A stretch of 47,717 nt of DNA from a virus. Positions 1 through 47,717 of this stretch are shown here, one piece after another. The notes below the pieces were generated by a model. That model ran no database searches and was not told where the DNA came from. It saw nothing but the letters and a program-made list of their open reading frames with translations. The translations under genes were made by a program, and so were the position numbers. Positions within the stretch are counted from its first letter, which is position 1, and each line of letters begins with the position of its first letter. The stretch is taken from the UHGV virus genome UHGV-0097968. The stretch is one strand, 5' to 3'.

Positions 1-50
1 TCGTTTCGGCGTAATTTTCAGCAAACGATCAAAAGTGGTGAAAAATATCG

Positions 51-79
51 TTGACTCATCGCGCCAGGTAAGTAGAATG
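51..79 (+). promoter_or_regulatory. sigma70-type promoter of the tRNA operon
   Basis: TTGACT at 51-56, 17-bp spacer, TAGAAT at 74-79, A-rich upstream tract; positioned about 70 bp upstream of the first tRNA. Confidence 0.5.
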
Positions 80-151
80 CAACGCATCGAACGGCGGCAC
101 TGATTGCCAGACGATAATAAAATCAAGTGATTAACTGATTGCTTGATGAAT

Positions 152-227
<76 letters not shown>

Positions 228-281
228 GTTTAAAAGACATCGGCCTCAAGCGGATGTCTGGCTGAAAGGCCTGAAGAATTT

Positions 282-355
282 GGCGCGTTAACAAAGCGGT
301 TATGTAGCGGATTGCAAATCCGTCTAGTCCGGTTCGACTCCGGAACGCGCCTCCA
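282..355 (+). tRNA. cysT: tRNA-Cys (anticodon GCA)
   Basis: 74-nt cloverleaf GGCGCGTTAACAAAGCGG...GCGCCTCCA; anticodon loop TGCAAAT. Confidence 0.95.
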
Positions 356-367
356 CTTTCTTCCCGA

Positions 368-454
368 GCCCGGATGGTGGAATCGGTAGACACAAGGGAT
401 TTAAAATCCCTCGGCGTTCGCGCTGTGCGGGTTCAAGTCCCGCTCCGGGTACCA
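368..454 (+). tRNA. leuZ: tRNA-Leu (anticodon UAA), long variable arm; intact copy, 3' part lies inside attL
   Basis: 87-nt type II tRNA GCCCGGATGGTGGAATCGGTAGACAC...GGGTACCA; anticodon stem AGGGA/TCCCT with loop TTTAAAA. Confidence 0.95.
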
Positions 455-523
455 TGGGAAAGATAAGAATAAAATCAAAGCAATAAGCAGTGTCGTGAAA
501 CCACCTTCGGGTGGTTTTTTTGT
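399..523. repeat. attL: left copy of 125-bp direct repeat (tRNA-Leu anticodon loop to the end of the operon terminator)
   Basis: Sequence 399-523 is identical by eye to 47042-47166; flanks diverge immediately outside (gg vs ca upstream, atcttc vs gcctgc downstream). Confidence 0.85.
499..522 (+). terminator. Rho-independent terminator downstream of tRNA-Leu (copy inside attL)
   Basis: Stem CCACC/GGTGG with TTCG loop followed by T7 run. Confidence 0.7.
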
Positions 524-584
524 ATCTTCTTTTTCATTTCCGAAGATGCGTCCGAAGATGATTTTTCTCTGGACGCATCATCAT

Positions 585-1631
585 TCATTTTCTCTGGCCA
601 CCAACTACGGGCACTACTTTAACTTTTCGGTCATATGCTGCTGTCTGTCGTGGGTTCTTATGCCCGGAAATTGCTTGCTTCTCTTCCAGGCTGCCTTCCA
701 GATCAGAGATACCTTTTGCTTTCAGATCATGAAATGTGAAGTCTATTTGCAGATGAGGATATTTTTCCTGTGCTGCCGCTTTGACATCACGCCAACGAGA
801 GTTAAAACCATCACGGGTGTACTTGCCTCCGGTAGTTTGATGAATCACAAACAGGCTACTGATTCCCGGTTTTAATGGCAGAGAACGAGCCAGAGCTATC
901 GCTTTCTGCAGACGAGGCGACCAGGCTTTGATTTGCTTAACGCCGGTTTTTCCCTGACGAATGTAGATCCCGGAATCGAACAGCTGGTCTTTCTGCAATG
1001 AAAGTACATCACTCTGTCTGGCCACGCATAAGTAGGCAATCTCCATTGCCACGCGAACAACATCAGGAGATACTTCATAAACGGCCTGATATTCTTCATC
1101 CGTAATATAACGTTCGCGTGCTGTCTCTTTAAACTGCTTAACTCCCTGACAAGGATTCCTCTGGACATAACCTCGTTCATAACCCCAACGGAATACCCTG
1201 GACATAAAGCTTTTTTCCCTGTTTGCCTGAGTTCGGCTTGATAAACCGCGTTGATCCATATAGCGCCGAATATGTTCAGGTTTGATTTTATCCGGGTCGA
1301 TCTTCCCGAAGACAGGCAGAACTTTTCCGGAATATTTTGTGTAGTCTTTCCTGGTTTCGACTGCCAAATCCATAAAATCAGGGGAGGTCATGAATTGTTC
1401 CGCGAGCGCCTGAAAAGTATTTCTTTCTTTTTCGTCACCGACCGCTTTTTCATATGCCAGCCATACGGCTGATCGTGGCGCATCCAATGCGCACAGGCGT
1501 ATCGCTTTGTTATCTTTATTCCTGAATTCGTAGGCCGCTTTGCCCTGGTAAACACGAGGCGGCATCCAGTTATCTGCTGGGTTCTTTCTCTTTCCGGCCA
1601 TTAAATATTGCTCCAAAATCAGGTTCATCAT
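585..1631 (-). CDS. int: Tyrosine recombinase, lambda-family phage integrase
   Basis: 348-aa ORF next to attL; C-terminal catalytic region with HDLKAKGISD...GH...AAYDRK resembling lambda Int R-H-R-Y region; RQGKTGVKQIK motif; true start may be an internal Met (MAGKRK). Confidence 0.9.
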   Translation of the reverse strand: MMNLILEQYLMAGKRKNPADNWMPPRVYQGKAAYEFRNKDNKAIRLCALDAPRSAVWLAYEKAVGDEKERNTFQALAEQFMTSPDFMDLAVETRKDYTKYSGKVLPVFGKIDPDKIKPEHIRRYMDQRGLSSRTQANREKSFMSRVFRWGYERGYVQRNPCQGVKQFKETARERYITDEEYQAVYEVSPDVVRVAMEIAYLCVARQSDVLSLQKDQLFDSGIYIRQGKTGVKQIKAWSPRLQKAIALARSLPLKPGISSLFVIHQTTGGKYTRDGFNSRWRDVKAAAQEKYPHLQIDFTFHDLKAKGISDLEGSLEEKQAISGHKNPRQTAAYDRKVKVVPVVGGQRK

Positions 1632-1833
1632 CTTTTCGCGTCGTCACCTCCTGTAAATTGCGAAATTTTATTGGGTTCATGAAATGGCCCCAGGTTGTTT
1701 TTGGGTGCCCGTCAGCCCTTTCCATGAAGAAAATTCCAGCCCGGCGAAGAGCCTCACATTGCTTTGATTTAAGTGGGCTTCCCGTCAGCTCGACCATTTC
1801 TTCTCTGGTGATTATGTCGTGATCGCTTCTCAT
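1570..1833 (-). CDS. xis: Putative excisionase (Xis-like DNA-binding protein)
   Basis: 87-aa ORF immediately upstream of and overlapping int; motif EALRRAGIFFMERADGHPKTTW resembles lambda Xis winged-helix region; RBS GAGGAAAGACC directly before ATG. Confidence 0.55.
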   Translation of the reverse strand: MRSDHDIITREEMVELTGSPLKSKQCEALRRAGIFFMERADGHPKTTWGHFMNPIKFRNLQEVTTRKDDEPDFGAIFNGRKEKEPSR

Positions 1834-2023
1834 GGTCTTTCCTCATTATGTAGCTTATTGCGTCATCTGCCGCCTTGCAGGCACGGGCAATATCAGACTC
1901 GGTCACAGCCTGTTTCCTGACGCTGGCCGACAGTCGGCCAATTTTGATATCAAATGCGGAGAGCAGAGTTGCTCCCGGTTGCCATCGCAGCATTGTGATC
2001 CTCCGGTTACTGGTGAAACGCAA
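1769..2023 (-). CDS. Hypothetical small protein (weak call)
   Basis: 84-codon ORF overlapping xis start by 65 bp; no recognisable motif. Confidence 0.25.
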   Translation of the reverse strand: MRFTSNRRITMLRWQPGATLLSAFDIKIGRLSASVRKQAVTESDIARACKAADDAISYIMRKDHEKRSRHNHQRRNGRADGKPT

Positions 2024-2042
2024 TGCTAGCGATGGTGAGTTT

Positions 2043-2225
2043 TTATTTCTGATTAGGCGTAATCAGTTCTGGTGGGGGGAATGCCGATTTCTCCCGCGTG
2101 ACCTTAATGTTTTCTGGCAGGTGTAGCCCAAGTTCGCAGCGGCTCCGTGCTTCAATAATGCCATTGGTACCATCGGCAAGTACCAGGTGAACCGCGTCAC
2201 CACGCTTTAATGTGAGTTTAAGCAT
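2043..2225 (-). CDS. Hypothetical small phage protein
   Basis: 60-aa ORF whose start overlaps the stop of the upstream gene (translational coupling). Confidence 0.4.
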   Translation of the reverse strand: MLKLTLKRGDAVHLVLADGTNGIIEARSRCELGLHLPENIKVTREKSAFPPPELITPNQK

Positions 2226-2794
2226 TAGCGTATCCTCAGTGACCGTTCGCCGCGTTCCAGATGTGCGCCTGGTACCGGGTTTAATAACTCGGCTGGTGGT
2301 GTTTCTCCACGCGCCAGTATTTCGGCGGCAACCGCCTCCGCAGATTCAATCACTTCTTTAATGGCTCGCTTGTTTGGTGTAATAACCGTTTCTACATCAA
2401 CAAGTGACACGCCTTCATACTCATCCGGGATCTTATCTTTGCTATCGATAATTACCCGGATAGCCCCCTGTGCATCAGTAAATGTGTTTTTTGCGGTTTT
2501 TAGTTTATCCAGGCCAGCAGCTTGCAGGCAGGCGAGCATATGCTTCCGAATTGCTTTTTCCTTGCCTTCAAAGGACGTCTTACGGGTAGCCAGGCGAGAC
2601 ATTTCTTCAGCGCAGGTACTGGCATTGCCCTGTAAATTGCGGCAGATGACCATCATGGCGTCCAGTTTGTCTCCCAGTTCTCCTTCCATACCTTCAAGCG
2701 TGTCGGCGATCATCTCTGGCGTCAGTTCGTCGGAGGTTTCCAGCAGGTCAATCAGGCTGGCATATTCTTTTGCAATAGCGATAGCGGTGCTCAT
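2225..2794 (-). CDS. Siphovirus Gp157-like early protein
   Basis: 189-aa acidic protein, N-terminus MSTAIAIAKEYASLIDLLE; position downstream of the recombination gene as in Gp157-family contexts (recollection, not searched). Confidence 0.5.
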   Translation of the reverse strand: MSTAIAIAKEYASLIDLLETSDELTPEMIADTLEGMEGELGDKLDAMMVICRNLQGNASTCAEEMSRLATRKTSFEGKEKAIRKHMLACLQAAGLDKLKTAKNTFTDAQGAIRVIIDSKDKIPDEYEGVSLVDVETVITPNKRAIKEVIESAEAVAAEILARGETPPAELLNPVPGAHLERGERSLRIR

Positions 2795-5007
2795 GCGGTT
2801 TGCTCCTGTGCAGCGGTGAGGGCGGCGAGGCGTTCAGTTTTGATGTCGGTGATACGGCGCAGGCGCGATCCCAGATACGATGAATATTCTTTATCGCCTT
2901 TGGCTTCTGCTGCTTTTCGGTGTACATCCACTTCGCGGGCGATGAGGCCAAATACCTTGTTTACTTCGTTAGTGGTTACCGCGGAGGCCAGCGTATTGGC
3001 AACGTTGATAAGCTTCTCATCCAGTTCCTTACGCAGACGGGTAGCATCTTCCGCATTCTCGCTGGCATTCTTGATATCAAACTCAGCTTTATTCCTCTGG
3101 CGGTATTCCGGATTGTCGTACAGGCCCATGAAAATATCGGCGCTGAATCCGAGAGGGGATAGCGCTTTCTTAACAGCATCCGTCCAGGATTTCTTCGGCG
3201 CTTCGCCGTCGCTTGTTGGTCCGTATTTAGTGTCGTAGATATAAGGTGTGCATCCGTAAGCCTCGGACTCACCGCGCACTCCATTCAATATGTACCAGAC
3301 TCTAACTTTCATGGTGTGGTGCATTTCACATAGGTACCCGCCAACACCGTCTTGAATCAGATCCCATTCTATTTTTTCACCAACCTGTTTTTTGCGAACT
3401 ATCGGTGCGCCTTTATCAAAACGCTCTTCCACCACCTCTACACCCCAGCCAATACCAAACGGCCCAAATTCGCGAGTCGCTTTCATCGCTATATAAGTGC
3501 CGTTGATGGATGTGCCGCCGCCGTCCTGAGAGAAAGCACTGGTGAAGCGCTCATCGGTTTTGAATACGTTCTTCCACAATGCCAGGTTATCTGTGTCGTC
3601 GGAGTCCTTTAACTCCGTTTCGATAGCTGAGATTGCATTCTGCCGCTTGTGCTCTTCGGTATGGATCCGCTCAACCAGCGCGTCAACGTTCTGCACCAGA
3701 TCCTTTACCTGCTCGCTAAGTTTTTCTTGTGGAGGAGTCTCTTCTGCCGGGGTAATAGCTGCAGGTTCCCTCTGTGAGACGGCGTTATTTTCAGGTACGT
3801 CATACACATGGCGAGGCGTGACAAACCGCTCACGCAACTGCTGCAAACTACGTTCTCCAGCATTTGCTGCTTCGCTTTTTTCGCCCTGATTTGAGGGTGT
3901 TTCTGACATCATCCCATCAATTGAGAATCGTCCGCCGCCGTGGTTGGTGACTTTTACATCATCCTTTGGTGCTGCTTCCTTTGGCTTCTCTTCAACAGCA
4001 TTTGCATCACGCTGCCCGTTAGCTTGCAGCCAGTTGTCGATGTGACTGCGCAGGGATTGTGGGAAGTGGTACATGTCTTTTGCGGGGACGCTCTGAATAA
4101 CACCGAATACTGATGCGCGGTCATAGGCAAGGATCTGATCCGTTGTGCGCAGGGCCATTGACCAGCGTTTAAAATCCTCCCGGTCCTGGCTGATTATTTC
4201 GTCTGCCGCTTTCAGGACGCTGGGGGTGATTTTTTCCGGGCCAACGGGTAACAGGGCGCAGGCAATTTCACGATCCAGTGTGGCGTGAGTCTGTTGGTAA
4301 GGACGTGCGGATGCTGTTTCTGGTTTTACCTCCGGCAGCATTTCATCGCGTTTACCGGGATTCTCTACCCATTTTTTTATAAATTTGGAGATAGTCCAAC
4401 TGGTCGGGTTTTGTTCCTGGGTATCGCAACTTGCCAAAATTGCATGTACCAGATTATTCAATCCAGCAATATGCATGTACTCGATGGGCTTACACGCCAC
4501 CATGGCATCAAGAACGATGCGGTTAAACGCGTCAACCTCATCCTCACTGTCAGTATCACTGTTGTCGAGCATCTCCAGGTATTCACGCGTCTGCGCAAGC
4601 AATTCACTGTCGACTTCGTTGGCATCGTGGCTGAACAGCAGGACGGCGGCGAAGCGTTCACGAGCAGGCAGTTTCATCAGGTCGCTAACCTGTGAGATAT
4701 CTGCTGAACTGCAACCTGAATCAACAGGAGTGTTAACTACCCATCTCTCGCCATCAAAACTGTGTTCTGTGGCAAACGTCTCATCAAACTCACCGACGCC
4801 TGGGCGCGGTTGGCCCGGGGCATCTTCCCAGATTTTAGGTTTGAAATAGTTGTCGCCGTGGTCAGGGTAGGTTTCCCACAATTTGCCGATGATGATGTTC
4901 TCGGCAACTTTTTTGTTAGGGGCGTCGATGGCGATGGCCAGCGCCGGGATCGCGCCGTTTTTGAGCGCGCCTTTTTTTGCTTCTAACAAGCCGTTAAAAA
5001 TGGTCAT
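2791..5007 (-). CDS. Large early-region protein (738 aa) with C-terminal region resembling a phage single-strand annealing recombinase (Rad52/Sak/Erf-like); N-terminal/central part acidic and unassigned
   Basis: Long uninterrupted ORF; C-terminal segment ...TREFGPFGIGWGVEV...GYLCEMHHTMKV...KSWTDAVKKALSPLGFSADIF... resembles SSAP cores by motif recollection; start overlaps downstream gene stop. Confidence 0.7.
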   Translation of the reverse strand: MTIFNGLLEAKKGALKNGAIPALAIAIDAPNKKVAENIIIGKLWETYPDHGDNYFKPKIWEDAPGQPRPGVGEFDETFATEHSFDGERWVVNTPVDSGCSSADISQVSDLMKLPARERFAAVLLFSHDANEVDSELLAQTREYLEMLDNSDTDSEDEVDAFNRIVLDAMVACKPIEYMHIAGLNNLVHAILASCDTQEQNPTSWTISKFIKKWVENPGKRDEMLPEVKPETASARPYQQTHATLDREIACALLPVGPEKITPSVLKAADEIISQDREDFKRWSMALRTTDQILAYDRASVFGVIQSVPAKDMYHFPQSLRSHIDNWLQANGQRDANAVEEKPKEAAPKDDVKVTNHGGGRFSIDGMMSETPSNQGEKSEAANAGERSLQQLRERFVTPRHVYDVPENNAVSQREPAAITPAEETPPQEKLSEQVKDLVQNVDALVERIHTEEHKRQNAISAIETELKDSDDTDNLALWKNVFKTDERFTSAFSQDGGGTSINGTYIAMKATREFGPFGIGWGVEVVEERFDKGAPIVRKKQVGEKIEWDLIQDGVGGYLCEMHHTMKVRVWYILNGVRGESEAYGCTPYIYDTKYGPTSDGEAPKKSWTDAVKKALSPLGFSADIFMGLYDNPEYRQRNKAEFDIKNASENAEDATRLRKELDEKLINVANTLASAVTTNEVNKVFGLIAREVDVHRKAAEAKGDKEYSSYLGSRLRRITDIKTERLAALTAAQEQTA

Positions 5008-5037
5008 TGGTCTTTCCTCATTACAGGTCAGTGGTCT

Positions 5038-5358
5038 TTAGTAGGGGATTTCATCGGTATCTGGCGTGTATTCGATGCAAAGTAACTGCTGGATTTTGTC
5101 ATCGATAGCAGCAATACGCTGTTGGGCGTCGGCGGCTGTTTTCTGTTTTTGCTCACGCAGCTGCTCAACCTGTAAACCGATGATGTCGATTGGCTGGGGC
5201 TGGTTGACGGTAATTTCAATTTCGCGGCTTTCCAGAAGGATGTACCTGTCTGGAAAATTTTTTGACATATCAACCGTCGCAATAAACAGCTTTTCATGGC
5301 TGAAAGTTGAAGTTGCATAATTAATAAAGAGTGTTACTGGGATGGTGCGCGCTTCCAT
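5038..5358 (-). CDS. Hypothetical early protein (first ORF of leftward operon)
   Basis: 106-aa ORF preceded by AAGGAG RBS (ccaccAAGGAGtcgctATG on minus strand). Confidence 0.5.
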   Translation of the reverse strand: MEARTIPVTLFINYATSTFSHEKLFIATVDMSKNFPDRYILLESREIEITVNQPQPIDIIGLQVEQLREQKQKTAADAQQRIAAIDDKIQQLLCIEYTPDTDEIPY

Positions 5359-6256
5359 AGCGACTCCTTGGTGGGGTATACTCAGAACCGATCAGCGGTT
5401 CTGTCGTTGGTCTTTCCTCGGTGTAAGGTTGGTCCCTTGCACCATATCCGAATGGTTTGGTCGCCGTTCGGGGTAACTGGCCCGCCTTGTGCGGGTCTTT
5501 TGCCATCTAAAGGGTGCCGGTTACGTTTCCGGCGTCGTTATGTTTCCATTACGACCGTACAGGGCTGGTCAGGCCCGGGCTGGTCTTTCCTGTTTTGAGC
5601 TGGTCAGGCTCATGGTCAACGCTGGTCAGGCGTGGTACTTCCTCCGGTCTTTCCCTGGTGTCATGCTGCGGGTTTGGCCTCTCCTGTTGGGGACTCAGGC
5701 ACAGCGATAAAACCTGGCTGTGTGAAAAAATGGCCCATCGTGCGGACTGGGCAAAGACTAAACACAGCAAATTGATGATGGGCGCCCGGAATCGAACCGG
5801 GTAACGGGCAGGGAGTTCCCGTCAAACACCTGTTCACCACAACCGGGAGCGCACTCCGCCATTTCAAAATTTAACGACAAAGCTCAAAGTTGAGTCGATG
5901 AAGTGCGCTCTCGTGTTGTAGCCAGGACTCTTCCCTGGTGGTCACACCGTATCGCCTTGATGGTGAATCAATCGCTCATACCTGGCTGTGGCTTGCACAT
6001 TCCGGCTACCTGCTATGGAGACAACGCGTTAAGGCTCCGCTTCCATCCAGACCGCTTCGACACATGTGCCATATGCCGGTGAAGTCTTTCCCTCTGTCAT
6101 CGTGTTGGCGCCGACGCGCAAAATTTGGTGCCGTCTTTCCGGCTGTCAGAACGTGTTTCTGAACAACTGCCGCTGGGTAAGCGTTGTTGATGGAATGAAT
6201 ATAACTAAAGGTAATTTTATGCGCAAGGTGTTTTATAACAAAAGTTAGTATTTGGG
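5359..6256 (-). other. Roughly 900-bp apparently non-coding leader of the leftward early operon, containing repeated GCCTGACCAGC and GGAAAGACC motifs and a candidate PL promoter/operator near 6210-6256
   Basis: No convincing ORF on either strand (only short overlapping biased ORFs); three copies of CCTGACCAGC on the transcript-sense strand near 5570-5640; operator-like AACAAAAGTTAGTATTT near 6236-6256 shares sequence with the cI-cro operator region. Confidence 0.45.
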
Positions 6257-6306
6257 GTAAAAATAAAGGCAATGCATTGAAAACATTGCCTTTATTTTAT
6301 TTTTTG
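6257..6306. terminator. Bidirectional rho-independent terminator after the repressor gene
   Basis: 10-bp stem AAAGGCAATG/CATTGCCTTT with 9-nt loop, flanked by A-run on one side and T-run (TTTATTTTATTTTTT) on the other. Confidence 0.6.
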
Positions 6307-6710
6307 GTGGGGGTTAGTTTCTTTCTGGTAACCAGTAACTCTTCAAATAAACGATTAAAGTTTTCAACTTTATCTTCTAATTCAATTAGTTGCTTTTCTT
6401 TTTCTGACTCGGGTAATGAATCAAATAACTCTAACAATCTTTTTTGACGTGAATCCAGCTCTGTTGGTAATTCGTCTACCGGAGTTGGCGCCTGGTCTTC
6501 GTCACCAAAAAGCAGCCATGTGGCAGAACACTTAAGTGCATTGGCCAAAGCCAGCAAGTTCTGACCTTTTGGTTCATTTTGTCCGCTTTCCCATTTAAAA
6601 ACGCTCACACTCGATCTTCCAACCATATCAGCAAGCTGTTGTTGGGTTAGACCAAGCTGTTTGCGTCTTTGAGATAAACGGTCGCTAAGCATCAAATTCT
6701 TCATCCTCAT
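6297..6710 (-). CDS. cI-like repressor, XRE-family HTH only (no peptidase S24 domain)
   Basis: 137-aa ORF with N-terminal HTH (LTQQQLADMVGRSSVSVFKWESGQNEP), divergent from a Cro-like gene; C-terminal part short, acidic and coiled-coil-like. Confidence 0.85.
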   Translation of the reverse strand: MRMKNLMLSDRLSQRRKQLGLTQQQLADMVGRSSVSVFKWESGQNEPKGQNLLALANALKCSATWLLFGDEDQAPTPVDELPTELDSRQKRLLELFDSLPESEKEKQLIELEDKVENFNRLFEELLVTRKKLTPTKK

Positions 6711-6778
6711 AATATAAGTTAACTTGACATAACTTTCGTTAGTATTTATGTTGCTAACAAAAGTTACGTGGAGGGATT
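6711..6778. promoter_or_regulatory. Immunity-region operator/promoter (PR-like for cro; operators)
   Basis: TTGACA at 6724-6729, 17-bp spacer, TATGTT at 6747-6752; perfect palindrome AAGTTAACTT at 6716-6725 overlapping -35; additional AACAAAAGTTA half-site; GGAGGG RBS before cro ATG. Confidence 0.6.
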
Positions 6779-6976
6779 ATGAAAACAGAGACGGTTATTA
6801 GTTTTTTTGGTTCAAAGACAGCCACAGCCAAGGTGCTGGGTATATCTCAAGTGGCGGTTACTCGTTGGGGGGCAACAGTTCCTGAAAAGCGAGCTGCTCG
6901 ACTCGACCATATCACTAACGGAGCACTGAAATATGACCCGACTTTTTACGATGTTCCAAAACATGAAAAAGCTTAG
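6779..6976 (+). CDS. Cro-like small HTH regulator
   Basis: 65-aa ORF, HTH FGSKTATAKVLGISQVAVTRW, divergent from repressor. Confidence 0.75.
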   Translation: MKTETVISFFGSKTATAKVLGISQVAVTRWGATVPEKRAARLDHITNGALKYDPTFYDVPKHEKA

Positions 6977-7035
6977 CAAAGGGCGGCTTATTACATCTGA
7001 TTAAGCGTAATCAATTTTTAGCGACAGGAGACGCT

Positions 7036-7512
7036 ATGGAAAACCCAGAGGAATTACAAAAAGAGATTTTGACCTGGGCGGCAAGGGCAGGGCAGGAACT
7101 CGTCACGATTGAAATCTGCCGGGCCTGGTTCAGTCAGGGACGCAATGATGAGTTGAGACTACATGAATTTGAGGACGCGGACGGCAATGTGGACTGGAGA
7201 GCCATCAACAACAATCGGCAGAAAATCTTTCGCTGGTTACGTGGCGAGACAACGGCGGCGCGCCGAAAAACTCAGGTGCTGGCCAGTGTGATGAAAGCCG
7301 TGCTACCCGCAGAACGGCGGGCGCGTCTGGAGTCGCCGGGCGATCCCGTTTTGCTGGCAACGCTGGCGGCAAAAGAAGGGGGGGAAGCGATTAACGCTGT
7401 ACATCTCCACTTCGCGCCAGAGTTAACTATTCAGGAAATTGACGAAGCAATAGCGGCGCTGGTAGCGACGCGAGGGGCAGTGATAAGCACTGCGCAAGGC
7501 CACCATGCATGA
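7036..7512 (+). CDS. YdaT-like protein (cII-position regulatory protein)
   Basis: 158 aa; segment IFRWLRGETTAARRKTQVL resembles YdaT-family signature by recollection; follows cro. Confidence 0.5.
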   Translation: MENPEELQKEILTWAARAGQELVTIEICRAWFSQGRNDELRLHEFEDADGNVDWRAINNNRQKIFRWLRGETTAARRKTQVLASVMKAVLPAERRARLESPGDPVLLATLAAKEGGEAINAVHLHFAPELTIQEIDEAIAALVATRGAVISTAQGHHA

Positions 7513-7551
7513 GCGCCTGACCAGCGTTTAACTTATACCGAGGAAAGACCG

Positions 7552-7776
7552 ATGTTAAGACATATTGACCGCATTACCTGGCGTAACGGCTGGCACCTGA
7601 ATGGGCGCCCGGCACATGTTGCAGAGATCCAACCTATTTTTGATGGGCGTATGGCTGCCGCGCTTTCGGTGTGGGAGCAGTATGAATCCAGGAAGGTCGA
7701 GTTGCGCGACAAAGGGCTGAGCAATGCGGACTATGAAGCCGGTTGTCGTCAGATAGCCGAAGCTCTGGAGATCTGA
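7552..7776 (+). CDS. Hypothetical early protein
   Basis: 74-aa ORF preceded by conserved element CCTGACCAGCG...ACCGAGGAAAGACCGATG. Confidence 0.5.
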   Translation: MLRHIDRITWRNGWHLNGRPAHVAEIQPIFDGRMAAALSVWEQYESRKVELRDKGLSNADYEAGCRQIAEALEI

Positions 7777-7778
7777 GT

Positions 7779-8843
7779 ATGAGTCGTTTGCTGATTAACG
7801 AAAACCCCCTTCAGGTCCTGCCCACGTTGGCATGCACTATAGGGTTGAATGAAGCCATCGTTCTACAGCAAATCCACTACTGGCTGAATTCGTCTCAAAA
7901 TTTCTTCGAAAATCGCCACTGGGTGTACAACAGTGTGACCGACTGGCAAGAACAATTCCCGTTCTGGAGCGAGTCGACAATAAAACGCGTGTTGGCCAAT
8001 CTGGAAAAATTGAATGTGTTGCTTACTGGGAACTTTAACAGTGATGCCTGGGATAAAACCAAGTGGTATTCAATCAATTATGCCCAGTTATGTAAGATTG
8101 AAGAGACAACATTCCCTGTGGCCAATCGATTAGGTCAAGTTGACCCAATCGAAGAGGTCAATGTGACCCAAGCATCAGGTCAAGTTGACCCATGCGCTAA
8201 GGTCAAAATGACCCAATCTCCTACAGAGAATACAACAGAGAGTACTACAGAGATAAAAGATCCCCCTTACCCCCAAAAGGGGGAGGGCGAGGAAATCATT
8301 CTCGCTGACGCTCAAAAAGCTCTGAACTACTACAACGAGAAAGTCGGTACCCGCTGCCGCGACGTTAAACCGTTTGTCATGCTGCTAACTGCCACCACCA
8401 CCCGCGCTGGTTACAGCGTGGCTGAGATTCAGTTAGTAATTCGTTGGGTTATTGCGACATGGCGCCGTCGTAGCGGAAGCGTGCCGAAACCTGCGAACAT
8501 TTGCCGCGTAAACCGGTTTGACGGATATCTGGCTGACGCTGAGGCGTGGGCCACTGCTGAGGCTGCCGTTGACCCTGCTGAAGTTGTGAAGGGCTACAAC
8601 GAGATTCTGGGCGACCTGCTACCTATAGCTGAAATTGATACTGACCGCCGTCGGGCAATCCTGCGCCTGCTGGCACATATGCGCACGCAAACTCTTGGCG
8701 CATTTATCGGCTACTTCGAAAAATTCCGCGATAACGCCCCAGACTTCTATTTCGGCGGCGAATATCGCACCGGCTGGCGGGCAGGGTTTGATTACCTGAT
8801 GAAACCGGAAACGCTGCGTAAAACCAGGGAGGGGGCATTATGA
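7779..8843 (+). CDS. Replication initiator (lambda O-like), origin iterons inside the gene
   Basis: ATG at 7779 with GGAG RBS (the track's 7743 start is a TTG); four iterons within the coding region; stop overlaps helicase start (ATGA). Confidence 0.7.
   Translation: MSRLLINENPLQVLPTLACTIGLNEAIVLQQIHYWLNSSQNFFENRHWVYNSVTDWQEQFPFWSESTIKRVLANLEKLNVLLTGNFNSDAWDKTKWYSINYAQLCKIEETTFPVANRLGQVDPIEEVNVTQASGQVDPCAKVKMTQSPTENTTESTTEIKDPPYPQKGEGEEIILADAQKALNYYNEKVGTRCRDVKPFVMLLTATTTRAGYSVAEIQLVIRWVIATWRRRSGSVPKPANICRVNRFDGYLADAEAWATAEAAVDPAEVVKGYNEILGDLLPIAEIDTDRRRAILRLLAHMRTQTLGAFIGYFEKFRDNAPDFYFGGEYRTGWRAGFDYLMKPETLRKTREGAL
8133..8215. repeat. Origin-of-replication iterons (4 copies of GGTCAANNTGACCCA, period about 22-23 bp)
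   Basis: Copies at 8133-8147, 8156-8170, 8178-8192, 8201-8215 inside the initiator gene. Confidence 0.7.
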
Positions 8844-10231
8844 ATCCGGAGGAACTGGAAGCGACCGTTCTCGCTGGTCTGATTAACGGTGGCGCGACGC
8901 CTGACGCGTTTGATGTGATAGCCACCACTCCGGAGGAAGCCTTCAGCATCGTGTTTCACCGCCACGCTTTCAGCGAAATCAAAAAGCAGGCACTGGCGAA
9001 CGGCATGATCGACATGTTGTTTATCAGCGAAGCGCTGGGCGGCTCCAGCCTTGCGGATCTGTCTCAGATATCCCGGATCCCGGCGACGGTACCGAATCTG
9101 AAAGGCTATGCCGGGAAAATGGTGCAGGCCTGGCGGAGCCGCAAAATGGCGGCATTGTTGCAATCTGGTGCTGACGGTATCCGTAACGCTGTAAACCAGA
9201 GTCAGCGTGATGAGGTTATTGAATCTCATGTTGCTCAGGTGCTGGATATGAGCGCCGCTACCGGCACAGTCCAGCCGGTACACATCAAAGAGCTGTTACC
9301 ACTCTACATTGACACCGTTGATAAACGGATGTCTGGTGACGCGCAGGAAATGATGCTGAAAACCGGAGTCGAGGATCTGGATGTCGCCCTGGGCGGTATC
9401 AACATGACCGACCTTGTTGTGGTTGCCGGTCGTCCAGGCATGGGGAAAACGGAATTTACCCTGAAGATTATCGATGGCGTTACCGCAGATGGCGGAGGCG
9501 CACTGTTTTTCAGCATGGAAATGGGCGCTCAGCAGATTGTTGAACGTACCGTTGCCGGGGCTGGGAATATGTCCTCATCGCGTCTGCGTAATCCAAAAGA
9601 AATGGACGATGAGGACTGGTCTCGATTAACCGCCGCGCTTGCAATCATGCAGGATCGCGATATCTGGATTGTTGATGCCACTGATTTGACGATTGAGCAG
9701 ATCCGCGCCATTGCAGAGACTCATAAACGCCGTTATCCGCACCTGAAGCTGATTGGTGTTGATTACATGGGCCTGATCAAAAAACCTAAGGCCGAGCGCC
9801 ACGATCTCGCGGTCGGGCATATCTCACGAAACATGAAGACTATGGCCATGCGTCTGCATACCCCTGTTTTTGCTCTTAGCCAGCTTTCCCGCCAGGTGGA
9901 TTCTCGACCTGCTGGCCAGCGTCGCCCGGTGATGTCGGACCTGCGCGATTCCGGCAGTGTTGAGCAGGACGCTGACAGCATTTTGTTTTTGTATCGCGAT
10001 GAAGTTTACACAACTGATTCACCTGCAAAGGGTATCGCCGAGGTGATTATCGGTAAAAACCGTTCTGGCGGGGCAGGTGAAATTATTTATCAGGAATTCA
10101 GGAATGGGCATTTCCTGCCAGTTGATCAACACGTAGCACGCGAAAAATTACGCATCCAGAAGGAGGCAGAACAACCGAGAAAACGTGAAAAACGGTATTC
10201 AAACAAAAACTTTAATACGGACCCCTTTTAA
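8840..10231 (+). CDS. DnaB-family replicative DNA helicase
   Basis: 463 aa; Walker A GRPGMGKT, motifs GVDYMGLI, SQLSR, DLRDSGSVEQDADSILFLYRDEVY typical of DnaB C-terminal domain. Confidence 0.9.
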   Translation: MNPEELEATVLAGLINGGATPDAFDVIATTPEEAFSIVFHRHAFSEIKKQALANGMIDMLFISEALGGSSLADLSQISRIPATVPNLKGYAGKMVQAWRSRKMAALLQSGADGIRNAVNQSQRDEVIESHVAQVLDMSAATGTVQPVHIKELLPLYIDTVDKRMSGDAQEMMLKTGVEDLDVALGGINMTDLVVVAGRPGMGKTEFTLKIIDGVTADGGGALFFSMEMGAQQIVERTVAGAGNMSSSRLRNPKEMDDEDWSRLTAALAIMQDRDIWIVDATDLTIEQIRAIAETHKRRYPHLKLIGVDYMGLIKKPKAERHDLAVGHISRNMKTMAMRLHTPVFALSQLSRQVDSRPAGQRRPVMSDLRDSGSVEQDADSILFLYRDEVYTTDSPAKGIAEVIIGKNRSGGAGEIIYQEFRNGHFLPVDQHVAREKLRIQKEAEQPRKREKRYSNKNFNTDPF

Positions 10232-10269
10232 CCACGCCTGACCAGCGTGAAATAACCGAGGAAAGACCA

Positions 10270-10680
10270 ATGACCACCACTCCAGGCAAATTAGAGTACC
10301 CGTCGGACAAAGGACACATAGATGACGGTAAAAACTATCTCGACGTCATTTTGTGGAATATGAACGTCGGGCCACGTGCGCGCACTCGTGCGGTTTTTGT
10401 GCCAAGACCCAAAGCCGGCAATTTTTCAACCCCTGCTCAACCAGCCCGTCAGGCATCCGTAACCGCAGCGCCAGCAGTGAAACGTAAGGGTAAAACGCAC
10501 ATCGGGATCGCGATTCGCAGAAATGGTGAGCGGCAAGTGAAACTCCACGAAACAGCGACAACCTGGTGTGCCTCACCGCATGAAACTTACGACAAGATAA
10601 CCGGGCAGCGAATTGGTGCGCCCGGTCGCTGTCGCCTGCTGCTGAGTTCCATCACTCCGATAGCAAAGAAAGGGACGTGA
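10270..10680 (+). CDS. Hypothetical protein
   Basis: 136-aa ORF preceded by the conserved element ending ACCGAGGAAAGACCAATG. Confidence 0.5.
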   Translation: MTTTPGKLEYPSDKGHIDDGKNYLDVILWNMNVGPRARTRAVFVPRPKAGNFSTPAQPARQASVTAAPAVKRKGKTHIGIAIRRNGERQVKLHETATTWCASPHETYDKITGQRIGAPGRCRLLLSSITPIAKKGT

Positions 10681-10681
10681 T

Positions 10682-10918
10682 ATGGCAGGGCAATCAGATT
10701 ACCTGCCGCCCGGCTTACCACACAACCGCGCCAAATGGCCTCAGGAATACCTGCTTAAAGAGCACTACGACATGCGAGCGGCGACGCTTATCCGCCAGCT
10801 CTTTGAAAAGCGTATTCCGAGGGGAAGCGTGATTGAGCAAATCGGAATGACGCCGGATACATACCGGGAATTTTTCAGAGAGCGTCTGAACTACTGGAGA
10901 GGGGTGATGGAACAATGA
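10682..10918 (+). CDS. Hypothetical protein
   Basis: 78-aa ORF, start overlapping upstream stop. Confidence 0.5.
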   Translation: MAGQSDYLPPGLPHNRAKWPQEYLLKEHYDMRAATLIRQLFEKRIPRGSVIEQIGMTPDTYREFFRERLNYWRGVMEQ

Positions 10919-11226
10919 AATACAAACGGTGGGTGCGTGCGGAAGTCGTAATCATCAAACAATGTGCGGGCAGCATGACAGTTGAACGTATAGGGCAGCT
11001 TATTGGCAGAACCGGTGCAGCGGTACGCACAAAAGCGCGCGAGCTGAAAATCTGTATGTATCTGCGGGGTAATTATCACCAGTCAGCAAAATACTGCCAG
11101 GAGGATATCGAGCTGGCAAGGGAATTACATCAGTCGGGTATTAATCGCCAGGATATCGCAGAAAAACTCGAAATGCCTATCGGAGCGGTGAATCAGTTTG
11201 TTTATTTTGAGCGGAGAATTTCATGA
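10915..11226 (+). CDS. Putative DNA-binding protein with two HTH-like segments
   Basis: 103 aa; segments MTVERIGQLIGRTGAAVRTKAREL and GINRQDIAEKLEMPIGAVNQFV. Confidence 0.5.
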   Translation: MKYKRWVRAEVVIIKQCAGSMTVERIGQLIGRTGAAVRTKARELKICMYLRGNYHQSAKYCQEDIELARELHQSGINRQDIAEKLEMPIGAVNQFVYFERRIS

Positions 11227-11447
11227 AAGAACTTTTTCTTGCATTTGTGCCCCGGTTTATTAATGACCAGATAGCACTGACTGATAATGGTGAACAATAT
11301 GAAATTGCCTGCAGCATGGTGGATGTGAATCCTGGCGAACGGTATGACGCGATGTGTGACCTGAAAATATTTACCTGGCTGGGTTGGGCTATTCCGTGTG
11401 GAGAACCAACCAATATTCGCCCGTTTGAGGGCAGGGAGGCGGTATGA
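11223..11447 (+). CDS. Hypothetical protein
   Basis: 74-aa ORF, start overlaps upstream stop. Confidence 0.45.
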   Translation: MKELFLAFVPRFINDQIALTDNGEQYEIACSMVDVNPGERYDAMCDLKIFTWLGWAIPCGEPTNIRPFEGREAV

Positions 11448-11514
11448 GTGTGTTGCCGCTGGCATTCGTATCAAAGAAGAGTGAGATGGTAGCTTAGAAC
11501 ATCGGTAATTTTCA

Positions 11515-11568
11515 TTGACGTGATTATAACCTAAGGTTATCATCAAAATACTGTACATTTATACAGTG
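11515..11568 (+). promoter_or_regulatory. Promoter with palindromic operator and LexA (SOS) box upstream of the colicin-like gene
   Basis: TTGACG 11515-11520; 15-bp perfect palindrome ATAACCTAAGGTTAT 11526-11540 in the spacer; -10 TATCAT 11538-11543; LexA box TACTGTACATTTATACAGTG 11549-11568 (CTGT-N8-ACAG). Confidence 0.7.
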
Positions 11569-11623
11569 CTTAGAGGGTGATTCTCTAATATCTCTGGGAA
11601 ATAATTAATAGAAGGAAGTAGAT

Positions 11624-12775
11624 ATGGCATGGACTGGATTTGGTGGTCAATGGAATAACGGTGTGCATTCTGGCGGTGATGATTCTGGCAGTATAGGCGG
11701 TGGGGGCATAAAACTTGACGGCAAAGGGAATCCTGTAGGTACTCGTGCGCCGACTGCTGAGGAGATCGCATCACAATGGAATAGCTTTGGAGGTAGTCAG
11801 ATTAAACCCAGTGATGTATCGAACATCAGACCGGATGGTGAAGGTACTTATCAGGCTAACATTGCAGGTAATTACCACGTTGTAAGTTCGCAGGGCGCGA
11901 ATACCCCATTTGCTTCGGAACGTAGCAACGTTGCGGCAGGTTTTAGTGGTGGTGTGGGACCAACGCCTGATGGAAGGGGTAACAATAGTGCACCCAGCAA
12001 TCCAAAGGCTGAGGCCGAGGCAAAGAAATGGATTGAAACAGTCAAGGCTGTTCGGGCTGGTAATATCCCCTACGGTTATGTTCTTAACGACGGCAAGGTA
12101 GGCGTAAACGTGCCTCAATATGTTGAACGCCGCAAAGGTCGTGGCGACACATATACCGTTCGGGGTAAAGATTTGTTTGTTGTTTCGCCTGAACTGACAA
12201 AAGCGTATCAGGATGGTCTTGCGGAACGTGCTGAGATTCTGGACGCCGTCAAATTTACGTCTGATTTCTATAAAGACCTTGCAGGTAAATTTGGACAGCA
12301 TAACGCGAACATCGCAAAGGAACTGGCGGAGGCTGCAAAAGGCAAGAAGATTCGTAACAGCAAAGATGCACTGGCGGCGGTGGATAAATTTAATAACCGA
12401 CTGAGTAAAAAGTATGGAGCCAAAGACCTTGAGGCAGTTGCCAGGGCTTTGGAATCGGTTAACCGGGATGCAATGGCGAAGAATTTGTCTAAATTTGGTA
12501 AGGCATTTGGTGTCGCAAGTTATGCTGTCGATGCTTACAATGTTCTTTACATTGAATTTCCGAAAGCTATTCGTACCAAAAACTATCGCCCAATGCTTGT
12601 TAAGTTGGAGGCAATTCTTCTTGGTGCTGATGCTGGTATTGTTGCTGCGTGGGCATTTAGTGCGCTTCTGGCAACGCCGATGGGTATTCTGACGTTTGCG
12701 CTTATAATGGCATTGCTAAGTGCGATGATTAATGAAAAACGCATTGAGGAACTGAATAAGTTCTTAGGGATTTAA
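11624..12775 (+). CDS. Colicin E1-family pore-forming bacteriocin (short, 383 aa; Gly-rich N-terminal domain, C-terminal channel-forming domain)
   Basis: Gly-rich N-terminus MAWTGFGGQWNNGVHSGGDDSGSIGGGG; C-terminal domain with GKKIRN, KFGKAFGVAS, RTKNYRPMLVKLEAILLGADAGIVAAWAFSALLATPMGILTFALIMALLSAMINEKRIEELNKFLGI (hydrophobic hairpin and terminal NKFxGI) matching my recollection of colicin E1/Ia-type pore domains; SOS box in promoter; GAAGGAAG RBS. Confidence 0.85.
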   Translation: MAWTGFGGQWNNGVHSGGDDSGSIGGGGIKLDGKGNPVGTRAPTAEEIASQWNSFGGSQIKPSDVSNIRPDGEGTYQANIAGNYHVVSSQGANTPFASERSNVAAGFSGGVGPTPDGRGNNSAPSNPKAEAEAKKWIETVKAVRAGNIPYGYVLNDGKVGVNVPQYVERRKGRGDTYTVRGKDLFVVSPELTKAYQDGLAERAEILDAVKFTSDFYKDLAGKFGQHNANIAKELAEAAKGKKIRNSKDALAAVDKFNNRLSKKYGAKDLEAVARALESVNRDAMAKNLSKFGKAFGVASYAVDAYNVLYIEFPKAIRTKNYRPMLVKLEAILLGADAGIVAAWAFSALLATPMGILTFALIMALLSAMINEKRIEELNKFLGI

Positions 12776-12795
12776 CCGTTATCAGTAGTAACAAG

Positions 12796-12818
12796 GGCCA
12801 CGTCATGTGGCCTTTTTT
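12796..12818 (+). terminator. Rho-independent terminator after the colicin-like gene
   Basis: Stem GGCCAC/GTGGCC, loop GTCAT, then T6; the immunity gene stop codon lies inside the loop on the other strand. Confidence 0.6.
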
Positions 12819-13147
12819 GACAATTGAATATAAATAATAGACAGGAGGCCAATGGGAATGGAAAAAATAAAAAGAATACCGTGGTATAAACCCATTACCC
12901 CGCTTTTTAAACAGGTGTCTGTCCACGCTCCTGTTACCCATGATTCGGATGTTGTATATTTGAGGACGATGTTTTCTACAGCTTTTTTTGCATATGGGAA
13001 CAAGAAACAACTAATAACAGAAAGCATAACCAAATAATCCCATATCCACAAATCGCCTTCAGCTATGGCCTGATGCCACCTGAAAACCGTCATGCCGAGA
13101 AATACGCATCCGTACAGGATGTTGCTCAAATAATATCGAAATGTCAT
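12803..13147 (-). CDS. Colicin E1-type immunity protein (3-TM inner-membrane protein), convergent with toxin gene
   Basis: 114 aa; MTFRYYLSNILYG..., FPYAKKAVENI..., SIPIGLLSIIYI resemble ImmE1 (MSLRYYIKNILFG..., CPYSKYAIEYI..., AIPFGLLGLF) by recollection; three hydrophobic segments; opposite-strand arrangement typical of pore-former immunity genes. Confidence 0.8.
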   Translation of the reverse strand: MTFRYYLSNILYGCVFLGMTVFRWHQAIAEGDLWIWDYLVMLSVISCFLFPYAKKAVENIVLKYTTSESWVTGAWTDTCLKSGVMGLYHGILFIFSIPIGLLSIIYIQLSKKAT

Positions 13148-13444
13148 CTATGTTCCTTAAGTGTAGAACTCGTCTGACTGTTTTAACCATCCAGAACTCT
13201 ATGAATAACATAACATACCAGTCGTTACGAGAGTACAAGAAAACAATTGGTGATGTTTCTGTATCCGAAATATATCAAATAATAGATATTAAGAATAGTT
13301 GCCTAATATCTATTTGAAGTGTTTATGGATAATATCTATGACGACGAATTGTTCGCAGGGTTTATTGCAAGAGGGGAGCTACATGGTGTTGAGTACCCAC
13401 TGAATGTAGAGAATGTGAACACAGGCTGTTTGAAGTTGATTGAA

Positions 13445-13473
13445 TTGACTTAGAAAAAGTCCGGGGCTATAGT
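13445..13473 (+). promoter_or_regulatory. Candidate sigma70 promoter for a small RNA
   Basis: TTGACT 13445-13450, 17-bp spacer, TATAGT 13468-13473. Confidence 0.45.
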
Positions 13474-13479
13474 TTCCGC

Positions 13480-13556
13480 GCAGCCGCAAAATCGGTTGCC
13501 GGGATTTGCACCCCGGATATCTAAAAGGCGACAACGACGCGCCAGCGTCTTTTTTA
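13480..13556 (+). ncRNA. Candidate about 77-nt small regulatory RNA upstream of the antirepressor gene (C4-like/antisense-type)
   Basis: Promoter immediately upstream; hairpin GCAGCCG-CAAAAT-CGGTTGC; hairpin CCGGG-ATTTGCAC-CCCGG; terminator stem GACGC/GCGTC with GCCA loop and T6 at 13536-13556; loop sequence has a complementary and a direct copy in the antirepressor leader. Confidence 0.4.
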
Positions 13557-13715
13557 TTGTCGTGCGCACAGCCACATCCGCGATTTATGGTGGGGCGTGT
13601 AGGGGAGTCGAAAGGCTCGCCGGGTCCTTTTAGCCGGTAGTGCAAACCCTGCATGTCTCACCACCCAAAGATTTGCACCTGAGGGGGGTGATTATCCGAC
13701 TAAAAGGAAATCGCT

Positions 13716-14510
13716 ATGACAACTCAAGTATCCGCAGCAGCCATCTCCCCGATTATCCACAACCAACTTCCCGTCCTCACCACCGAATTACTCGCGAACC
13801 TCTATGGCACAGAGCCGGATTACATTCGTAAAAACCATAACCGGAACTCAGAGCGATTCGTGGTCGGGAAGCATTACTTTTTGCTCGAAGGTGAGGAGTT
13901 GCGCGAATTTAAGCACAGCATGTCTTTAAGACCTCCTGTGAAAATCGCCAGAAATGTCCGCTCTCTCATCCTCTGGACAGAACGCGGCGCAGCTCGCCAT
14001 GCCAAAATGCTGGAAACAGAACAGGCCTGGGAAGTTTTCGAAAAGCTGGAAGATTGTTATTTTAGCCAGCGTCCAGAGAGGCGGAGTACAACTACCGATG
14101 ACCGTACTCCCTTACGTGATGCCGTTAATATGCTGGTCGGTAAGAAAGGCATGATGTATCCCGATGCCTACACCATGATTCATCAACGCTTCGCCGTCTC
14201 TCACATAGAACAACTGTCACAGACGCAAATGTTAGAGGCGATTGAATACATCCACTGCCTGCTACTCGATGAAAATCAGCCAACCATTCCGGATTTTTCT
14301 TTTATCACCACTATCAAAAATGGAAAAGTGACAAGGATGCGCCATGTTGCCAAAGGCGAACATCTGATGACCTTTGACGCTTTCAAAGAGATCGCTGAGC
14401 GGGCAGGGTATCTGGTGATCCACAGCGACAACCTGCGAAGTATGACGCTGGATAAATTGATGCTAATGGGGGAAAAGTCGGCTGTATCCGTTGCTGATTC
14501 AGCATTTTGA
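13716..14510 (+). CDS. Putative antirepressor (ORF6N-like N-terminal domain)
   Basis: 264 aa; N-terminal region ISPIIHNQLPVLTTELLANLYGTEPDYIRKNHNRNSERFVVGKHYFLLEGEELREF resembles ORF6N/Ant-type domain by recollection; RBS AAAAGGAAA. Confidence 0.6.
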   Translation: MTTQVSAAAISPIIHNQLPVLTTELLANLYGTEPDYIRKNHNRNSERFVVGKHYFLLEGEELREFKHSMSLRPPVKIARNVRSLILWTERGAARHAKMLETEQAWEVFEKLEDCYFSQRPERRSTTTDDRTPLRDAVNMLVGKKGMMYPDAYTMIHQRFAVSHIEQLSQTQMLEAIEYIHCLLLDENQPTIPDFSFITTIKNGKVTRMRHVAKGEHLMTFDAFKEIAERAGYLVIHSDNLRSMTLDKLMLMGEKSAVSVADSAF

Positions 14511-14541
14511 CAGGTTGAATGTTTGGCGCGGTTATACTCTA

Positions 14542-14618
14542 TTTGCGCTTAAAAAGGTATTTAGTCACAACCAGCACGAGGCCGAATACTCTGTCAAAGT
14601 ACCGCCCATGTAAAACTG
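14542..14618 (-). pseudogene. Frameshifted 3' fragment homologous to the C-terminal end of the 18140-18745 membrane protein gene
   Basis: 77 bp with about 90% identity by eye to 18144-18220; minus-strand translation starts MGGTLTE then loses frame through a 1-bp deletion. Confidence 0.5.
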
Positions 14619-14687
14619 TAACGTATGTACTTGATGACTAAGCTGGCACCAGGTTAACACCAGGCGCCAGCTTGAAGGAAACTTCAG

Positions 14688-15611
14688 TTATTGGTTTCTG
14701 AGGAAAGCGATTCTTGAAAGGGTCATTTGCGTCTGGCAGTCGAGCATTTTCTTGACTTCAGCATCTGTTCCCTGCATTGAAACTTTACCGCACATAGCAT
14801 CCTTAGTTTTGATCCACTGACGCTGAGAAGGCAGCAAATCTTTTTTCTTCGCCGGGGTTAACTTGCTCCAGACGGTACTCAAATCAGAGTCGGCATTCGC
14901 AAATGCCATTCGGGACTGATCAAGGCTGTCAGCTTTTTGTGGCTGAAGTTGTGCCTGTCTCTCTATTTGCTTCTCCGCCTCATACTTAGCCTGTTCCTGC
15001 GCCCTGAGTTGCACCTGTTGTTCCGCTTCAATTTGGCTCTGTTGGGCATCCTTAGCCTGCTGGATTTTCTGCTGCTCAACGATCGGGTTGATAATAGAAA
15101 GTGATGTCAGTAAAGCGGCGCCCACTGATATCGGATTATCAGAAGAGGTTTTTACAAAAACGTTTTTCTGATCGTCGGTCGCCTGCACGGTGTAGGTGAT
15201 ACGTTTGGAAAAGGCGTTTGCGTTGTTCTCCAAAAACAGGCTTTCCATTTGCTTGTCGAGATTACGATTAAAATTCTTTCTGTAAGCATCTGAAAGCTGG
15301 ACGTACTCGTTCGCAGGTAGAGTCATCGTCACGGTCCCTTCACAAGTTTTCATTGTGCTGCCCGTGTCACTTGATGTTGTGGAGATTTCAGAGACGGCTA
15401 GTTTGATCTTGTCCAGTGTGCTTCGTTTGGTCTGATTAGTGACATCAGGGTATTTATCGACCTGTTCAGAGAGTCCTTCATAAGCAGATTTTTTTAATAA
15501 ATCCATGAGAGCTGATTGGGTCATTTCCGAAGAACAACCGATCTCATCTTTTTTGTTATCACAGCCTGTAAGGGCAATGGCGAGTAAGAGTACTGAGTAT
15601 TTTAATCTCAT
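14688..15611 (-). CDS. Lipoprotein with C-terminal DUF1311/LprI-like domain
   Basis: 307 aa; signal peptide with lipobox LTGC; Gln-rich coiled-coil middle; C-terminal motif WSKLTPAKKKDLLPSQRQWIKTKDAMC...C typical of DUF1311 by recollection. Confidence 0.75.
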   Translation of the reverse strand: MRLKYSVLLLAIALTGCDNKKDEIGCSSEMTQSALMDLLKKSAYEGLSEQVDKYPDVTNQTKRSTLDKIKLAVSEISTTSSDTGSTMKTCEGTVTMTLPANEYVQLSDAYRKNFNRNLDKQMESLFLENNANAFSKRITYTVQATDDQKNVFVKTSSDNPISVGAALLTSLSIINPIVEQQKIQQAKDAQQSQIEAEQQVQLRAQEQAKYEAEKQIERQAQLQPQKADSLDQSRMAFANADSDLSTVWSKLTPAKKKDLLPSQRQWIKTKDAMCGKVSMQGTDAEVKKMLDCQTQMTLSRIAFLRNQ

Positions 15612-16237
15612 GAATTCCCTTTAGAGTAAGGATTGGTTTTTAAGACGCGGTCTGTAATCAGTTCCGAGAGCTACAGTAAACAACGCTGAGCACTGAACGC
15701 ATCACAGGCAAGGTAAAAGGTGATATCGGCAAAGGCTGTGAAACCTTTAATTCAACAGATGGGAACGGTATGCGCAGGATCCTGTAACGACGCTCCCAAA
15801 ACCGGAAACCTGTAAGGCATGTTTTCGCTGCTGAACTTAATATACGAACCTGCACTATCATGAACATATTTTTTATCGTTATACCCCGAGTGATTGTGCC
15901 CGGCAATGGATAGTGTCCTGGAGGAACTATTTCTACTGTAAAAGGTAGACATTTAATTTCAGTGTGGAATTATTCCCTGCTGTTAATAACCATGGCTCTA
16001 TATGGCACCGAGCGGACTAGTTAACTTGCCTGAAAGCCGCTATGAGTGAGGAGCGAATATTGGCACGAGAGGATACCTGAACCATTTTTTGGACATGCGC
16101 TAAAAGCGAATGATTAGTTTTATCGGAATATTTACAGTATACTTACAAGGCAAGCTTGGCGTGCCGTCTTGGGCGAGATTGCTTAAATTATTTTGTGGAT
16201 ATATCATTCAAACAAAAGATAATAAAATGAGGTTGTT

Positions 16238-16435
16238 ATGTCATATATTCGCGTAGAGAAAGATGGCCTTCAGTATGAAGCAGAATACTTCCGTGAAGAG
16301 GATATGGTCACAGTCTTTGGGGTTAGAGGAGGGCATTCCAGCGTGGTTCTAAATGGAATGACAGAAGTCGCGGCTGCTCGTACTGCGTTACGAAATCTTA
16401 TTAGAGAAAATCAGGTTGATCCTCTAACTGATTAA
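16238..16435 (+). CDS. Hypothetical small protein
   Basis: 65-aa ORF with GAGG RBS; AT-rich surroundings. Confidence 0.45.
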   Translation: MSYIRVEKDGLQYEAEYFREEDMVTVFGVRGGHSSVVLNGMTEVAAARTALRNLIRENQVDPLTD

Positions 16436-16639
16436 AAATAAGCCATCTTAACTGAGAGCATATTTTGATATAATTTAGATTAAATCTATTTTGAAGGTTA
16501 GTTTGGGATGAGAAGATTACATCAAAACCGTTATTACTAGCAATAAGTTGTGTAAATCAAATAATACATAATCATGTGGTAACATATACTAAGCGTAGTA
16601 AAGTTTTTATATATTCCTGTAACTTTGTGAGAAACTTCC

Positions 16640-17305
16640 ATGAAAGCCGACAACTTAAGAATTATAGAGAATGGCAAATATGTTTTCGATATGTTCTTGG
16701 ATACTGGTGAATTTTACTATACAAGTCATGCCTTTGACACGAGAGAAGATGCAAAAAGCTGGATGGAAGAATGGCAGATTTGGGCAAATAATGTATCGAG
16801 TGGGAAAGTAAGTAGTATTTATTATATTTTACAAGTGCCTGATACTTGGGCCGGTTCTTCAGATAAAAATAACCCTTACTCGGGACTTTATGTGAAAATA
16901 GGGCGTTCCAATAATGTGCTAAAAAGGTTGTCTAACCTGCAGACAGGTGCATTTGGTCAATTAATATTACACGCTTTGGAACCTGGTGGTTCAGAAAAAG
17001 AAAACTATCTTCATGAAAAATTTAGCAACGAAAGACGTCAAGGTGAATGGTTTGTTTGTACTAAGGAACTTACCAAGCATATATTTACAACATGGTTTAA
17101 AAACAAAATGCTCCCACCAGAACATCAAATAAAAATAATGCAGCTCGCAGAAAGAATAGGTATTTATTCGCATGTTCATACACTAATGGGGGGGAAGCCA
17201 GACTTAGTAAACCCATCTATTAGTGAACCTTGGGAATGCGAAAAATATGTTTTGGTTGATATGATTTATAGCTCTTTAGCAAAGCAAGTTAATCATAAAA
17301 AATAA
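16640..17305 (+). CDS. T5orf172 (GIY-YIG-like) domain protein with unassigned N-terminal domain
   Basis: 221 aa; GLYVKIGRSNNVLKRLSNLQTG ... ENYLHEKFSNERRQGEWF matches the T5orf172/MUG113 signature (KIG..., LQTG, LH..F...R..GEWF) by recollection; AT-rich region. Confidence 0.7.
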   Translation: MKADNLRIIENGKYVFDMFLDTGEFYYTSHAFDTREDAKSWMEEWQIWANNVSSGKVSSIYYILQVPDTWAGSSDKNNPYSGLYVKIGRSNNVLKRLSNLQTGAFGQLILHALEPGGSEKENYLHEKFSNERRQGEWFVCTKELTKHIFTTWFKNKMLPPEHQIKIMQLAERIGIYSHVHTLMGGKPDLVNPSISEPWECEKYVLVDMIYSSLAKQVNHKK

Positions 17306-17625
17306 AGTGTTACATTTTAACTATACAATTATTGATTCACTAATGAAGAGGTGATTTAGACGTATGAAGTTTTAATAAGCTCCAAGAATATTTTGTCATA
17401 AATGGGTTAAAGAGTTATATAATAATATCTGCTTCTGGAATACAGCAGACAAGCACCTGCAGATAAAGGTCTGCTGAGAGCGAGAAGCGGATCATACGTT
17501 GGAAGTTGTTTAGGCAAATACGTTATAAACGTATTTGATTAAATTTACTTGGATCATAGTCTTCAATAACGCTTTATTATATTGTTTTTCATGCAGCAAA
17601 CAGGTTTACAGGTAGGTAATAAGCT

Positions 17626-18030
17626 ATGAGTGGATGGAAAGAGTCTTTTACATTAGCAGAACAGATACAATTAGCATTAAATTTAGGTTATGAGGCTGTA
17701 CCAGATGAAGAGGCATATACTGGGGCATACTTCATTAAAGGTGGTAAGAAGTGGATCTTTAACATCATCGGTCTCAAAAAGACATTGAATATATCTTCAG
17801 ATGATGAACTAAGAGGGCAGGATTATGATGTTGATATGTATTTCGAAATTCGCCAAAATTGGGCACAATACCAAGATATGATCTTTGGAAGCGAAGATAT
17901 CACTCCTTCACCTAAAAATGAACTTACTTCAATTTACCATGACCTGCAGGTAACGGATGAACCCAGGGAAATGGTGTATCTTTCTGATGGGATGTGGCTG
18001 GATCCCAACGGACGAATTGTACAACGATAG
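17626..18030 (+). CDS. Hypothetical protein
   Basis: 134-aa ORF in AT-rich accessory region. Confidence 0.45.
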   Translation: MSGWKESFTLAEQIQLALNLGYEAVPDEEAYTGAYFIKGGKKWIFNIIGLKKTLNISSDDELRGQDYDVDMYFEIRQNWAQYQDMIFGSEDITPSPKNELTSIYHDLQVTDEPREMVYLSDGMWLDPNGRIVQR

Positions 18031-18139
18031 CACTCGAACACACTCAGTAATCGTCTATAAGGCCAGCACTTGTTACTTGGTCATTTGGGGTTGCTGGTCT
18101 TCTCCATTAAATCGACTAAAGTCTGTTCCATAGAGAGAG

Positions 18140-18745
18140 TTACTTGCGTTTAAAAAGGTATTTTGTCACGACCAGCACGAGGCCGAATACCTCTGTCAAA
18201 GTACCGCCCATGTACAACTGGAGCGTTAAGTCTTTAAATACAAGCCATTCAGCACCAGTGGCAAAAAATACACCATTCATTATCAAAAGCTGGCAAGCAA
18301 GGATAATAAGGAACCATTTGCCATAGCGTTTTTTTAGATCGATTTCAGCTTCAAAATCTTTGTTGTTGAGTTGTTTGCGCTCATGCTCAGTATCAAGTGA
18401 ATTCACCTGTTTCACAGATGTGAACTCGGTCAAGATTTTACTCTCAGTACGGGTGACTTGTTGAGAGGGGGTAGGAATTGGAATTCTTTTGATTGACGCA
18501 GCTACAGCCATTTTGCGAGCTTCGGCAGCTCTTTTTCTGGCTATTCCGTGAATACGGGCAGACGGTTTTTTTGGAGCGTGCGAAACCTTTGTCTGAGGTG
18601 AAGTTTCGTCAGGAGACTGAACCGGAGTTTCATCCTCCTCCGGCTCAACCTCTTCTGCTAACTGACGGTGTAGGTTGAGGGAATCCTTCAGTCGGCGTGC
18701 AACTTCCTGTTTGAAACGGCTGTTAAAATCGTCATCCGATGGCAT
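18140..18745 (-). CDS. Membrane protein (disordered charged N-terminal region, two C-terminal TM helices), co-operonic with ImmA-like peptidase
   Basis: 201 aa; hydrophobic segments WFLIILACQLLIMNGVFFATGA and GTLTEVFGLVLVVTKYL; 9-bp gap to upstream peptidase gene; 3' end duplicated at 14542-14618. Confidence 0.65.
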   Translation of the reverse strand: MPSDDDFNSRFKQEVARRLKDSLNLHRQLAEEVEPEEDETPVQSPDETSPQTKVSHAPKKPSARIHGIARKRAAEARKMAVAASIKRIPIPTPSQQVTRTESKILTEFTSVKQVNSLDTEHERKQLNNKDFEAEIDLKKRYGKWFLIILACQLLIMNGVFFATGAEWLVFKDLTLQLYMGGTLTEVFGLVLVVTKYLFKRK

Positions 18746-18754
18746 TCTAAAGCG

Positions 18755-19243
18755 TTACCCCAACCTCAAGTTCTTTAAACGATAAGTCATCGCATCGTCA
18801 GATACGCCAAAATGATGCGCCATTATATAACTTGGTTGGCCGTCAGCGTGCAGTTTTCTGACCTCATCTACCGGCATCAGAAGTTCTGCTGCGAACTTGT
18901 TCGCAAAAATTTCATCAGGATGCGTTCCGGCGCTTGCGGTTTCGCCACGTAAATCAACGTACTCATATTCATCGCTATGCGATGCTTGCCGGGCGATGTA
19001 ATGCCCCAACTCATGCCCACATGAAAAACGTTGACGAACTTTGTTGTCATCACTGTTTAGAAAGATCGCTGGATCTTGATCTTTTTGTTTAATCAGTGCG
19101 CCAGAAACTTTCCCAGGAAGATCGGTAATAAAAACATCTAATCCCATGTCGTGAGCAATTTTCGCTGGATCAACAGGGAAACCACGCCCGCACCAGAACG
19201 TGTCCAGCACTCGCCGGGCGTGCTCTCTTGGGTTGGTAGCCAT
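18755..19243 (-). CDS. ImmA/IrrE-family zinc metallopeptidase (COG2856-like)
   Basis: 162 aa; HEXXH motif in RQRFSCGHELGHYIA; downstream EIFANKFAAELLMPVDEV and FGVSDDAMTYRLKNL typical of ImmA/IrrE. Confidence 0.8.
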   Translation of the reverse strand: MATNPREHARRVLDTFWCGRGFPVDPAKIAHDMGLDVFITDLPGKVSGALIKQKDQDPAIFLNSDDNKVRQRFSCGHELGHYIARQASHSDEYEYVDLRGETASAGTHPDEIFANKFAAELLMPVDEVRKLHADGQPSYIMAHHFGVSDDAMTYRLKNLRLG

Positions 19244-19810
19244 AGCTCCTCCAGTTACTGCATTACGATTATTGGTTGAAATATAGACAACATGTTCCGT
19301 ACCACATTCCTGTAAAAGTGCAAATTCTGCACTTCTGGTACGATATTAACTGTTAGTAGTAAAGTCTTCCAGATAAATCACTTTAAAATCTTGTGAATTG
19401 CTTGCTTTTTACGCTGCATTGTGGATGACTCAATGTTTCCAGTAAAAACATACAGGATAATCATGAGATTAGTGGTTTTTTAGGCATCCATATGTTTCTG
19501 AAAAAAATGGATGCCACAAGCGCCTGGATGAGCACAGGAAGGGAAGGCTATTACATGTGTGATTTATTACATCTGTAAAAAAATACAGATCTAACTTGAT
19601 CTTTTCATTGAAGTCTTTCTTAGTCCTGGATAGGATCTGGAGGTTGCGAAGTTTTTAGAGTCGCATCAAAGGGAAAGCCCTGACAGTTGGAGCTGTCAGG
19701 GCCATACAAAAACATCGGTTAATGCTTTCGTTGAGATCTCGGTTTGGGAGATTACCTCAACCGGGATCCCGTGTAAAGCATTCATTGCCGAAAATGATAT
19801 AGGTCAATGA

Positions 19811-20089
19811 ATGAAACACATCTGTAAAAAGTCACATCGTCACGACAGTATGTTTGATGTTCTTTCTGCAAATCAGGGTAACGTTGGGCGGCACAAGTGT
19901 TGTGGATGTGCCTATGATAAAGGTATGTGGCATGCATTAATCGGCGTTCCGCGTGCGGTTGATGACTCTGTTTTAGGTGATTTACCCGAAAGCCAGGCTG
20001 GGCATGTCCGTCATAAAGATGCTTTTGAAGCATATAATATGGGCTATGACCATGGGATGCATAAAAAAGCCTATGGTATGGCCTCATAA
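19811..20089 (+). CDS. Hypothetical Cys/His-rich small protein
   Basis: 92-aa ORF followed by strong terminator; the overlapping minus-strand ORF has implausible His/Tyr-rich composition. Confidence 0.45.
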   Translation: MKHICKKSHRHDSMFDVLSANQGNVGRHKCCGCAYDKGMWHALIGVPRAVDDSVLGDLPESQAGHVRHKDAFEAYNMGYDHGMHKKAYGMAS

Positions 20090-20109
20090 TCTGGTGCAAA
20101 TGAATAACT

Positions 20110-20137
20110 AACCCGCTTCGGCGGGTTTTCTTTTTTA
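20110..20137 (+). terminator. Rho-independent terminator
   Basis: Stem ACCCGC/GCGGGT, loop TTCG, T-rich tail TTTCTTTTTTAT. Confidence 0.65.
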
Positions 20138-20206
20138 TAGAACCCTGCGATGTGAAAACGAATAATAAATTGTGCAAATAATGCAATTTTTTTATTCGAG
20201 GTAATT

Positions 20207-20848
20207 ATGAAAACCTTCTATGAGGGCTGGCCTGAAACTTTCGTTAGCCGGTTAGATATGTTACGGGCGTTGGATGATCGCGGTTCGACCCGGAGGCTCT
20301 ATCTTGAGCGGACCGGAGCAATATTTGACTCTCTGGCAGAAGAGATACGTACAGCCGTTGCCGGGCATCCTGAAATTGACGCGAGTGAACTTGATATCGG
20401 GCCGCTATATCGCTATTACAAACGTGGAGAAAAGGGGGATCCGCTGGCTGACTTACTTATTAAATTGGCTCCACCAACCTGTGAACGGGTTCGTATATCC
20501 CCTGAAGTGTACACAATCCCGTATTTGTTTTTTGCACTGTTGATAGCGCAAGGCGCTGACAACGATGCCCGCGATTTTTTCAATATGATGATGCGACCGT
20601 TAATCATTGCTTACCGTTTCAAACAACTGGCGCGTTACCTTGGCACTAAGGGCGGAGGACGACCACAGCACAGATTAAAAAGCGAAGCCATTGAACTGGC
20701 TGATCGTTTTTTTACTGAAAACCCGACAGCGCCATTATCGCGTGGTGTGCAATACATATCCGGTATTTTTGTGGCGAAATACTCTGACCCACCTGCAGCG
20801 TCGACGATTAGAAAATGGTTAATTTCAATTTACAGGAGTGATAAATAA
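20207..20848 (+). CDS. Hypothetical protein
   Basis: 213-aa ORF with GAGG RBS; no recognised motif. Confidence 0.55.
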   Translation: MKTFYEGWPETFVSRLDMLRALDDRGSTRRLYLERTGAIFDSLAEEIRTAVAGHPEIDASELDIGPLYRYYKRGEKGDPLADLLIKLAPPTCERVRISPEVYTIPYLFFALLIAQGADNDARDFFNMMMRPLIIAYRFKQLARYLGTKGGGRPQHRLKSEAIELADRFFTENPTAPLSRGVQYISGIFVAKYSDPPAASTIRKWLISIYRSDK

Positions 20849-20941
20849 TGACCATAAACGGTTTAATCCCCTATAAAACCGTTTAATAAAATTCACGACG
20901 TGAATATAATTGTTCATTATTCCCTCATTGTATCTGGCGTT

Positions 20942-20979
20942 ATGACAAATGCCATAAAATACTGTATAAATGTACAGGC
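20942..20979 (+). promoter_or_regulatory. Second LexA (SOS) box overlapping a promoter
   Basis: TACTGTATAAATGTACAGGC at 20960-20979 (CTGT-N8-ACAG); -35 ATGACA 20942-20947 and -10 TATAAA 20965-20970 inside the box. Confidence 0.65.
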
Positions 20980-20999
20980 AATGGCGTTAGGGGGAAGAC

Positions 21000-21179
21000 A
21001 TGAATATTCAAGAATCTATAGGCGAACTACCGGAAACATGCCGGGCTGTTATCAAGCGTAAGGACGGACACATCGTTGGTGTGCGTGTTCTGACTGATGA
21101 TGAACGGATTGCCAGCCTGACGGCGTTTCTCGAGTTGGCAGAAACAGCCGGATATACTATTACACCCCCTGACGCGTAA
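21000..21179 (+). CDS. SOS-controlled small protein (59 aa), candidate antirepressor or SOS effector
   Basis: ORF below the track's 60-aa cutoff, found by reading; strong RBS GGGGGAAG; LexA box 20 bp upstream; terminator-like hairpin downstream (21195-21225). Confidence 0.5.
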   Translation: MNIQESIGELPETCRAVIKRKDGHIVGVRVLTDDERIASLTAFLELAETAGYTITPPDA

Positions 21180-21256
21180 AACACGGTATAATATCGGTGC
21201 TGGATTGAACACCCGGCACCATTTTCTGAACACTGCCGCGCCACCTGGAGTTAAAC

Positions 21257-21853
21257 ATGGCGCAGCATTCATTTATCAGGGTATCCGGCGGTTCGCTAAT
21301 ACCCGCGACACCAGACACGCAACGCTGGTTGACTGAACGAGTCAAACCAGGTGCTGTTGTGTATGCAGATTTCAAACAAGCGCGTAATCCCGCGTTTCAT
21401 CGTAAATTTTTCTCACTTCTCAACCTGGGCTTTGATTACTGGCATCCGTCCGGAGGGGCTATTTCTCCTGCGGAGCGCGAACTGGTTCACGGCTACGTTA
21501 AGTTACTGGCGTATTACGGTGGACACGGTGATGTCATGGCAGAGCTGGCTGATCAGTATCTTCTCGATGAGTCGGAAAAGCGCGCGGGGAATATCAGTGC
21601 GGTGAAGTCGTTCGAGGCGTTTCGCGCCTGGGCGATTATGGAAGCTGGGTTTTATGACGTTCATCAGATGCCGGATGGCAGTTTGATGCGCGTACCTCGT
21701 TCAATCTCGTTTGCTGCGATGGACGATCTTGAGTTCGGTCAACTGTATTCAGCCGTTTTAGATGTGCTGTGGAATTATATTTTGTTCCGCACGTTTGCCT
21801 CTCAGGAGGCCGCTGAAAATGCTGCCGCGCAGCTGCTGGATTACACATCATGA
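21257..21853 (+). CDS. DUF1367-like nin-region protein
   Basis: 198 aa; position and sequence recalled as DUF1367-type prophage protein; GGAG RBS. Confidence 0.55.
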   Translation: MAQHSFIRVSGGSLIPATPDTQRWLTERVKPGAVVYADFKQARNPAFHRKFFSLLNLGFDYWHPSGGAISPAERELVHGYVKLLAYYGGHGDVMAELADQYLLDESEKRAGNISAVKSFEAFRAWAIMEAGFYDVHQMPDGSLMRVPRSISFAAMDDLEFGQLYSAVLDVLWNYILFRTFASQEAAENAAAQLLDYTS

Positions 21854-22143
21854 AAAAAATCGACCTCAGAAAAGCTGCACGCGGTCGCGCTTGTACTGTG
21901 CGTATCCCCGGTGTGTGTAATCACAATCCGGAAACCAGTGTACTGGCTCACTACCGCCTCGCCGGAACATGCGGAACAGCAATCAAACCACACGATATGC
22001 AGGGCGCTATCGCCTGCAGTGCGTGTCACGATGCTATCGACGGACGTACAAAAACGGATTACGAGCACGACTCATTGCTGTTGATGCACGCTGAGGGAGT
22101 TTTCAGAACACTGGCTATCTGGCGCGATGAGGAGTTTATCTGA
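21850..22143 (+). CDS. DUF1364 (YbcO-like) nin-region protein
   Basis: 97 aa; DLRKAARGRACTVRIPGVCNHNPETSVLAH...IACSACHD resembles YbcO by recollection. Confidence 0.6.
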   Translation: MKKIDLRKAARGRACTVRIPGVCNHNPETSVLAHYRLAGTCGTAIKPHDMQGAIACSACHDAIDGRTKTDYEHDSLLLMHAEGVFRTLAIWRDEEFI

Positions 22144-22814
22144 TGAGTAACGAGTATTTATTGGAATATACCCGCATAAAACTGCGCGCTGCATTGCGGG
22201 ATTTGTCTGGTGGTTCTAAGGGGCAACTGGAAGCATTGTGTGAGCACCCGCCGGCAGACAAAAACGCATACCCACGCAAACATATTCATCGTGTGCAACT
22301 GGAGGACCGGACCGTTGATGCTCTGGTTACGCCAGTTTACGCCCTGGAAAGTTTCAGCAGACGTCGCCCCGCGCCGCCGATGAATGATTTTGAATTTGCT
22401 GATTCATCCTGGCGGCGTTCTGTGAACTCGCTGGATGCAAGTCAGCAAGCGTGGTTGCGCTATTGCTACGGTGGTAACCTGGCGTTCAAACACCAAACAG
22501 CTATTTGTGAGGCTGTCTGGAGTCGCTATAAAGGAAACATCCCCGCGTCAACTCAGAGAAAAGTAGTCAAGCGCCTGCTTTCGCTGGTGTGGTTGTCCGT
22601 GCAGGCGGTCGCAGCAGCAAATAAACGCGAGGATTTTAAGGAGATGGCCGGATCTGCGCTAGCTGGAATGTTGTCTGTTTCTCGCTCCACCTGGTGCGAA
22701 ACATACTCCCCGCACTGGGCAGGAATGAAAGAGGCGGTGAGAGCACTTGATGAAGTGGCACTTCTTGCAACTTTGCATCATTATCAAAACCATTTAGACG
22801 ACGTTTGCGTATAA
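22143..22814 (+). CDS. Putative late-gene antiterminator (Q-like) by position
   Basis: 223-aa ORF immediately upstream of the late promoter region and holin gene; no family motif confirmed. Confidence 0.4.
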   Translation: MSNEYLLEYTRIKLRAALRDLSGGSKGQLEALCEHPPADKNAYPRKHIHRVQLEDRTVDALVTPVYALESFSRRRPAPPMNDFEFADSSWRRSVNSLDASQQAWLRYCYGGNLAFKHQTAICEAVWSRYKGNIPASTQRKVVKRLLSLVWLSVQAVAAANKREDFKEMAGSALAGMLSVSRSTWCETYSPHWAGMKEAVRALDEVALLATLHHYQNHLDDVCV

Positions 22815-22926
22815 TGCTTGCAAAACCGAACAAAATAGGCCATATTTAACGCTAATTTGGTATGTTGCCAAATTTCTAAGAACCTCGCCACGGCGGGGTT
22901 TTGTCGTTTCTGAATCAGGAAAAATC

Positions 22927-23310
22927 ATGTCTGAACCTCTAACCGCTGGCGTTGCTGCTGGCTCGGCGGGGGTGACGTTTGCTGCGTTATTTCCTGAGGC
23001 AACACCTGCAGTGATGATCTGTGCGCTGGCAGGCGCAGCTCTCTATGTGTTGTCATCCGGGCAGCATCGATTCTGGAAGCAGGTTATTTTCGCACTCATT
23101 TCGTTTGTTGGCGGTGTGTATTGCGCTGAGACAGCGTCAGCAATCATTACCGGTATTCTGAATGCGATGCTGAGTCACCTGAACCCTCCCGTAACAGTAA
23201 AAGTCTCTCCCGCCATTGGTGCACTGGTTGCATCAGTAATCAGCGTTACATCACTGTTGCGGATCATGTCACAAGCTCGTTTATGGAAATCAGATAAGGG
23301 GATGAAATAA
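22927..23310 (+). CDS. Holin
   Basis: 127 aa with three hydrophobic segments and charged C-terminus; first gene after Q-like. Confidence 0.7.
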   Translation: MSEPLTAGVAAGSAGVTFAALFPEATPAVMICALAGAALYVLSSGQHRFWKQVIFALISFVGGVYCAETASAIITGILNAMLSHLNPPVTVKVSPAIGALVASVISVTSLLRIMSQARLWKSDKGMK

Positions 23311-23582
23311 TGACCCTGCACTCTGTCCTCATCAATGCCAATGCAATTATTTGTCTGATGCTGGCACTACGGTTGATGTTTTTTCAAAAAACAGGCCGCT
23401 ATCGTTTTTTTATCTCACTAACTGCTTACCTGGCGATTCTGTCTGCTGCGTGGATAGCCCTACGAATTTTTTACGGGAAATATACGCAGGTTGATCCCGC
23501 AGAGTTTTTTCTCAACCTCACCATCTGTATTGCTGTCTGGCGGGCACGAGGGAATATTTCAAAAATAACAGGAGACAGGTAA
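23310..23582 (+). CDS. Small membrane protein (second holin/antiholin-like)
   Basis: 90 aa, two hydrophobic helices, overlapping start/stop with neighbours. Confidence 0.55.
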   Translation: MTLHSVLINANAIICLMLALRLMFFQKTGRYRFFISLTAYLAILSAAWIALRIFYGKYTQVDPAEFFLNLTICIAVWRARGNISKITGDR

Positions 23583-24064
23583 TGACCGATCCTAAATGGC
23601 TAATTGAGGCTCGAAAAAACCTCGGCATTCGGGAAATGAAAGGGAAGCAACATGCTGCAGAAATTGTGCAGTACTGGAAAGATATCAAACGCGGCGGCAT
23701 TAAGGATGACGAAACACCGTGGTGCGCTGCTTTCACCGGGGCAATGCTGGAACGTGCGGGTATTCGCTCAACGCGTTTTGAGTCTGCGAATTCTTATCTC
23801 GATTGGGGTAATGAACTGAAGGAACCCGCCTATGGATGCATTGCTATTCTGTCTCGGTCTGGCGGTGGTCACGTTGGCTTTGTTGTCGGGAAAAATGCCG
23901 CCGGGGATTTAATGATTTTGGGTGGTAACCAGGCAGATGAAGTAAATATCAAAGCTTTTTCTCGTTCCCGCATAACAGGCTATCGCTGGCCTGTTGATGT
24001 GCTGGATGTGCCGTCAACCTTGCCGCTGCTGATGGGAGGTGAATTATCAACTTCGGAGCAGTAA
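23582..24064 (+). CDS. Endolysin, Cys/His peptidase type (TIGR02594/CHAP-like)
   Basis: 160 aa; conserved Cys (PWCAAF) and His (GGHVGFV) spacing typical of CHAP/NlpC-P60-like endolysins. Confidence 0.65.
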   Translation: MTDPKWLIEARKNLGIREMKGKQHAAEIVQYWKDIKRGGIKDDETPWCAAFTGAMLERAGIRSTRFESANSYLDWGNELKEPAYGCIAILSRSGGGHVGFVVGKNAAGDLMILGGNQADEVNIKAFSRSRITGYRWPVDVLDVPSTLPLLMGGELSTSEQ

Positions 24065-24066
24065 CC

Positions 24067-24258
24067 ATGAAAAAGTTCTTTCTACTGGCAGCGTTGGTGC
24101 TTGCGGGTTGCTCAAACACGACGTACACGGAAGCAACGCATCCCAACGGCACGACCGTAAAGCACATTTCTATCGCACCGGGTACGAAGAGCACAACCGC
24201 AAGTGGTGGCTGTATCGACTCTACCGGGGCTGCGGCTTCATGCCCATTGGATCAATGA
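24067..24258 (+). CDS. Small lipoprotein (possible o-spanin-like or entry-exclusion lipoprotein)
   Basis: 63 aa; signal peptide with lipobox LAGC; additional Cys residues; follows endolysin. Confidence 0.55.
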   Translation: MKKFFLLAALVLAGCSNTTYTEATHPNGTTVKHISIAPGTKSTTASGGCIDSTGAAASCPLDQ

Positions 24259-24633
24259 GGGTAATTGGCATAGGCAATTTAACCGTATAAGTGCGCCTTC
24301 ACCGGCTTCCTGCAAATAAGTGCATTTCGTAATTTATAAAGTTCTAAGAAGCAAGTCCATAAGCTTAACATTACAGCACAAACGATCTGTTTTTAGTTCT
24401 ATGGGTGTTCTCTTTTTCGGGAATATATTTTAGTAACCAGAATTAAATTCTAAAAGGCCTTGCAACTGCGGGGCTTTTTTATATCCGTATTTCGCTGCGC
24501 ACCGCATGCGCATATCAACCACCGAACCAGACCCTTTGGAATGAGCCGTTGAGGATGTCAGTTAGTGCTGGCGAGCCTCGGTGGGCTGACTTCCTATGCG
24601 GCAACGGTTCATCTCAAAGAGTAGGTACACGCT

Positions 24634-25131
24634 ATGAAATCATTAACCCTCTTCAATCAACCAATCCGCGTCGGGGATGATGGCATGATCTGCCTCACCG
24701 ACATGTGGAAAGCCAGCGGCAAAAGTGACGCTGAATCGCCGTACCACTATCTGCGAAACAAGCAGACCAAAGAGTTCCTTGTCGAGCTGGAGAAAAACCA
24801 CGAATCTGTGGTTTTCACTGCCCGCGGCGTACACGGCGGAACCTATGGCGGGAAGTTTGTTGCTTACGATTATGCGGCTTGGTTAAACCCAGGGTTCAAG
24901 TATGCAGCCTATAAAGTACTCGATGACTACTTCACCGGAGAGCTTCGGCATCGTAATAGCTTAAGTGCGCAGCTCAACATGAAGTGTTATGAGTTTGACC
25001 AGAAGAAAGACATGGCGAGCTTCTGTGGGCAAGGACTCGCGGCATGGCGTTATACAAAGCCTGTGCTGATCGCTGAGATGAACACCTTGGCAAACCAACT
25101 GCAGATTACGCTCCCTGGACTTCCTGGATGA
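24634..25131 (+). CDS. KilA-N domain protein
   Basis: 165 aa; PIRVGDDGMICLTDMWKASGKS...FVAYDYAAWLNPGFKYAAYKVLDDYF resembles KilA-N. Confidence 0.65.
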   Translation: MKSLTLFNQPIRVGDDGMICLTDMWKASGKSDAESPYHYLRNKQTKEFLVELEKNHESVVFTARGVHGGTYGGKFVAYDYAAWLNPGFKYAAYKVLDDYFTGELRHRNSLSAQLNMKCYEFDQKKDMASFCGQGLAAWRYTKPVLIAEMNTLANQLQITLPGLPG

Positions 25132-25370
25132 GTAATCGCGTCATCGAATGCGCCTCCAGAGCGGGGCGTGACTTCTCAGAGTTCATGAAAGGCGAGAAGG
25201 GTATGGAGGACGCGCTGTCCTCGGTGGATCAGTTTGGCGAGCAGATTCGACTCAACGGCTGCGTCAATCATCACTTTGTCAGTTACATGATGCGTAACGC
25301 GATCATGCAGGCATTCATGGACATGGCAAGCGCTGAGAAAAAAGAAGAGCGCCGACGTAAACGAGCGTAA
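25128..25370 (+). CDS. Hypothetical protein
   Basis: 80-aa ORF overlapping upstream stop. Confidence 0.45.
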   Translation: MSNRVIECASRAGRDFSEFMKGEKGMEDALSSVDQFGEQIRLNGCVNHHFVSYMMRNAIMQAFMDMASAEKKEERRRKRA

Positions 25371-25520
25371 GCAAAAGCTGAGTAGTCATTCCAAAGCTCA
25401 TCCCCGGGTGGGCTTGATAATGGATAGTCATCACAGATTTAAAATGTGGCAATGAAGTCTCTTTAATAAGCCAATTCTTAGCATTATTCTGACCTCTCCA
25501 ATTGAAAAGGAGGTTGAGTA

Positions 25521-25712
25521 ATGTCAGATGAAATCCGTCGCTGTAAAATCGTCAGTATGTATGAACAACCCGAGGGAACGTTCATTAAGTTCGCCCCAGT
25601 GAAATTCTATGACGAAGGCAACAACCCTCATGTCGGCGAGCAAGCAATCGTAGAGATGGATAACGGCAAAGTGATTACCGTAAACCCGGGTGAGATTCAC
25701 TTTATTAAATAG
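25521..25712 (+). CDS. Hypothetical small protein
   Basis: 63-aa ORF with AAGGAGG RBS, followed by terminator. Confidence 0.5.
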   Translation: MSDEIRRCKIVSMYEQPEGTFIKFAPVKFYDEGNNPHVGEQAIVEMDNGKVITVNPGEIHFIK

Positions 25713-25732
25713 TGACAAAACTGATTGTGATG

Positions 25733-25756
25733 AAACCCACTGCGGTGGGTTTTTTA
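25733..25756 (+). terminator. Rho-independent terminator
   Basis: Stem ACCCAC/GTGGGT, loop TGCG, T5. Confidence 0.65.
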
Positions 25757-25820
25757 TTGCTATCACCATGGGCAGACCCATCGTAATGGCAAAAGCAGGG
25801 CGAGGTTATCGCCCTGTGTC

Positions 25821-26090
25821 TTAACCGCGTGCCTCACGACCCTCCTCGTCCTCAGGTACACGATATCGCCAGTATTTGTCCGGCCTAACCCAAACAACAT
25901 CCCCGCCGCTATCAACTCTGAACTTATTTATGACTTTTGTTGAAAGTGCTTGGTTGCCGTCTGCATTTTCCTTCAAATGTTGCTCATTACCAACTTTGAC
26001 CAAATAATCAACGACGTCCTGCTGGTATAAGCATCCATCTTTTTGTAGTGCAGATAACATCCAATTTGATACATCTGCAACAGCTAACAC
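25821..26090 (-). CDS. Hypothetical protein (minus-strand moron)
   Basis: 89-aa ORF downstream of the 26105-26323 gene on the same strand. Confidence 0.4.
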   Translation of the reverse strand: MLAVADVSNWMLSALQKDGCLYQQDVVDYLVKVGNEQHLKENADGNQALSTKVINKFRVDSGGDVVWVRPDKYWRYRVPEDEEGREARG

Positions 26091-26104
26091 AGTGGTTGAT
26101 TGGG

Positions 26105-26323
26105 TTATGGCTTTGGGATGAATTTATCTAACGACTCTTCTGGGAAATTACCACTGTCTAATTTCCTTCCTGCAAACCATTGGCAACGGTAGTTACCATT
26201 GAAGGTATCCGATAAGGTAGTAAGTGGTTTTTCAACAGTCATTGCTGGGCCACCTGATTTCAATACGACTAGCTCCCCTTTATTAAATTTTGCAACTGGA
26301 GTTTGTGAAGGTGCTTTAGCCAT
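26105..26323 (-). CDS. DUF2158 (YodC-like) small protein
   Basis: 72 aa; KFNKGELVVLKSGGPAMTV...QWFAG motif; AAGGA RBS. Confidence 0.55.
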   Translation of the reverse strand: MAKAPSQTPVAKFNKGELVVLKSGGPAMTVEKPLTTLSDTFNGNYRCQWFAGRKLDSGNFPEESLDKFIPKP

Positions 26324-26430
26324 TTTATGTCCTTAAAAGTTAGTGATATGACAATGATTAGATGGCGACAATAGGTATAAATTTCAATAATAACAACTTG
26401 ACTTAGCTCACAAAATTTAAAGGAAATCTT

Positions 26431-26600
26431 ATGGCAAAACCGAACTGGGGAGCACTGCAACACCAGTTCCTCGCCGACCATGCCAAAACGGGTATATCAC
26501 CGAAAGAATGGTGTGACGCGTAGGGACTGAGCTACGCAACAGCTCGCCGACGTATAAAAAACAACTGCGCAATGTGCCAAAGAGCTGGTGGCTGATGAAA
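26431..26600 (+). pseudogene. Decayed 5' remnant of a terminase small-subunit-like gene (in-frame TAG plus frameshift)
   Basis: MAKPNWGALQHQFLADHAKTGISPKEWCDA then TAG where intact homologues, as I recall, continue QGL...TARR..IK; reading frame then shifts and terminates. Confidence 0.4.
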
Positions 26601-26661
26601 GAGACGCTTTACTTTAACGAGAGGCCGCCTTTTTGTTTTAAGGCGGCACACATTCAACAGA

Positions 26662-26922
26662 TTAAGGTAACTGATTTGACCATTTTGTTGCGCGCCAGTT
26701 GTTCTGAACCATAATCTTCTGAAGTATCTCATCTGAAGGCTCTGCTTCGCCGCTTAGCCATTCTCTTAAAGTTGAACAATTTAGATAAGAGGAGTTCGCA
26801 CGATAAAAAGATACGATGGCGTCCTCTGATAACGTCTCAGGAAACTTTTTTGGGTCAGCTTCTTTTAATATTACGCTCATTAAGGCTTCAATTTTTTCTC
26901 TGTTCATTTTTTGCGTTCTCAT
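26662..26922 (-). CDS. Hypothetical protein (weak)
   Basis: 86-aa ORF in AT-rich segment between packaging-gene remnant and cos; poor RBS. Confidence 0.3.
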   Translation of the reverse strand: MRTQKMNREKIEALMSVILKEADPKKFPETLSEDAIVSFYRANSSYLNCSTLREWLSGEAEPSDEILQKIMVQNNWRATKWSNQLP

Positions 26923-27197
26923 GGTTGTTGTTTTTCTGTAAGGATATCAATAAGTTCAAGATATATACATATATCGAAAACTTGTTCGGTAGTCTATCGA
27001 TACAGCGCAAAAGGATGGCTCGCTGCCAAAGTGAAAGCTTACGCTGATAATCAGATACACAAAGCTGATGTATGCAAACAAGTACGCCGCGAGGCTACAG
27101 TCGAGTTTGATGAACCTGATGCGAGCCCCCGATTCCTGTCCTGAAAGGGAGATAGCCCACCCTGGTCGCGGGTCCTTTCCGAAATCCAAAACACCGA

Positions 27198-27277
27198 GGG
27201 TCGGTAGACGCGCAAAAACTCGCTCGTTTTTAGTATTTTTTCATTTTGGGTATTTCCGGTTCCGGTGAGGATTTTTA
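27198..27277. other. Candidate cos region (cosN-like GGGTCGGTAGAC followed by TTTCCGGTT-type cosB motifs)
   Basis: Located immediately upstream of Nu1-like terS; resembles my recollection of lambda cosN GGGCGGCGACCT and downstream TTTCCGGTT motifs. Confidence 0.35.
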
Positions 27278-27844
27278 ATGGCAAGTCAGGCTGAGGTCGC
27301 AGCACATTTATTGCTATCAGATCGTCGTCTGCGCGATCTCGCAAAACTTCCGGGAGCTCCAGTCCCCCAAGGACGTGGCGATTGGGACCTTGATGCCTGG
27401 CGCCATTTTTATATTCATTATCTCCGGAGCAATAGACGCGACACAATTGGTACAGACGAACCGGAAGTGGGGGACAATTCTCCCGAAAAAAATCGCGAGC
27501 AGTGGTTGAAAAATGAGGAACGGCAGGAGCGAATCCTGATGGCTCGCGTGAAACGCCGCATTCTTGCTAAACGCTACGCGCCAATTGAATTAATTAGCGT
27601 CGCTGTATCTCGCGTCGCCGTTGAATTACGTACCCGCGTCGAGTCGTGGCCACCACGATTGAAAAAGGTGTGGCCTGAAATGCCGCAGGAGGCGAGCAGT
27701 GTATTACGAGAGGAGCTGGCGATAGCCCTGAATGAACTGGCAGACATACGAGTCGACTTCAGCGATTACGATGTCAGCGATATCGAACGCGATCTCGACA
27801 GGGTTGAATCCCTTGCGCGTGACGATACCGATGACGGGGGTTGA
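27278..27844 (+). CDS. Terminase small subunit (Nu1-like)
   Basis: 188-aa ORF directly upstream of and overlapping the gpA-like large terminase gene. Confidence 0.7.
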   Translation: MASQAEVAAHLLLSDRRLRDLAKLPGAPVPQGRGDWDLDAWRHFYIHYLRSNRRDTIGTDEPEVGDNSPEKNREQWLKNEERQERILMARVKRRILAKRYAPIELISVAVSRVAVELRTRVESWPPRLKKVWPEMPQEASSVLREELAIALNELADIRVDFSDYDVSDIERDLDRVESLARDDTDDGG

Positions 27845-29693
27845 GTGGGCTGATAAATATTTTTATCTCCCTGAGGGCTCCAGCCACATCGCTGGCCACT
27901 GGACGACTCAGCCGGTCCAGGTAGTGATGCTCAATATGATGACTAACGACGCGATAAAAATCGTGTCTGTTCGCAAATCAGCTCGTCTCGGTTATACAAA
28001 AATACTCGTCGCGGCGCTGCTCTATTTCGCTGAGCACAAAAAACGTAGTGCCGTGGTCTATCAGCCTATCGATGACGAATCGGATGGATTTGTCGCCGAC
28101 GAGGTTGACCCCGCTATCGCCGAAATGCCGGTGATTCAGAAAATTTTCCCCGACTGGGATAAAAGCAACGAGCGTAACAATCTCCAGCGTAAAGAAATGA
28201 ACGGCGCGATTATTGATTTTCGCGGCGCGAGTACGCCAGGAAATTTCCGGCGACTAACGAAACAGGTTGTCGAGGGTGACGAAGTTGACGGCTGGCCGCT
28301 GGAAGTTGCCAAAAAAGGCAAAGGCGAGGGCTCGCCCATCGAACTGGCGCTCGTTCGAATTAAAGGGGCAGCGTACCCGAAGGCGATTTTCGGTTCGACA
28401 CCGACAGTCACCGGTAAAAGTCATATCGAAATGTTGGAAGACGCTGCTGATCTGACATTTCGTTTTTACCTGAAGTGTCCGCATTGTAGCGAGGAGCAGA
28501 CCCTAGTATTTGGTTTCGACGGTATCGAATACGGTCTCAAGTGGGATGACAGCCTGCAGACTAACGAGTCGAAATCGTCGTCCGCGTATTACCAGTGCTG
28601 CCACTGCCCGGAGCATTTTTACTATCGCGATCTCGAAAAAATGGAGCTCGGGGGGCGCTGGATAGCCGAGGACTGCACCTGGACCCGAGACGGAATCCAT
28701 TTTTTTGATCATGACGGTGGCGTCGTTCGCGCGCCGAAACACGCGGCGATCGTGATAAACGCCCTGTATTCACTAAACCTCGATGGATGGGGCGAGATTG
28801 TCAGCGAGTGGCTGAAAGCGAAGGGTGACCCACTCAAAGAAAAAACGTTTCATAACACGACGCTCGGCGAACTCTGGAGCGACGTAGCCAGCGAGCAGCT
28901 GGAGCACGATATTCTGGTTAATCGCCGGGAAAAATACGCCAGCCAGGTTCCTGACGGTGTTGTTTATATAACCGGTGGCATCGACTCTCAGACGTCCGGG
29001 CGCTACGAGTGTTACGTATGGGGATGGGGAGCCGAGGAAGAGTGCTGGTTGATTGATAAAACCATCGTCCTCGGTCGCTACGACGAGGAGGACACGCTGC
29101 AGCGCGTCGACGGAGTGATTCGCAAACAATACCGGCGCAGCGACGGGACCACAATCGGCGTCAGTCGCTGGGCGTGGGATACCGGTGGTATAGATGCGCA
29201 GGTCGTTTATAACCGCTCGCTGAAACTCGGTCCGCTGTGGGTCATTCCAATTAAAGGTGCGAGCTCATACGGTCAGCCAGTCGTAAATATGCCGCGTACA
29301 CGTAACGCGAATAAAGTCTATTTGTCGTTAATCGGTACTGATACGGCAAAAGATTTGCTCGCAATGCGCCTGCCGCTGGAACCCGATTCTAAATCGGCGA
29401 CACCAGGTGCGATTCATTTTCCCAACGACGTCGAAATATTCGGCACAACAGAGGCAAAACAGCTCGTTTCTGAAGTTCTGATCCCGAAACTGATTAACGG
29501 TCGCGTCGTTTATCGCTGGGACAACCAGGGCCGGCGAAATGAAGCTCTCGACTGCTGGGTATACGGGCTGGCTGCGCTGCGTATCAGTAAAATTCGTTTC
29601 CAGCTCAATCTCGAGGCGCTCGCTGAGCAACGGAAAAAATCACAAAACAAACTGTCTCTCGAGGAGATGGCGAGAATGCTCGGAGGGAGCTAA
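27732..29693 (+). CDS. Terminase large subunit, lambda gpA family
   Basis: 653 aa with extended similarity to lambda gpA by recollection (VEWAD..YLP, KSARLGYTK, CPHC, IPIKGAS, RRNEALDC); true start may be the ATG at 27831 overlapping the terS stop. Confidence 0.95.
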   Translation: MNWQTYESTSAITMSAISNAISTGLNPLRVTIPMTGVEWADKYFYLPEGSSHIAGHWTTQPVQVVMLNMMTNDAIKIVSVRKSARLGYTKILVAALLYFAEHKKRSAVVYQPIDDESDGFVADEVDPAIAEMPVIQKIFPDWDKSNERNNLQRKEMNGAIIDFRGASTPGNFRRLTKQVVEGDEVDGWPLEVAKKGKGEGSPIELALVRIKGAAYPKAIFGSTPTVTGKSHIEMLEDAADLTFRFYLKCPHCSEEQTLVFGFDGIEYGLKWDDSLQTNESKSSSAYYQCCHCPEHFYYRDLEKMELGGRWIAEDCTWTRDGIHFFDHDGGVVRAPKHAAIVINALYSLNLDGWGEIVSEWLKAKGDPLKEKTFHNTTLGELWSDVASEQLEHDILVNRREKYASQVPDGVVYITGGIDSQTSGRYECYVWGWGAEEECWLIDKTIVLGRYDEEDTLQRVDGVIRKQYRRSDGTTIGVSRWAWDTGGIDAQVVYNRSLKLGPLWVIPIKGASSYGQPVVNMPRTRNANKVYLSLIGTDTAKDLLAMRLPLEPDSKSATPGAIHFPNDVEIFGTTEAKQLVSEVLIPKLINGRVVYRWDNQGRRNEALDCWVYGLAALRISKIRFQLNLEALAEQRKKSQNKLSLEEMARMLGGS

Positions 29694-29926
29694 TGACCGC
29701 GCGCGAGGTTTTAACAGAACGGCTGCTGGAAGCGGAAATCGCTCTGCACAAATTATTAACGGGTAAATCGACCGTGTCGCTGTCTCACGGCGATTCAGCG
29801 GGAAATAACCGGAGCTATCAGTACTCCCAGGCGAGTATTGAACAGCTCCGAACGTACATTATCGAGCTGAAATCACAGCTCGGTCTGAGTACGGGACGCC
29901 GCCGTCCCGTGGGAGTTCGATTATGA
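29693..29926 (+). CDS. Head-tail joining protein, lambda gpW-like
   Basis: 77 aa; LHKLLTGK...YIIELKSQLG...RRRPVG parallels lambda W. Confidence 0.75.
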   Translation: MTAREVLTERLLEAEIALHKLLTGKSTVSLSHGDSAGNNRSYQYSQASIEQLRTYIIELKSQLGLSTGRRRPVGVRL

Positions 29927-31497
29927 CTGCTCCACAGCAGCTGCTCGGGCCTGACGGTAAAACGCCACTACGCCGTTTTGCGGGGTATAACGGCGGCGGT
30001 CCCGGCTTCGGTGGCCAGCTGATTGACTGGAATGCACCACAGCAAAGTGCCGATGCGGCACTGCTGCCTAATTTTTATCGCGGTAACGCGCGAGCAGACG
30101 ATCTCGTTCGCAATAACGGCGTCGCATCGAACGCTGTGCAGCTGCACCAGGATCACATCGTCGGCAATCTGTTTAAGCTGAGTTACCGCCCTAACTGGCG
30201 TTACCTAGGGATATCTCGCGAGGACGCCAGGGCGCTGGCGCGTGACGTTGAGGTCGCGTGGACTGAATACGCCGAGGACCCTCACTGCACGATTGATATC
30301 GAGCGGAAACGGACGTTCACAATGATGATCCGCGAGGGCGTGGCTACTCACGCTTTCAACGGTGAAACCTGCGTACAACCAGTCTGGGAGAGTAGTGCCG
30401 GCAGCGTTTTTCGGACGCGATTCAAAATGGTCTCACCGAAACGGATTCGAAATCCGGGTTACGCAGCTGACACCCAATTTCGCCGCGCCGGTGTTGATAT
30501 CGATAAAAACGGGGCCGCGGTCGGGTATTGGATAGCCGAGGATACCTACCCCCTCGGCGGAGTCGGTAAATGTCGGCGTATCCCAGCACAGCTCAGCAGC
30601 GGCAGACACGCATTCATCCACATATTCGAGCCGCTCGAGGACGGACAGACCCGCGGAGATAACATTTTTTACAGCGTAATGGAGCGGTTGAAAATGCTCG
30701 ATACGCTGCAGCAAACACAGCTGCAGAGCGCCATCGTGAAAGCGATGTACGCCGCCACAATCGAATCAGAGCTCGACAGCCAGCAGGCGTTTGAATATAT
30801 CGCCGGCGCGGGTACTGATATCGACTCGAACCCGCTGAATTCGTTTATTCAGAGTTACGTGACGTACTACAACGGCGCAAATATCAAGCTCGGTGGTGTG
30901 AAAGTTCCCCACCTGCATCCCGGCGACAAACTCAGTTTACAGACCGCTCAGAATGCTGATGCTGGTTTCAGTTCGCTGGAAAAATCACTCCTGCGTTACG
31001 TTGCCGCTGGCGTCGGCGCGTCATATGAGGAACTGAGTCGGGACTACAGCCAGGTCAGTTACTCCAGCGCGCGGGCCAGCGCAAACGTGAGCTGGCGTTT
31101 TTTCATGGGCCGTCGACGTTTTATCGCCGCACGACAGGCGTCACTGATGTTCTGCTGCTGGTTTGAGGAAGCTCTGGCGCGCGGAGTTATCACCCTGCCA
31201 CGCTCAGCGGTCCGGTCGTTTTATGAGGCGCGGAACTCCTGGACGAATGCGCTCTGGATCGGTGCAGGTCGCATGGCCATCGACGGACTGAAAGAGGTTC
31301 AGGAGAGTGCAATGCGTATCACGACTGGCCTCAGCACGTATCAGAACGAACTGGCGCTGCAGGGGCAGGACTACGAGGAGGTCATGGAACAACAGGAATA
31401 CGAAATTCAGCGCCGGCGCGAAATGGGGCTGAGCGAACCATCCTGGTCAGTATCTCACCCCTCAAATACCAACGATAACGGCTGGGGAGGTAACTGA
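29923..31497 (+). CDS. Portal protein, lambda gpB family
   Basis: 524-aa ORF following terL and gpW in lambda order. Confidence 0.9.
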   Translation: MTAPQQLLGPDGKTPLRRFAGYNGGGPGFGGQLIDWNAPQQSADAALLPNFYRGNARADDLVRNNGVASNAVQLHQDHIVGNLFKLSYRPNWRYLGISREDARALARDVEVAWTEYAEDPHCTIDIERKRTFTMMIREGVATHAFNGETCVQPVWESSAGSVFRTRFKMVSPKRIRNPGYAADTQFRRAGVDIDKNGAAVGYWIAEDTYPLGGVGKCRRIPAQLSSGRHAFIHIFEPLEDGQTRGDNIFYSVMERLKMLDTLQQTQLQSAIVKAMYAATIESELDSQQAFEYIAGAGTDIDSNPLNSFIQSYVTYYNGANIKLGGVKVPHLHPGDKLSLQTAQNADAGFSSLEKSLLRYVAAGVGASYEELSRDYSQVSYSSARASANVSWRFFMGRRRFIAARQASLMFCCWFEEALARGVITLPRSAVRSFYEARNSWTNALWIGAGRMAIDGLKEVQESAMRITTGLSTYQNELALQGQDYEEVMEQQEYEIQRRREMGLSEPSWSVSHPSNTNDNGWGGN

Positions 31498-32807
31498 TGC
31501 CGTGGAACAATTTTCCGCACCTTGCCGCCCGGGCGTTCAATCAACCGCTTTTGCTGGAGCCCGCCTACGCGCGGGTATTTTTTTCGGCACTGAGCGACCG
31601 GTTCGGTACCGGGCGACTGATTGATACAGCGTCCGGAGAGGTAATGAGCAGTGACGAAATGAACGCGCTCGCGATGGGGTGGGACAGCACAGAGCGAACA
31701 CGCCAGAAATCGTACCGCGTGGAGCGTGGTATAGCTGTTCTGCCGGTTACCGGGACACTGGTTCATAAATTGGGTTATATCAATCCGGTTAGCGGTATGA
31801 GCGGTTACGACGGAATCGTAAAACGCCTGCAGCAGGCGATTTCTGATCCCGATGTTAAGGGGATTTTGCTGGATATTGACTCCCCAGGTGGTGAGGTTGC
31901 CGGCGCGTTTGATACTGCTGATTTAATCGCCCGGGCGCGAGAGCAAAAACCAGTCTGGGCGCTGGCCAGTGATACAGCCTGCAGCGCCGCCTATTTGCTG
32001 GCGTCAGCGTGTTCGCGCCGGCTGATAACGCAGACCGGCACGGTTGGTTCAATCGGCGTCCTGATGGCTCACCGCTGCGTCGAAAAAGCGCTGGAGATTG
32101 CCGGCGTTGACGTGACGCTGATTTACGCCGGTGCGCACAAGGTCGACGGGAACCCGTATTCCCAATTGCCCGACGACGTTCGCGACGAATTCCAGCTGAG
32201 TATTAACTGCACACGCGAGCAGTTCGCGCAAAAAGTCTCGGATTATACCGGGCTGAAAAAATCCAGGGTGCTGGCCACAGAGGCCGCAGTATTTATCGGC
32301 GCGGACGCGATTAAATCTGGTCTCGCTGATCAACTCGTTAATTACGCGGACGCTATCGCAGTGATGGCCGACGCACTGAAACCAAAAATGGAGCGATTTA
32401 TGCCAGGTACAACAGAAACCACGGCGGAGACCACGACCACAGAACAAACCGCGGCTACGACTACGGTCGCGCCGGTTGAGTCCAACGCGGAGCAGATTCG
32501 CGCGGACGCCGCATCGAGCGAACTGGCACGCGTGATGGCCATCATCAACTGTCCCGAAGCTGTTGGGCGCGAGGCGCAGGCAAAAGCGCTCGCTGGCGTC
32601 CCCGGGATGACGGTCGGGCAGGCGCAGACGGTCCTCGCGGCAGCACCGCAAACAGCGCAGGCGCGGACAGAAACGGCGCTCGATACACTCATGAGCACTG
32701 AATCACCGGAAACTATTCAGGATGCCGGCAGCACCACGGCAACAGGAACAGCCGCAAACGTCTCGATGCTGGTTGCTGCAGGGCGTTCAATTTTAGGGGA
32801 TGAATAA
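31497..32807 (+). CDS. Prohead protease/scaffold (lambda gpC-Nu3-like, S49 peptidase)
   Basis: 436 aa; N-terminal ClpP/S49-like region (GILLDIDSPGGEV...ASDTACSAAYLLASA), Ala/Thr-rich C-terminal scaffold-like tail. Confidence 0.85.
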   Translation: MPWNNFPHLAARAFNQPLLLEPAYARVFFSALSDRFGTGRLIDTASGEVMSSDEMNALAMGWDSTERTRQKSYRVERGIAVLPVTGTLVHKLGYINPVSGMSGYDGIVKRLQQAISDPDVKGILLDIDSPGGEVAGAFDTADLIARAREQKPVWALASDTACSAAYLLASACSRRLITQTGTVGSIGVLMAHRCVEKALEIAGVDVTLIYAGAHKVDGNPYSQLPDDVRDEFQLSINCTREQFAQKVSDYTGLKKSRVLATEAAVFIGADAIKSGLADQLVNYADAIAVMADALKPKMERFMPGTTETTAETTTTEQTAATTTVAPVESNAEQIRADAASSELARVMAIINCPEAVGREAQAKALAGVPGMTVGQAQTVLAAAPQTAQARTETALDTLMSTESPETIQDAGSTTATGTAANVSMLVAAGRSILGDE

Positions 32808-33136
32808 TGACCACAGAAACGTATAGCCCGGATGATTTTATTCTGGGACCCGATCTTGTTGTTACGACCGTCGGTCATTTTCAGGGCGGGATCAACGTAC
32901 CCCGGCTGACACCGATTATGCTCGACGCTACTGTCGGGACGTTTAAGGTTTGGGACGGCTCAGTCGGTAAAGCTATTGGCCTCACTGCCACCGCAGTTAA
33001 TACTGGCTCCAGTTCTGCAGACTGCTCGTACTATAAATCAGGCTCGTTCCGTTACACGGCGATTAACTGGGGTACGGTTACCGACGTAGCTAAACGCAAA
33101 TCAGCGTTTGCTGGTACGCCTGTCAGCGTCGGCTGA
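32807..33136 (+). CDS. Head decoration protein, lambda gpD-like
   Basis: 109 aa; LTPIMLDATVGTFKVWDG...YKSGSFRYTAINW...AFAGTPVSVG parallels lambda D. Confidence 0.8.
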   Translation: MTTETYSPDDFILGPDLVVTTVGHFQGGINVPRLTPIMLDATVGTFKVWDGSVGKAIGLTATAVNTGSSSADCSYYKSGSFRYTAINWGTVTDVAKRKSAFAGTPVSVG

Positions 33137-33156
33137 TAGCAAAAAACTCAAAACAA

Positions 33157-33180
33157 GCCGCCTCCGGGCGGTTTTTTTTA
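33157..33180 (+). terminator. Rho-independent terminator/attenuator before the major capsid gene
   Basis: Stem CCGCC/GGCGG, loop TCCG, T8. Confidence 0.65.
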
Positions 33181-33194
33181 TACAGGATATCTAA

Positions 33195-34229
33195 ATGAGC
33201 GATTCGTTTACTACGTCAGAATTGATTACCGCGACACAGCAGGTATTTAAGTTCAATCCGTTGTTTTTAAGACTGTTTTTCCGTGAGACCTACACGTTTA
33301 CGAGCGAAGAGGTTTTTCTGGATAAAATCCCGGGTAAGGTCAATATGGCGGTGTATTGCGCGCCGATGATCACCGGCAAAGTAGATCGCACCCGCGGCTA
33401 TTCAACTAACCATTTTAAGCCGGGTTACACGAAGCCGAAACACACGATCAATCCGAATATGAGCATCAAGCGCGCCGGCGGAGAGCCGATTAGTGAGCCA
33501 TTAACTCCCGTAATTCGTCGCGCCAAACTCATCATGCAGAACCTGCTCGATGAGGAACTGAGCATCAGCCAGCTCGAAGAATATCAGGCGGTACAGGCTG
33601 TTCTGTACGGTAAATACACAGTTTCCGGCAGCAATATCGAGACCTATGAGATCGACATGAGCCGCAGCGCGACGAATAACGTCACTCAGTCCGGTTCGAC
33701 AGCCTGGTCGACTCAGGATGCGGAAACGTATGACCCGAGCGACGATATCGAATCTTATGCGGACCTTGCATCCGGTGCTGTTAACGTCATCATTATGGAC
33801 GGTAAAGCCTGGAAGCAGTTGAAGCGTTTTAAAAAGTTCTGGACGGCACTGGATACGCGCCGCGGCTCAAACAGCCAGCTCGAAGTCGCGCTGAAAAACC
33901 TGGGCGACGTCGTTAGCTTTAAGGGCTATTACGGCGACACAGCGTTGTTTGTCTACAAAGGACAATACATCGATCCGGAGACAGGCACTGAAAAGCGTTA
34001 TATGCCGGATAGCACGATGATTTTGGGCAACACAAAAAATCGCGGACTCCGCACTTATGGCGCAATCCAGGACGAAGACGCTTTGAAAGAGGGTATCAGC
34101 GAGGCCACGCGCTATCCGAAGGTCTGGACCACTACCGGTGATCCAGCGGTGACGCAAACAATGACCCAATCCGCGCCAGCAATGGTCCTCACCGACGCTG
34201 ATGCGTTCGTCGTCGTAAAAATCGCGTAA
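33195..34229 (+). CDS. Major capsid protein, lambda gpE family
   Basis: 344 aa with end-to-end similarity to lambda E by recollection (FKFNPLFLRLFFRE, TRRGSNS, NTKNRGLRTYG, YPKVWTTTGDPA). Confidence 0.95.
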   Translation: MSDSFTTSELITATQQVFKFNPLFLRLFFRETYTFTSEEVFLDKIPGKVNMAVYCAPMITGKVDRTRGYSTNHFKPGYTKPKHTINPNMSIKRAGGEPISEPLTPVIRRAKLIMQNLLDEELSISQLEEYQAVQAVLYGKYTVSGSNIETYEIDMSRSATNNVTQSGSTAWSTQDAETYDPSDDIESYADLASGAVNVIIMDGKAWKQLKRFKKFWTALDTRRGSNSQLEVALKNLGDVVSFKGYYGDTALFVYKGQYIDPETGTEKRYMPDSTMILGNTKNRGLRTYGAIQDEDALKEGISEATRYPKVWTTTGDPAVTQTMTQSAPAMVLTDADAFVVVKIA

Positions 34230-34250
34230 GAGCCGAAAGGCTCTTTTTTG
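34229..34250 (+). terminator. Rho-independent terminator after major capsid gene
   Basis: Stem GAGCC/GGCTC, loop GAAA, T6. Confidence 0.65.
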
Positions 34251-34263
34251 TTAAGGAATCAAC

Positions 34264-34683
34264 ATGAGCACAAAAACAGAATTGCTGGCGAGAATCGACG
34301 ATCTGAGCGCACAGCTCGGTCGCGAATTACCGCGTAGCGGGACTATTGCGGAACTTGAATCAATCGTCGCCGGTGCTGAGTCAGAGCTCGATATTCTGAA
34401 TGAGCAATCTGGTGACGCGGGAGGCATCGAGATTGCGGTGAATACTGCGCCCGGGACTGATAGCGATCTCGCTCAATCAATTACGAGCACCATCGTTTCA
34501 CAGTCACAAGAGCAGAAAATCGCATTAATTACGCGTCGCGTAAAGCTGCGTAACACACTGGATATTTATCACTACGTGAACGGGCGTCGTGTTCGCGAGA
34601 TTGTTGCCGAAGGCCGTGAAATTATTGTCGATTCGCCTGAAGTCGCAGACCTCATCGCAGCTGGTCACGTTTACGCTCTATGA
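34264..34683 (+). CDS. DNA-packaging/head completion protein (FI-like, by position)
   Basis: 139-aa acidic ORF directly after major capsid gene. Confidence 0.45.
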   Translation: MSTKTELLARIDDLSAQLGRELPRSGTIAELESIVAGAESELDILNEQSGDAGGIEIAVNTAPGTDSDLAQSITSTIVSQSQEQKIALITRRVKLRNTLDIYHYVNGRRVREIVAEGREIIVDSPEVADLIAAGHVYAL

Positions 34684-35060
34684 GCTACTACGATGACCTC
34701 CGGGCTGGCGACGAAGAGATGATTCGTGAGTGGGGACGGCCCGTTAAATTACGCGGTAAAACCGACCCCATTATCGCTATTTTCAACGAGCCTTACGCGC
34801 GCGTTGACGTTCCTCACGCTGGTTTTATTACCGGTACAGTAACGAGCCTGACGGCGCTCTCGGACGACGTCGCTGGCGTTGTTGCGCGTGACGTCGTCCA
34901 GGTTCCAAAGCAGCGCAGCATCGAACCTGACGGCTCTGTTACCTGGTCTGGCTGGACCGATTACGTGGTTAAAGAGCCTCAACCTGATGGCACAGGGCTC
35001 ACGAATATTTTTTTAGAGCCTCACACGTCCAGCGAAAACAGCGAGTATTCAAAATACTAA
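34680..35060 (+). CDS. Head-tail connector protein (FII-like, by position)
   Basis: 126-aa ORF following FI-like gene. Confidence 0.4.
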   Translation: MSYYDDLRAGDEEMIREWGRPVKLRGKTDPIIAIFNEPYARVDVPHAGFITGTVTSLTALSDDVAGVVARDVVQVPKQRSIEPDGSVTWSGWTDYVVKEPQPDGTGLTNIFLEPHTSSENSEYSKY

Positions 35061-35069
35061 GGGGGAACC

Positions 35070-35750
35070 GTGGCCGATTTACGTAGTAACGCGCAGATGT
35101 TCGATATCGATGTTTCGGCGCTGGAGCAGCTCAGAGTCGAAATCAGCGCGACGCAACATCAAATGTTAATGGCATACAACAGGGCGCTGAACCGAACTGC
35201 AAAACATATGCACCGAATTTCAGCAGGAATGATTTTGACTGCACTGGCAGCTAAAAATCATAAGGCCGTAGATAAACGAATCAAGCCGTTCATTAAGCGC
35301 CGTAATTTTACAAAAGAAGGGGCTGGAGACCTGAGCAGCGCCAAGCTCTGGTACGGTCTGAATGATTTCCGGGTATCTGAGCTAAAGGGGCGATTACAAA
35401 ATCCACGGAGGCAAAAACAGCCTCGCGATCCTGAGACCGGCCTGTTTTTGAAAACCAAAAAAGGCGCTAGAGGGGCAACTTTTACACCCAAAAGTGCAGG
35501 GCTGGCGATGATGAGTTGGCCCGATTCATTCGTAGCGAAACGCTACGGTGCGAAAAGTGTCTGGATTCGACTGGCTCGCGGAGGAATCGAGGAGGCTCGC
35601 GTACCGGTACACGAAGCGCTGGAGTATGCTATCGATGATTATATTTTTGAAAACATTGGCACCGTGTTCATGGGTTTTTTTGAACAGGACTTGCGCGGTC
35701 GCGTGAAAGGTAATGTCCACGTAGAGCCAAAAACAGGTAAACGATTATGA
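35070..35750 (+). CDS. Phage structural/morphogenesis protein, unassigned
   Basis: 226-aa ORF between head and baseplate modules. Confidence 0.5.
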   Translation: MADLRSNAQMFDIDVSALEQLRVEISATQHQMLMAYNRALNRTAKHMHRISAGMILTALAAKNHKAVDKRIKPFIKRRNFTKEGAGDLSSAKLWYGLNDFRVSELKGRLQNPRRQKQPRDPETGLFLKTKKGARGATFTPKSAGLAMMSWPDSFVAKRYGAKSVWIRLARGGIEEARVPVHEALEYAIDDYIFENIGTVFMGFFEQDLRGRVKGNVHVEPKTGKRL

Positions 35751-36283
35751 GCGGACTGGATGCATTTGACGAATATCTTGATCGCGTTAAAGGCGCGGTT
35801 TTACAAATACCGTTCATCAAAACATTCGGAATTTATCCGGAAATTCCGGCTGGATTTGAAACGCCAGCTCTGTTCCTGGAAATCAGCAACTGGTCACAGA
35901 GTGACGAATCGGTTCCAGGCTCAATTCAGTCAGTCGAGCTGTCGTGTAATTTGTATTTGCTGCGTGAATTTGCAGCTGATCAGTACGGACTTAAATCGCA
36001 GAATGCAGCGCTCTATATGACGAGCTGGATTAATGGGCGAATGTTTGGTGCCGGAACTAAACCAGCAAAATTCAGCGACGCGGAACCGTGTGACTGGATT
36101 AAAAACGGGCAGTCAGTCGGTTCGCATTCAGTTCAGTGCGTGTCGTTCACGCAGGTTGTAGGCGTTGGTCCAGATATTTTCGATTATCCCTCACAGGGAA
36201 CCCTGAAAAATATATACGTCGGAATAGCGCCAGATATCGGCGCAGAACACGAGAGCGACTACTATGGCCCAATCGGACGATGA
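35747..36283 (+). CDS. Phage structural/morphogenesis protein, unassigned (possible tail completion)
   Basis: 178-aa ORF with overlapping start/stop coupling. Confidence 0.5.
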   Translation: MSGLDAFDEYLDRVKGAVLQIPFIKTFGIYPEIPAGFETPALFLEISNWSQSDESVPGSIQSVELSCNLYLLREFAADQYGLKSQNAALYMTSWINGRMFGAGTKPAKFSDAEPCDWIKNGQSVGSHSVQCVSFTQVVGVGPDIFDYPSQGTLKNIYVGIAPDIGAEHESDYYGPIGR

Positions 36284-37166
36284 ATATGCCGCAGCGGAGA
36301 ACGCGCGTCGGCTGCGTGACGCAGTTAAACGCGGCACGATAGCTGCAGTTCAGATGAATCCTCCAAGATGTCGCGTGTCGTTTGGTGGAGAACACCAATC
36401 GGGCTGGCTACAATGGTTCACGCACGCGACATCGGAGCGCGTGGACTGGAGCGCCCCATCTGTTGGCGACCCAGTCACTGTTGTTTCTGAGGGGGGAGAT
36501 ACGCGAAATGGCGTCGTCATGCTCGGATTACATATTGACAACAAAGCACCGCCCAGTACTGACCCTCACGACCACGTCACCGTATATTGTGACGGCGCAA
36601 CGCTAACCTATAACACAGAAAACCACACTCTCATCTGGCAAGGAGTACCAGAAGGAATTGTAAAAATTCTCGGCGAATCCAAAATAGAAATTTTGGGTCG
36701 CGCAGAAGTTACGGTCACAAGTGAAAACGTTGTCAATATTCACGGCGGAAAATTAATTAACGCAGACGCTGACGTTATTAACGTGACAGCGACAGATACA
36801 ATTAACGCGCACGCTGATTTAGTGAACGTAATAGCAACAAGTTCAGTAAGTGTTACCGCCGCGAATAGTATATCGCTGACGGCAGAAACAATAAGAGCAT
36901 TAGCGCCCGGCGGGATAACGCTAGCAGGTCCAACGCATATAACAGAAACGCTGGTTGTTGATAAACTGGCGACATTCCGCAACGATATTTCTGTCACTGG
37001 AGATAACGGTGGAACAGGTAATATCACAACTCGCGGTAGTGTGTTAGCAGGGCAAGAGGTGCAGGACCGACAAGGCACAATGACTGAGGTCCGCACAACG
37101 TACAACGGACACACTCACACATGTCCTGATGGGGAAACACAACAACCGAACCAACCAATGGCGTAA
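36264..37166 (+). CDS. Baseplate assembly/spike protein, P2 gpV-like
   Basis: 300 aa; N-terminal CRVSFGGEHQSGWLQWFTHA...WSAPSVGDPV matches P2 V by recollection; repetitive beta-helix-like middle. Confidence 0.8.
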   Translation: MAQSDDEYAAAENARRLRDAVKRGTIAAVQMNPPRCRVSFGGEHQSGWLQWFTHATSERVDWSAPSVGDPVTVVSEGGDTRNGVVMLGLHIDNKAPPSTDPHDHVTVYCDGATLTYNTENHTLIWQGVPEGIVKILGESKIEILGRAEVTVTSENVVNIHGGKLINADADVINVTATDTINAHADLVNVIATSSVSVTAANSISLTAETIRALAPGGITLAGPTHITETLVVDKLATFRNDISVTGDNGGTGNITTRGSVLAGQEVQDRQGTMTEVRTTYNGHTHTCPDGETQQPNQPMA

Positions 37167-37168
37167 AT

Positions 37169-37510
37169 ATGCTTGGAATGGACCGTAACACCGGTAAGCC
37201 TTTATCGGGGACTGATCACATTCGTCAGTCTATCGTTGATATTTTAACGACCCCGCTGGGGACGCGTGTAATGTTGCCGGAATATGGCAGCAAATTATTT
37301 GATCTTGTTGATAATCCCACAGATCCGTCGCTTGCTATGCGAATAATCATGGAAAGCGCTGGCGCAATAGCTCGCTGGGAACCACGCGTCAGAATTGACA
37401 GAATAAATGTGTTAGCAGTGGATGTCGGGAAAATAACAATATTAATTATCGCAACAGATATCGAAACACAACAGCGATTAGAGTTTAATAATATGGAGCT
37501 GATATTTTGA
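37169..37510 (+). CDS. Baseplate protein, P2 gpW-like (GPW/gp25 family)
   Basis: 113 aa; HIRQSIVDILTTPLGTRVMLPEYGSKL...WEPRV parallels P2 W. Confidence 0.8.
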   Translation: MLGMDRNTGKPLSGTDHIRQSIVDILTTPLGTRVMLPEYGSKLFDLVDNPTDPSLAMRIIMESAGAIARWEPRVRIDRINVLAVDVGKITILIIATDIETQQRLEFNNMELIF

Positions 37511-38427
37511 TAACATCAACAGTTCAGAATTCGATAGTGAAAACTATTGATATGAGTCTGCTGCCGCCGCCCGCGTTTGTTAAAACCCCGCTATTTTCAG
37601 ATGTTAAATCTAATCTATTGTCAGAGCTGCAGATATTATATCCACAATTTAACGCACTCCTGGAGTCAGACCCGGCCGTTAAACTGCTGGAAATAGTTGC
37701 ATACAGAGAAATTATCATTACAGCGCGGGTAAATCAGGGGATGCTCGCGGTATTACTCGCGTTTGCAAAAGAGTGGGACCTCGACCAGATTGGCGCTAAT
37801 TTTGACTGCCTGCGGCTGTTGATAACGCCAGCTAATCGTGATGCGATTCCCCCGACTGAGGCGGTTTACGAGAGTGACGACGAGTATCGTCATCGCATAC
37901 AGCTATCGTGGTACGCGCGGAATACTGCCGGCAGTACAAACGCGTATAACTATTTCGCGCTATCGAGTGATCCCGACGTTCTGTCAGCTCAGGCATACGG
38001 ACCGCCGGTGACACAACCAGGGTACGTCGATATGTACGTTTTGTCCCGAACCGGCGACGGTGTACCTCCGCAATCACTACTGAATACAGTGAATGCGGCT
38101 CTGTCTCCTGACGATACTCGACCGCTGACTGATTTCGTGACTGTAAAACCTGCGTCGAACCTGAATTACCGGGTTGAGGCCGTTATCGTAGCCGGGCTTG
38201 GACCCGACCAGAACGTTTTGCTTAACGGTGCTCAGAGCGATTTGGCGATATATGTGGATACGCAGCATAAAATCGGAGCGACGGCAGCTCTGTCAGGAAT
38301 TTACGACGCGATACATCGTGACGGCACTGAACGTGTGATTCTGATATCGCCAACAGAGGACGTGATTGCTGGCGTCGGACAGGCTCCGCACTGCACTGAA
38401 ATTAAACTCAGCGTGCAAATGGGGTAG
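37507..38427 (+). CDS. Baseplate protein, P2 gpJ-like
   Basis: 306 aa; motifs LDQIGANF, YESDDEYRHRIQLS, RPLTDFVTV parallel P2 J. Confidence 0.85.
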   Translation: MITSTVQNSIVKTIDMSLLPPPAFVKTPLFSDVKSNLLSELQILYPQFNALLESDPAVKLLEIVAYREIIITARVNQGMLAVLLAFAKEWDLDQIGANFDCLRLLITPANRDAIPPTEAVYESDDEYRHRIQLSWYARNTAGSTNAYNYFALSSDPDVLSAQAYGPPVTQPGYVDMYVLSRTGDGVPPQSLLNTVNAALSPDDTRPLTDFVTVKPASNLNYRVEAVIVAGLGPDQNVLLNGAQSDLAIYVDTQHKIGATAALSGIYDAIHRDGTERVILISPTEDVIAGVGQAPHCTEIKLSVQMG

Positions 38428-38429
38428 CT

Positions 38430-39056
38430 ATGGCAAGTCAAAGTGTGCTGCCTCCGAACGCAATAACTCCCGAGAGGGCGCTTGAGGTTGTTTTATCTCA
38501 CGTCGGAGATCTGCCTGGCGATATTCGAATTATTAAAAATCCCGATTTGTGCCCTGCAAATCTGTTGCCGTGGCTGGCGTGGGAGTACGCGGTCACCTAC
38601 TGGAACCCCGACTGGAGTGAGCAGCAAAAACGCGAAATTATTAAGGCCGCAGCCTGGCAAAATAAACATCGCGGCACGCGTGGTGCCGTCGAACGAGCAT
38701 TATTAACGGTGGGATTTGAGAGCAAAATGAGAGAGTGGTTTGAAGCCACGCCCAGGGACGACCCGTATACATTCGCAATTAAAATATATCTGCTAAAAAG
38801 TATAGGGTTAGATTTAGAGCTATTGAATACCTTTATTGCACAAATATTTGATGCAAAAAATTGCCGTTCCTTATTAAAAGAAATAAATTTTGAAACGGGT
38901 GTCGATGGTGAGTTTTTTATAGCTGGTGCACCTTACGCGAAAATAGGCGTAAATATCCCAGCAGACGGCGACGGCGGTGTAAAAATTAACGGCGGGCTAT
39001 ATATATCAGGCTCGCCAATTGTTAGTTTAAATGTGGAGATAGGGCCAAATGGCTGA
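38430..39056 (+). CDS. Tail protein, P2 gpI-like
   Basis: 208 aa; LLPWLAWEYAV...W...KHRGTRGAV parallels P2 I. Confidence 0.8.
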   Translation: MASQSVLPPNAITPERALEVVLSHVGDLPGDIRIIKNPDLCPANLLPWLAWEYAVTYWNPDWSEQQKREIIKAAAWQNKHRGTRGAVERALLTVGFESKMREWFEATPRDDPYTFAIKIYLLKSIGLDLELLNTFIAQIFDAKNCRSLLKEINFETGVDGEFFIAGAPYAKIGVNIPADGDGGVKINGGLYISGSPIVSLNVEIGPNG

Positions 39057-40227
39057 AAATAAAATTTACGCAGTACTGACAGACCGGGGGGCACAACTTG
39101 AGGCCGCGGCATTAGCATCAGGTGTGCCGGTAGTACTGAATAAATTCGTTATTGGTGACGCGAACGGAAACGACGACGTAACACCGGACCCGTCACGAAC
39201 AGTATTAATTCACGAAACGTATCGCGGAGATATTAAATCGTCAGAAAATAGCGGCAATCAGGTTATTTTTACACTGTACGTACCACCGGAAACCGGCGGT
39301 TATACTATTCGAGAGGTTGGAATATTAACAGATAAAGGCGAGCTGTACTCTGTAGCACGCTCGCCGGATATTTTAAAACCCACGGACAGCAACGGCGCGC
39401 TGATTTCAATCACATATAAATACACTCTCGCGGTGTCCAGCGCGTCTACTGTTAACGTTGTCATTGATAACAGTAGTGGAATGAGCCAGGCAGATGCAGA
39501 TAAGCGTTATTTGCAGATAAGCAAAAATTTATCTGAAATTAAAGATAAGGGCGCGGCGGCGCAACAAGCTGGGCGAGAAAATCTCGGCGTTAACTTAAAT
39601 AACTATTATAAAAAAGAAGAGATAGATAATAAATTTTCAGAAGTGGATAATGAGTTAAATAATATAAACCCAGTCATGACGGTTAACCATTTACAGCCTG
39701 ATTCTGACGGCAACGTTAATGTGGATTCGGGATACGCAAAACTGGGCGGCGACGGGGCATTTAATTTAGTTGCTCTGTTTCCGCAGCAATCTGAACCTGA
39801 CGCGACAAATAAAACCATGCCTGGTTACCGGCTTTCTTCTGTGATATTTAAAGCGAATCCCAGCCTTGAAATTTTGGCTCATGGATATTTATTTGGATTG
39901 TGGGAATTAATTGCCATTCCGTTAGTGACAGTATCTAGCGGATACGAACTGAATGGCGGTGTTTCTGGTGCTGTAATGGCTCGGCGAATTCCTGTTGGCA
40001 ATATAAACAAATTCAGCAATATAAAAAACCCTCATTATCCTCAGGGCCGTGGCGTGGTGGGAACGTATGAAACTGCCTACATAAACATTGAATGCGATAT
40101 TGAGGGAGTTGGAACCGGACTAATATTCACGACAAATAATAATGATGTTGAGGAATACGGTCGTCAATTATATCAAAACGCAATAAGCGGTATGTACGGC
40201 ACAGTAACAAACGGTTATCAAAGTTGA
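39049..40227 (+). CDS. Tail fibre protein, P2 gpH-like N-terminus with divergent AT-rich C-terminal part
   Basis: 392 aa; N-terminal VIGDANG...LIHETYRGDI...GGYTIREVGIL matches P2 H anchor domain by recollection; C-terminal region compositionally different. Confidence 0.75.
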   Translation: MAENKIYAVLTDRGAQLEAAALASGVPVVLNKFVIGDANGNDDVTPDPSRTVLIHETYRGDIKSSENSGNQVIFTLYVPPETGGYTIREVGILTDKGELYSVARSPDILKPTDSNGALISITYKYTLAVSSASTVNVVIDNSSGMSQADADKRYLQISKNLSEIKDKGAAAQQAGRENLGVNLNNYYKKEEIDNKFSEVDNELNNINPVMTVNHLQPDSDGNVNVDSGYAKLGGDGAFNLVALFPQQSEPDATNKTMPGYRLSSVIFKANPSLEILAHGYLFGLWELIAIPLVTVSSGYELNGGVSGAVMARRIPVGNINKFSNIKNPHYPQGRGVVGTYETAYINIECDIEGVGTGLIFTTNNNDVEEYGRQLYQNAISGMYGTVTNGYQS

Positions 40228-40239
40228 TGGAGGTAATAA

Positions 40240-41739
40240 ATGAGCACTAATTTTTTGCACGGCCCCCGCACGCTCGAATACGACGACGGAACAAAAGAGA
40301 TCAGCACGGTCGATATTTCCGTTATCGGTATCGTCGGCACTGCCCCGGATGCGAGCGCCCCCACATGCGCATCACTACTATGGGGATCAGAACTCGCAGA
40401 TAATCTTGTTCAGTTTTCCACTGTCATGCCTGGGGCCGACGGAAACAACTGGATTGTCGAAATCGTCAATCTCGGTATTAACGGGAATGTGGCAACTCCG
40501 GGATACAGCACACTGCCCGACGGTTCGAGAAAATTAACAATGATCACGGACGGTGCCATGACTCCGTCAAAAATGTACGATCAGAACCAGCAGTATAAAG
40601 AAGGACTCCAGATTGGAGAATATATTAACGTCACATTCGGTGGTGATCACGCAGGAACGGGGACTGTATTCGCGCTCCCCCCAACAAATTTATCCGGTGG
40701 TAAAGACGAATCGTTCAAATATAATGTTCCGACGTTAATTGCAGGCAGTCAGAAAAAAGCTGGATTGCTCGGTGGGTCTGGTACGCTTCTTTCCGCTGTA
40801 TCTGAAATACTAAATCAGGAGGATGCCATTATTGTTGTTGTCCGCGTCGAAGAGGACAGCGACGAAACAAAAATGAGGCAGAACGTCGTTAACGGGATTA
40901 ACGCACTGTTGACGTCTGCACAAATAAATCAAGTGACGCCGAGAATTTTAATCGCTCCAGATTATAGTGCTAACGATTATATTGCAGAACAACTTGAAGT
41001 GGTGACAAATAAATTACGAGGTGTTGGATATATCGATTCACAGCGAGGCGCTACGCCTGCTGACGTTGTGAATCGTCGTCAGAGGTACGGCGGCAGGATG
41101 GAAATTTTACGCCCTCGCGTTTATTCTACGAGTGATGTCAGTGGGTTATCTCGTCCGTATTCAGCTATCGCTGCTGGTTTGCGAGCCAGAATTGATAATG
41201 AAAAAGGATTCTGGTGGAGTAAATCGAACCAGAATATCTACGGAGTTACAGGGCTTGAACAAGTCGACGATTTTATTATTGGTGAGACAAACTGCACAGC
41301 GAACCTGTTGAACGCCAGTCAGGTCAGCACAATTATTCGCTATGACGGGTTCCGGCACTGGGGTAACTATCTGTGTAGCCTCAGTCCCCAATGGTCCTTT
41401 GAATGCGTTCGTCGAACAGCTGACGTAATTGAGGATTCTATAGCCCGGGCAATGATGACCGATTTTATTGATCGTCCGATAGACCTGCACCTCGGAACAG
41501 ACGTTGTCGAGTCGATAAACGCATATCTGCACAAATTAGAGGAGCAGGGCGCGATTAACGGAGGGCGTGCGTGGTTAGACAGTGAGCTGAATACAAAAGA
41601 AAGCCTGGCTGCGGGGAATCTTTATATTAATGTCGATTTTGGCCCGAAATCTCCGGCACAAACAATTACGTTAATGTACCGCATTAATAATGACTATACA
41701 GTTGAAGCGCTGGCCTCCCTTTTTAAAGAAACAGCCTGA
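40240..41739 (+). CDS. Contractile tail sheath protein
   Basis: 499-aa ORF at sheath position of a P2/Mu-like tail module, followed by tube and chaperone genes. Confidence 0.85.
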   Translation: MSTNFLHGPRTLEYDDGTKEISTVDISVIGIVGTAPDASAPTCASLLWGSELADNLVQFSTVMPGADGNNWIVEIVNLGINGNVATPGYSTLPDGSRKLTMITDGAMTPSKMYDQNQQYKEGLQIGEYINVTFGGDHAGTGTVFALPPTNLSGGKDESFKYNVPTLIAGSQKKAGLLGGSGTLLSAVSEILNQEDAIIVVVRVEEDSDETKMRQNVVNGINALLTSAQINQVTPRILIAPDYSANDYIAEQLEVVTNKLRGVGYIDSQRGATPADVVNRRQRYGGRMEILRPRVYSTSDVSGLSRPYSAIAAGLRARIDNEKGFWWSKSNQNIYGVTGLEQVDDFIIGETNCTANLLNASQVSTIIRYDGFRHWGNYLCSLSPQWSFECVRRTADVIEDSIARAMMTDFIDRPIDLHLGTDVVESINAYLHKLEEQGAINGGRAWLDSELNTKESLAAGNLYINVDFGPKSPAQTITLMYRINNDYTVEALASLFKETA

Positions 41740-41756
41740 TAATTCGGAGAGTAAAT

Positions 41757-42269
41757 ATGTCAGATAGCAACGCTTACCGCGCGTTTGCGCTATTCGTGCA
41801 AGGTGAACGGGTTTTAAATTGTACTGAATATACTCCTGTTGATATGAAAATAATCGAAGACGAGTTTAAAACTGGCGCAATGGATACAGCCATCACTCTG
41901 GATGGGGGGATGGAGAAAATGTCAGCCAGTTTTAAAGTTTCAGGTTCTGATTCTGGTGTTATGAGTTATTTCGGGTTAATACCGGGAGTTAAGACGCGGT
42001 TTGAAATTCGTAGTGCGTACACAGACTCCTACGGAATAAATTTTGAGCGTATTGATACCTACGAGGGGCTTATTACGGCAATCACTGATGATGCTCAGGG
42101 GACTGATTCAAAATCGTCAGTGGGGCAATCAGTAACAATTGCGCCGAGCTATTATAAACGAGTTCAAAACGGACGAGTTATTTACGAAATTCATCCTGCA
42201 AAAATGAAACGCGTTATCAACGGTGTTGATGTTCTTGCGGGCGTCGCTCGAATCCTTCATGTATATTAA
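41757..42269 (+). CDS. Tail tube protein
   Basis: 170-aa ORF directly after sheath. Confidence 0.8.
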   Translation: MSDSNAYRAFALFVQGERVLNCTEYTPVDMKIIEDEFKTGAMDTAITLDGGMEKMSASFKVSGSDSGVMSYFGLIPGVKTRFEIRSAYTDSYGINFERIDTYEGLITAITDDAQGTDSKSSVGQSVTIAPSYYKRVQNGRVIYEIHPAKMKRVINGVDVLAGVARILHVY

Positions 42270-42281
42270 AAGGTAAGTAAA

Positions 42282-42563
42282 ATGGAATCCTTATTAGACA
42301 GTATGACTATTACGCTCTCTCGACCGTTTATTATTAAGGGCGAGAGCTGCGATACAATTACTATTCGCGAACCAAAATTACGTGACCGCATTATGTTCAG
42401 TAACGATAAAAGCGGTCTTGAAGAGCGGACAGCGACAATGCTGGCGCGCCTGGCAAATCTGGAGAGAGAGGATTTATATGCGCTCCCCGCGTGCGATTAC
42501 GATCAACTGGAGGCCGCGTTTAACGAACTGGTAAAGCACCCGAAAGACCGACATCAGATATAG
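42282..42563 (+). CDS. Tail assembly chaperone (P2 gpE-like); a -1 frame extension is open to 42694
   Basis: 93-aa ORF before tape measure; the -1 frame is open from 42524 through 42694 and overlaps the tape measure start, as in P2 E/E+E' and lambda G/GT. Confidence 0.6.
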   Translation: MESLLDSMTITLSRPFIIKGESCDTITIREPKLRDRIMFSNDKSGLEERTATMLARLANLEREDLYALPACDYDQLEAAFNELVKHPKDRHQI

Positions 42564-42671
42564 TTATTCTGATTCCGTTTATTGCGAAAAAACTTGCCAT
42601 CCCGCCTGATACGCAAATGGACCTGCCGTATCGGGTTTTTAATTTCTATGTAGACGAGGTCATGAAAACTG

Positions 42672-44312
42672 ATGGCTATTTCTCAAAACTTTAAAACGCA
42701 GGTTGTATTCGGGGGGCGAATAGACCCGTCGTTTCGGCGCGGTACAACAGAACTCAACGATGCAATTCGGCAGACGTCGTCTACTGTCGGAAAATTAACG
42801 AAAAGTCAGGATAAATTAAAAGACAAAATCGCAGCAATGAAACTGGCAGGTAAAGACGTTTCTGATTTATCTGCTCAGTATCAAAAGCTGGACCGTCGAA
42901 TAAAAGCGACAACGCAGGACCAGGAGGCACTGAATACTCAGCTTGCTAAAAAACAACGGCTGGAGAAGTGGACGGGTCGCGCAAAAGGGGCTGCAAAATG
43001 GGGCGGTCGAGCGACTGCAAGAACGATAAAGGCAACAGGAAAAGGCATCAAATGGGGGACGCTTGGCGCGGCAGGTCTCATTGGTGGCGCTGCTGCTGGC
43101 GCGCTGGCAATGAACGCAGAGACGTCAGAAAAACTCGGTCTGGCGAAGTCATACGGTGTTGGCGTTGAAAAATATGCTGCGTGGGAAAATATTGGTAAAG
43201 CCGCGGGCCTGAACGGCGAAAATATCGGGGATTTGTCTGAAGAACTTACAAATAAAATCGGCGAAATCGGAAACGAAAAAAATCTGAATCCCATGTTGTT
43301 TCAAATCGGCCTGACGAAAAAACGAATGGCTGGCTGGGATCGGGAAAAGCAGTTTAATGAAGTTATGCGTCGCATCTCTGAAATGAAAGATGAGAAGCAA
43401 GCGGCGAGCCTCGCTGACCAGCTCATGGGGGGCGAGGCTAATAAGATCATGACGTATATGAAGGCGACGGGTAAAAGCTGGGAACAGACAATGTCTGACG
43501 CGCAAAAGTCGAATTTGTTAACAAAAGAGGGTGCGGAAGGGGCGGCGCGTGCGCATGTATCTGTAACAAATTTGTGGGGATCGATAACGTCAGGACTTGC
43601 AGATACACTTGGTAAAATTGGGGGTGAGCTCGCGCCGACGTTTGACTCAGTTCGCGAAACATTTACAGCATGGTTTAAGGACAATCAGGGCGGATTTGTC
43701 AGCACAATTACTGAGTGGGTAAAGCCCGAAAGCATGAAAAAAATGTGGGAGGGGATAGTCAGTTTTGGCGAAGCTTGCGTTAAATTCGGAAAAATAATTT
43801 GGGCAGTAGCAAAAAGACTTGAGTGGTTAATTCCGGACGAGAAAACAGACGAGGAACAGCGCGTATATAACGAAGAATATAATAAGGCGTATCAGGAATT
43901 CATGGATAGTGGTGGTAAATATTCACCGAATCCAGGACTGGCAGCAGATAATGTAGCAAAAGCAAAAGCCGACGAAGCCGTAGATAATATGCGACACCCT
44001 GAGCGTCTTGCGCGTGCAAAATCACAGGCTGAATCAATGCTCTCATTTGTTAACCCGTTTACTGGATTAATAAATAAAGACTCAACGCCTAAATCACAAA
44101 ACTCAGCAACGTTGAATATTGACGCGCTGAGACAGGCAGTCGCAACTCCAGCTCCAGAGCAAAACAATAAAATTGAAATCAATATTATCGGAGCAGCAGA
44201 CCCACAATCAACACAGCAGGCCGCTGCATCGGGTGTGCTCGACGGGCTGAGACAAGTTGCGAGTTCGTACAATCGTGGCGCGATGTTTGATAAACCAGCG
44301 GCGGCGGGGTGA
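42672..44312 (+). CDS. Tail tape measure protein
   Basis: 546-aa Ala/Gly/Lys-rich ORF with coiled-coil character downstream of chaperone. Confidence 0.85.
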   Translation: MAISQNFKTQVVFGGRIDPSFRRGTTELNDAIRQTSSTVGKLTKSQDKLKDKIAAMKLAGKDVSDLSAQYQKLDRRIKATTQDQEALNTQLAKKQRLEKWTGRAKGAAKWGGRATARTIKATGKGIKWGTLGAAGLIGGAAAGALAMNAETSEKLGLAKSYGVGVEKYAAWENIGKAAGLNGENIGDLSEELTNKIGEIGNEKNLNPMLFQIGLTKKRMAGWDREKQFNEVMRRISEMKDEKQAASLADQLMGGEANKIMTYMKATGKSWEQTMSDAQKSNLLTKEGAEGAARAHVSVTNLWGSITSGLADTLGKIGGELAPTFDSVRETFTAWFKDNQGGFVSTITEWVKPESMKKMWEGIVSFGEACVKFGKIIWAVAKRLEWLIPDEKTDEEQRVYNEEYNKAYQEFMDSGGKYSPNPGLAADNVAKAKADEAVDNMRHPERLARAKSQAESMLSFVNPFTGLINKDSTPKSQNSATLNIDALRQAVATPAPEQNNKIEINIIGAADPQSTQQAAASGVLDGLRQVASSYNRGAMFDKPAAAG

Positions 44313-44737
44313 CAATGAGTGATTCAATAAGCGGTGCTGAGGACATTATGCTCGGCCTGGGTGATTTCATTTTTGCTATATCAACAATAGCGTACAACAA
44401 ACTGCAACGTAGTGACGCCTGGCGCTGGGCTCAGCAAACACGATTCGGGAAAAACGACGCGTTGCAGATAACAGGACGACCGAACCCCACAATTACTATC
44501 GATGGAAAGATAAACGCTTTATTCCTTGACGGGTGCGGCGTCGGCCTGTTGACAGATTTGCGTGCGCTCGGGAACACGGGAGAACCCCAGCAGCTAGTGC
44601 TGGGGACCGGGGAGGTGAAAGGGTACTGGGTTATCAGGGAGTTAACAGAAACGCAAAACAGTTTTCTGAAAGGAGGAACCCCAAAATCGCAGGACTTTTC
44701 ACTCACGCTCGAATATTACGGAGCTTCGCTGGATTGA
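44309..44737 (+). CDS. Tail protein, P2 gpU-like
   Basis: 142-aa ORF immediately after tape measure. Confidence 0.65.
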   Translation: MTMSDSISGAEDIMLGLGDFIFAISTIAYNKLQRSDAWRWAQQTRFGKNDALQITGRPNPTITIDGKINALFLDGCGVGLLTDLRALGNTGEPQQLVLGTGEVKGYWVIRELTETQNSFLKGGTPKSQDFSLTLEYYGASLD

Positions 44738-44976
44738 ACTTCTTTCGGTTTTTTATCACCGAGAGCGGACCACAGCAACAGAATGATCCACATCAAAAAT
44801 ATCCATCCGAATAATATATTCAGAATAACGACCATTGCGCAGCTTTTATGTCCCCTTATTAGAGCAATTACTAACGGTATTACGTATAAAATGATGGATA
44901 TTAACGGGTTCGCCATTAACCATATATACAGAGCGATAACCCACGCAAATAATTCCATTTGAGGCCTCATAATCAT
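44716..44976 (-). CDS. Small integral membrane protein encoded antisense within the tail module (candidate moron)
   Basis: 86 aa, two to three hydrophobic helices; local AT-rich composition; convergent with gpU-like and divergent from gpX-like. Confidence 0.45.
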   Translation of the reverse strand: MIMRPQMELFAWVIALYIWLMANPLISIILYVIPLVIALIRGHKSCAMVVILNILFGWIFLMWIILLLWSALGDKKPKEVQSSEAP

Positions 44977-45187
44977 GATTACATATACGACGCGGGACGG
45001 GGACCGTCTCGATCAAATCTGCCTCGCGGTCTACGGGAGAGCGTCAAAAACGACAGAGACTGTTTTATATCAGGTTTCGAATTACGGCGTAACTGATATG
45101 TATACCGTGTTTCGTGCTGGAGAAAAAATTGTTTTACCAGATATTGAACCAGAACCGGTTAAAAAAGAAACGCAATTATGGGATTGA
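44975..45187 (+). CDS. Tail protein X (P2 gpX-like)
   Basis: 70 aa; MITYTTRDGDRLDQICLAVYG N-terminus typical of tail protein X by recollection. Confidence 0.7.
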   Translation: MITYTTRDGDRLDQICLAVYGRASKTTETVLYQVSNYGVTDMYTVFRAGEKIVLPDIEPEPVKKETQLWD

Positions 45188-45190
45188 TGA

Positions 45191-46234
45191 ATGAGTGATT
45201 ACGTAAATACTGGCGTGGAAGCATGGAAGCCCAATTTTTATATATCTGCTGATAATGAAAACATCACGGAAAAAATAAGAAAAGGTTTGATCAATATCAC
45301 GCTCACAGATTATGGCGGTTCGAGTAAACAGACAGACGAATTACGCGTAGCTATCGTTTCTGAAACACTGAAAATTCCGGCCCGTGGTGTGAAAATCAGT
45401 CTTGGGCTCGGTTTCGGTAATCAGATAATTGATAAAGGTATATACATCGTTGATGGTGCGAGCAGTGGCGGGGAACCCCGGGTAGTTGATTTCACAGCAA
45501 AAGCGGCTCCGATGAACGCGTCAAAAGGCGCTCCGACAGTTCAGAGCAAAAAAACTCGCTCCTGGAGCGACGTCACTGTCAGCAATATCGTTGCGACAAT
45601 AGCGAGCGATAACGGGCTTAAACCTCGCGTATCAAAGCGGTTTGCAGACAACATTATCACGCAGCTCGATCAAGTCGGTGAGTCAGATATGCACCTGATG
45701 TCGAGACTAGCAACACGATTCGATGCGGTGAGCAAACCCGCAGGAGGGTACTGGATATTCCTGCCGCGCGGCGCGGGCGAATCAGTTAGCGGTGCTCCGC
45801 TCCAGCACTACACGCTAACTCGTCGTGATAACTCCAGCTGGGGCTATTCGAGAAATGGACAAAGCGGTGATAGTGGCGGTGGTGGCGAAAATCCGGAGCC
45901 GACGTATCTGATTAAATATCACGACACAGCAACTGGGCAGATCAAAGAATTGCGGACAGGTAGTGGCGGCGATCCTGTCATTGAATGGCCGGCAGTTGAG
46001 CCGTCGCTCGACGCAGCGAAAGAAGCTGCACCAGGGCTCAAGGGCGGTGCAGCTAAAAAAGAGTTCTCTATGACGTACACGACGCCAGCGACGCTCGATT
46101 TAGTGTCGCTGACAGCAGAATGCAAAGTCACAACTCAAGGATTCGGGACCGAGGAGGACCGGGACTGGACTATCAACACGCTGAGCCTGACGCTTGCTGA
46201 AAACGGCTTTTCGGTTCGACTGTCTCTGGAGTAA
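45191..46234 (+). CDS. Tail protein D / late control D-like
   Basis: 347-aa ORF at gpD position after U and X. Confidence 0.8.
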   Translation: MSDYVNTGVEAWKPNFYISADNENITEKIRKGLINITLTDYGGSSKQTDELRVAIVSETLKIPARGVKISLGLGFGNQIIDKGIYIVDGASSGGEPRVVDFTAKAAPMNASKGAPTVQSKKTRSWSDVTVSNIVATIASDNGLKPRVSKRFADNIITQLDQVGESDMHLMSRLATRFDAVSKPAGGYWIFLPRGAGESVSGAPLQHYTLTRRDNSSWGYSRNGQSGDSGGGGENPEPTYLIKYHDTATGQIKELRTGSGGDPVIEWPAVEPSLDAAKEAAPGLKGGAAKKEFSMTYTTPATLDLVSLTAECKVTTQGFGTEEDRDWTINTLSLTLAENGFSVRLSLE

Positions 46235-46400
46235 ATTGGCTCGGCGAGCCGGTGGCGGGTATGAATTTAGTATTAACGACTGTCGACTGCAAACGGCACC
46301 TGCGATATTTTTAGGCGTAAGCCGGAGAACGAAGAGTCTCTGGTGCTGAACGTTGTTATCGTTAGATCCTGACATTTTTTAATATTGGGAGTTTTCAAAC

Positions 46401-46820
46401 ATGGTCGTTAAAAATGCTCTTGCCTGTGGGATTATGCTTGCTCTTGTCGGTTGTGCTACAAAACCTGTCTCAAATGAACAAGCCACTCCTGTTCCTGAAA
46501 AACAAATTATCAGCACCGCGTTACTCGAAAAACGAGACGGTACGGGAGAGGTGATCATCAAGCGTGACTCGGGTTTCTTTGGAAGCGCGTGCTTTTCCCG
46601 TGTTTATGTTGATGGTAAAGAGGTGGCAGATTTAGGTACAGCTCAGAAAGTCGTTGTATACCCAACGATTGGTGATCATGTCTTCAGCGCGTGGCCTAAA
46701 GGGGTATGTGGCGGTGGTATGAGTGAGCAGGCGGGCAAGGTGACAACAGATCGTACTTTGATGTATCGCATAGGGTATGGATCAAACGGTGAATATGGCA
46801 TTCACCCAACTGCGTTTTAA
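46401..46820 (+). CDS. Lipoprotein of unknown function at prophage right end (candidate lysogenic-conversion cargo)
   Basis: 139 aa; signal peptide with lipobox LVGC; located between last tail gene and attR with its own terminator. Confidence 0.7.
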   Translation: MVVKNALACGIMLALVGCATKPVSNEQATPVPEKQIISTALLEKRDGTGEVIIKRDSGFFGSACFSRVYVDGKEVADLGTAQKVVVYPTIGDHVFSAWPKGVCGGGMSEQAGKVTTDRTLMYRIGYGSNGEYGIHPTAF

Positions 46821-46828
46821 TTTGTGTT

Positions 46829-46860
46829 GGGGTATGTGAGTTTTTCTCATACCCCTTTAC
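46829..46860 (+). terminator. Terminator-like hairpin after the right-end lipoprotein gene
   Basis: 8-bp stem GGGGTATG/CATACCCC with T-rich tail. Confidence 0.45.
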
Positions 46861-47041
46861 CTCACTTTGCTCCTGACTGTTTGGTCACATCAAGGCGCAA
46901 AACATCACCATTTTTTGCCAAAAACCTTCAGAAGATGATGAGTAAGACGTGTCATAACTATATGATTATTTGATATTCACACGCACCATTATGTCCGGAT
47001 AATTTACCATAATCATTTGAATTTATTGCACAAAACGAACA

Positions 47042-47166
47042 ATTTAAAATCCCTCGGCGTTCGCGCTGTGCGGGTTCAAGTCCCGCTCCGGGTACCATGG
47101 GAAAGATAAGAATAAAATCAAAGCAATAAGCAGTGTCGTGAAACCACCTTCGGGTGGTTTTTTTGT
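47042..47166. repeat. attR: right copy of the 125-bp direct repeat (3' fragment of tRNA-Leu plus terminator)
   Basis: Identical by eye to 399-523; contains only the 3' 56 nt of the tRNA (47042-47097) plus the terminator hairpin. Confidence 0.85.
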
Positions 47167-47292
47167 GCCTGCAACTTGTCGTTACACCCTCCTTAATTTT
47201 TAATCACCAGCAAAGCCACTCAAAAAGTATCTCTGATACGGACCGGCATGTAAGATAGGTGCTGGCGAGTTGAGATCCACAAGGAAAATCGT

Positions 47293-47717
47293 ATGAAAAC
47301 GGGACCGTTAAACGAAAGTGAGTTGGAATGGCTGGACGATATTCTGACCAAATACAACACTGACCACGCCATCCTTGATGTGGCGGAGCTGGACGGTTTA
47401 TTGACGGCGGTGTTGAGTTCTCCGCAAGAGATTGAACCGGAACAGTGGCTGGTTGCCGTGTGGGGTGGGGCTGACTATGTGCCGCGCTGGGCGTCAGAGA
47501 AAGAGATGACGCGCTTTATGAATCTGGCTTTTCAACATATGGCCGATACCGCAGAGCGTCTGAACGAATTCCCGGAGCAGTTTGAGCCGTTATTCGGCTT
47601 GCGAGAAGTTGATGGCAGCGAGCTGACGATTGTTGAGGAGTGGTGCTTTGGCTATATGCGGGGCGTGGCACTTTCTGACTGGTCAACGTTGCCCGATTCG
47701 TTAAAACCAGCGCTGGA
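47293..47717 (+). CDS. yecA: YecA-like protein (UPF0149 family), host gene, 3'-truncated by window end
   Basis: ORF begins MKTGPLNESELEWLDDILTKYNTDHAILDV with AAGGAAAA RBS; runs off the window; known neighbour of leuZ in E. coli by recollection. Confidence 0.75.
   Translation, partial: MKTGPLNESELEWLDDILTKYNTDHAILDVAELDGLLTAVLSSPQEIEPEQWLVAVWGGADYVPRWASEKEMTRFMNLAFQHMADTAERLNEFPEQFEPLFGLREVDGSELTIVEEWCFGYMRGVALSDWSTLPDSLKPAL

Follow-up and report, generated by a model that had tools for sequence, protein, structure and literature searches.

A probable prophage recombinase that joins a Rad52-fold annealing domain to a RecE-type non-catalytic region

Between the immunity region and xis/int, in the early-left operon of the viral genome UHGV-0097968 (whose 47,717 nucleotides constitute the window analysed here), lies a gene whose product is unusually long for a protein bearing a single-strand annealing protein (SSAP) domain, raising the question of what such a domain does at the end of so large a polypeptide. 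The open reading frame is as an earlier note on this sequence gave it, i.e. 738 aa at 2791..5007 on the minus strand; that note also described the N-terminal and central parts as highly acidic and unassigned. The protein is indeed acidic (whole-protein pI 5.0; pI 4.6 for aa 1-230; net charge about -20 for aa 51-200 and -11 for aa 401-500), but only moderately so. Similarly, it is unassigned in Pfam, where the 738-aa protein has no match at E<=1e-3, and comparison of the full protein with Pfam, NCBIfam and PDB (phmmer) gave no usable domain assignment; a full-length family, phrog_2489, does however exist, and aa 232-336 match RecE-type profiles. In our view the gene probably encodes a prophage recombinase in which a Rad52/Sak-type SSAP is joined to a RecE-type non-catalytic region. 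The features considered, all on the minus strand, are as follows.

2791..5007 (-): whole gene, 738 aa with an ATG start (ORF list and full-length phrog_2489 match), laid out as RecE-type N-terminal accessory region, linker, Rad52-fold SSAP domain and helical tail
4732..5007 (-): D1, aa 1-92, small alpha/beta domain with good conservation (identity over orthologues averaging 54%)
4333..4680 (-): D2, aa 110-225, acidic helical domain (AF2 helices 115-223, charge profile)
4000..4305 (-): D3, aa 235-336, module of helices with homology to the middle of RecE (ExoVIII), outside its nuclease domain
3715..3999 (-): disordered acidic linker, aa 337-431 (pLDDT <50 at 338-352 and 364-428)
3871-3954 (-): island in the linker, aa 352-379, VTNHGGGRFSIDGM..E..SNQGEKSE
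3112..3597 (-): Rad52-fold single-strand-annealing domain, aa ~471-632
2794..3111 (-): three-helix C-terminal tail, aa 633-738, conserved (61%)
2225..2794 (-): downstream partner, 189 aa, Sipho_Gp157 family (Pfam PF05565, E 1e-28)
5038..5358 (-): upstream ORF of the same operon, 106 aa (phrog_2479, E 6e-51, without annotation)
2043..2225 (-): downstream ORF of the same operon, 60 aa (phrog_2482, E 5e-35)

The C-terminal domain is a member of the Rad52/Mgm101/Sak branch of the SSAP superfamily, as judged by fold and core profile homology, so that the SSAP-like core previously suggested at the C-terminus is borne out by structure and profile comparison and is of Rad52/Sak type. Its predicted structure matches the Rad52 N-terminal-domain fold (helix, long beta-hairpin sheet, long basic helix), and the structures closest to it are the annealases RAD52, Mgm101 and Sak. 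A 116-sequence family profile aligned in hhalign with RAD52 31-207 at E 7.8e-5 (probability 61.6%, 127 columns), and a 31-sequence profile gave E 3.2e-3, whilst the only Pfam family matched by relatives is Rad52_Rad22. The earlier note had held that the absence of any SSAP-family profile match would count against its proposal; such a match exists, although the score of the 738-aa protein itself against PF04098 Rad52_Rad22 (14.0 bits, E 0.049) falls below the gathering threshold of 20.3 bits, and we have therefore filed it as a remote superfamily branch and not as a PF04098 member. No SSAP was found by Foldseek against PDB, or by searching PDB sequences with the C-terminal family HMMs (31 and 116 sequences). 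At the residue level, the invariant T609 D610 ... K613 K614 align with RAD52 T148 D149 ... K152 R153, K614 is shared by 90% or more of the 116 representatives, and K605/K606 do not vary; RAD52 R156 is aligned with S617, and the position of R55 is an alignment gap, so that conservation of the DNA-binding groove appears to be partial. The RAD52 N-terminal domain, yeast Mgm101 and phage Sak (80alpha, DUF1071) have only 13-18% identity to the 738-aa protein, and none carries its ~460-aa N-terminal extension.

Stand-alone relatives of this domain (phrog_7838) are found, for instance, in Pseudomonas phages H66 (gp21) and F116, Vibrio phage D53 and Pelagibacter phage HTVC035P (gp20). These proteins of 230-280 aa are without the RecE-type N-terminus, are clearly homologous to aa ~470-700 (E 1e-11 to 1e-49, 31-42% identity) and share the same conserved motifs; Pfam PF27430 and PF27432 are precomputed for relatives. 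Unlike the 738-aa protein, several adjoin exonuclease and SSB genes (exonucleases and SSB in H66, a nuclease in HTVC035P), and several have, as it does, an overlapping Gp157 gene downstream (Vibrio D53, Pseudomonas AH02). Taken with the early-left position and Gp157 coupling of the gene for the 738-aa protein, these settings agree with the Rec-module location, beside exonuclease, SSB or Gam-type genes, expected of phage SSAP genes. With regard to the tail, Red-beta of lambda is described in PMC6393309 as an SSAP of two domains, of which the helical C-terminal one binds lambda Exo and SSB, and the similar succession here of an annealing core and a small helical C-terminal domain (aa 633-738) suggests, by analogy, that the tail may be partner-binding.

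The N-terminal part is no orphan either, since sequence comparison shows it to have homology, chiefly in the central part, to the N-terminal/central region of RecE that lacks catalytic function. D3 matches phrog_607 (E 4e-24), phrog_2082 (E 5e-20) and positions 261-370 of 877 in NCBIfam PRK09709 (E 5e-12), and aligns with Rac RecE 263-332 in BLASTP. In hhalign aa 180-363 align with RecE 180-372 (E 2.2e-4), this colinear alignment starting in the C-terminal part of D2, and homology to mEp460/PPompW-type RecE proteins spans up to aa 45-331. PF06630 was not detected in the 738-aa protein by Pfam search, but two sister fusions, P0267 and P0270, do contain it. D1 is conserved to the same degree as the SSAP domain; D2 is poorly conserved (30% identity). 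A possible split-gene version, with gp26 of Pseudomonas phage AH02 (encoded upstream of a stand-alone SSAP) as the N-terminal homologue, was rejected at hhalign E 0.45.

Mean identity over the linker joining the two halves is 27%, compared with 52% for the island, which is also kept in ZF40 gp07, is predicted (AF2) to form a small beta-hairpin (strands 352-355 and 361-364) and contains the near-invariant residues G359, S362, N373, G375, K377 and E379. A short conserved island of this kind is typical of a binding motif and, together with the acidic, partly disordered N-terminus, the conservation of D1 and the occurrence of the same N-terminal region on a different effector in RecE, is consistent with a bifunctional protein, in which annealing would be accompanied by a separate host-directed job of the acidic N-terminal region and linker (e.g. 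binding or inhibition of a host nuclease, recruitment of SSB or the replisome, or diversion, as a decoy, of defence sensors that detect RecE or SSAPs). The differing in vivo behaviour of full-length RecE and its nuclease domain alone (PMC11611040) points in the same direction. However, profile, sequence and fold comparisons found no similarity to a known inhibitor or enzyme, and this reading, which we consider unlikely, extends the main explanation without replacing it.

The earlier observation that no separate exonuclease partner is evident nearby also stands, since none was found in the early-left operon or among the other early and nin-region genes scanned. Nor is there an adjacent recT; in contrast to the recE-recT arrangement of Rac, the downstream gene is Sipho_Gp157, whose start codon shares an ATGA with the stop codon of the large gene, and the same overlapping pair occurs in SE11, ZF40 and BUCT708. 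Gp157 matches phrog_253, and the label 'Mu Gam-like end protection' that it bears there and in some records has no sequence-profile support: none of five Gp157 proteins has a Phage_Mu_Gam match in Pfam, and an hhalign comparison of the Gp157 profile with Mu Gam covered only 16 columns at 1.2% probability.

The Rad52 fold is also known from proteins described as end-protecting, such as DdrA. It is accordingly conceivable that the domain protects or sequesters DNA ends or ssDNA and, with Gp157, forms an end-protection or anti-nuclease module, as the Gam-like label, the want of a phage exonuclease to feed an annealase and the lack of conservation of the RAD52 R156 and R55 equivalents might indicate. 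We nevertheless judge this to be distinctly improbable, as the closest structures are true annealases, the K152/R153 equivalents are conserved, the stand-alone relatives occur in classical exonuclease/SSB Rec modules and profile comparison did not bear out a likeness of Gp157 to Gam. An annealase unaccompanied by a phage nuclease has a parallel in the P22-type Rec module, which as classified by PMC12315714 consists of the annealase Erf and Abc2 without a phage nuclease, and which likewise pairs a nuclease-less early-left annealase with a small protein proposed to act on DNA ends or RecBCD. Few Chi sites are usual in phages with their own Rec module; the window has 2 in 47.7 kb (~1 expected), and this count does not support a reliance on host RecBCD marked by abundant Chi sites. 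Erf and Abc2 have no sequence relation to the 738-aa protein and Gp157, the annealase here carries a fused RecE-type region, and a P22-like role of Gp157 in handling ends or RecBCD is only putative.

Database labels would instead make the protein a RecE/exonuclease VIII-like dsDNA exonuclease. Both phrog_2489 and phrog_7838 are labelled 'exonuclease', NCBI names its orthologues 'exodeoxyribonuclease VIII-like protein' or 'exonuclease family protein' (the gene is elsewhere called 'hypothetical'), and the homology to RecE over aa ~180-363 is real. RecE (Rac; Gifsy/mEp460-type) resembles the 738-aa protein in its non-catalytic region, early-left operon position and overall size, but that homology is limited to RecE 180-372, whereas the RecE nuclease domain occupies residues 615-850 (Pfam) or 564-866 (PMC11611040), and in its place the 738-aa protein has the putative annealase of Rad52 fold. 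The RecE-type C-terminal PD-(D/E)XK domain (PF12684/DUF3799) is absent, the whole protein has no YqaJ profile, and neither structure model shows a nuclease fold. Fusion with an exonuclease, as the earlier note had contemplated, also finds no counterpart in aa 1-459, where searches for a PD-(D/E)XK, DnaQ or HNH profile or fold revealed none, although the moderate N-terminal model (pLDDT 71, shallow alignment) leaves room for a very divergent catalytic site there. As phrog_7838 comprises stand-alone Rad52-fold proteins, its 'exonuclease' label is a propagated error; labels of the stand-alone relatives are in any case in conflict ('exonuclease', 'DNA binding', 'DNA repair', 'putative SSAP', and one note citing Rad52_Rad22). 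We regard an exonuclease as very improbable.

The gene is present in 463/5426 complete E. coli genomes (~8.5%) at 95-99% DNA identity, and is therefore no chance ORF; 439 of the 463 have the intact, full-length 738-aa frame. Full-length orthologues are encoded in E. coli, Salmonella, Pectobacterium, Dickeya and Serratia and by phages ZF40 and BUCT708, and the gene is common among Salmonella and Pectobacteriaceae; deposited phage genomes gave no match to it in megablast, and tblastn was needed. The view that this is a recombination gene in decay, left without function in a defective prophage, as interruption of some E. coli copies by an IS3-family element and a frameshifted repressor-like gene near the SE11 relative could suggest, is scarcely credible given the 439 intact frames, cross-genus full-length orthologues at 36-70% identity with conservation that differs by domain, and carriage by the viable, isolated phages ZF40 and BUCT708. 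A separate short SSAP isoform from an internal start was also rejected, there being no conserved in-frame Met (M366/M367 are Leu/Thr in ZF40).

The prophage recombinase that we favour thus draws on a fold, homology of both halves, absence of a nuclease domain and a conserved operon that are established here, and its SSAP domain ending a very long protein with no exonuclease nearby is an unusual architecture, in keeping with the new recombinase architecture that the earlier note had offered as one possibility. In the mechanism we propose, the annealing core (~160 aa, aa ~471-632) and helical tail would be held by the long disordered acidic linker to the ~340-aa RecE-type region; the C-terminal domain would oligomerise, bind ssDNA in a basic groove including K613/K614 and anneal complementary strands, which after induction would promote recombination, circularisation of the genome or replication that depends on recombination. 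As no 5'-3' exonuclease is encoded by the phage, host nucleases or replication would have to supply the ssDNA. The RecE-type region would be an accessory module that can be coupled to a nuclease (as in true RecE) or to an annealase (as here), presumably tethering its effector either to DNA ends or to some partner or host factor, and the translationally coupled Gp157 would be a conserved partner, possibly for end protection.

Occurrence of the RecE-type N-terminal region on both a nuclease and an annealase argues for an independent functional module. A stronger proposal, which we put forward as possible but doubtful, is that this region is an autonomous, portable recombination-accessory module, tethering DNA ends or recruiting host nuclease or SSB via D1 and the aa 352-379 island, and that one polypeptide with Gp157 recombines without a phage exonuclease. 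If so, it would offer a direct handle on the long-standing puzzle of the role of the RecE N-terminus and maybe a new and compact system for recombineering, and a considerable fraction of the enterobacterial prophages now scored 'Rec-minus' may become recombinase-positive. The fusion is in effect a natural experiment on the large size of RecE and on the preference of full-length RecE for linear-linear recombination.

More immediately, a gene in ~8.5% of complete E. coli genomes is probably mislabelled, the evidence favouring an annealase without a nuclease domain, and many prophages believed to be recombinase-less probably have one. Surveys of recombination in lambdoid phages (Bobay 2013 via PMC12315714; PMC12315714) scored the ZF40 type as without a strand-annealing protein; recognising the domain moves ZF40-type phages to a class with an annealase and an end-handling protein but no nuclease, which bears on conclusions about Chi sites, RecBCD dependence and mosaicism. 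Candidate recombineering proteins might also be sought in this large family of Rad52-type SSAPs, whose native hosts are Enterobacterales, Pseudomonas and Vibrio. Finally, the flanking small genes recur with the operon: a 'hypothetical' ORF occupies the position of the upstream 106-aa ORF in SE11 and BUCT708, and small ORFs syntenic with the 60-aa ORF are present in SE11, ZF40 and BUCT708.

The 738-aa ORF lies at 2791-5007, exactly as the earlier note described, within a lambdoid prophage whose insertion site adjoins a tRNA-Gly/Cys/Leu cluster. It belongs to a minus-strand early-left operon that runs leftward from a cI-like repressor gene:

6297-6710: cI-like repressor gene
first segment left of the repressor gene: ~0.9 kb without a clear ORF
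5038-5358, minus: 106-aa ORF
2791-5007, minus: 738-aa ORF
2225-2794, minus: Sipho_Gp157 gene, its ATG overlapping the stop of the 738-aa ORF
next, minus: 60-aa ORF
left end of the operon, minus: DUF4224 excisionase, then integrase

We identify the 738-aa product as a probable Rad52-type annealase fused to a RecE accessory region. The fusion family has a broad distribution, its members are consistently misannotated, and a recent recombination-module census (PMC12315714) overlooked it. Neither a Pfam search of the full-length protein nor a phmmer search against PDB sequences gave a match. Querying with aa 460-738 retrieved 329 proteins, many of them stand-alone 'hypothetical' products of 240-280 aa with no Pfam domain (Pseudomonas, Yersinia, Serratia and others), and an exhaustive profile search with the C-terminal domain recovered 4043 cluster representatives at E<=1e-3, of which 678 reached E<=1e-30. 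Among the top 150 profile matches, roughly 25 were 660-814-aa fusions carrying the domain at the C-terminus, the remainder being the size of single-strand annealing proteins (SSAPs); the Rad52-type domain is demonstrably an independent module. Rad52_Rad22 (PF04098) was the only Pfam family to recur among its relatives. Under lenient thresholds 24 of 31 relatives matched it, the best at 8.3e-5; in a set of 116 diverse representatives, 17 reached E<=1e-3, the best at 3.1e-6, and no other family matched at that threshold. The 738-aa protein itself scores 14 bits, under the 20.3-bit cutoff, and annotation pipelines consequently miss the domain.

Alignment by hhalign of the family profile with RAD52 31-207, the latter sequence checked against PDB chains 1H2I and 1KN0, extended over 127 columns spanning the whole core (E 7.8e-5, probability 61.6%). 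T609-D610 pair with RAD52 T148-D149, and K613-K614 with K152-R153, which are ssDNA-groove residues of RAD52; R156 pairs with Ser617, R55 falls in an alignment gap, and all family-invariant residues are kept in this copy. The domain belongs to the Rad52 structural superfamily as a distant but true member, nearest the Rad52/Mgm101/Sak branch, and the SSAP-like C-terminus in an unusual architecture proposed in the earlier note is upheld by this alignment and by the recurrence of Rad52_Rad22. We envisage that the protein would oligomerise, bind ssDNA and anneal complementary strands as a phage recombinase, on ssDNA that host nucleases or replication might provide. The main alternative, in which the Rad52 fold serves end binding or protection instead of annealing, we consider improbable.

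For the N-terminal part of the proposed annealase, an AF2 model covering aa 1-459 (pLDDT 71) predicts the following:

aa 1-92: D1, small alpha/beta domain
aa 110-225: D2, helical domain
aa 240-335: D3, RecE-like helical module
aa 338-430: disordered linker that contains a conserved island
aa 352-379 (nt 3871-3954): the island, a predicted small beta-hairpin, GGGRFSIDG...SNQGEK; VTNHGGGRFSIDGM..E..SNQGEKSE
after the linker: helix running into the SSAP domain

NCBIfam matched only aa 232-336, to positions 261-370 of the 877-position ExoVIII model and far under cutoff. Direct comparison with Rac RecE, which carries PF06630 at 2-178 and PD-(D/E)XK at 615-850, gave RecE 263-332 as the common stretch, and profile comparison widened the match to aa 180-363 against RecE 180-372 (E 2.2e-4). 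In tblastn searches, aa 45-331 showed similarity to RecE-type proteins of mEp460, Tritos and PPompW prophages, and the shorter stretch aa 142-324 to Gifsy-1/2 RecE. As a review places the RecE nuclease at residues 564-866 (PMC11611040), outside the match, the 'exonuclease' label rests on non-catalytic RecE homology. PHROGs nevertheless assigns it, phrog_2489 ('exonuclease') matching the full length, phrog_7838 ('exonuclease') the C-terminal 250 aa and RecE-type families aa 232-333; with homology confined to RecE's non-catalytic region and no enzyme fold detectable in the N-terminal half, this database reading is very unlikely, and the exonuclease fusion raised in the earlier note finds no support. 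The same note's 'highly acidic' was overstated, the protein being acidic (pI 5.0; aa 1-230, pI 4.6).

Mean conservation across 19 orthologues was highest in the helical tail (61%), SSAP domain (57%), D1 (54%) and linker island (52%), and lowest in D2 (30%) and the remaining linker (27%). The island is strongly conserved inside an otherwise variable, disordered linker, is set by hhalign opposite RecE ~362-372 (IVDIACGRSSA), and looks like a candidate binding motif. The RecE-type region, island and tail may contribute end tethering or contacts with partners or host factors. Neither the fold nor the role is unusual, but the domain swap on a common RecE scaffold is unexpected, and the fusion opens the function of the RecE N-terminus to experiment.

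Of 5426 complete E. coli genomes, 463 carry the gene at 95-99% identity, labelled mostly 'hypothetical protein' and at times 'exonuclease family protein' or 'phage-associated endonuclease'. Full-length orthologues are found in Salmonella (about 746-757 aa; N-terminal part 47-66% identity), E. albertii, Pectobacterium, Dickeya, Brenneria and Serratia, and in the isolated phages BUCT708 and ZF40 (gp07, 36% identity over full length), the ZF40 genome paper labelling the gene recE/exonuclease VIII. In the survey of 325 lambdoid phages (PMC12315714; Genome Research 2025), Table 1, with columns Anti-RecBCD, SSB, Nuclease and SAP, gives ZF40 alone the pattern + - - -, without a strand-annealing protein; since gp07 is an orthologue, its annealase domain evidently went unrecognised there. 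That survey also mentions 'RecE-2' proteins, possibly the present family: distant RecE relatives 'whose roles are not known' and in which AlphaFold 3 shows no nuclease domain. The family does not appear in Lopes et al. 2010, and a literature search for a Rad52-type/RecE-region fusion found no describing paper.

Stand-alone relatives occupy typical recombination-module settings. Pseudomonas phage H66 gp21, noted by its depositor as 'similar to ... Rad52_Rad22 PF04098', is closely followed by genes for a 3'-5' exonuclease, an SSB and a recombination-associated exonuclease; in Pelagibacter phage HTVC035P a 'putative nuclease' gene overlaps the 'putative single strand-annealing protein' gene, and in Vibrio phage D53 and Pseudomonas phage AH02 an overlapping Sipho_Gp157 gene follows. 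All of these stand-alone proteins are assigned to phrog_7838, whose 'exonuclease' label is therefore a propagated misnomer. Such labels (phrog_7838, phrog_2489; NCBI 'exodeoxyribonuclease VIII-like protein') sit on Rad52-fold proteins without a nuclease domain, appear to have originated in homology to a RecE region without catalytic function, and are now carried by numerous records of Vibrio and Pseudomonas phages. Directly downstream of gp21, H66 gp20 (4252-5259; 335 aa, 'hypothetical') weakly matches the C-terminal part of a 'RecE-like recombination exonuclease' PHROG (E 8.6e-6) and may be an unrecognised nuclease partner in F116/H66-type phages.

In agreement with the earlier note, no partner exonuclease was found in the early-left operon, nor among the scanned early-right and nin-region genes (CII-like, O-like, DnaB, Ant, NinB/Orf, a 97-aa HNH-labelled protein, Q and lysis functions). 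Orthologue loci always run large gene, Gp157, small ORFs, xis, int, a conserved nuclease-free operon coupling the large gene to Gp157. PHROGs and some records label Gp157 'Mu Gam-like end protection', a likeness that neither Pfam nor hhalign reproduced. Chi sites number 2 in the prophage, with about 1 expected, which sets it apart from the Chi-rich type linked to RecBCD reliance in PMC12315714.

The ~940 bp at 5359-6296, between the repressor gene and the first early-left ORF, contain no convincing ORF and include terminator-like hairpins at 5513-5587 (plus) and 5747-5733 (minus). Of the 5426 complete E. coli genomes, 473 keep this stretch at 95-99% identity, mostly without annotation; it could be transcribed as a long leader or an antitermination RNA, or could hold small genes missed by annotation. 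The same early-left operon occurs with different integrases and attachment sites, at the tRNA-Gly/Cys/Leu cluster here (152-454) and at tRNA-Ser in an E. coli SE11 prophage (13504-13593), illustrating module shuffling among related prophages. A NinB/Orf-type recombination mediator gene (21257-21853) followed by the 97-aa ORF matching an 'HNH endonuclease' PHROG (region 21257-22143) gives the prophage, besides the early-left module, another set of recombination-related genes in the nin region. An early-right ORF of 383 aa (11624-12775), flanked by the replication genes and the c4-ant module, has a Gly-rich N-terminus and hydrophobic C-terminus and gave no PHROGs match at E<=1e-5. Rfam placed isrK (13480-13555, 76 bits) and C4 antisense RNA (13583-13668, 74 bits) immediately upstream of the anti-repressor (Ant) gene (13716-14510), a P1/P7-type c4-ant secondary immunity module within a lambdoid prophage.

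Follow-up and report, generated by a model that had tools for sequence, protein, structure and literature searches.

A conserved structured RNA without database annotation in the non-coding leader of a temperate phage early operon

The put RNA of phage HK022 is about 70 nt long, folds into two stem-loops and is present as a copy in each early operon; it binds the beta-prime zinc-binding domain of RNA polymerase, and suppresses pausing and termination without protein factors. The leaders of rRNA operons use boxA/Nus antitermination, and they have RNase III stems around structured RNAs as well as spacer tRNAs. The putL and putR elements of HK022 are RNA-only processive antiterminators (PMC9378689).

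The locus described here lies in a stretch of viral DNA of 47,717 nucleotides (UHGV-0097968; hereafter the window), in which positions 5359-6256 separate a candidate leftward early promoter, PL, from the first leftward gene. This gap contains a conserved structured RNA, element X, whose setting resembles that of put: the phage is a lambdoid phage without N, the element is on the sense strand soon after an early promoter, terminators lie downstream (promoter and terminator both being predictions), and no phage protein partner is in sight. In contrast to put, X is ~163 nt long with five helices and a pseudoknot, is also carried by P1-like and epsilon15-like phages, and occurs once per locus rather than in both early operons (143 loci and the 47.7-kb window). 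A covariance model of X, run with filters off against positions 23500-32000 of HK022, gave a best score of 4.9 bits (E about 2), and homology of X to HK022 put was rejected on the lack of a model match in the immunity region. The original prediction, that the gap holds a structured RNA or cis-acting element in place of N and its nut site, as put does, was thus upheld for the structured RNA, which is covarying, PL-proximal and on the sense strand, but not for put homology. The absence of any relation to put in sequence or structure, and the single copy against putL plus putR, can be noted against an antitermination role.

The window begins with genes for tRNA-Gly, tRNA-Cys and tRNA-Leu, followed by the prophage; the source of the gap is a temperate phage integrated beside leuZ. 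In a related E. coli genome, the leftward side consists of integrase, DUF4224, Gp157, a 738-aa protein, a 106-aa protein and an unannotated gap of ~950 bp, beyond which lie the HTH repressor, cro, a YdaT/CII-like gene, replication genes and dnaB. In the window the first leftward gene after the gap has its ATG at 5358, and the first leftward products are phrog_2479 and then an exonuclease. The gap was predicted to be non-coding, and this was borne out: the ORFs in 5359-6256 are all short (the longest in a mechanical ORF list is 96 aa), the five longest gave no Pfam match above cut-off, no ORF is conserved, and alignments of the relatives' gap sequences showed indels whose lengths are not multiples of three. 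The gap region was found in 533 of 5,426 complete E. coli genomes. An intact annotated gene at this place in a homologous prophage, the proposed sign of a pseudogene, was seen neither in the RefSeq/PGAP annotation of the related genome inspected nor, insertion-bearing relatives excepted, in the 20 matches listed of the 533. Among 10 early proteins scanned, which are part of the early gene set, there was no match to an N- or Q-like family. We conclude that 5359-6256 corresponds to the 5' untranslated region of the leftward early (PL) transcript, in which RNA modules follow one another, and that it is not a dead gene; there is little doubt in our view that it is a genuine multi-module non-coding leader with a new conserved RNA. 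The features of the immunity region and of the promoter-proximal part of the leader are as follows.

6779-6976, plus strand: cro (ORF list and domain scan)
6297-6710, minus strand: HTH repressor gene, just upstream of PL
6259-6304, bidirectional: predicted terminator after the repressor gene and upstream of PL, a perfect 15-bp inverted repeat with A/T runs on its flanks
6214-6247, minus strand: predicted PL promoter, with -35 TTGTTA at 6241-6236 and -10 TAAAAT at 6219-6214 (promoter scan)
6236-6247: operator-like palindrome TAACAAAAGTTA, overlapping PL (palindrome count)
6082-6207, minus strand: promoter-proximal leader with small hairpins (fold z = -1.87)
about 6142-6131, minus strand: GAAAGA-loop hairpin CCG[GAAAGA]CGG in the promoter-proximal leader
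about 6094-6081, minus strand: hairpin GAGG[GAAAGA]CUUC, loop GAAAGA, in the promoter-proximal leader

Palindromes of the form TAAC-N4-GTTA occur four times in the window, against 0.59 expected, and two of them are at PR (6730-6741 and 6755-6766), the latter being identical in sequence to the PL copy. The overlap of TAACAAAAGTTA with the promoter found by the scan, together with the recurrence of the palindrome at PR, makes a repressor-controlled leftward promoter credible. Positions 6082-6207 correspond to an insertion hotspot in relatives, and SE11-type relatives carry there an insert of ~500 bp with a 74-aa ORF.

When the region was compared with phage genomes by blastn, only a core of ~170 nt was common to very different phages; this X core was found in SPN1S and Tyrion (epsilon15-like), in SJ46 and D6 (P1-like) and in Klebsiella phages, every match falling in unannotated DNA. 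The parts of X are listed below.

5919-6081, minus strand: element X, conserved structured RNA of ~163 nt, five helices and a pseudoknot (covariation)
6078-6058, minus strand: helix H1, 9 bp with a GCA loop
within X, minus strand: helix H2, with a tip of variable length (70-sequence alignment)
6010-5990, minus strand: 21-mer GGUAGCCGGAAUGUGCAAGCC, identical in every collected locus, an invariance that is by construction as the loci were gathered by the exact 21-mer, divergent members being missed
5971-5957, minus strand: helix H3, closing hairpin UUGA[UUCACCA]UCAA (alignment)
5948-5945, minus strand: GGUG, forming the pseudoknot with CACC of the H3 loop (alignment)
5938-5922, minus strand: helix H5, CCAGG[GAAGAGU]CCUGG (window sequence; the loop is given as GAAGAGA for the alignment)

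A check of structure and covariation across homologous phages, which the original prediction had proposed, was carried out on 70 X sequences with mutual identity below 90%. In the helices 97.7% of the cells were paired and 13 of the 31 pairs changed on both sides; compensatory cells numbered 123 as compared with 34.7 in shuffles, and none of 500 shuffles equalled 123. When the 3' partners were slid by one to three columns as a control, pairing went down to 28-51%. Pairing with compensatory changes held across four phage lineages. H1 appeared as A-U in 39 sequences and as G-C in 27, and a long-range pairing in its place, the choice of RNAalifold, was rejected because the local H1 covaries. The approximately 40 invariant positions are concentrated in the junctions and the pseudoknot, and covariation of the pseudoknot itself was seen in only two related sequences. 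Thermodynamically, X of the window was not significantly more stable than shuffles (z = +0.46), so that the case for its structure is entirely a comparative one.

The strand of the RNA was addressed with the same alignment. With the minus strand taken as the RNA, 97.7% of the helix cells pair. For the plus strand the figure is 87.2%, each of the 227 G·U cells turning there into a C·A mismatch. This indicates that the X RNA is the minus strand, the sense of the PL transcript. A plus-strand reading, in which boxA-like UGCUCUCA is followed by a boxB-like hairpin, and for which G·U pairs at two loci spoke, was rejected on this difference in pairing, and also on the orientation of the promoters and tRNAs, which in all cases follows the minus strand.

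The plus-strand form of the 21-mer, GGCTTGCACATTCCGGCTACC (5990-6010), is unique in the window; it was found exactly in at least 120 IMG/VR contigs and in 19 representative genomes, 18 of which are Enterobacteriaceae, of ten genera. Among 5,426 complete E. coli genomes, 669 (about 12%) carry X, at 477 chromosomal and 206 plasmid places, and no annotated feature lay under it in the 40 matches listed of these 669 genomes. It is better conserved than its flanks in E. coli: 448 of 471 full-length copies were at least 99% identical, whereas a region of 1,021 nt was so conserved in only 61 of 533. Phage P1 carries X at 71021-71198, within a trnI-ban gap of 286 bp that is empty in the 535-feature annotation. 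The covariance model gave 124 bits on the window and no second copy in 47.7 kb, and nhmmer found one copy per locus in all 143 loci. Rfam 15 gave no relevant match to X at E <= 10 (5840-6260), and no family reached its gathering score over X in ten other loci. A full-text literature search with the core sequences returned nothing, nor was there a sign of X in accessible parts of papers on prophage Pas sRNAs, or in papers on Stx-phage regulatory regions and P1 transcriptomics. X is an RNA family without database annotation that is widespread across unrelated temperate phages.

In lambdoid, Stx/cdt and epsilon15-like phages, X stands first or nearly first in early operons under repressor control, and in several lambdoid phages without N it takes the PL-proximal position. 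At 52 loci X follows, on the same strand and at a distance of 90-700 nt, the end of a CI-type repressor gene; these repressors belong to two S24-peptidase/HTH families (43 loci) and to the HTH type of the window (9 loci). Phage cdtI has the order cI, terminator, near-consensus promoter (TTGACA-16-CATAAT) and, about 50 nt later, X; a Stx2a phage has the same layout, with X ahead of a gene-free leader of ~780 nt. In P1-like phages X is inside the ban operon, ~12 nt after tRNA-Ile2 (trnI) and before ban, and in epsilon15-like phages it heads a short leftward unit made up mostly of RNA genes, with tRNA-Arg(UCU), between the terminase and portal genes. The P1-like position in mid-operon and the epsilon15-like RNA unit show no obvious need for antitermination. 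A co-oriented tRNA lies within about 15-230 nt of X in 39 of the 143 loci, and a tRNA-like module elsewhere; adjoining tRNAs are always on the strand of X, with tRNA-Met/Ile2(CAU) upstream in 27 loci and tRNA-Arg(UCU) downstream in 12. Across 105 distinct loci, the gene-free distance from X to the first large ORF has a median of 446 nt, and at least 54 have a strong terminator-like hairpin in between. In phages of the L042 type, the operon must cross a convergent inserted gene and the terminator of that gene. Stand-alone X genes were considered for three loci (L014, L042, L110) and rejected, X being followed there by a convergent inserted gene.

Three further modules directly follow X on the leader.

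5837-5921, minus strand: long-range helix, 5' strand at 5921-5900 and 3' strand at 5857-5837 (inverted repeat, MFE fold)
5777-5854, minus strand: degenerate tRNA-like element, with a canonical T-arm CCCGG-UUCGAUU-CCGGG at 5801-5785
5724-5777, minus strand: RprA 3'-end-like module, with seed UUGCUGUGUUUAGUCUUUGCC, terminator hairpin 5752-5733 and U-tract (RprA alignment)

The 5' strand of the long helix is the 22 nt directly after H5; the helix is interrupted, and its 3' strand ends in GUUGUGG at the 5' edge of the tRNA-like element. Over 123 loci the median duplex energy was -26.9 kcal/mol, compared with -16.6 kcal/mol in the control, with many compensatory variants; the same helix is found in most non-P1 loci, always ending in GUUGUGG at the 5' edge of the tRNA or tRNA-like module. 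It is possible that it serves as a processing stem of the RNase III type. The tRNA-like element was called by ARAGORN (78 nt) only at 90% or less of the default threshold, with mismatches in the acceptor stem, and at default thresholds neither ARAGORN nor Rfam called a tRNA at 5777-5854; the equivalent slot in epsilon15-like relatives holds real tRNA-Arg(UCU) genes. A tmRNA, a permuted tRNA or an attP remnant, suggested by GCGCACUCCGCCA together with the T-arm, was rejected: ARAGORN found no tmRNA, and GCGCACUCCGCCA is otherwise explained, as the motif is the 3' strand of the conserved long-range helix.

On 5777-5724, the Rfam RprA model (RF00034) scored 35.7 bits (E = 0.071), short of the full-length gathering score of 70, and the 3' end of E. 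coli K-12 RprA is identical to the module at 45 of 54 positions, with the seed UGCUGUGUxUAGUCUUUGCC and the loop of the terminator among them. RprA itself is naturally processed to an active form that consists of its last 47 nt (PMC9262595); judged by its sequence, the window module has both the 3' seed and the predicted Rho-independent terminator of this form. It differs from RprA in having neither the 5' hairpin nor the rpoS-pairing region, and in being embedded in an operon leader rather than forming a stand-alone gene. Rfam called no RprA in ten other X loci; the seed, as GCUGUGU(G/U)UAGUC, recurs in 44 of 143 loci at 200-900 nt beyond X, and the terminator hairpins there are unrelated. 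Terminator prediction gave no convincing minus-strand site in the leftward operon other than 5752-5724, and the promoter scan found no promoter-like site past it until 1133; on the rightward side the first strong terminator comes at 13.5 kb. The 5752-5724 terminator may simply leak, a possibility that bears against antitermination.

As a whole, the leader is reminiscent of those of rRNA operons, in that a long untranslated transcript of structured RNAs and tRNAs has its leader element first and long-range stems bracketing its modules. It differs from them in that X leaders have no consistent boxA; some relatives have UGCUCUUU in the 3' strand of the stem, where the window has GUGCGCUC. Small RNAs and tRNAs that share the transcript of a repressor-controlled or early phage operon and are freed from it by processing, as is proposed for this leader, are also known from the dicB operon of the Qin prophage (DicF) and from the T4 tRNA cluster, with its stable RNAs; none is similar to X in sequence, and X is much larger and far more widely conserved than DicF.

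The promoter-distal half of the leader (5722-5359) varies between relatives through gain and loss of repeats. Its features, and two related ones in the rightward operon, are given here.

5644-5658, minus strand: CCAGG[GAAAGA]CCGG, a copy of GGAAAGACC as hairpin loop (read from the sequence)
5633-5619, minus strand: hairpin with loop CUGACCA, stem ACGC/GCGU
5612-5596, minus strand: hairpin with loop CUGACCA, stem UGAGC/GCUCA
5576-5562, minus strand: hairpin with loop CUGACCA, stem GGGC/GCCC
5405-5420, minus strand: CGAGGAAAGACCAACG, relic of a translation initiation region, in which the ATG of relatives is ACG
7510-7530 (7510-7554), plus strand: CUGACCA-loop hairpin in the rightward operon, then GAGGAAAGACCGATG and the next gene start at 7552
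10233-10249 (10233-10272), plus strand: CUGACCA-loop hairpin after dnaB, then GAGGAAAGACCAATG and the next gene start at 10270

Attention had been drawn to short repeats in the gap; the repeats are real, but the strongest feature is X at 5919-6081. Three evenly spaced copies of GCCTGACCAGC had been described on the leftward sense strand. There are indeed three exact copies, and since the plus strand reads GCTGGTCAGGC in all of them (5564-5574, 5599-5609 and 5621-5631), GCCTGACCAGC is in the sense of the leftward transcript; the spacing is not even, at 35 and 22 nt. These GCCTGACCAGC/GCCUGACCAGC repeats are the tops of the three leader hairpins, whose loops are identical and whose stems are different. 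The window contains 12 hairpins of the CUGACCA type, compared with 2.0 in shuffles. The two listed for the rightward operon are intergenic, in sense orientation, and followed by GAGGAAAGACC(A/G)ATG of the next gene. Hairpins of this type are restricted to this phage group.

The several copies of GGAAAGACC noted on the same strand were also confirmed, exact copies starting at 5654, 5590 and 5417 (minus strand). The shorter GGAAAGAC is present ten times in the window, against 1.4 expected, and all ten lie in the two early operons and read in the direction of transcription; followed by G or T (GGAAAGAC(G/T)), it is found on the minus strand at 6140 and 6091. Four copies directly precede real start codons (7552, 10270, 5007 and about 1832), from which we take GGAAAGACC to be the standard ribosome-binding sequence of the phage; five copies in the leader have no start codon, and several show GAAAGA as a hairpin loop. 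At the 5417 copy, BUCT708-like relatives have ATG and a 37-aa ORF; in other E. coli relatives the codon is ACG and the frame is interrupted, so that the 37-aa ORF is not a conserved one. As this is the sole candidate frame, with ACG for ATG and broken in close relatives, the suggestion of a small N-like peptide was not supported. That the region might be a decayed gene proved wrong for the whole of it and right for two parts, the start-less initiation region at 5420-5405 and the degenerate tRNA at 5854-5777. A role of the GGAAAGACC repeats as a CsrA sponge or as targets of the RprA seed was set aside as speculative, complementarity being only 5-6 bp and the motif being an ordinary ribosome-binding sequence.

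We tentatively favour a model in which X renders early transcription resistant to termination, doing a job like that of put, or of the rRNA-operon leader, with an unrelated fold. X would fold as it is transcribed and act in cis on the RNA polymerase that is elongating it, or on the factors of that polymerase, so that transcription continues past the 5752-5724 terminator, across untranslated RNA of about 850 nt, and on into exonuclease, xis and int. Processing would be directed by the long stem together with the tRNA-like element, freeing the RprA-like piece of ~50 nt as an sRNA of the Hfq type. Antitermination is favoured by the lone leftward terminator standing between X and the first gene with no later promoter before 1133, and by the lack of an N- or Q-like match in the 10 early proteins together with terminator-like hairpins at no fewer than 54 of 105 loci; the absence of a strong rightward terminator until 13.5 kb fits the presence of X on the left side only. 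Also counted in its favour are the structure and strand of X, its place behind repressor genes at 52 loci and in the cdtI and Stx2a layouts, the crossing of a convergent gene with its terminator in L042-type phages, and the high identity of X among E. coli copies, read as a sign of selection. A broader proposal, which we put forward with some reserve and on sequence grounds, is that X may represent a class of phage RNA not described before, with a conserved host machine, most likely RNA polymerase, as its direct target; it would be a second RNA-only antiterminator, unrelated to the first in structure, and would have spread horizontally among lambdoid, Stx/cdt, epsilon15-like and P1-like temperate phages of Enterobacteriaceae as a cassette paired with tRNA or tRNA-like genes and a 3' copy of RprA.

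The main rival, only somewhat less probable, is that X is a stable early RNA acting in trans, the leader being a mobile RNA gene cassette (X, tRNA or tRNA-like element, RprA-like sRNA) from which the pieces are excised by RNase III at the long stem and by RNase P/E at the tRNA-like element, X then binding a conserved host component such as a protein of defence or RNA metabolism. The linkage to co-oriented tRNAs in 39 of 143 loci, and the P1 site 12 nt after trnI and the epsilon15-like unit, both awkward for antitermination alone, are explained at least equally well by this reading; the stem that joins the 3' flank of X to the tRNA leader is conserved and covarying, the invariant single-stranded junctions resemble a binding surface, and in some phages X starts within about 10 nt of a promoter picked out by eye, where the promoter scan called none. 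However, no X was found with its own terminator directly after it, those present belonging to convergent inserted genes. In addition, CRISPRi block of P1 trnI-ban gave no plaque defect (PMC10695390), so that X is accessory there, and any function in trans dispensable, in the laboratory. The abundance of invariant positions in junctions and pseudoknot is typical of aptamers and ribozymes, and tRNAs adjoin X, so that X might instead be a riboswitch-like aptamer for a small molecule or tRNA that sets read-through, or a self-cleaving ribozyme that trims tRNA precursors; GCACAU of H1 could pair alternatively with AUGUGC of the 21-mer. We consider this improbable: Rfam gave no riboswitch or ribozyme match at E <= 10, no expression platform follows directly, the terminator being at least 150 nt off with other modules between, and the local H1 covaries, locus L084 retaining the hairpin and losing the alternative pairing.

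The remaining readings, like the sensor or ribozyme, are graded as less likely than those above. The leader shares with lambda and P22 nut and N a place between PL and the first leftward gene, and hairpins with identical loops in both early operons (three in the PL leader, two in PR gaps), all in sense orientation like nutL and nutR; the loop CUGACCA also resembles GCGCUGACAAAGCGC, which we take to be the P22 boxB sequence. Regulation might on these grounds reside not in X but in the CUGACCA hairpins, bound like boxB by an RNA-binding antiterminator or a translational regulator of the phage, or in a leader peptide. This is quite improbable, as boxA is absent beside the hairpins, no N-like protein was found among the 10 early proteins scanned, and the loops are of 7 nt, in contrast to the GNRA-like pentaloops; moreover, the three leader hairpins sit downstream of the terminator that would need suppression, the peptide frame has lost its ATG and is broken in relatives, and the hairpins are limited to this phage group whereas X is widespread. 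Some decay is visible in the start-less initiation region and the degenerate tRNA, GCTGGTCAGGC has 6 of the 8 bases of Chi (plus strand), and folded single-stranded DNA also tolerates G·T pairs; a decayed protein gene, or an element acting as DNA (an origin, a single-strand initiation site or Chi-like repeats), is nevertheless very improbable given the lack of a conserved ORF, the indels out of triplet, and the 97.7% pairing of X with compensatory changes in four lineages. X is in addition better conserved than its flanks, and it shares its orientation with promoters, tRNAs and a terminator, which is what one expects of a transcript.

To our knowledge, many lambdoid prophages, among them Shiga-toxin and cdt phages, have no N gene, and among such phages HK022 alone has an explanation for how early transcription passes terminators. 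X is a candidate answer for such N-less phages: it is unannotated, has about 40 invariant positions, and is sited at that very place. About 12% of complete E. coli genomes hold in X an RNA gene that is called by no pipeline, a point on which annotation is corrected. By sequence comparison, the active 3' portion of RprA, a host sRNA, also has an apparent copy in phages, which suggests that the phage may interfere with the host Hfq regulon at the moment of induction. X is a concrete object, and its function is directly testable.

[quoted passage not shown]

6236-6247, 6730-6741 and 6755-6766: TAAC-N4-GTTA palindrome, common to PL and PR.

In some relatives, PL is separated from X, the ~163-nt structured RNA of the PL leader, by an insertion of 500-650 bp (E. 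coli SE11, 1390-1614 plus flanks, and locus L147). The inserted DNA holds an acidic ORF of 74 aa (124 aa in TUM13936) together with an apparent antisense ORF, and is a gene inserted within the leader. X was also located in phage P1:

P1 (AF234172), within 71009-71294: X, in the unannotated 286-bp gap between trnI and ban.

The P1 copy is 87.6% identical to that of SJ46, in which the trnI-ban gap carries a mini-ORF of 14 codons that overlaps the start of ban as UAAUG.

Downstream of X, a module of ~90-150 nt with the pattern GUGGUGAA.GC.CAGGCUGAUG.GC ... GCCGGAGAUC.GCACCGGCCACCACA recurs in loci L009, L111, L040, L044 and L123, filling the slot held by tRNA-Arg in other phages. It is closed by an acceptor-like stem, and the L009 version presents an anticodon-like CUUUUAA loop; the module has the appearance of a second family of tRNA-like RNAs, as yet uncharacterised. 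In SPN1S, isolated T-arm-like pieces (CUGGUUCAAUUCCAG and GGUCAGUUCGAUUCGGAC; minus strand, locus ~2890-3010) lie in an insert within the long-range helix that joins the 3' flank of X to the 5' edge of the tRNA or tRNA-like module; the pieces resemble fragments of tRNAs set within the cassette. One X-bearing viral contig, L044, also contains the Rfam sRNA STnc100 (82 bits) and a cluster of four tRNAs (Gly, Arg, Thr, Ile) at 686-887, ~10 kb away from X.

The promoter-distal segment of the leader, 5359-5722, contains eight copies of GACCA on the transcript (minus) strand and none on the opposite strand, compared with 0.8 in shuffles. The transcript here is U-poor (13%) and slightly enriched in C; the segment could be a Rho-loading region or an array for protein binding. 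The CUGACCA loop shared by three hairpins of the leader was found again between genes of the rightward operon:

7510-7530, plus strand: CUGACCA-loop hairpin.
10233-10249, plus strand: CUGACCA-loop hairpin.

Each is followed after ~10 nt by GAGGAAAGACC(A/G)ATG, and this arrangement may represent a conserved linker, made up of a hairpin and a ribosome-binding site, that joins gene cassettes, or else a protein-binding operator. Close to the right end of the window, remote from the early region, a TATT[CTGACCA]AATA hairpin (47340-47354, plus strand) precedes a second CTGACCA.

The leader also carries a stretch resembling the host sRNA RprA:

5724-5777, minus strand: copy of the RprA 3' seed and terminator, 45/54 identical to E. 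coli rprA, terminator loop included.

The RprA-like seed lies 200-900 nt downstream of X in L007, L009, L040, L042 and other loci. Copies of the 3' seed and terminator of RprA are thus present in phages; the seed GCUGUGUGUAGUCUUGGC is kept in the other phages before unrelated terminators, the pattern expected of a base-pairing sRNA.

Follow-up and report, generated by a model that had tools for sequence, protein, structure and literature searches.

A lambdoid immunity region with a DicA-type repressor lacking an S24 module and a candidate SOS-induced Rem-family antirepressor in an E. coli prophage

The segment 6297-6976 of virus genome UHGV-0097968 (the window: 47,717 nucleotides) is, judged from its sequence, a lambdoid immunity region of the DicA/DicC (Qin) and Gifsy type. 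It belongs to a lambdoid prophage of E. coli that looks intact and is inserted beside the tRNA genes Gly-Cys-Leu. The best explanation of its genetic switch, to which we give a probability of roughly 70%, is a non-cleavable DicA-type repressor combined with an SOS-induced antirepressor of the Rem family. The pairing of a non-cleavable repressor with an SOS-controlled antirepressor is textbook material for the Gifsy phages, with DicA/Rem as an extension of it. The mechanism is already known from the Salmonella Gifsy phages, in a description that lists DicA among the homologues (PMC3121763), and from the E. coli Qin prophage: the window holds a new member, not one that is new in kind. Its novelty is modest and lies in the Rem-like domain, which is shared between two proteins and may be portable. 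The features discussed below are collected in Table 1.

Table 1. Features of the immunity region and of the candidate induction modules (coordinates in the window)
Feature	Position	Strand	Basis or remark
OL2-like operator TAACTAAAGGTA	6202..6213		one mismatch; at predicted PL transcript start
PL-like promoter	6214..6241	-	TTGTTA, 16-nt spacer, TAAAAT (consensus scan)
OL1-like operator TAACAAAAGTTA	6236..6247		overlaps -35 of leftward PL-like promoter; in a block conserved in phiES15
Repressor-gene terminator	6260..6298		perfect 15-bp inverted repeat, 9-nt loop, flanking A/T runs
DicA-type lysogenic repressor	6297..6710	-	P22-C2-like HTH, acidic helical hairpin, without S24
OR3-like operator TAATATAAGTTA	6710..6721		one mismatch; overlaps repressor start codon
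PR-like promoter for cro	6724..6752	+	TTGACA, 17-nt spacer, TATGTT
OR2-like operator TAACTTTCGTTA	6730..6741		between PR -35 and -10
OR1-like operator TAACAAAAGTTA	6755..6766		perfect TAAC-N4-GTTA; just 3' of PR -10
Cro (P22_Cro / DicC type), 65 aa	6779..6976	+	Pfam P22_Cro 7e-20
YdaT-family protein	7036..7512	+	Pfam YdaT_toxin 1.8e-15; phrog_163 'CII-like' 5.5e-43
isrK-family RNA, seqA-like equivalent	13480..13555	+	Rfam RF01394, 76.2 bits (gathering 50)
C4-family antisense RNA	13583..13668	+	Rfam RF01695, 73.6 bits (gathering 45)
Large antirepressor (Ant), ORF6N N-terminus and Rem-like C-terminus (~194-241)	13716..14510	+	Pfam ORF6N 1.2e-18
ImmA/IrrE-like M78 metallopeptidase	18755..19243	-	Peptidase_M78 1.4e-17, HELGH motif
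LexA box CTGTATAAATGTACAG	20962..20977	+	perfect CTGT-N8-ACAG core
59-aa Rem-family protein, candidate SOS-induced antirepressor	21000..21179	+	phrog_340

Counted from the first ATG, the repressor ORF encodes 137 amino acids (aa), as a preliminary description of this DNA had stated. PGAP starts a homologue at Met3, equivalent here to 6297..6704 (135 aa), and the ATG at 6704 is likely the true start. A leaderless PRM transcript beginning at Met3 is possible, as read from a single hexamer (a candidate TATATT -10 element six bases 5' of that ATG). The Pfam matches of the protein are confined to HTH_3 (residues 13-66, E = 1.4e-14) and other models of the HTH type, in keeping with the XRE HTH that had been noted; Peptidase_S24 was not found at E ≤ 0.1, and the sequence contains no AG or CG dipeptide, so there is no Ala-Gly or Cys-Gly bond. 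The same holds among 104 homologues, all of them 82-159 aa long and bearing HTH Pfam domains at most (S24 in 0/104). With the S24 module absent from its predicted domain content, the repressor is predicted to be incapable of self-cleavage, which argues for induction via an antirepressor and for DNA damage being sensed indirectly. The proposal of an immunity region governed by an HTH-only repressor without an autocleavage module is confirmed by the Pfam results, by the homologues and by the conserved operators described below.

Beyond the HTH domain lie about 68 residues that are predicted to form two helices. These C-terminal 68 residues hold 18 D+E against 12 K+R (pI 4.6), and the AlphaFold2 model of the protein (pLDDT 83.6) shows an HTH of five helices (6-66) joined by a linker to a hairpin of two helices (85-96 and 99-130); the earlier wording, an acidic coiled-coil-like C-terminus, is a fair description of this region.

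The repressor is 52% identical to K-12 DicA over the full length (E = 1e-47). The two proteins have the same length and share a C-terminal LLxLFxxLPESE...LFEELL motif, and the NCBIfam DicA model NF007257 scores 199 bits against a cut-off of 101, with residues 1-130 aligned to positions 1-132 of the 135 in the profile. The N-terminal domain of P22 C2 matches both by sequence (5e-15) and by fold (TM 0.97). The short non-cleavable repressors GfoR, GtgR and GfhR of Gifsy-1, -2 and -3 are also similar in kind: Gifsy-2 GtgR is 31% identical (E = 2e-11) and has the LPExEK motif in common with the repressor. Compared with lambda cI, P22 C2 and LexA-type proteins, the divergent arrangement of PR/PRM type is alike, as are the three operators on the right and two on the left, but the S24 domain and the Ala-Gly or Cys-Gly bond are absent here and the protein is 135 rather than 216 aa long. 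In Foldseek searches, the few full-length fold analogues include the SinR/SinI and arbitrium repressor/AimX complexes (1b0n, 9iaq, 9sf2), and among the weaker matches are ImmR, CapH and DdrO. SinR/SinI of Bacillus subtilis and the SPbeta-type arbitrium repressor with AimX resemble the present system in joining an XRE HTH to a C-terminal helical oligomerisation hook and in the proposed neutralisation by a small partner, although no sequence relationship was detected beyond the HTH. By this analogy the likeness is one of working principle, not of family membership.

The cro gene is divergent from the repressor gene across an operator-bearing intergenic region of 68 bp with three operator-like sites. 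Its product falls in phrog_409, the PHROG that also holds K-12 DicC, and the YdaT-family protein encoded after it belongs to a group that acts as the cII equivalent in such immunity regions (PMC9986795). In Qin, dicF and dicB lie downstream of dicA; here, in contrast, the prophage looks complete, with early-left genes beyond PL. Megablast of 5900-7600 against a phage collection returned no match, and relatives came from protein-level search; over 5300-6800, Rfam at permissive thresholds gave nothing but sub-threshold matches.

The operator unit is predicted to be TAAC-N4-GTTA, with five candidate sites, of which PR has three and PL two. Four perfect copies of this motif occur in the 47.7 kb of the window against 0.59 expected, a number reached by no shuffle, and three of the four flank the repressor gene; when up to one mismatch is allowed, the whole window holds 28 copies, five of them within 6202-6766. 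In Cronobacter phage phiES15 (the record of which describes the phage as UV-induced), all five sites are found at the same places. The OR half-sites are conserved there while the central 4 bases of the OR1-like site differ, and the OL2 block ATAACTAAAGGTAATTTT is identical, yet OL1 and OL2 are separated by sequence that has diverged. The -35 hexamer of the PR-like promoter, which has 10/12 consensus matches in a consensus scan, is conserved in phiES15 as well. A perfect palindrome, AAGTTAACTT, and a repeated half-site recurring near 6236-6256 as a candidate left operator had been singled out previously. Both are real and both form part of operator sites: TAACAAAAGTTA is present in exact copies at 6236-6247, the OL1-like site, and at 6755-6766. 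The palindrome (6716-6725) combines OR3's right half (GTTA, 6718-6721) with the sequence running through the first two bases of the PR -35 hexamer; it does not hold up as a unit, and the five TAAC-N4-GTTA sites describe the region better. Qin operators differ, being TGTTAG-N6-CTAACA-like palindromes. A Qin-like GTTAG-N6-CTAAC operator was weighed for the present region and dismissed: its half-sites pair up only once, 11 bases apart, and phiES15 supports TAAC-N4-GTTA. The result is a readable operator grammar, three sites to the right and two to the left, that is backed by the phiES15 comparison.

In the lysogen, we infer that the 135-aa repressor binds, probably as a dimer and through its P22-C2-like HTH, to the three operators over PR and its own start codon (6710-6766) and to the two over PL (6202-6247). 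Binding would silence cro, ydaT and the replication genes rightward and the early-left operon leftward. After DNA damage, RecA-stimulated cleavage of LexA would derepress the promoter associated with the LexA box, and the 59-aa Rem-family protein would then be made, bind the repressor, most likely at its C-terminal hairpin, and remove it from the DNA, after which Cro would lock the lytic state. Ant, which the C4-type antisense RNA would hold in check together with isrK, may provide a second input.

The 59-aa protein is placed in the Rem family by profile comparisons. It matches phrog_340 at 4.1e-20 and K-12 Rem matches the same PHROG at 4.4e-21; by hhalign, a profile of 40 sequences of the 59-aa family, built without Rem, matches Rem with a probability of 93% (E = 3.3e-7). 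The link exists at the profile level only: BLASTP gives no alignment of the two proteins at E ≤ 100, and Rem is longer (83 versus 59 aa). Homologue searching with the ORF yielded seven near-identical proteins only, the family becoming visible by a profile search of a representative library. The AlphaFold2 model (pLDDT 88.7) is a beta-hairpin plus a helix, unlike the helical peptide SinI, and sequence and fold searches of the PDB gave no match. Rem has been shown experimentally to be a DicA antirepressor, by which the DicA-controlled promoter dicBp is derepressed 165-fold (PMC10448788). In Qin, as here, the small protein of this PHROG is encoded kilobases from the immunity region, near Q. The candidate for Gifsy-2 GftA, STM1020.1n, belongs to a different PHROG (phrog_4847, not phrog_340), and its hhalign match to the 59-aa family is weak (probability 45%, E = 2e-4), being co-linear over 44 columns.

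SOS control of the 59-aa ORF, also proposed in the preliminary description, is supported by its predicted LexA box. The core of the box is perfect, and the 20-mer agrees with the consensus TACTGTATATATATACAGTA at 16/20 positions. A perfect box lies 36-38 nt 5' of the start codon in all 13 of the IMG/VR homologues with upstream sequence (71-97% identical; their 10-kb flanks stop short of the immunity region) and is also found before a 40% identical homologue in phage BUCT708; in each of these cases a DUF1367 gene adjoins the boxed gene. A consensus scan found no sigma-70 promoter directly over the box, the nearest being about 50 bp upstream. The arrangement is that of Gifsy GfoA, GftA and GfhA (PMC3121763), the genes of which lie outside the immunity region, between replication genes and Q and behind a LexA box, except that the LexA-controlled unit here has no dinI or irsA and the small ORF directly follows the box. 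Qin rem differs in having no LexA box upstream, and dicBp is not induced by mitomycin C (PMC10448788); therefore SOS control is not universal in the Rem family. The window thus offers a clean case, from what looks like an intact E. coli prophage, of a Rem-type antirepressor that retains the LexA box, a link lost in Qin. In the 27 kb of phiES15 examined there is no CTGT-N8-ACAG box, so that portion yields no LexA-boxed gene with which to connect the UV inducibility of that phage.

The antirepressor allele is far more widespread than the repressor allele, being present in 442 E. coli genomes as against only 12-14. The Gifsy phages likewise associate one antirepressor allele with several immunity alleles. 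In E. coli SK1144, the antirepressor gene has 96% nucleotide identity, while the repressor is 31% identical in the HTH and 48% in the C-terminal hairpin, a difference that fits an antirepressor aimed at a conserved C-terminus. On this comparison, the most likely target of the 59-aa protein is the conserved C-terminal helical hairpin of the repressor. That prophages differing in immunity allele share one antirepressor allele, across about 440 E. coli genomes, could explain the cross-induction of co-resident prophages.

Ant carries a related domain under a different kind of control. The protein matches phrog_4792 ('anti-repressor') at 2.5e-149; its residues 199-240 match phrog_340 at 3e-12, and its C-terminus aligns with the 59-aa protein by BLASTP (3e-6) and by hhalign (97.7%). 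The homology between its C-terminus and the 59-aa protein makes Ant credible as a second antirepressor route. The tandem arrangement of isrK and C4 before ant is like that of the Gifsy-1 isrK-orf45(STnc1160)-anrP module (PMC4825925), P1/P7 immI (c4 RNA-icd-ant) and P4 seqA-CI-seqC. A repeat, GATTTGCACC, flanks C4 (13503-13512, inside the isrK RNA, and 13670-13679, in the ant leader) and would be complementary to an unpaired C4 segment: GTGCAAA (13640-13646, unpaired in the MFE fold) can form 7 perfect pairs, noted by eye, with TTTGCAC in each repeat. Scored by RNAduplex, the pairing of the ant leader with C4 or isrK was no better than in shuffled controls, in a crude test with overlong inputs. 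What sets the present module apart is its Ant, which has an ORF6N domain and ends in a Rem-like one. Several independent routes to repressor inactivation had been suggested at the outset. Two are plausible, the 59-aa protein and Ant; a candidate small RNA had been listed as a separate route, but isrK and C4 at 13480-13668 are the presumed control element of Ant, and the ImmA-like peptidase is not supported either, for the reasons given below.

Could Ant under the isrK/C4 switch be the relevant inducer, with the 59-aa protein serving elsewhere (for example in modulation of the DUF1367-Q operon downstream, or against the repressors of other resident prophages)? The strong PHROG match and Rem-like domain of Ant, the two RNAs above their gathering thresholds directly upstream of it, and the loose association of the 59-aa allele with this immunity allele are in its favour, as are the reports that Gifsy-1 AnrP raises transcription of the antQ operon (PMC4825925) and that antirepressors act on non-cognate repressors (PMC3121763). 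We nevertheless consider it unlikely, since P22 Ant is dispensable for P22 induction (PMC3121763) and the conserved LexA box, which the Ant module does not have, singles out the 59-aa gene as the point where SOS acts; moreover, a role for Ant as inducer and the proposed role of the 59-aa protein are mutually compatible. A switch that does not respond to SOS at all, flipping stochastically or under other stresses through repressor/Cro bistability, has a somewhat smaller chance still of being correct. Its models are Qin DicA/DicC, where dicBp switches on spontaneously without Rem or RecA and reacts to urea and to high temperature, mitomycin C having no such effect (PMC10448788), and CP-933P PaaR2/YdaS, a bistable immunity region with a repressor that is unresponsive to mitomycin C (PMC8630535). 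Qin and CP-933P are, however, defective prophages, whereas here a conserved LexA box precedes the Rem-like gene, and UV induction was the source of its relative phiES15.

Cleavage of the DicA-type repressor by the M78 metallopeptidase after DNA damage, after the manner of ImmA/ImmR, CapP/CapH and IrrE/DdrO, appears highly improbable. The enzyme has the M78 features given in Table 1 and most resembles CapP (PADLOC capP 1.6e-25); peptidases of this kind are known to act on short XRE HTH repressors, three of which (ImmR, CapH and DdrO) are among the weaker fold matches named above. A CTGT-N8-ACAG box also occurs at 19573, in the upstream region of the gene, but it agrees with only 13/20 positions of the 20-nt LexA consensus. 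In ImmR/ImmA, CapH/CapP and DdrO/IrrE-type pairs the two genes usually neighbour each other or share their regulation, while no ORF of 25 aa or more with an HTH was found next to the peptidase gene (around 19244-19800). The gene and a 201-aa partner instead make up a cassette on the minus strand, 12 kb from the repressor, on the strand described as opposite, and the cassette is present in 451 genomes whatever the immunity allele. The ImmA-like route was rejected on these grounds, as nothing links it to the repressor.

The small antirepressor and the C-terminus of the large Ant are one domain, and this could aid the annotation of many phage 'antirepressors'. We tentatively suggest, while judging the odds to be somewhat below even, that the Rem-like fold of about 50 aa serves as a portable binding module for DicA-type repressors and occurs twice here under two sensors. 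If so, LexA-controlled and isrK/C4-gated inputs would converge on one repressor hairpin, and many phage proteins of the 'Ant/Bro/Rha/KilA' kind would draw their repressor specificity from a C-terminal Rem-like module. Elsewhere, the Rem-like module is found fused behind Rha, Bro-N, KilA-N and P22_AR_N domains.

The window is a lambdoid prophage of the E. coli type, integrated next to tRNA genes (see table), and its immunity region is 98.3–99.8% identical to that of same-site prophages in 12 complete E. coli genomes. Its gene order is that of its closest relative as annotated by PGAP: integrase, early-left genes, HTH repressor, Cro/CI regulator, YdaT-family protein and replication genes, followed by an ORF6N protein, accessory genes, an ImmA/IrrE peptidase, a 59-aa hypothetical protein, DUF1367, Q and lysis genes.

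Features of the prophage discussed in the text
Feature	Position	Strand	Remarks
tRNA genes Gly-Cys-Leu	152-454		prophage inserted beside them
Integrase	585-1631	-	
PL-like promoter, leftward	6241-6214		TTGTTA, 16-nt spacer, TAAAAT; overlapped by TAAC-N4-GTTA sites
Repressor ORF	6297-6710	-	137 aa
PR-like promoter	TTGACA at 6724-6729		17-nt spacer, TATGTT; overlapped by TAAC-N4-GTTA sites
Cro	6779-6976	+	P22_Cro family, 7e-20
YdaT-family protein	7036-7512		cII-like
isrK-family RNA	13480-13555		directly 5' of Ant; above Rfam gathering score
C4-family antisense RNA	13583-13668		directly 5' of Ant; above Rfam gathering score
Ant (antirepressor)	13716-14510	+	ORF6N domain
M78 peptidase	18755-19243	-	HELGH motif; closest in PADLOC: CapP, 1.6e-25
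LexA box CTGTATAAATGTACAG	20962-20977		5' of 59-aa ORF; 16/20 match to 20-nt consensus
59-aa ORF	21000-21179		

The repressor starts at Met3 in its homologues and in PGAP, which gives 135 aa. As the preliminary description had claimed, it is an HTH-only protein lacking an S24 module: a Pfam search returns only XRE-type HTH models (HTH_3, residues 13–66, E = 1.4e-14) and no Peptidase_S24, the sequence contains neither Ala-Gly nor Cys-Gly, and the C-terminus is indeed acidic (last 68 residues, pI 4.6). S24 is likewise absent from all 104 homologues (E ≤ 1e-10; 82–159 aa, 103 of them 91–159 aa), in which Pfam finds HTH domains only, except for one 82-aa fragment with no match. In an AlphaFold2 model (40-sequence alignment, pLDDT 83.6), a linker joins a five-helix HTH domain to a helical hairpin (85–96/99–130); the N-terminal domain and the P22 C2 DNA-binding domain match in sequence (5e-15) and in fold (TM 0.97, 45% identity). 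The locus belongs to the DicA family. Its repressor shares 52% identity with K-12 Qin DicA from end to end (E = 1e-47), exceeds the threshold of the curated NCBIfam DicA model (199 bits; cut-off 101), and shares 31% identity with GtgR, the Gifsy-2 repressor. Gifsy repressors of this kind are uncleaved and are inactivated by small LexA-controlled antirepressors; DicA and RacR, found in most E. coli genomes, are listed as family members (Lemire et al., PMC3121763).

The palindrome AAGTTAACTT (6716–6725) and the 12-mer repeat TAACAAAAGTTA (6236–6247 and 6755–6766) noted previously are both confirmed, and are parts of a wider pattern with the core TAAC-N4-GTTA: perfect sites are found at 6236, 6730 and 6755, with one-mismatch sites at 6202 and 6710. 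Of the four perfect cores in the 47.7-kb window (0.59 expected; no shuffle reached four), three fall in the immunity region, as do five, inside 565 bp, of the 28 sites with at most one mismatch. Cronobacter phage phiES15, whose repressor is 68–69% identical, has all five sites at the same positions. Half-sites are invariant in these alignments and the central four bases and spacers vary, a pattern that would be expected for half-sites contacted by a protein. The heteroimmune relatives Qin, BUCT708 and SK1144 carry different repeats at these places. The prophage backbone in E. coli SK1144 matches that of the window (YdaT and left arm identical, 59-aa gene at 96% nucleotide identity), whereas its repressor/cro pair (1947–2689 of the SK1144 locus, versus 6297–6976 in the window) is swapped, with TTGTAAT-type operator repeats; this is immunity-module exchange inside a single prophage lineage.

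The 59-aa ORF and K-12 Rem both match phrog_340 (4e-20 and 4e-21, respectively). Pairwise BLASTP gives no match between them, but Rem aligns to the 59-aa family profile (40 sequences, Rem left out) with 93% probability. The small Qin protein Rem derepresses dicBp, a promoter under DicA control, 165-fold (Ragunathan et al., PMC10448788). A perfect LexA core lies 36–38 nt 5' of the start codon in 13/13 IMG/VR homologues (those counted being 71–97% identical, upstream DNA included), and a 40%-identical homologue in phage BUCT708 has its own perfect LexA box, a DUF1367 gene directly downstream and a DicA-type repressor approximately 8 kb away. A LexA box of this kind is absent at rem in Qin, where dicBp is unresponsive to mitomycin C (PMC10448788); in the window, the SOS link represents the Gifsy-like, presumably intact, state. 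The 59-aa protein is confidently modelled by AF2 as a beta-hairpin plus helix (pLDDT 88.7), a fold with no counterpart found in the PDB.

We judge it likely (probability roughly 0.7) that the locus works like the Gifsy system. LexA cleavage would come first and the small antirepressor would then be made; its non-covalent complex with the repressor would release the latter from the right and left operators, after which Cro would lock the lytic state. The SinR/SinI and arbitrium repressor/AimX pairs have a similar architecture, in which a small protein neutralises a repressor built of an HTH domain and a helical hook; outside the HTH domain they are unrelated to this locus. The induction mechanism is already known; the preliminary finding was correct and well read, and every item that it named is present in the sequence.

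Two of the proposed independent routes to repressor inactivation are not supported as such. The candidate sRNA corresponds to the isrK and C4 RNAs, which adjoin Ant; GATTTGCACC flanks C4 (13503–13512 and 13670–13679) and is complementary to its unpaired GTGCAAA segment, a layout reminiscent of P4 seqA-CI-seqC and P1 c4-ant. The homologous Gifsy-1 module is isrK-orf45-anrP (PMC4825925). The sRNA is therefore a control element of Ant and no separate route. Ant itself matches 'anti-repressor' PHROGs, and homology to the 59-aa protein spans its residues ~194–241 (phrog_340 3e-12, BLASTP 3e-6, hhalign 97.7%), so that Ant is a plausible second, RNA-gated antirepressor that shares the binding module of the small one. 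The N-terminal ORF6N part of Ant has 80% identity with Stx-phage AntB proteins; no phage record covers the C-terminal part. The other route, in which the ImmA-like peptidase inactivates the repressor, is very improbable, as nothing ties the two together: no HTH gene adjoins the peptidase, which is instead paired with a 201-aa protein (phrog_5346, no assigned function), and the cassette (18140–19800) occurs in 451 E. coli genomes whichever immunity allele is present. The cassette possibly serves as an accessory or defence module that responds to DNA damage; a CTGT-N8-ACAG box is found at 19573, in the peptidase's 5' region.

Among 1.84 billion representative proteins, a profile search yields 91 members of the 59-aa family, most of 55–100 aa. 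In approximately ten, the Rem-like domain is the C-terminus of a longer protein, with an N-terminal Rha, Bro-N, P22_AR_N or KilA-N domain in 8/10 checked. No Pfam model covers this ~50-aa domain (14283–14462 in the window), which is C-terminal in P0012, P0033, P0035, P0036, P0056, P0076, P0083 and P0085, its N-terminal partners being these four domains and ORF6N. Only the shared domain, together with its occurrence behind many 'Ant-type' N-terminal domains, is possibly undescribed. Among complete E. coli genomes, the 59-aa allele is found in 442 and the window's repressor allele in 12–14; in SK1144 this antirepressor (96% nucleotide identity) accompanies a heteroimmune repressor. Compared with the window's repressor, that of SK1144 is less similar in the HTH domain (31% identity) than in the C-terminal hairpin (48%), as is that of BUCT708 (48% and 66%, respectively). 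The motif LLxLFxxLPESEK...F..LFEELL is kept across the compared repressors (partial in GtgR). From these comparisons we infer that the hairpin is both the antirepressor target and a dimerisation element.

The stretch that separates the PL-like promoter from the first early-left ORF (5360–6200, ~850 nt) has no convincing ORF and no significant Rfam match. It contains three exact copies of GCTGGTCAGGC (5564, 5599 and 5621) and roughly six GTCTTTCC-type repeats, with 6133–6175 conserved in BUCT708, and may be a structured leader or antitermination element, although no N-like gene is seen. A bacteriocin cassette lies at 11551–13147: a strong LexA box (11551–11566, 17/20 consensus positions), a pore-forming colicin (11624–12775, Pfam Colicin 2e-45) and a colicin E1-type immunity protein (12803–13147, minus strand). 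Neither gene is annotated at the corresponding position in the closest E. coli relative. Between Ant and the peptidase cassette are an LprI-domain (lysozyme-inhibitor-like) gene with a lipoprotein-like N-terminus (14688–15611, minus strand) and a GIY-YIG/T5orf172 nuclease-family gene (16640–17305), downstream of which the closest relative has IS1. A 32-nt type I-E CRISPR spacer, leader-proximal in the single array inspected (strain 104), matches 6275–6306 at 100%, spanning the terminator and the 3' end of the repressor gene, with a functional ATG PAM at 6272–6274; approximately 60 complete E. coli genomes carry this match, and the hosts concerned seem to have been immunised against this family of prophages.

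Follow-up and report, generated by a model that had tools for sequence, protein, structure and literature searches.

A sense-strand element joining a covarying hairpin to a ribosome-site sequence recurs before unrelated early genes of a lambdoid Escherichia prophage

The stretch of DNA analyzed here (UHGV-0097968, 47,717 nt, hereafter the window) is a lambdoid prophage beside tRNA-Leu in an Escherichia chromosome, with two divergent early operons whose genes and features are listed in Table 1. Its early region carries a bipartite element, always on the sense strand, that consists of a hairpin (part A) and a ribosome-site sequence (part B). Part A is a hairpin of 4 to 7 bp whose 7-nt loop, CUGACCA, is nearly invariant; part B, GAGGAAAGACC, contains a Shine-Dalgarno core and is placed 0 to 4 nt before an ATG. 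The two parts are separated by a spacer of 8 to 14 nt (43% A, 13% G), and the element sits at gene junctions, with the hairpin at or right after the stop codon of the upstream gene and with part B and the start codon opening the next. The window holds two full copies. The hairpin of copy 1 (..TGAGCGCCTGACCAGCGTTTAACTTATACCGAGGAAAGACCGATG) begins at the TGA stop of the YdaT-like ORF, and that of copy 2 (..TAACCACGCCTGACCAGCGTGAAATAACCGAGGAAAGACCAATG) starts 2 nt past the TAA stop of the DnaB-like ORF. In all, the loop word CTGACCA is closed by five stems in the window (TGAGCGC/GCGTTTA, CACGC/GCGTG, ACGC/GCGT, TGAGC/GCTCA, and GGGC/GCCC).

Table 1. Genes, element copies, and covariance-model matches in the window
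Feature	Position	Strand or direction	Details
tRNA genes Gly-Cys-Leu	152-454		prophage insertion adjoins them
int	585-1631	leftward	
DUF4224 xis-like gene	1570-1833	leftward (-)	
Gp157-family gene		leftward	in leftward operon
738-aa exonuclease-like gene	2791-5007	leftward (-)	
106-aa gene	5038-5358	leftward	first gene of leftward operon
Leftward leader		leftward	gene-free stretch of ~850 nt between 106-aa gene and CI-like repressor gene
CI-like repressor	6297-6710		
cro	from 6779	rightward	
YdaT/CII-like gene	7036-7512	rightward	
74-aa ORF	7552-7776	rightward	phrog_2465
O-like gene		rightward	between 74-aa and DnaB-like genes
DnaB-like gene	8840-10231	rightward	
136-aa ORF	10270-10680	rightward	phrog_5148
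Q antiterminator	22143-22814		
Promoter-like site	6724-6752	(+)	outward-facing
Promoter-like site	6241-6214	(-)	outward-facing
Intrinsic-terminator-like hairpin	5747-5733	(-)	in leftward leader
Hairpin A, copy 1	7510-7530	(+)	seven pairs including G.U; loop CUGACCA 7517-7523; from sequence and RNA fold
Part B, copy 1, GAGGAAAGACC	7540-7550	(+)	then G, then ATG 7552 of 74-aa ORF
Hairpin A, copy 2	10233-10249	(+)	stem CACGC/GCGTG; loop CUGACCA 10238-10244
Part B, copy 2, GAGGAAAGACC	10258-10268	(+)	then A, then ATG 10270 of 136-aa ORF
Part B before xis-like ORF, AATGAGGAAAGACC	1847-1834	(-)	ATG 1833-1831 directly after; without hairpin
Degenerate A and exact B before 738-aa ORF	5039-5005	(-)	B 5019-5009, ATG 5007
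B core GGAAAGAC	6091-6084	(-)	promoter-proximal part of leftward leader
B core GGAAAGAC	6140-6133	(-)	promoter-proximal part of leftward leader
B core inside int	1351-1344	(-)	
Leader array without ORF	5660-5560	(-)	B-like, hairpin, hairpin, B-like, hairpin in transcription order
B-like ACCAGGGAAAGACC	5659-5646	(-)	leader array
Hairpin ACGC/GCGT	5633-5619	(-)	loop CUGACCA
Hairpin TGAGC/GCTCA	5612-5596	(-)	loop CUGACCA
B-like CAGGAAAGACC	5592-5582	(-)	leader array
Hairpin GGGC/GCCC	5576-5562	(-)	loop CUGACCA
Second hairpin kind AAGG/CCTT	5438-5425	(-)	loop GACCAA
Orphan exact B ACCGAGGAAAGACC	5422-5409	(-)	after GACCAA hairpin
R1 match	10231-10272	(+)	59.9 bits
R1 match	7510-7554	(+)	52.4 bits
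R1 match	5579-5636	(-)	28.7 bits
R1 match	5405-5438	(-)	24.5 bits
R1 match	5005-5039	(-)	24.0 bits
R1 match	1830-1876	(-)	22.3 bits
R1 weak match	5564-5574	(-)	lone hairpin, E = 0.1

The original prediction described two near-identical elements before the ORFs at 7552 and 10270, a copy of the B-ATG part before xis, and a cluster of degenerate copies on the minus strand within 5400-5660. All of these are where they were said to be: both full copies are in place, part B precedes the xis-like ORF at 1844-1834 (-), and the cluster resolves into three hairpins with the same loop and three B-like copies. If anything, the recurrence had been understated, with the copy before the 738-aa ORF, two cores in the leader, and one core in int having been missed. 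The part A before the 738-aa ORF is degenerate (CTGACC at 5031-5026, with a weak stem), and the junction of this gene in relatives has a full hairpin, e.g., GGCGC-CTGACCT-GCGCC. The leftward leader holds three further A hairpins and five further B cores.

A motif search to check that the copies are more alike than expected had been proposed with the prediction, and the recurrence proves to lie far above chance. Set against expectations from dinucleotide shuffles, ACCGAGGAAAGACC (with at most two mismatches) occurs 6 times in the window versus 0.19 expected, CGCCTGACCAGCGT 3 times versus 0.40, and the core GGAAAGAC 10 times versus 1.5. Of the ten cores, all of which fall between 1344 and 10267, the eight that lie left of 6200 are on the minus strand and the two beyond 7500 on the plus strand, such that 10/10 are sense for their local operon. 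We also built a covariance model, R1, from related phages and scanned it over the whole 47.7-kb window. Six sites reached E ≤ 1e-4 (the two top matches are represented in the training set, and the other four are not), a lone hairpin scored E = 0.1, and none of the rest fell below E = 4; the six significant matches and the weak one are confined to 1.8 to 10.3 kb. Rfam models at gathering thresholds report only three tRNAs, isrK, and C4 over the window, leaving the element uncovered, and a permissive Rfam scan of 5300-6300 returned sub-threshold matches only (RprA-like, 35.7 bits; tRNA-Sec-like, 19.9 bits). A literature search with either half-motif recovered only unrelated matches, such as primers.

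Among relatives, the hairpin is conserved through its pairing rather than through the sequence of its stem. Related loci totaling 1.25 Mb contain 507 CTGACCA words, 294 of which are flanked by a stem of at least 3 bp, versus at most ~15% (and mostly under 3%) of the occurrences of five scrambled control words. For the analysis of covariation, 62 distinct 23-mers were picked by the loop word together with a downstream part B or a position in the leader array, ignoring pairing. Across these 62 hairpins, double changes occur at all six stem pairs; paired cells amount to 78.5%, versus 70.2% in shuffles and 14 to 46% when the partner strand is slid; and the covariation score of 0.28 compares with 0.135 in shuffles and was reached by 0/500 of them, although these counts are taken on related sequences and are not independent events. 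Independent stems among relatives include GCGC/GCGC, GGGC/GCCC, GAGC/GCTC, CGG/CCG, and GGTGT/GCACC. The stems contain 17 G.U pairs versus 7 A.C pairs, an asymmetry that favors the sense strand, as RNA, as the strand that folds. The loop reads CTGACCA in 107 of 148 distinct elements (CUAACCA in 8), and those that depart from it retain TGACC or TAACC. Thermodynamically, the hairpins are modest (z-scores of -0.9 to -2.8). A reading of the hairpins as intrinsic terminators was ruled out, there being no T-run after the dnaB or leader-array hairpins.

Part B is as widely distributed as the hairpin and is associated with translation starts. Related loci contain 528 exact copies of GAGGAAAGACC, 402 of which (76%) have an ATG within 0 to 4 nt, and CTGACC occurs within 45 nt upstream of 256 of the 528. 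The proteins encoded downstream fall into 14 unrelated clusters, at least eight of them recurrent, and include the 74-aa, 136- to 225-aa "DDGCNW," ~700-aa exonuclease-like, and xis-like families, as well as accessory proteins of 95, 86, and 48 aa. Both in the window and in one complete 44-kb phage genome of the group, part B is limited to the early region. Judged against the known anti-Shine-Dalgarno sequence, pairing with the 3′ end of 16S rRNA would not account for the bases that follow GAGG. Pairing of GACCA elsewhere in 16S rRNA was considered and given no weight; the complementary stretch probably sits in a paired helix of the 30S head. The pentamer GACCA is common to the loop of part A, the loop of the second kind of leader hairpin, and the 3′ part of part B.

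Far from being absent from related phages, an outcome that the original prediction had named as telling against it, the element occurs in more than 160 related phage loci, from a hitherto uncharacterized group of temperate lambdoid phages of Enterobacterales whose hosts belong to Escherichia, Citrobacter, Enterobacter, Raoultella, Serratia, Yersinia, Rosenbergiella, and Symbiopectobacterium. Because the initial loci had been collected by searching for the motif, others were retrieved via the 74-aa protein alone. The hairpin is present in 40 of the 42 distinct upstream regions in this second set, and part B or a one-base variant of it in 38; the two exceptions still form a hairpin, with the loop ACGACCA or CTAACCA. 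Conservation in these protein-fetched loci reaches down to ~50% identity of the 74-aa protein and spans Escherichia, Citrobacter, Enterobacter, Raoultella, Yersinia, and Rosenbergiella. Among cultured phages, only two records carry the element, BUCT708 and BUCT709, both labeled as Stenotrophomonas phages.

The same nucleotides are translated at some junctions and not at others. Before the 74-aa gene, the hairpin in most relatives falls within the final five codons for the YdaT-like protein (..ETQRLTSV, then stop), and in 69 of 159 instances the upstream ORF extends through it; after dnaB, the hairpin lies past the stop and is noncoding. The ydaT of the window is frameshifted, such that its ORF ends 6 nt before CCTGACC, and the ancestral ..ERLTSV and stop persist in another frame. 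Since the element is kept whether it is coding or noncoding, selection acts on the nucleic acid and not on a peptide. The covarying stem, the excess of G.U over A.C pairs, the Shine-Dalgarno core 0 to 4 nt from the ATG, and the sense orientation of every copy bear out the suggestion that this is an RNA-level signal on the sense strand.

The leader array shows the element away from start codons. In most loci, the region from the repressor gene to the 106-aa gene contains one to three hairpins and two or three copies of part B with no or only a tiny ORF, and in the window and in Serratia alike the array is placed after the intrinsic-terminator-like hairpin. The part B at 5422-5409 is followed in relatives by an ATG and a mini-ORF of 34 to 47 codons, the ATG having become ACG in the window. 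This architecture is kept across the group, and the orphan copies share in the concerted variation described below; because orphan copies are conserved, part B must do more than start translation.

Part B exists in two forms that do not mix. In 163 loci, we counted 782 copies of GAGGAAAGACC and zero of GAGGCAAGACC, and in 16 others 70 copies of GAGGCAAGACC and zero of GAGGAAAGACC; no mixed locus was found among these 163 and 16. A genome with the C form has it at every junction and in the orphan copies of its leader as well. The form present does not track host family (the A form is seen in a Serratia prophage, the C form in Yersinia and Symbiopectobacterium prophages), and the base that changes lies outside the GAGG core. 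Since different lineages have orthologous junctions, unlinked sites must have changed in parallel to give this pattern. Coevolution with a specific reader would produce such concerted variants; the alternative, in principle, is homogenization between copies by recombination. Part B is indeed found at the borders of inserted and deleted cassettes.

A shared element before unrelated early genes suggests that one factor controls them together. Our best reading, a tentative one held with somewhat less than even confidence, is that the element is a start-associated RNA operator, serving also as a ribosome-binding site, that is read by a lineage-specific trans factor; of the functions originally proposed, a translational operator fits best, although it is not proven. 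Part B would be the ribosome-binding site of the genes that the element precedes, and the GACCA-containing single-stranded parts of A and B would be read by a sequence-specific trans factor, most likely a phage-encoded RNA-binding protein. Such a factor would adjust how strongly the early genes are translated as a set, and perhaps how stable their mRNAs are, and the leader array would act as a high-density binding or titration platform. One point sits poorly with an operator: in most relatives the hairpin of the 74-aa gene is translated through, and passing ribosomes would displace a bound protein. A more elaborate version, which we consider possible but rather doubtful, has an unrecognized GACCA-reading RNA regulator switch both early operons, with the leader as its sponge or sensor and with its specificity and its sites having shifted together from GAGGA to GAGGC.

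A search for a trans factor, covering proteins and RNAs of the window, identified none. The genes with the tightest linkage to the element are those for the 74-aa and 136-aa proteins, neither of which matches a Pfam family or a PHROG of known function. The confident structure model of the 74-aa protein (pLDDT, 88.7) comprises three short strands and a helical hairpin, and it has no significant match among solved structures, nor does the protein have a sequence match in the PDB; the 136-aa protein contains a GPRARTRAVF stretch. No homologues of RegA, RegB, or CsrA were identified in the window. Reverse complements of A and B in the window are found only opposite the copies themselves, and none lie in isrK or C4. 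If the leader array were transcribed rightward, the antisense RNA would contain anti-A and anti-B sites, and terminator-like hairpins for such a transcript are present at 5513-5536 and 5561-5587; no promoter-like site for rightward antisense transcription across the array was found.

Several other functions could be assigned to a conserved intercistronic sequence, and one is the processing or stabilization of RNA, by an RNase E-like intercistronic cut or by a RegB-like early-mRNA nuclease acting at part B, which would set the half-lives of individual cistrons. The position of the element between cistrons suits this account, as do the placement of the hairpin exactly where the upstream cistron ends, the single-stranded, A-rich spacer of 8 to 14 nt that follows it, and the limitation to early genes. 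A sequence-specific nuclease would, moreover, explain the invariant loop, the invariant part B, and the concerted variation. We nevertheless regard processing as unlikely: the stems are too short for RNase III, the orphan arrays of the leader have no obvious need for processing, and no nuclease candidate was identified.

The original prediction also allowed for conserved linkers at module boundaries, i.e., sequences kept as short homology for the exchange of genes or modules at gene borders, with recombinants staying viable. Part of this stands. Part B at least marks the borders of cassettes: direct repeats of part B form the exact limits of a 94-aa cassette between the 106-aa and ~700-aa genes (the B overlap is 12 to 16 nt in four pairwise comparisons of the presence and absence of this cassette), and in a wider scan, 7 of 24 indel events are B-bounded, with 3 more at the related GAGGAAAACCAATG. 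In addition, the leftward operon includes accessory genes from different families, each with its own part B, and the phage encodes an exonuclease-like protein and a Gp157 protein. However, a cassette that carries its own part B would give the same junctions without recombination at B, and identity breakpoints, for which a check exactly at the elements in related phages had been proposed, do not cluster at either full element. Among pairs of loci in which one flank is <2% and the other >8% diverged, 0/53 sharp changes in identity coincide with a full element. For the element before the 74-aa gene, the shifts in identity map to -600/-550 and to +100 to +350, and after dnaB there are only two, at +100; they fall at the cro/ydaT border and within downstream genes. 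The block most widely shared in E. coli (6995-7686, in hundreds of genomes) runs across the element at 7514-7551. Pile-ups of BLAST endpoints, from matches of the window to the loci, at 7500-7525 and 10275-10300 were set aside, the loci having been chosen for an exact element, which creates an island of identity. A linker would require neither covarying stems nor a constant loop, neither orphan copies arrayed in a leader nor a set spacing to the start codon, and as a general account of the element linkers are improbable. Boundary sequences, reportedly described for HK620 by Clark et al. in 2001, resemble the element in being short conserved sequences at gene and module borders in the nonstructural part of lambdoid genomes, and so does the older linker model of modular phage evolution; a literature search on such boundaries recovered only papers citing the HK620 work, and HK620 itself has no copy of A or B.

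Quite improbable, too, is a nut-like site working with a novel protein, or a put-like site working alone, at which polymerase would be modified to pass terminators toward the distal early genes and Q. Like the boxB of a nut site, part A is a small hairpin whose stem varies while its loop does not, in the nascent sense RNA of both divergent early operons, and the leader array lies in untranslated RNA of a phage that has a Q gene and no recognizable N. Against this, a boxA-like pattern has 18 matches in the window versus 25 expected, none of them adjoining a hairpin, and no N-like ORF was found in the leader (5360-6205); the 106-aa and other small early proteins match no Pfam family or PHROG of known function and are not arginine-rich, although a novel factor may yet take the part of N. 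There are at least two sites rightward and at least four leftward, 0.6 to 3.5 kb from the promoter-like sites; the leader array comes after, not before, the conserved intrinsic terminator; and antitermination leaves part B, its coupling to a ribosome-binding site, and its fixed distance from the ATG unexplained. Most relatives translate the hairpin before the 74-aa gene as part of an ORF, and in lambda, translation through a nut site blocks nut function. On these grounds, the suggestion of a nut-like site is not supported. The loop CUGACC(A) does resemble that of phage 21 boxB, a CUAACC hexaloop (PDB 1NYB; PMC12550061), from which it differs by one transition and one extra base, and the eight elements that read CUAACCA come closer still. 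In HK620, both nutL and nutR consist of CGCTCTTTAACA followed by a 7-bp boxB.

A stoperator-type DNA site, at which a phage protein bound to part B would block elongating polymerase according to orientation and so silence early genes in the lysogen, is very unlikely: part B is an asymmetric short repeat in one orientation to transcription, with a lineage-specific consensus, in short intergenic spaces and in some copies without a start codon, but there is no B core between 6140 and 7542 (the cI-cro intergenic region included), part B has a Shine-Dalgarno core that lies 0 to 4 nt from an ATG in 76% of its exact copies, and covariation of the RNA kind, G.U pairs included, is seen in the part A linked to it. 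Stoperators are contrasted with start-associated sequences in PMC3203893.

A start-associated RNA operator would matter for several reasons. Textbooks present temperate lambdoid phages as the model of control by repressors and antiterminators; a posttranscriptional operator shared by many early genes would, if true, be a further and so far undescribed layer of control in these phages. Prophages of E. coli, Enterobacter, Serratia, Yersinia, and relatives commonly carry the element; its two variants, never mixed within a genome, amount to a clean natural experiment; and the 40-nt RNA and the leader array are simple reagents for finding a factor. The motif also offers a compact marker for true start codons and for early genes in this prophage group.

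Known systems provide partial parallels. T4 RegA binds translational operators, AU-rich sites at or next to the ribosome-binding sites of early mRNAs, and T4 RegB cuts GGAG in early ribosome-binding sites. CsrA binds one site in a hairpin loop, where GGA is needed, and a second over the Shine-Dalgarno sequence, and it is countered by decoy RNAs with arrays of sites. With all three, the element as read here would share the use of one trans factor and a short motif at the ribosome-binding sites of many early mRNAs; their recognition motifs are unlike those of A and B.

In its layout, the element comes closest to the start-associated sequences (SAS) and extended SAS (ESAS) of Cluster K mycobacteriophages, as an analogue and not a homologue. 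The function of SAS and ESAS is unknown, with a host or phage factor suspected, and their authors found little support for an RNA hairpin in ESAS (PMC3203893). The SAS consensus, GGGATAGGAGCCC, is unrelated to GAGGAAAGACC, as are the hosts and the phages; moreover, the hairpin of the element is short, with a fixed loop and clear compensatory changes, and its orphan copies are arrayed in an untranslated leader. The two nevertheless agree in being short asymmetric repeats in which a Shine-Dalgarno core is joined to conserved flanks unable to pair with 16S rRNA, in lying in one orientation a few nucleotides before mostly ATG starts of nonstructural genes from unrelated families, in having an inverted repeat just upstream of about half of their sites, and in a consensus that differs between sublineages. 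Given this same layout, the element may help to explain the mycobacteriophage SAS.

The reading frame upstream of the 74-aa gene has been altered by a lineage-specific frameshift, common to at least 13 contigs: the YdaT-like ORF stops at TGA 7510-7512, while the sequence ALRKATMHERLTSV, ending in a stop codon and matching the C-terminus of its relatives (ALQAMRETQRLTSV, likewise followed by a stop), is still readable in another frame within 7470-7531. The frameshift thus leaves hairpin A of the element untranslated. The perfect inverted repeat directly after the repressor gene looks like a bidirectional terminator (coordinates of this and further features are tabulated below).

Several structures surround the array of A and B-like copies in the leftward leader. 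The tRNA-like fragment upstream of the array matches tRNA-Sec and RprA weakly, and at its 3′ end a T-run accompanies a terminator-like hairpin (5747-5733); this fragment may be what is left of a tRNA gene, or it may be a small RNA. Downstream of the array, an 8-bp hairpin with a CUGAU loop follows the orphan B (an exact copy of the B motif lacking an ATG in the window), and in relatives this hairpin lies within a mini-ORF of 34 to 47 codons whose start is at the orphan B. On the opposite strand, the second of two terminator-like hairpins is made of the complements of one hairpin A and one B-like copy. A hypothetical rightward antisense RNA across the array would present anti-A and anti-B sites; a search for a promoter-like site for such an RNA found none.

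Further features of the window (strand in parentheses)
Feature	Position	Context
Perfect inverted repeat AAAGGCAATG..CATTGCCTTT, A-runs and T-runs on flanks	6262-6295	Directly after repressor gene
tRNA-like fragment with T-arm (GGTTCGATTCCGGG)	5723-5857 (-)	Leftward leader, directly upstream of motif array
8-bp hairpin CAGAACCG-CUGAU-CGGUUCUG	5398-5381 (-)	Between orphan B and 106-aa gene's own ribosome-binding site
Two terminator-like hairpins	5513-5536 and 5561-5587 (+)	Antisense to leader array
383-aa protein, colicin pore-forming domain (E = 2e-45)	11624-12775 (+)	Encoded inside prophage
176-aa ORF	11771-12301 (-)	Strand opposite to colicin-domain gene
isrK (Rfam, 76 bits) and C4 antisense RNA (Rfam, 74 bits)	13480-13668 (+)	

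Among cultured-phage records, the element occurs only in BUCT708 and BUCT709 (OM816834.1 and OM816835.1), labelled Stenotrophomonas phages; because both have an early region typical of the enterobacterial prophages in the window's group, this host assignment may be doubtful. Another repeat, GAGGAAAACCAATG / GGAGAAACCAATG, is also associated with ribosome-binding sites; it lies downstream of the replication genes in OM816834.1 and two related phage loci (L002 and L025), and borders other insertions/deletions of ~300 nt between related phages. Two 33-nt stretches (7653-7685 and 8184-8216) are identical to CRISPR-annotated features in several E. coli genomes, and chromosomal arrays thus hold spacers against the phage's 74-aa gene and O-like gene.

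Directly downstream of isrK and C4, ORF 13716-14510 encodes an ORF6N-domain protein, of an antirepressor-like family. Together, this region looks like a P1/P7-type immI module within a lambdoid prophage.

What the first reader, a model, noticed from the sequence alone, without database searches (positions are those of the whole stretch)
11515..13147. Prophage-borne, SOS-controlled colicin E1-family pore-forming toxin with convergent ImmE1-like immunity gene and no lysis gene
The 383-aa ORF at 11624-12775 combines a Gly-rich N-terminal region with a C-terminal domain whose hydrophobic hairpin and terminal NKFLGI match my recollection of colicin E1/Ia-type channel domains. A 114-aa 3-TM protein resembling ImmE1 is encoded convergently, its stop codon inside the toxin's terminator loop. 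The promoter carries a near-consensus LexA box (TACTGTACATTTATACAGTG) plus a 15-bp perfect palindrome between -35 and -10, suggesting a second regulator. I found no BRP/kil-type lysis lipoprotein in 13148-13715, so release may depend on the prophage's own holin-endolysin cassette after SOS induction. The toxin is much shorter than colicin E1 and lacks its long coiled-coil receptor domain, so receptor and translocation route are unknown.
Basis: partly seen in the sequence, partly recalled or inferred. Interest (0 to 1): 0.85.

Follow-up and report, generated by a model that had tools for sequence, protein, structure and literature searches.

The report
Prophage-carried colicin and immunity gene pair
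An E. coli prophage carries an intact, uncharacterised colicin-type pore-forming toxin gene and its immunity gene behind a DNA-damage-controlled promoter but with no release gene, so the phage's own lysis genes probably release the toxin.

Summary
ORF 11624-12775 (383 aa) ends in a colicin pore-forming domain (Pfam PF01024, E 2e-45). It is closest to colicin Ib (about 49% identity), then pyocin S5, Ia and E1. The convergent 114-aa ORF 12803-13147 passes the Pfam threshold for E1-type immunity proteins and has three hydrophobic segments. Its stop codon lies in the loop of the toxin's terminator.

A sigma-70-like promoter is followed by a LexA box, and LexA boxes recur upstream of most relatives. 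No lysis lipoprotein lies next to the cassette.

The pair is a 1.9-kb cargo cassette (11456-13392) in the early-right region of a 46.6-kb lambdoid prophage at tRNA-Leu (leuZ) of E. coli. Related E. coli prophages have 349 unrelated bases there.

The same proteins are in NCBI under automatic names. They were absent from 5,426 complete E. coli genomes, 50,697 phage records and 72,556 plasmids. I found no paper describing them.

Relatives sit in other prophages, one directly after a lysis cassette. Precedents are the Klebsiella "telocins" and the release of colicin Ib by prophage lysis.

The proposed second-regulator palindrome is weakly supported. The import route is unknown.

Verdict: a new member of a known kind, moderately interesting.

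The parts
11456..13392 (.). Colicin/immunity cargo cassette (moron) as delimited by comparison with related prophages
   Evidence: An E. coli prophage lacking the cassette (L015) matches the window at 9800-11455 (97%) and 13393-15000 (87%). It has 349 unrelated bases in between.
11515..11543 (+). Sigma-70-like promoter, TTGACG-17 nt-TATCAT
   Evidence: Consensus scan, 10 of 12 matches. Conserved in L001, L010 and L016.
11526..11540 (.). Perfect 15-bp palindrome ATAACCTAAGGTTAT in the promoter spacer; function unproven
   Evidence: It is one of nine 7+1+7 palindromes in the window and is degraded in L010.
11549..11568 (+). LexA (SOS) box TACTGTACATTTATACAGTG, 5 nt downstream of the -10 hexamer
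   Evidence: CTGT-N8-ACAG match. LexA boxes, single or double-overlapping, lie upstream of homologues in L010, L002, L003, L004, L011, L012, L013 and L009.
11612..11618 (+). Ribosome-binding site AAGGAAG, 5 nt before the ATG
   Evidence: Read from the sequence.
11624..12775 (+). Colicin-like pore-forming toxin gene, 383 aa
   Evidence: ORF; PF01024; PDB matches. Identical to NCBI E. coli protein P0045. dN/dS 0.04-0.09.
11624..11758 (+). aa 1-45: Gly-rich N-terminal segment, almost invariant across the family (W3-G8, W10, G17-I29 and others); presumed translocation epitope
   Evidence: Alignment A2 invariant columns. pLDDT below 50. The N-terminal ~25-residue motif is near-identical in the Enterobacter toxins P0040, P0042 and P0043, which also carry ColA_N.
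11762..11950 (+). aa 47-109: module shared with the N-termini of klebicin B-related nuclease bacteriocins
   Evidence: tblastn gives 51% identity to aa ~24-78 of a 773-aa Klebsiella nuclease bacteriocin, in about 400 plasmids. Alignment A1.
12002..12220 (+). aa 127-199: central helix plus beta-hairpin domain; candidate receptor-binding region
   Evidence: The only non-pore region with pLDDT 65-82. Shared with P0027 from aa 136 onward. The family profile match to colicin N starts at profile position 159.
12221..12772 (+). aa 200-383: colicin channel domain with a hydrophobic hairpin at about aa 325-370
   Evidence: Pfam. 8iom colicin Ib E 3.7e-51; pyocin S5, Ia, E1. Foldseek gives the same order. 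Hydropathy.
12793..12818 (.). Intrinsic terminator hairpin (9-bp stem, 5-nt loop, T-run) shared by the two convergent genes
   Evidence: -18.2 kcal/mol, z -3.7.
12803..13147 (-). E1-type colicin immunity gene, 114 aa, three hydrophobic segments
   Evidence: PF03526 above threshold. Full-length alignment with ImmIa 28%, ImmE1 25%, ImmIb 18%. Hydropathy. Identical to NCBI P0044.
13148..13392 (-). AT-rich upstream region of the immunity gene, with RBS AAGGA and a weak candidate promoter (TTGTAC-15-TATGTT with TG)
   Evidence: Read by eye; the consensus scan found no promoter here. Inferred only.
22143..22814 (+). Q-like late antiterminator of the prophage
   Evidence: phrog_304, E 1.5e-76.
22927..24258 (+). 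Prophage lysis cassette: holin, holin, endolysin and a 63-aa lipoprotein (spanin-like); proposed release machinery
   Evidence: phrog_198, phrog_217, phrog_1259/9589 with CHAP. Lipobox ORF 24067-24258.
399..523 (.). attL: 125-nt direct repeat covering the 3' part of tRNA-Leu(taa)
47042..47166 (.). attR: identical 125-nt repeat, followed by E. coli yecA
   Evidence: yecA 100% identical to E. coli.
20960..21179 (+). Second LexA box plus a 59-aa ORF related to the C-terminus of Ant; candidate SOS trigger of prophage induction
   Evidence: phrog_340, which also matches Ant aa 199-240. The repressor 6297-6710 lacks an S24 domain.

Best explanation
This is a functional colicin-type bacteriocin operon carried as cargo by an integrated lambdoid prophage of E. 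coli.

Shown by sequence analysis:
- The toxin has an Ia/Ib/E1-class channel domain.
- The convergent gene encodes an E1-type inner-membrane immunity protein.
- The toxin promoter is overlapped by a LexA box.
- No lysis gene belongs to the cassette.
- The prophage has a complete Q-dependent lysis cassette.
- Both genes are under purifying selection.

Inferred mechanism:
1. In lysogens LexA keeps the toxin gene silent, while the immunity gene is expressed from its own weak promoter and protects lysogens.
2. DNA damage inactivates LexA, so the toxin accumulates in the cytoplasm.
3. The same signal induces the prophage. The likely route is a LexA-controlled small antirepressor, because the CI-like repressor has no self-cleavage domain.
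4. Q-dependent expression of holin, endolysin and spanin lyses the cell and releases virions and toxin together.
5. The toxin enters non-lysogenic Enterobacteriaceae through its conserved N-terminal domains, by a Tol- or Ton-dependent route that is undetermined. It depolarises the inner membrane.
6. Only cells carrying the prophage are immune, so the cassette benefits both lysogen and phage.
For: - Channel domain: PF01024 E 2e-45; colicin Ib, S5, Ia and E1 structures at E 4e-51 to 3e-27; fold search gives the same order.
- Immunity: PF03526 above threshold; full-length alignment with ImmIa, ImmE1 and ImmIb, and conserved convergent partners in L002, L003, L011 and L013.
- LexA: the box lies at the promoter, and LexA boxes recur across the family despite 45-56% protein identity.
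- Selection: dN/dS is 0.04-0.09 for the toxin and 0.17 for the immunity gene.
- Prophage: integrase, att repeats, cI/cro/cII, O, DnaB-like helicase, Q, lysis, terminase, head and contractile tail genes.
- Cassette boundaries.
- No release lipoprotein next to the cassette.
- Relatives in other prophages: after tail fibres (L003, L011, L013), and in L014 directly after Q-holin-holin-endolysin-Rz with no LexA box.
- Precedents: colicin Ib, which lacks a lysis gene, is released by temperate-phage lysis in Salmonella (PMC7374059). Telomere-phage telocins are expressed pore-forming toxin/immunity pairs (PMC12042878).
Against: - No experiment supports toxicity, immunity, LexA binding or release.
- There is one LexA box, whereas several relatives have the double overlapping boxes. 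Repression could therefore be leakier.
- No canonical TolB box or TonB box was found by inspection, so import competence is unproven.
- The structure model is poor (mean pLDDT 51).
- The promoter for the immunity gene is only a weak match read by eye.
- A strong terminator after the toxin gene sits inside the phage early-right operon, and its effect on phage gene expression is unknown.
- Killing potential phage hosts could oppose the phage's interest.
Confidence: 0.75

Rival explanations
1. The cassette is a functional colicin, but phage lysis does not release it. Release would occur by leakage, outer-membrane vesicles or lysis by other prophages. Alternatively the toxin mainly acts within the population, to kill segregants that lose the prophage.
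For: The cassette has its own promoter and terminator and sits in the early region, not in the late operon. In Salmonella only a fraction of ColIb-producing cells express phage lysis genes (PMC7374059).
Against: No alternative release gene is present. Relatives are repeatedly found in prophages, and L014 places one right after the lysis cassette. A cytoplasmic 42-kDa protein without a signal peptide needs some form of lysis to leave the cell.
Confidence: 0.15
2. Expression is governed mainly by the phage, through read-through from the early-right promoter or repressor binding at the promoter palindrome. LexA would play little part.
For: The gene points the same way as the early-right operon. 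The palindrome half-sites TAAC/GTTA resemble the CI/Cro operators TAAC-N4-GTTA found at 6236, 6730 and 6755.
Against: The spacing differs, N5 against N4. The palindrome is degraded in L010, and nine similar palindromes occur in the window. LexA boxes are the conserved promoter feature across the family, including non-prophage loci.
Confidence: 0.07
3. The cassette is a decaying remnant or an anti-phage (abortive infection) module rather than a bacteriocin.
For: The toxin matches no PHROG family and the cassette is rare. It lies near a variable cargo region containing a capP-like gene.
Against: Both ORFs are intact and identical in about 69 contigs. dN/dS is well below 1. Neither protein matches PADLOC. 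The full colicin architecture, with a conserved import-type N-terminus, makes no sense for an intracellular effector.
Confidence: 0.03

Closest known systems
Colicin Ib / Ia with their immunity proteins (IncI plasmids)
   Same: Closest channel domain: about 49% identity to Ib and 41% to Ia over aa 205-383. The immunity gene is convergent and about 111-115 aa. There is no lysis gene. ColIb is SOS-induced and released by prophage lysis (PMC7374059).
   Different: Ia and Ib are 626 aa, with a TonB box and a long Cir-binding coiled coil (my own knowledge). No similarity exists outside the pore domain. They are borne on large conjugative plasmids and are also iron-regulated (PMC7374059). No Fur box is found here.
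Colicin E1 / ImmE1
   Same: Same channel class (E 3e-27) and the same immunity family PF03526, 25% identity over the full length. The immunity gene is convergent.
   Different: ColE1 has a lysis gene downstream (annotated) and sits on a small mobilizable plasmid. It is less similar than Ib, S5 or Ia.
Telocins TelA/TelE of Klebsiella telomere phages (Byers et al. 2025, PMC12042878)
   Same: A phage-encoded pore-forming bacteriocin and inner-membrane immunity protein in a small swappable cassette. The locus is variable between otherwise similar phages.
   Different: Telocins are on linear extrachromosomal N15-like phage-plasmids. ImmA has four helices, and TelA is 97% identical to KpneA/klebicin E. 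They are expressed during vegetative growth. The paper's main text does not mention LexA (0 occurrences). The element here is an integrated lambdoid prophage with an E1-type immunity gene. No INPHARED phage record matched the toxin.
Colicin N
   Same: Similar overall size (383 aa here; 387 aa for colicin N, from memory) and a compact three-part layout. The family profile match to 1a87 extends upstream of the pore domain.
   Different: The match is much weaker (E 4e-12). From memory, colicin N has an A-type channel with a 4-TM immunity protein, is plasmid-borne and has a lysis gene.
Uncharacterised 'colicin-like pore-forming proteins' of about 370 aa in Enterobacter, Atlantibacter and metagenomes
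   Same: Full-length homologues at 45-56% identity, with an almost invariant N-terminal 45 aa, a convergent 111-aa immunity gene and LexA boxes.
   Different: Most are at prophage ends or in chromosomal islets of other genera. None that I found has been characterised.
Shiga-toxin phages (analogy only)
   Same: A toxin gene carried by a lambdoid prophage, with SOS-linked production and release through phage lysis. The relative L014 occupies a comparable late-operon position, between Q/lysis and terminase.
   Different: Stx targets eukaryotic cells and has no immunity gene. In this window the toxin lies in the early region with its own LexA-controlled promoter.

Membership tests
Pore-forming colicins (Pfam PF01024 channel domain) | C-terminal channel domain of about 180-200 aa with a hydrophobic helical hairpin | tested here: met
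   PF01024 E 2.2e-45, profile positions 6-183 of 185. PDB colicin Ib, Ia, E1 and pyocin S5. Hydrophobic stretch at aa ~325-370.
Pore-forming colicins (Pfam PF01024 channel domain) | N-terminal translocation domain with a recognisable Tol (TolB box / TolA-binding) or TonB-box epitope | tested here: inconclusive
   No DG[ST]GW or [DE][TI][ML]xV motif was seen by inspection; these consensus motifs are from memory. There is no Pfam ColA_N hit. However, the N-terminal ~25-residue motif is near-identical in Enterobacter toxins that carry ColA_N. Aa 47-109 also follows a DGTSWSSERG motif, which resembles the colicin A TolB box as I recall it, in a Citrobacter plasmid toxin.
Pore-forming colicins (Pfam PF01024 channel domain) | SOS (LexA)-regulated promoter | tested here: met
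   The LexA box at 11549-11568 abuts the -10 hexamer, and LexA boxes recur in the family. This is sequence evidence only; binding was not tested.
Pore-forming colicins (Pfam PF01024 channel domain) | Cognate immunity gene immediately downstream on the opposite strand | tested here: met
   12803-13147 (-), with 27 nt between the two stop codons and a shared terminator.
Pore-forming colicins (Pfam PF01024 channel domain) | Plasmid-borne operon (classical definition) | tested here: not met
   The cassette lies inside an integrated prophage between attL and attR on the E. coli chromosome. No plasmid carries the cassette.
Pore-forming colicins (Pfam PF01024 channel domain) | Bactericidal activity on sensitive cells from outside | not testable with these tools
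   Requires protein production and spot or killing assays.
Group A colicin operons | Lysis (BRP/kil) lipoprotein gene downstream | tested here: not met
   No lipobox ORF of 20 aa or more in 13100-13720. The window-wide lipobox scan finds only the lysis-cassette lipoprotein at 24067-24258.
Group B colicins Ia/Ib | TonB box plus Cir-binding central domain | tested here: not met
   Similarity to Ia and Ib is confined to aa 205-383.
E1-type colicin immunity proteins (PF03526) | Protein of about 110-115 aa with three membrane-spanning segments and a family profile match | tested here: met
   36.1 bits against a cut-off of 25. Hydrophobic segments centred at about aa 14, 43 and 96. Aligns end to end with ImmIa, ImmIb and ImmE1.
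E1-type colicin immunity proteins (PF03526) | Specific protection against the cognate toxin | not testable with these tools
   Needs expression in a sensitive strain.
Telocins (bacteriocins of telomere phages) | Encoded on a linear N15-like telomere phage-plasmid | tested here: not met
   The element is integrated at tRNA-Leu, with a tyrosine integrase and 125-nt att repeats.
Telocins (bacteriocins of telomere phages) | Toxin and immunity pair in a swappable phage cargo cassette | tested here: met
   The cassette 11456-13392 is replaced by 349 unrelated bases in related E. coli prophages.

The most novel reading that the evidence does not exclude
Temperate phages of Enterobacteriaceae repeatedly pick up lysis-gene-less colicin/immunity cassettes. 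They appear in the early region here, beside tail-fibre genes in Enterobacter-type prophages, and directly after the lysis cassette in L014. The phage would supply the missing release function in cis. An induced lysogen would then fire a dual weapon, virions plus a colicin, to which only carriers of the same prophage are immune. This could be the natural, perhaps ancestral, solution to how colicins without lysis genes are released. It would define an undescribed E. coli colicin type with a new import domain.
Probability: 0.35. Interest if true: 0.7.

Novelty: new member of a known kind. Interest (0 to 1): 0.5.

Why it matters
- Recent genomic surveys list E. coli colicins as plasmid-borne (Table 1 of PMC12546727). 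An intact, selected colicin operon inside an integrated lambdoid prophage adds a new carrier for them.
- The toxin is probably a new colicin type. Its pore domain is at most 49% identical to any solved colicin, and its N-terminal domains are not found in classical colicins.
- The cassette links a lysis-gene-less colicin physically to a phage lysis cassette. That makes an open question stated in PMC7374059 directly testable in one strain: how did colicins without lysis genes come to depend on phage lysis?
- It also bears on phage-host mutualism, since immunity is restricted to lysogens.
- Practically, it offers a compact 383-aa pore-former with a possibly new receptor for narrow-spectrum antibacterial use.

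Tried and rejected
1. DNA-level searches of the cassette found nothing in complete E. coli genomes, phages or plasmids. A tblastn search of phage records also found nothing. The context therefore had to be built from protein look-ups.
2. Fur box: no promoter position matches 11 or more of 19 bases of the consensus. Iron control like that of ColIb is not supported.
3. Promoter palindrome as a prophage CI/Cro operator: the half-sites are similar, but the operators are TAAC-N4-GTTA and the palindrome is N5. This is unresolved and leans against.
4. Palindrome significance: there are nine 7+1+7 palindromes in the window, and this one is degraded in L010.
5. Structure: the AlphaFold2 model from 16 sequences was poor (mean pLDDT 51). 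The fold search recovered only the pore domain, so nothing was learnt about the receptor domain.
6. Central domain and colicin A: I recalled a similarity between the central domain and colicin A, but tblastn at E 0.01 did not confirm it. The ColA_N Pfam domain is absent from this protein. The claim is dropped.
7. Anti-phage defence: neither protein matches PADLOC.
8. Release lipoprotein: none next to the cassette.
9. Literature: I found no paper on a lambdoid-prophage colicin. The library is limited to open-access papers.
Full report
**1. Observation**

The region reads as described. ORF 11624-12775 (+) encodes 383 aa, and ORF 12803-13147 (-) encodes 114 aa.

The toxin's C-terminal half matches Pfam Colicin PF01024 (aa 200-378, E 2.2e-45, 155 bits against a cut-off of 23.4). 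It also matches solved channel domains, in this order:

| Solved structure | E-value |
|---|---|
| Colicin Ib | 3.7e-51 (about 49% identity) |
| Pyocin S5 | 6.7e-42 |
| Colicin Ia | 5.1e-34 |
| Colicin E1 | 2.9e-27 |
| Colicins N, B, A, S4 | 1e-9 to 1e-12 |

The domain therefore belongs to the E1/Ia/Ib class, and Ib is nearer than E1. A low-confidence AlphaFold2 model (mean pLDDT 51) gave the same ranking by Foldseek.

The 114-aa protein passes the Pfam threshold for E1-type immunity proteins (PF03526, 36.1 bits against 25). It has three hydrophobic segments. It aligns end to end with ImmIa (28%), ImmE1 (25%) and ImmIb (18%), taken from annotated plasmids.

The two genes converge on one hairpin at 12793-12815, which is followed by a T-run (-18.2 kcal/mol, z -3.7). 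The immunity stop codon lies in its loop.

**2. Promoter**

TTGACG-17-TATCAT (11515-11543) is one of only two sigma-70-like sites in 11200-13900. The LexA box TACTGTACATTTATACAGTG (11549-11568) starts 5 nt after the -10 hexamer. The window holds three CTGT-N8-ACAG sites against 0.5 expected.

LexA boxes also lie upstream of most homologues that share only 45-56% protein identity. They are single in L004, L011 and L012, and take the classical double-overlapping form in L002, L003, L013 and L009. SOS control is therefore a family trait by sequence.

The 15-bp palindrome (11526-11540) is perfect, but it is one of nine such palindromes in the window and is degraded in the relative L010, whose toxin is 98% identical. 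Its half-sites resemble the prophage operators (TAAC-N4-GTTA at 6236, 6730 and 6755), but the spacing is N5. No Fur box is present. I treat a second regulator as possible but unsupported.

**3. Context**

tRNA-Gly, tRNA-Cys and tRNA-Leu(taa) lie at 152-454. A 125-nt direct repeat (399-523 and 47042-47166) marks attL and attR. The sequence after attR is yecA, 100% identical to E. coli.

Between the att sites lies a complete temperate phage:

- integrase, exonuclease, Gam
- CI-like repressor, Cro-like and CII-like regulators
- O-like initiator with iterons, DnaB-like helicase
- antirepressor, NinB, Q
- two holins, an endolysin, and a 63-aa lipoprotein
- terminase, portal, capsid, and contractile tail genes

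Eight hundred and thirty of 5,426 complete E. coli genomes carry related prophage DNA flanking the site. None carries the cassette. Alignment to one of them shows that 11456-13392 replaces 349 unrelated bases. The pair is thus a discrete cargo cassette with its own promoter and terminator.

**4. No release gene**

No ORF of 20 aa or more in 13100-13720 has a lipoprotein signal. A window-wide lipobox scan finds only the lipoprotein inside the phage lysis cassette.

It holds the immunity gene's upstream region, then a promoter, an isrK sRNA (13480-13555), a C4 antisense RNA (13583-13668) and the ORF6N antirepressor gene. This is a P1/N15-type anti-immunity module.

**5. Is it alive?**

The identical toxin and immunity proteins occur on about 69 and 68 contigs of E. 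coli assemblies. They are auto-named 'colicin-like pore-forming protein' and 'colicin E1 family microcin immunity protein'. Against the relatives L001 and L010, dN/dS is 0.04-0.09 for the toxin and 0.17 for the immunity gene. The genes are maintained by selection.

**6. Family and modularity**

Full-length homologues of about 370 aa occur in Enterobacter, Atlantibacter and metagenomes. The first 45 residues are almost invariant across them.

- Residues 47-109 recur at the N-terminus of klebicin B-related nuclease bacteriocins on about 400 Klebsiella plasmids, and in a Citrobacter plasmid pore-former, where they follow a DGTSWSSERG motif. From memory, that motif resembles the colicin A TolB box.
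- The N-terminal ~25-residue motif recurs near-identically in 485-aa Enterobacter toxins that also contain the Pfam ColA_N TolA-binding domain.
- P0027 shares only aa 136-383 and has a ColA-like N-terminus instead.

This is the usual domain shuffling of colicins. It hints at Tol-dependent import, but this protein has no ColA_N domain. By inspection against consensus motifs recalled from memory, it has no canonical TolB or TonB box. The import route is unknown.

**7. Phage association is recurrent**

Five IMG/VR viral contigs encode relatives.

| Locus | Position of the toxin cassette |
|---|---|
| L010 | Same phage type and same position as the window |
| L011, L013, and E. cloacae L003 | After tail-fibre genes, near the prophage end |
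| L014 | A 485-aa relative and its convergent small ORF lie directly after Q, holin, holin, endolysin and Rz, and before terminase; no LexA box |
| L004, L005-L007 | Chromosomal islets without called phage genes |

No INPHARED phage genome and no PHROG family matches the toxin.

**8. Mechanism**

The steps shown and inferred are set out under the best explanation. Two points support co-induction. The CI-like repressor has only an HTH domain and no S24 domain. A second LexA box (20960-20979) precedes a 59-aa ORF related to the C-terminus of Ant. The same SOS signal plausibly derepresses the toxin and induces the phage, whose lysis cassette then releases the toxin.

This matches published findings that colicin Ib, which lacks a lysis gene, is released by temperate-phage lysis in Salmonella (PMC7374059). 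Here the phage function would be provided in cis.

**9. Comparison and novelty**

The telocins of Klebsiella telomere phages (PMC12042878) already show phage-encoded, expressed pore-forming toxin/immunity cassettes. They sit on linear phage-plasmids, their immunity protein has four helices, and the paper's main text does not mention LexA.

A recent E. coli survey lists all colicins as plasmid-borne (PMC12546727, Table 1). I found no paper describing a colicin on an integrated lambdoid prophage, within an open-access library only.

I therefore class this as a new member of a known kind. It is an uncharacterised colicin type in an unusual but precedented carrier. Its interest is moderate and rests mainly on the testable cis link between a lysis-gene-less colicin and phage lysis.

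Noticed in passing
window 13445-14510: A P1/P7/N15-type anti-immunity module in a lambdoid prophage. It comprises a promoter (13445-13473), an isrK sRNA (13480-13555, 76 bits), a1/b1 target sites (13467-13519), a C4 antisense RNA (13583-13668, 74 bits), and then the ORF6N antirepressor gene 13716-14510.
   Followed up: partly
window 6297-6710 and 20960-21179: The CI-like repressor (137 aa) has only an HTH_3 domain and no S24 self-cleavage domain. A LexA box (20960-20979) precedes a 59-aa ORF (phrog_340) related to the C-terminus of Ant. This suggests Gifsy/186-like SOS induction through an antirepressor.
   Followed up: partly
window 19573-19588: A third exact CTGT-N8-ACAG LexA-type site lies in a 540-bp gap between the capP-like gene and a 92-aa ORF (phrog_3941). 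No obvious regulated gene is present.
   Followed up: no
window 14540-18226: Direct repeats of about 86 nt (14540-14624 and 18141-18226, 92% identical) flank a 3.6-kb low-GC (35-37%) segment. It holds an LprI-like gene, a T5orf172/MUG113 gene and a 134-aa ORF. The relative L001 carries different genes there (methyltransferase, SMEK_N). This looks like a variable cargo hotspot.
   Followed up: partly
window 18140-19243 (-): An M78 peptidase matches PADLOC capP (E 1.6e-25) and lies next to a 201-aa protein of unknown function (phrog_5346). This may be a DNA-damage-responsive regulator of a defence or cargo gene.
   Followed up: no
L014 4007-11857: In an IMG/VR contig, a 485-aa colicin-like toxin and a convergent 98-aa ORF lie directly after Q, holin, holin, endolysin and an Rz-like spanin, and before the terminase genes. 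No LexA box is present. This is a Shiga-toxin-like late-operon position for a bacteriocin.
   Followed up: partly
L003 1-10348; L004 6955-11203: The Enterobacter relatives sit at a prophage end, after tail fibre, umuDC-like and DinI genes and next to a tRNA-Leu-like att remnant (L003). Another is beside icd, which from memory is a known prophage integration site (L004).
   Followed up: no
window 8117-8206: Three or more 22-23-nt iterons (TGACCCAATCGAAGAGGTCAA-like) lie inside the O-like replication initiator gene. This is the presumed phage origin.
   Followed up: no
window 6200-6273 and 6727-6769: Candidate CI/Cro operators TAAC-N4-GTTA occur at 6236, 6730 and 6755, with a degenerate copy at 6200. 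They lie on both sides of the repressor gene in an OL/OR-like arrangement. Four matches were found against 0.6 expected.
   Followed up: partly
window 46401-46820: A 139-aa lipoprotein (phrog_890, lipobox LVGC) is the last gene before attR, a typical prophage-end cargo gene.
   Followed up: no
window 24067-24258: A 63-aa lipoprotein (MKKFFLLAALVLAGC...) lies immediately after the endolysin and matches no PHROG family. It is possibly a unimolecular or outer-membrane spanin.
   Followed up: no

Follow-up and report, generated by a model that had tools for sequence, protein, structure and literature searches.

The closest described relatives of the RNA cassette analyzed here are the immI region of phages P1 and P7 and the isrK-orf45/STnc1160-anrP locus of the Salmonella prophage Gifsy-1. 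In immI, two hairpins bearing the a1 site, with b1 just 3′ of them, precede the C4 antisense RNA; a2 lies a few nucleotides past C4, and b2 lies on a ribosome-binding site, that of icd, a small gene coupled to ant. According to the quoted account of Hartmann (1995), P1 c4 is processed by RNase P to ∼77 nt. As summarized in Additional file 1 of PMC2864571, a1 and b1 were proposed to compete with a2 and b2 for c4, which would allow ant expression (Citron and Schuster, 1990). The c4-a1b1 motif (RF03163) was defined by Weinberg et al. (2010; PMC2864571) without a terminator and was not described as a separate small RNA. In Gifsy-1, isrK, orf45, and anrP are transcribed from the isrK promoter, the read-through RNA is translationally silent, and translation of anrP increases 139-fold when IsrK is supplied in trans (Hershko-Shalev et al., 2016; PMC4825925). 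Both this activation and the binding of Hfq are known for IsrK from Gifsy-1 alone, the one homolog studied experimentally. The same study reported a ∼80-nt processed RNA, STnc1160, downstream of IsrK and likened the system to seqA/CI/seqC of phage P4, without mention of P1 c4; its structure models cover nt 1–180 and leave out a2 and b2. In P4, a ∼80-nt processed RNA (CI) is flanked on both sides by copies of its own target (seqA and seqC), as here, but immunity results from premature transcription termination of the replication operon and does not involve the ribosome-binding site of an antirepressor. AgvB and AsxR of EHEC (Tree et al., 2014), target mimics titrating a regulatory RNA, offer a functional analogy but are unrelated in sequence and structure. 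Similarly, sar of P22 limits ant translation as an antisense RNA but is a cis transcript of the opposite strand, again unrelated in sequence and structure. A 2025 review lists IsrK and c4 as unrelated systems.

The window, i.e., the whole 47.7-kb stretch of DNA analyzed, is an E. coli-type lambdoid prophage integrated beside a tRNA-Gly/Cys/Leu cluster. Its genes are arranged in the order integrase, repressor, cro, replication genes, RNA module, accessory genes, Q, and lysis and morphogenesis genes. The RNA module and the gene downstream of it comprise the following features.

13445–13473, plus strand: sigma-70 promoter, with TTGACT at 13445–13450, a 17-nt spacer, and TATAGT at 13468–13473
13480–13555, plus strand: IsrK-family small RNA (Rfam covariance model), consisting of a c4-a1b1 motif and an intrinsic terminator
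13480–13499, plus strand: IsrK hairpin 1, from the fold
13500–13515, plus strand: IsrK hairpin 2, from the fold, with a1 in its loop
13505–13511, plus strand: a1 (UUUGCAC), loop of IsrK hairpin 2, complementary to a′ of C4
13521–13528, plus strand: b1 (CUAAAAGG), single-stranded IsrK linker 5′ of the terminator, complementary to the b′ loop of C4
13536–13549, plus strand: intrinsic terminator GACGC-GCCA-GCGTC, followed by a U-run (T6) at 13550–13555
13583–13668, plus strand: C4-family antisense RNA (Rfam covariance model), homolog of P1 c4 and Salmonella STnc1160
13587–13640, plus strand: orf45 remnant of 17 codons, with its ATG in the C4 5′ arm and TAG at 13638–13640
13588–13604 with 13647–13663, plus strand: helix, stem P1 of C4
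13605–13618, plus strand: helix P2 of C4
13619–13638, plus strand: helix P3 of C4
13626–13633, plus strand: b′ (CCUUUUAG), loop of C4 hairpin P3, complementary to b1 and b2
13640–13646, plus strand: a′ (GUGCAAA), single-stranded joiner from P3 to the 3′ strand of stem P1, complementary to a1 and a2
13658–13691, plus strand: alternative hairpin showing a2 in its loop, stem 13658–13666 with 13683–13691
13672–13678, plus strand: a2 (UUUGCAC), target site inside the 10-nt direct repeat GAUUUGCACC (13670–13679)
13700–13707, plus strand: b2 (CUAAAAGG), overlapping the ant Shine-Dalgarno sequence AAGGA at 13704–13708 (site 13700–13708)
13716–14510, plus strand: antirepressor-like gene ant, 264 aa, with an N-terminal ORF6N domain (Pfam PF10543, E = 1.2e-18)

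The region had drawn attention in a first-pass annotation as a candidate 77-nt RNA, for which a covariance-model search against the Rfam C4 and IsrK families was suggested, and both families were found to match. An Rfam scan of the whole window and of the sub-region identified isrK (RF01394) with 76.2 bits against a threshold of 50, covering model positions 1–77 of 77, and C4 (RF01695) with 73.6 bits against a threshold of 45 over the full model. The c4-a1b1 model (RF03163) matched in full at 13467–13519, spanning the first two IsrK hairpins, with E = 1.4e-10 and a score of 45.8 bits, 0.9 bit under its threshold of 46.7; this model also matches P1 at its annotated a1/b1 region and Gifsy-1 in the region of isrK. 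The layout of RF03163 is present, with two hairpins carrying a1 and with b1 directly 3′ of them, both complementary to the neighboring C4. The predicted IsrK lies 5′ of a C4/STnc1160-like element and of an antirepressor gene, and its middle part is complementary to C4, as is characteristic of isrK loci. On its sequence, the predicted 77-nt RNA is thus of an already known kind, an IsrK-family RNA that is followed by a P1-type C4 antisense RNA.

The promoter and the terminator were both present as first annotated, and together they bracket a predicted RNA of ∼76–77 nt. The promoter agrees with the consensus at 10 of 12 positions, is the sole promoter-like site in a scan of 12700–14700, is kept in relatives, and is homologous to the P1 promoter P1c4/P51b (TTGACC-17-TATAGT; annotation and the same scan). 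No LexA box accompanies the IsrK promoter, the closest perfect one being that of the colicin gene, and the promoter scan of the region revealed no minus-strand promoter for a cis-antisense transcript. Two hairpins had been expected in the small RNA; folding gave three, at 13480–13499, at 13500–13515, and at the terminator. Folding of the ant leader, also proposed at the time, gave z = −3.8. A protein-coding reading was considered for the minus-strand ORF 13379–13654 and for short plus-strand ORFs and was rejected, as these overlap structured RNA rich in G-U helix pairs; helices with many G-U pairs indicate that the structure belongs to the plus-strand RNA. In RefSeq relatives, protein-coding genes alone are annotated in this region.

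The sites are arranged in the P1 order, a1,b1–c4–a2,b2–ant, and the likeness to P1/P7 c4 that had been drawn for this locus is borne out by this order and by the C4 family match. The spacing of the sites is also as in P1, and the a and b sequences themselves differ from those of P1. Further differences from P1 are that b2 covers the ribosome-binding site of ant directly, with no ORF in between, no icd-like gene thus separating b2 from ant, and that the C1 operator which P1 has at its promoter region is absent from the promoter here; P1, in turn, shows no terminator-like site after b1 in the same scan, and its isrK score is only 35 bits. All four site pairings in the window are perfect over 7–9 nt, with 7 bp for a′:a2 and 8–9 bp for b′:b2 on the Shine-Dalgarno sequence. 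The ant ATG lies 7 nt past the Shine-Dalgarno sequence and 8 nt past b2. On the plus strand, the combination of a and b sites occurs at only two places in the 47.7-kb window, within IsrK and in the ant leader.

The sequence GGGATTTGCACCCCGG at 13501–13516 in IsrK is partly complementary to CCGGTAGTGCAAACCC at 13634–13649, and it was on this complementarity that the first-pass annotation had built its case, taking 13634–13649 as a target in the ant leader. The complementary stretch is there as described; it belongs, however, to the C4 homolog at 13583–13668. A direct copy, GATTTGCACC, was likewise found, at 13670–13679 and not at 13671–13680, one base away from where it had been placed. The b sites had been overlooked altogether: CUAAAAGG is present at 13521–13528 and again at 13700–13707, both matching CCUUUUAG. 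The proposal drawn from these sequences was that the 77-nt RNA is itself a c4-like repressor that pairs with the ant leader and blocks antirepressor translation. Hairpin 2 of IsrK is complementary to 13634–13649, a stretch on the same transcript as ant, which fits that proposal, but 13634–13649 sits inside an independently folded and covarying C4-family RNA, away from the ribosome-binding site. Moreover, IsrK has the same sequence as the two sites beside the ribosome-binding site, a2 and b2, and not the complementary one, so that it is unable to pair with either site and is limited to competing with them for C4. The effect on antirepressor translation measured for the Gifsy-1 IsrK is an increase, so that the proposed roles appear inverted: the 77-nt RNA is an IsrK, of the a1/b1 decoy type, which in Gifsy-1 is an activator. 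Repression by the 77-nt RNA itself is, on this evidence, scarcely credible.

For comparison, relatives were collected from two sources: a search of viral contigs with the Ant protein yielded 48 loci, and 120 more came from searching with a pattern of the conserved IsrK core. C4 was located ∼100 nt (sometimes ∼142 nt) past the IsrK start in 100 of 120 distinct modules, and a T-run of at least 5 separated IsrK from C4 in 99 of these 100. Covariation was evaluated on an alignment of 64 representatives with <90% identity. IsrK hairpin 1 was paired in 98.4% of the cells, with 6 of 7 pairs changed on both sides; stem P1 of C4 in 99.2%, with 10 of 17 pairs so changed; and P2 in 98.7%, with changes on both sides in all five pairs. 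P3 was 89% paired. The intermolecular sites behaved in the same manner, a′:a2 being paired in 97.0% of the cells (6 of 7 pairs changed on both sides) and a1:a′ in 98.7% (5 of 7). Control structures slid by 1–3 columns were paired in 11–44% of the cells, and in 11–43% for a1:a′ alone.

For the b sites, a triple k-mer search was tried and set aside, since it selects for complementarity and is partly circular; b′ was instead set solely by the columns that the P3 loop occupies in the alignment. The 100 modules contained 55 distinct b′ loops. A perfect complement of at least 6 nt to b′ was present in the module's own IsrK linker in 80% of the 100 modules, compared to 4.4% of mismatched pairs, and in its own leader in 93%, compared to 11.6% of mismatched pairs. 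In most modules, the b2 match ends 7–12 nt before the next ATG. About 30 variants of a1 were present in the sample, in which the a alleles assort independently of the b alleles. Each of the two C4 elements covaries with each of its two partners across 64–100 modules, a result that is blind to whether pairing occurs in cis or in trans and to whether its outcome is repression or something else. With two Rfam models over threshold, compensatory conservation, and a combination of a and b sites restricted on the plus strand to IsrK and the ant leader, the features of the locus are beyond chance.

Site-level duplexes were used to compare pairing strengths, as RNAduplex on whole RNAs returned long unspecific duplexes. 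In the window, the a′/a1 duplex, which runs on into flanking sequence, has a predicted energy of −25.4 kcal/mol in its extended form, and a′/a2 has −10.9 kcal/mol. The same held for the sample, a′/a1 being predicted to be more stable than a′/a2 in 100 of 100 modules (medians −25.2 vs. −13.9 kcal/mol). The two b duplexes of the window are predicted to be similar, at −9.1 kcal/mol for b1 and −12.6 kcal/mol for b2. Cofolding of C4 with either partner, IsrK or the leader, by RNAcofold gave almost no net gain (ddG −0.5 and 0.0 kcal/mol, respectively), which is uninformative because loop-loop (kissing) contacts in folded RNAs are not representable in it. The minimum-energy fold of the read-through RNA contains a long-range helix between the middle of IsrK and the a′ region, and its centroid fold keeps the IsrK hairpins and C4 intact. 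These two competing folds mirror structures A and B of the Gifsy-1 study.

A further fold concerns the leader itself. The core pairs of the alternative hairpin are mostly >90% paired, 8 of 9 pairs show two-sided changes, and 20 double-change cells were counted against 3.4 in shuffles. Its 5′ strand is common to the 3′ strand of C4 stem P1, and hence the two structures are mutually exclusive in the unprocessed RNA. The processed form of C4 is predicted, by analogy with P1, to span approximately 13589–13665 (∼77 nt); processing of this kind is suggested by both the P1 and the Salmonella RNAs.

The resemblance to Gifsy-1 is close. Each locus has isrK followed by C4 (79.3 bits for isrK and 69 bits for C4 in Gifsy-1), the promoters and terminators are homologous, and the a and b sites occupy corresponding positions. 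In both, the gene immediately downstream is an ORF6N-type antirepressor, and the DNA of the module and of the 5′ portion of ant is ∼69% identical. The alleles differ, Gifsy-1 carrying UUGGCGU (a) and UCACCG (b) where the window carries UUUGCAC and CUAAAAGG. The position differs as well: in the window, the module follows the replication genes and precedes the Q region, with ∼8.4 kb separating it from Q (22143–22814), whereas that of Gifsy-1 is directly downstream of antQ. The isrJ gene of Gifsy-1 has no counterpart here, as the Rfam scan of the window gave no isrJ match. At 264 aa against 187 aa in Gifsy-1 (564-nt CDS), Ant of the window has a longer C-terminal part. The orf45 frame starts at the same ATG in both loci and in Gifsy-1 runs for 45 codons to end in AUGA; in the window, it comprises 17 codons and ends 76 nt ahead of ant, uncoupled to the ant start, and the frame that does end in AUGA has no start codon in the window. 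The short ORF and the lack of a start codon in the AUGA frame imply that the orf45 coupling step cannot operate here.

According to the model put forward for Gifsy-1, the middle of IsrK and the 3′ part of orf45 form a lock in cis, IsrK acting in trans opens it, and Ant is then made by coupling of orf45 to ant; taken in its pure form, this model leaves C4 without a trans role and makes a2 and b2 irrelevant. Compensatory mutagenesis, native gels, and 30S footprints in Gifsy-1 favor the lock, and the minimum-energy fold of the window's read-through RNA has the same long-range IsrK-to-a′ helix. The pairs G28/C162 and G31/C159, found to matter by paired mutations in Gifsy-1 (PMC4825925), fall on a1:a′ in the alignment and numbering of the Gifsy-1 module. 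However, the orf45 frame is not conserved: its length in relatives varies from 3 to 72 codons and it is ATG-coupled in 14 of 87, the remaining 33 of the 120 modules not having been recognized by the regular expression written for the 5′ arm of C4. The pairings a′:a2 and b′:b2, moreover, covary as strongly as those of IsrK, which would be unexplained if they were functionless, and modules with C4, a2/b2, and ant but without IsrK occur (loci L027 and L030). The pure form of the model is, in consequence, unlikely for this locus. The lock itself is a different matter. In Gifsy-1, a1 mutations in cis raised, and did not lower, basal anrP translation, and constitutive STnc1160/orf45 made IsrK toxicity stronger, not weaker (PMC4825925). 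These results are unlike those expected of a pure sponge, and a conformational lock in cis is, by analogy with Gifsy-1, probably part of the mechanism here too.

In P1, ant transcription is lost when icd translation is blocked, and this would suit a scheme resembling that of P4, in which a processed C4 pairs with the flanking a and b sites to bring about premature transcription termination, with no translational masking. C4 and c4-a1b1 are placed in one Rfam clan (CL00128), the Rfam C4 and isrK profiles have been used to detect relatives of P4 CI and seqA in a 2023 study (PMC10111431), and the possibility was raised by the Gifsy-1 authors for their own locus (PMC4825925). The position of b2, exactly on the Shine-Dalgarno sequence and 7–12 nt before the ATG in most modules, points instead to translational control. 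In addition, no terminator-like site was detected between C4 and ant in a scan of that interval. A termination mechanism of the P4 kind is, therefore, distinctly unlikely at this locus.

It was also considered whether the module is a decayed, non-functional remnant in a defective prophage. The orf45 frame is cut down to 17 codons, and ∼45 bp upstream of the module promoter there is an insertion of an unrelated colicin cassette; both would fit decay. Against this, all elements are full-length, from the promoter with its 10 of 12 consensus positions to the four perfect site pairings, and the same module allele recurs at 98–99% identity in 16 or more complete E. coli genomes. Decay is thus highly improbable. 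In the prophage of E. coli strain 22KM0354, which is 97.3% identical elsewhere, the module is only ∼84% identical and carries other alleles of both sites, a = UUGGCGU and b = CUAAGUGA. The private pair of a and b alleles, the short orf45, the location upstream of Q, and the colicin cassette upstream make the locus a variant and not a new type of system; the finding is real and correctly located, and it adds one more example to RNA families already known.

The gene downstream is not fixed among the relatives. The downstream genes of 94 modules fell into 16 clusters. Some cluster representatives contain an ORF6N, Bro-N, AntA, Rha, P22_AR_N, KilA-N, or KilAC domain, the others being small ORFs without a Pfam match. 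Relatives of the window's own Ant are labeled "ORF6N domain-containing protein" in E. coli and antirepressor in related phages. Tandem IsrK-like/C4 pairs were found in Enterobacterales, Vibrio, Xanthomonas, Ectopseudomonas, and other Gammaproteobacteria. This taxonomic range is approximate only, since most matches of the 15-base pattern in genome contigs were chance ones, C4 lying downstream in 27 of 121.

Taken together, the locus is likely to be an RNA cassette of the immI type (P1 c4 type) controlling a prophage antirepressor, in its IsrK form, in which C4 represses and IsrK activates. Transcription from the promoter at 13445–13473 would begin near 13480, and the intrinsic terminator would stop most transcripts to give an IsrK of ∼76 nt, while read-through transcripts would reach C4 (13583–13668) and ant. 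C4 may then pair through a′ with a2 and through b′ with b2 over the ant Shine-Dalgarno sequence, leaving Ant untranslated; for this repression, an action of C4 in trans is presumed. IsrK carries a1 and b1 together with extra flanking complementarity, and owing to these same two sites and the added complementarity it is predicted to be a better binder of C4 than the mRNA is. Binding of IsrK to C4 could take place in cis, as the folded lock of the read-through RNA, or in trans, by the short RNA. With IsrK in excess, C4 would be sequestered, the ant ribosome-binding site would be free, and Ant would be made. IsrK would accordingly be an anti-antisense RNA and an activator of Ant synthesis, a direction of effect that follows the Gifsy-1 experiments.

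The presumed target of Ant is the prophage repressor. The CI-like repressor of the window, encoded on the minus strand at 6297–6710, has 137 aa with an HTH domain only and no recognizable self-cleavage domain. Lacking such a domain, it makes an antirepressor a plausible route of induction, and Ant presumably inactivates this HTH-only protein. The RNA cassette would, in that case, act as the gate on the antirepressor, and its recognition assigns a role to ∼270 bp that are unannotated in relatives.

The C4–mRNA pairings, left out of the Gifsy-1 study, are conserved as strongly as the pairing between IsrK and C4. Together with an orf45 that is not conserved and an IsrK predicted to be the stronger partner, this makes the competition hypothesis of 1990 directly testable. 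We tentatively suggest, as a possibility somewhat short of an even chance, that the a and b sites make up an RNA address code of two hypervariable parts that assort independently, giving each prophage private control of its antirepressor, with IsrK in general a dedicated C4 sponge or lock of high affinity and orf45 coupling as a peculiarity of Gifsy-1. If this is true, the Gifsy-1 model would need a2 and b2 to be added, and the role of a1 and b1, at issue since 1990, would be settled. It would also mean that an RNA-based heteroimmunity exists across Gammaproteobacteria, linked to at least seven antirepressor-type domain families.

Three related loci (L027, L028 and L030) carried the C4 RNA, the a2/b2 sites of the antirepressor (ant) leader and ant itself without IsrK; their upstream sequences were unrelated, and the C4 5' arm read ATT in place of ATG. 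IsrK is thus an optional add-on to a C4 core. The viral contigs L077, L100 and L119 each carry a pair of IsrK-type modules whose a alleles differ; in L077, modules with the alleles AGTACC and GCAACC lie ∼950 nt apart. The prophage of E. coli 22KM0354 (L003) showed 97.3% identity to the window over 24 kb, whereas its module and ant shared only ∼84% identity with window 13401-14600, and the a and b alleles differed. This difference looks like a cassette replacement through recombination.

A conserved, covarying hairpin at 13658-13691, which carries a2 in its loop, pairs through the 3' strand of C4 stem P1 (13588-13604 paired with 13647-13663), and since this strand is common to both, the hairpin and the C4 fold are mutually exclusive in the unprocessed RNA. 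Phage P1 has a similar arrangement, as judged by eye. In addition, the promoter spacer that separates the -35 hexamer from the -10 hexamer contains TCCGGGG (13460-13466), the complement of CCCCGGA at 13511-13517, on the 3' side of hairpin 2 in IsrK. TCCGGGG is highly conserved among relatives. The c4-a1b1 motif includes an optional "third stem" (Weinberg, PMC2864571), with which the predicted pairing is consistent. Such a stem could form only in transcripts arriving from upstream, e.g., from the early right operon.

The region of phage P1 containing its a1/b1 sites (L052, 296-412) scored 35 bits with the isrK model, which is under the threshold, and shares the -10 hexamer TATAGT with the window module. 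A terminator scan found no terminator-like site after b1 in P1. The intrinsic terminator is the feature distinguishing IsrK from the P1 leader.

The following features bear on the integration and induction of the prophage:

152-454, tRNA-Gly(GCC), tRNA-Cys(GCA) and tRNA-Leu(TAA), directly before the integrase gene
585-1631, integrase gene, minus strand
6297-6710, CI-like repressor of 137 aa, minus strand, HTH_3 domain only

As the tRNA genes directly adjoin the integrase gene, the prophage is inserted beside this tRNA-Gly/Cys/Leu cluster. The CI-like repressor showed no recognizable peptidase/self-cleavage domain, which suggests that induction is antirepressor-dependent, as in the Gifsy phages.

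Upstream of the module, window 11440-13400 constitutes an insertion lacking in related prophages, with the following features:

11551-11566, perfect LexA-box palindrome CTGTACATTTATACAG, directly upstream of the colicin-domain ORF
11624-12775, ORF of 383 aa encoding a pore-forming colicin domain (PF01024, E = 2e-45)
12803-13147, colicin-E1-type immunity gene, on the strand opposite to the colicin-domain ORF

The insertion has a GC content of 38-46% and ends ∼45 bp before the IsrK promoter. Neither the phage collection nor any of 5,426 complete E. coli genomes contained a DNA match to it, and its plasmid matches were confined to Arsenophonus nasoniae plasmids (69% identity over 280 nt). Two more perfect LexA-box-like palindromes (CTGT-N8-ACAG) are present at 19573-19588 and 20962-20977, in the accessory region that separates ant from Q; they may mark SOS-regulated genes, possibly including a second, LexA-controlled antirepressor. 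The colicin-like toxin is prophage-borne and apparently SOS-controlled, and its cassette next to the IsrK promoter may merit a separate study.
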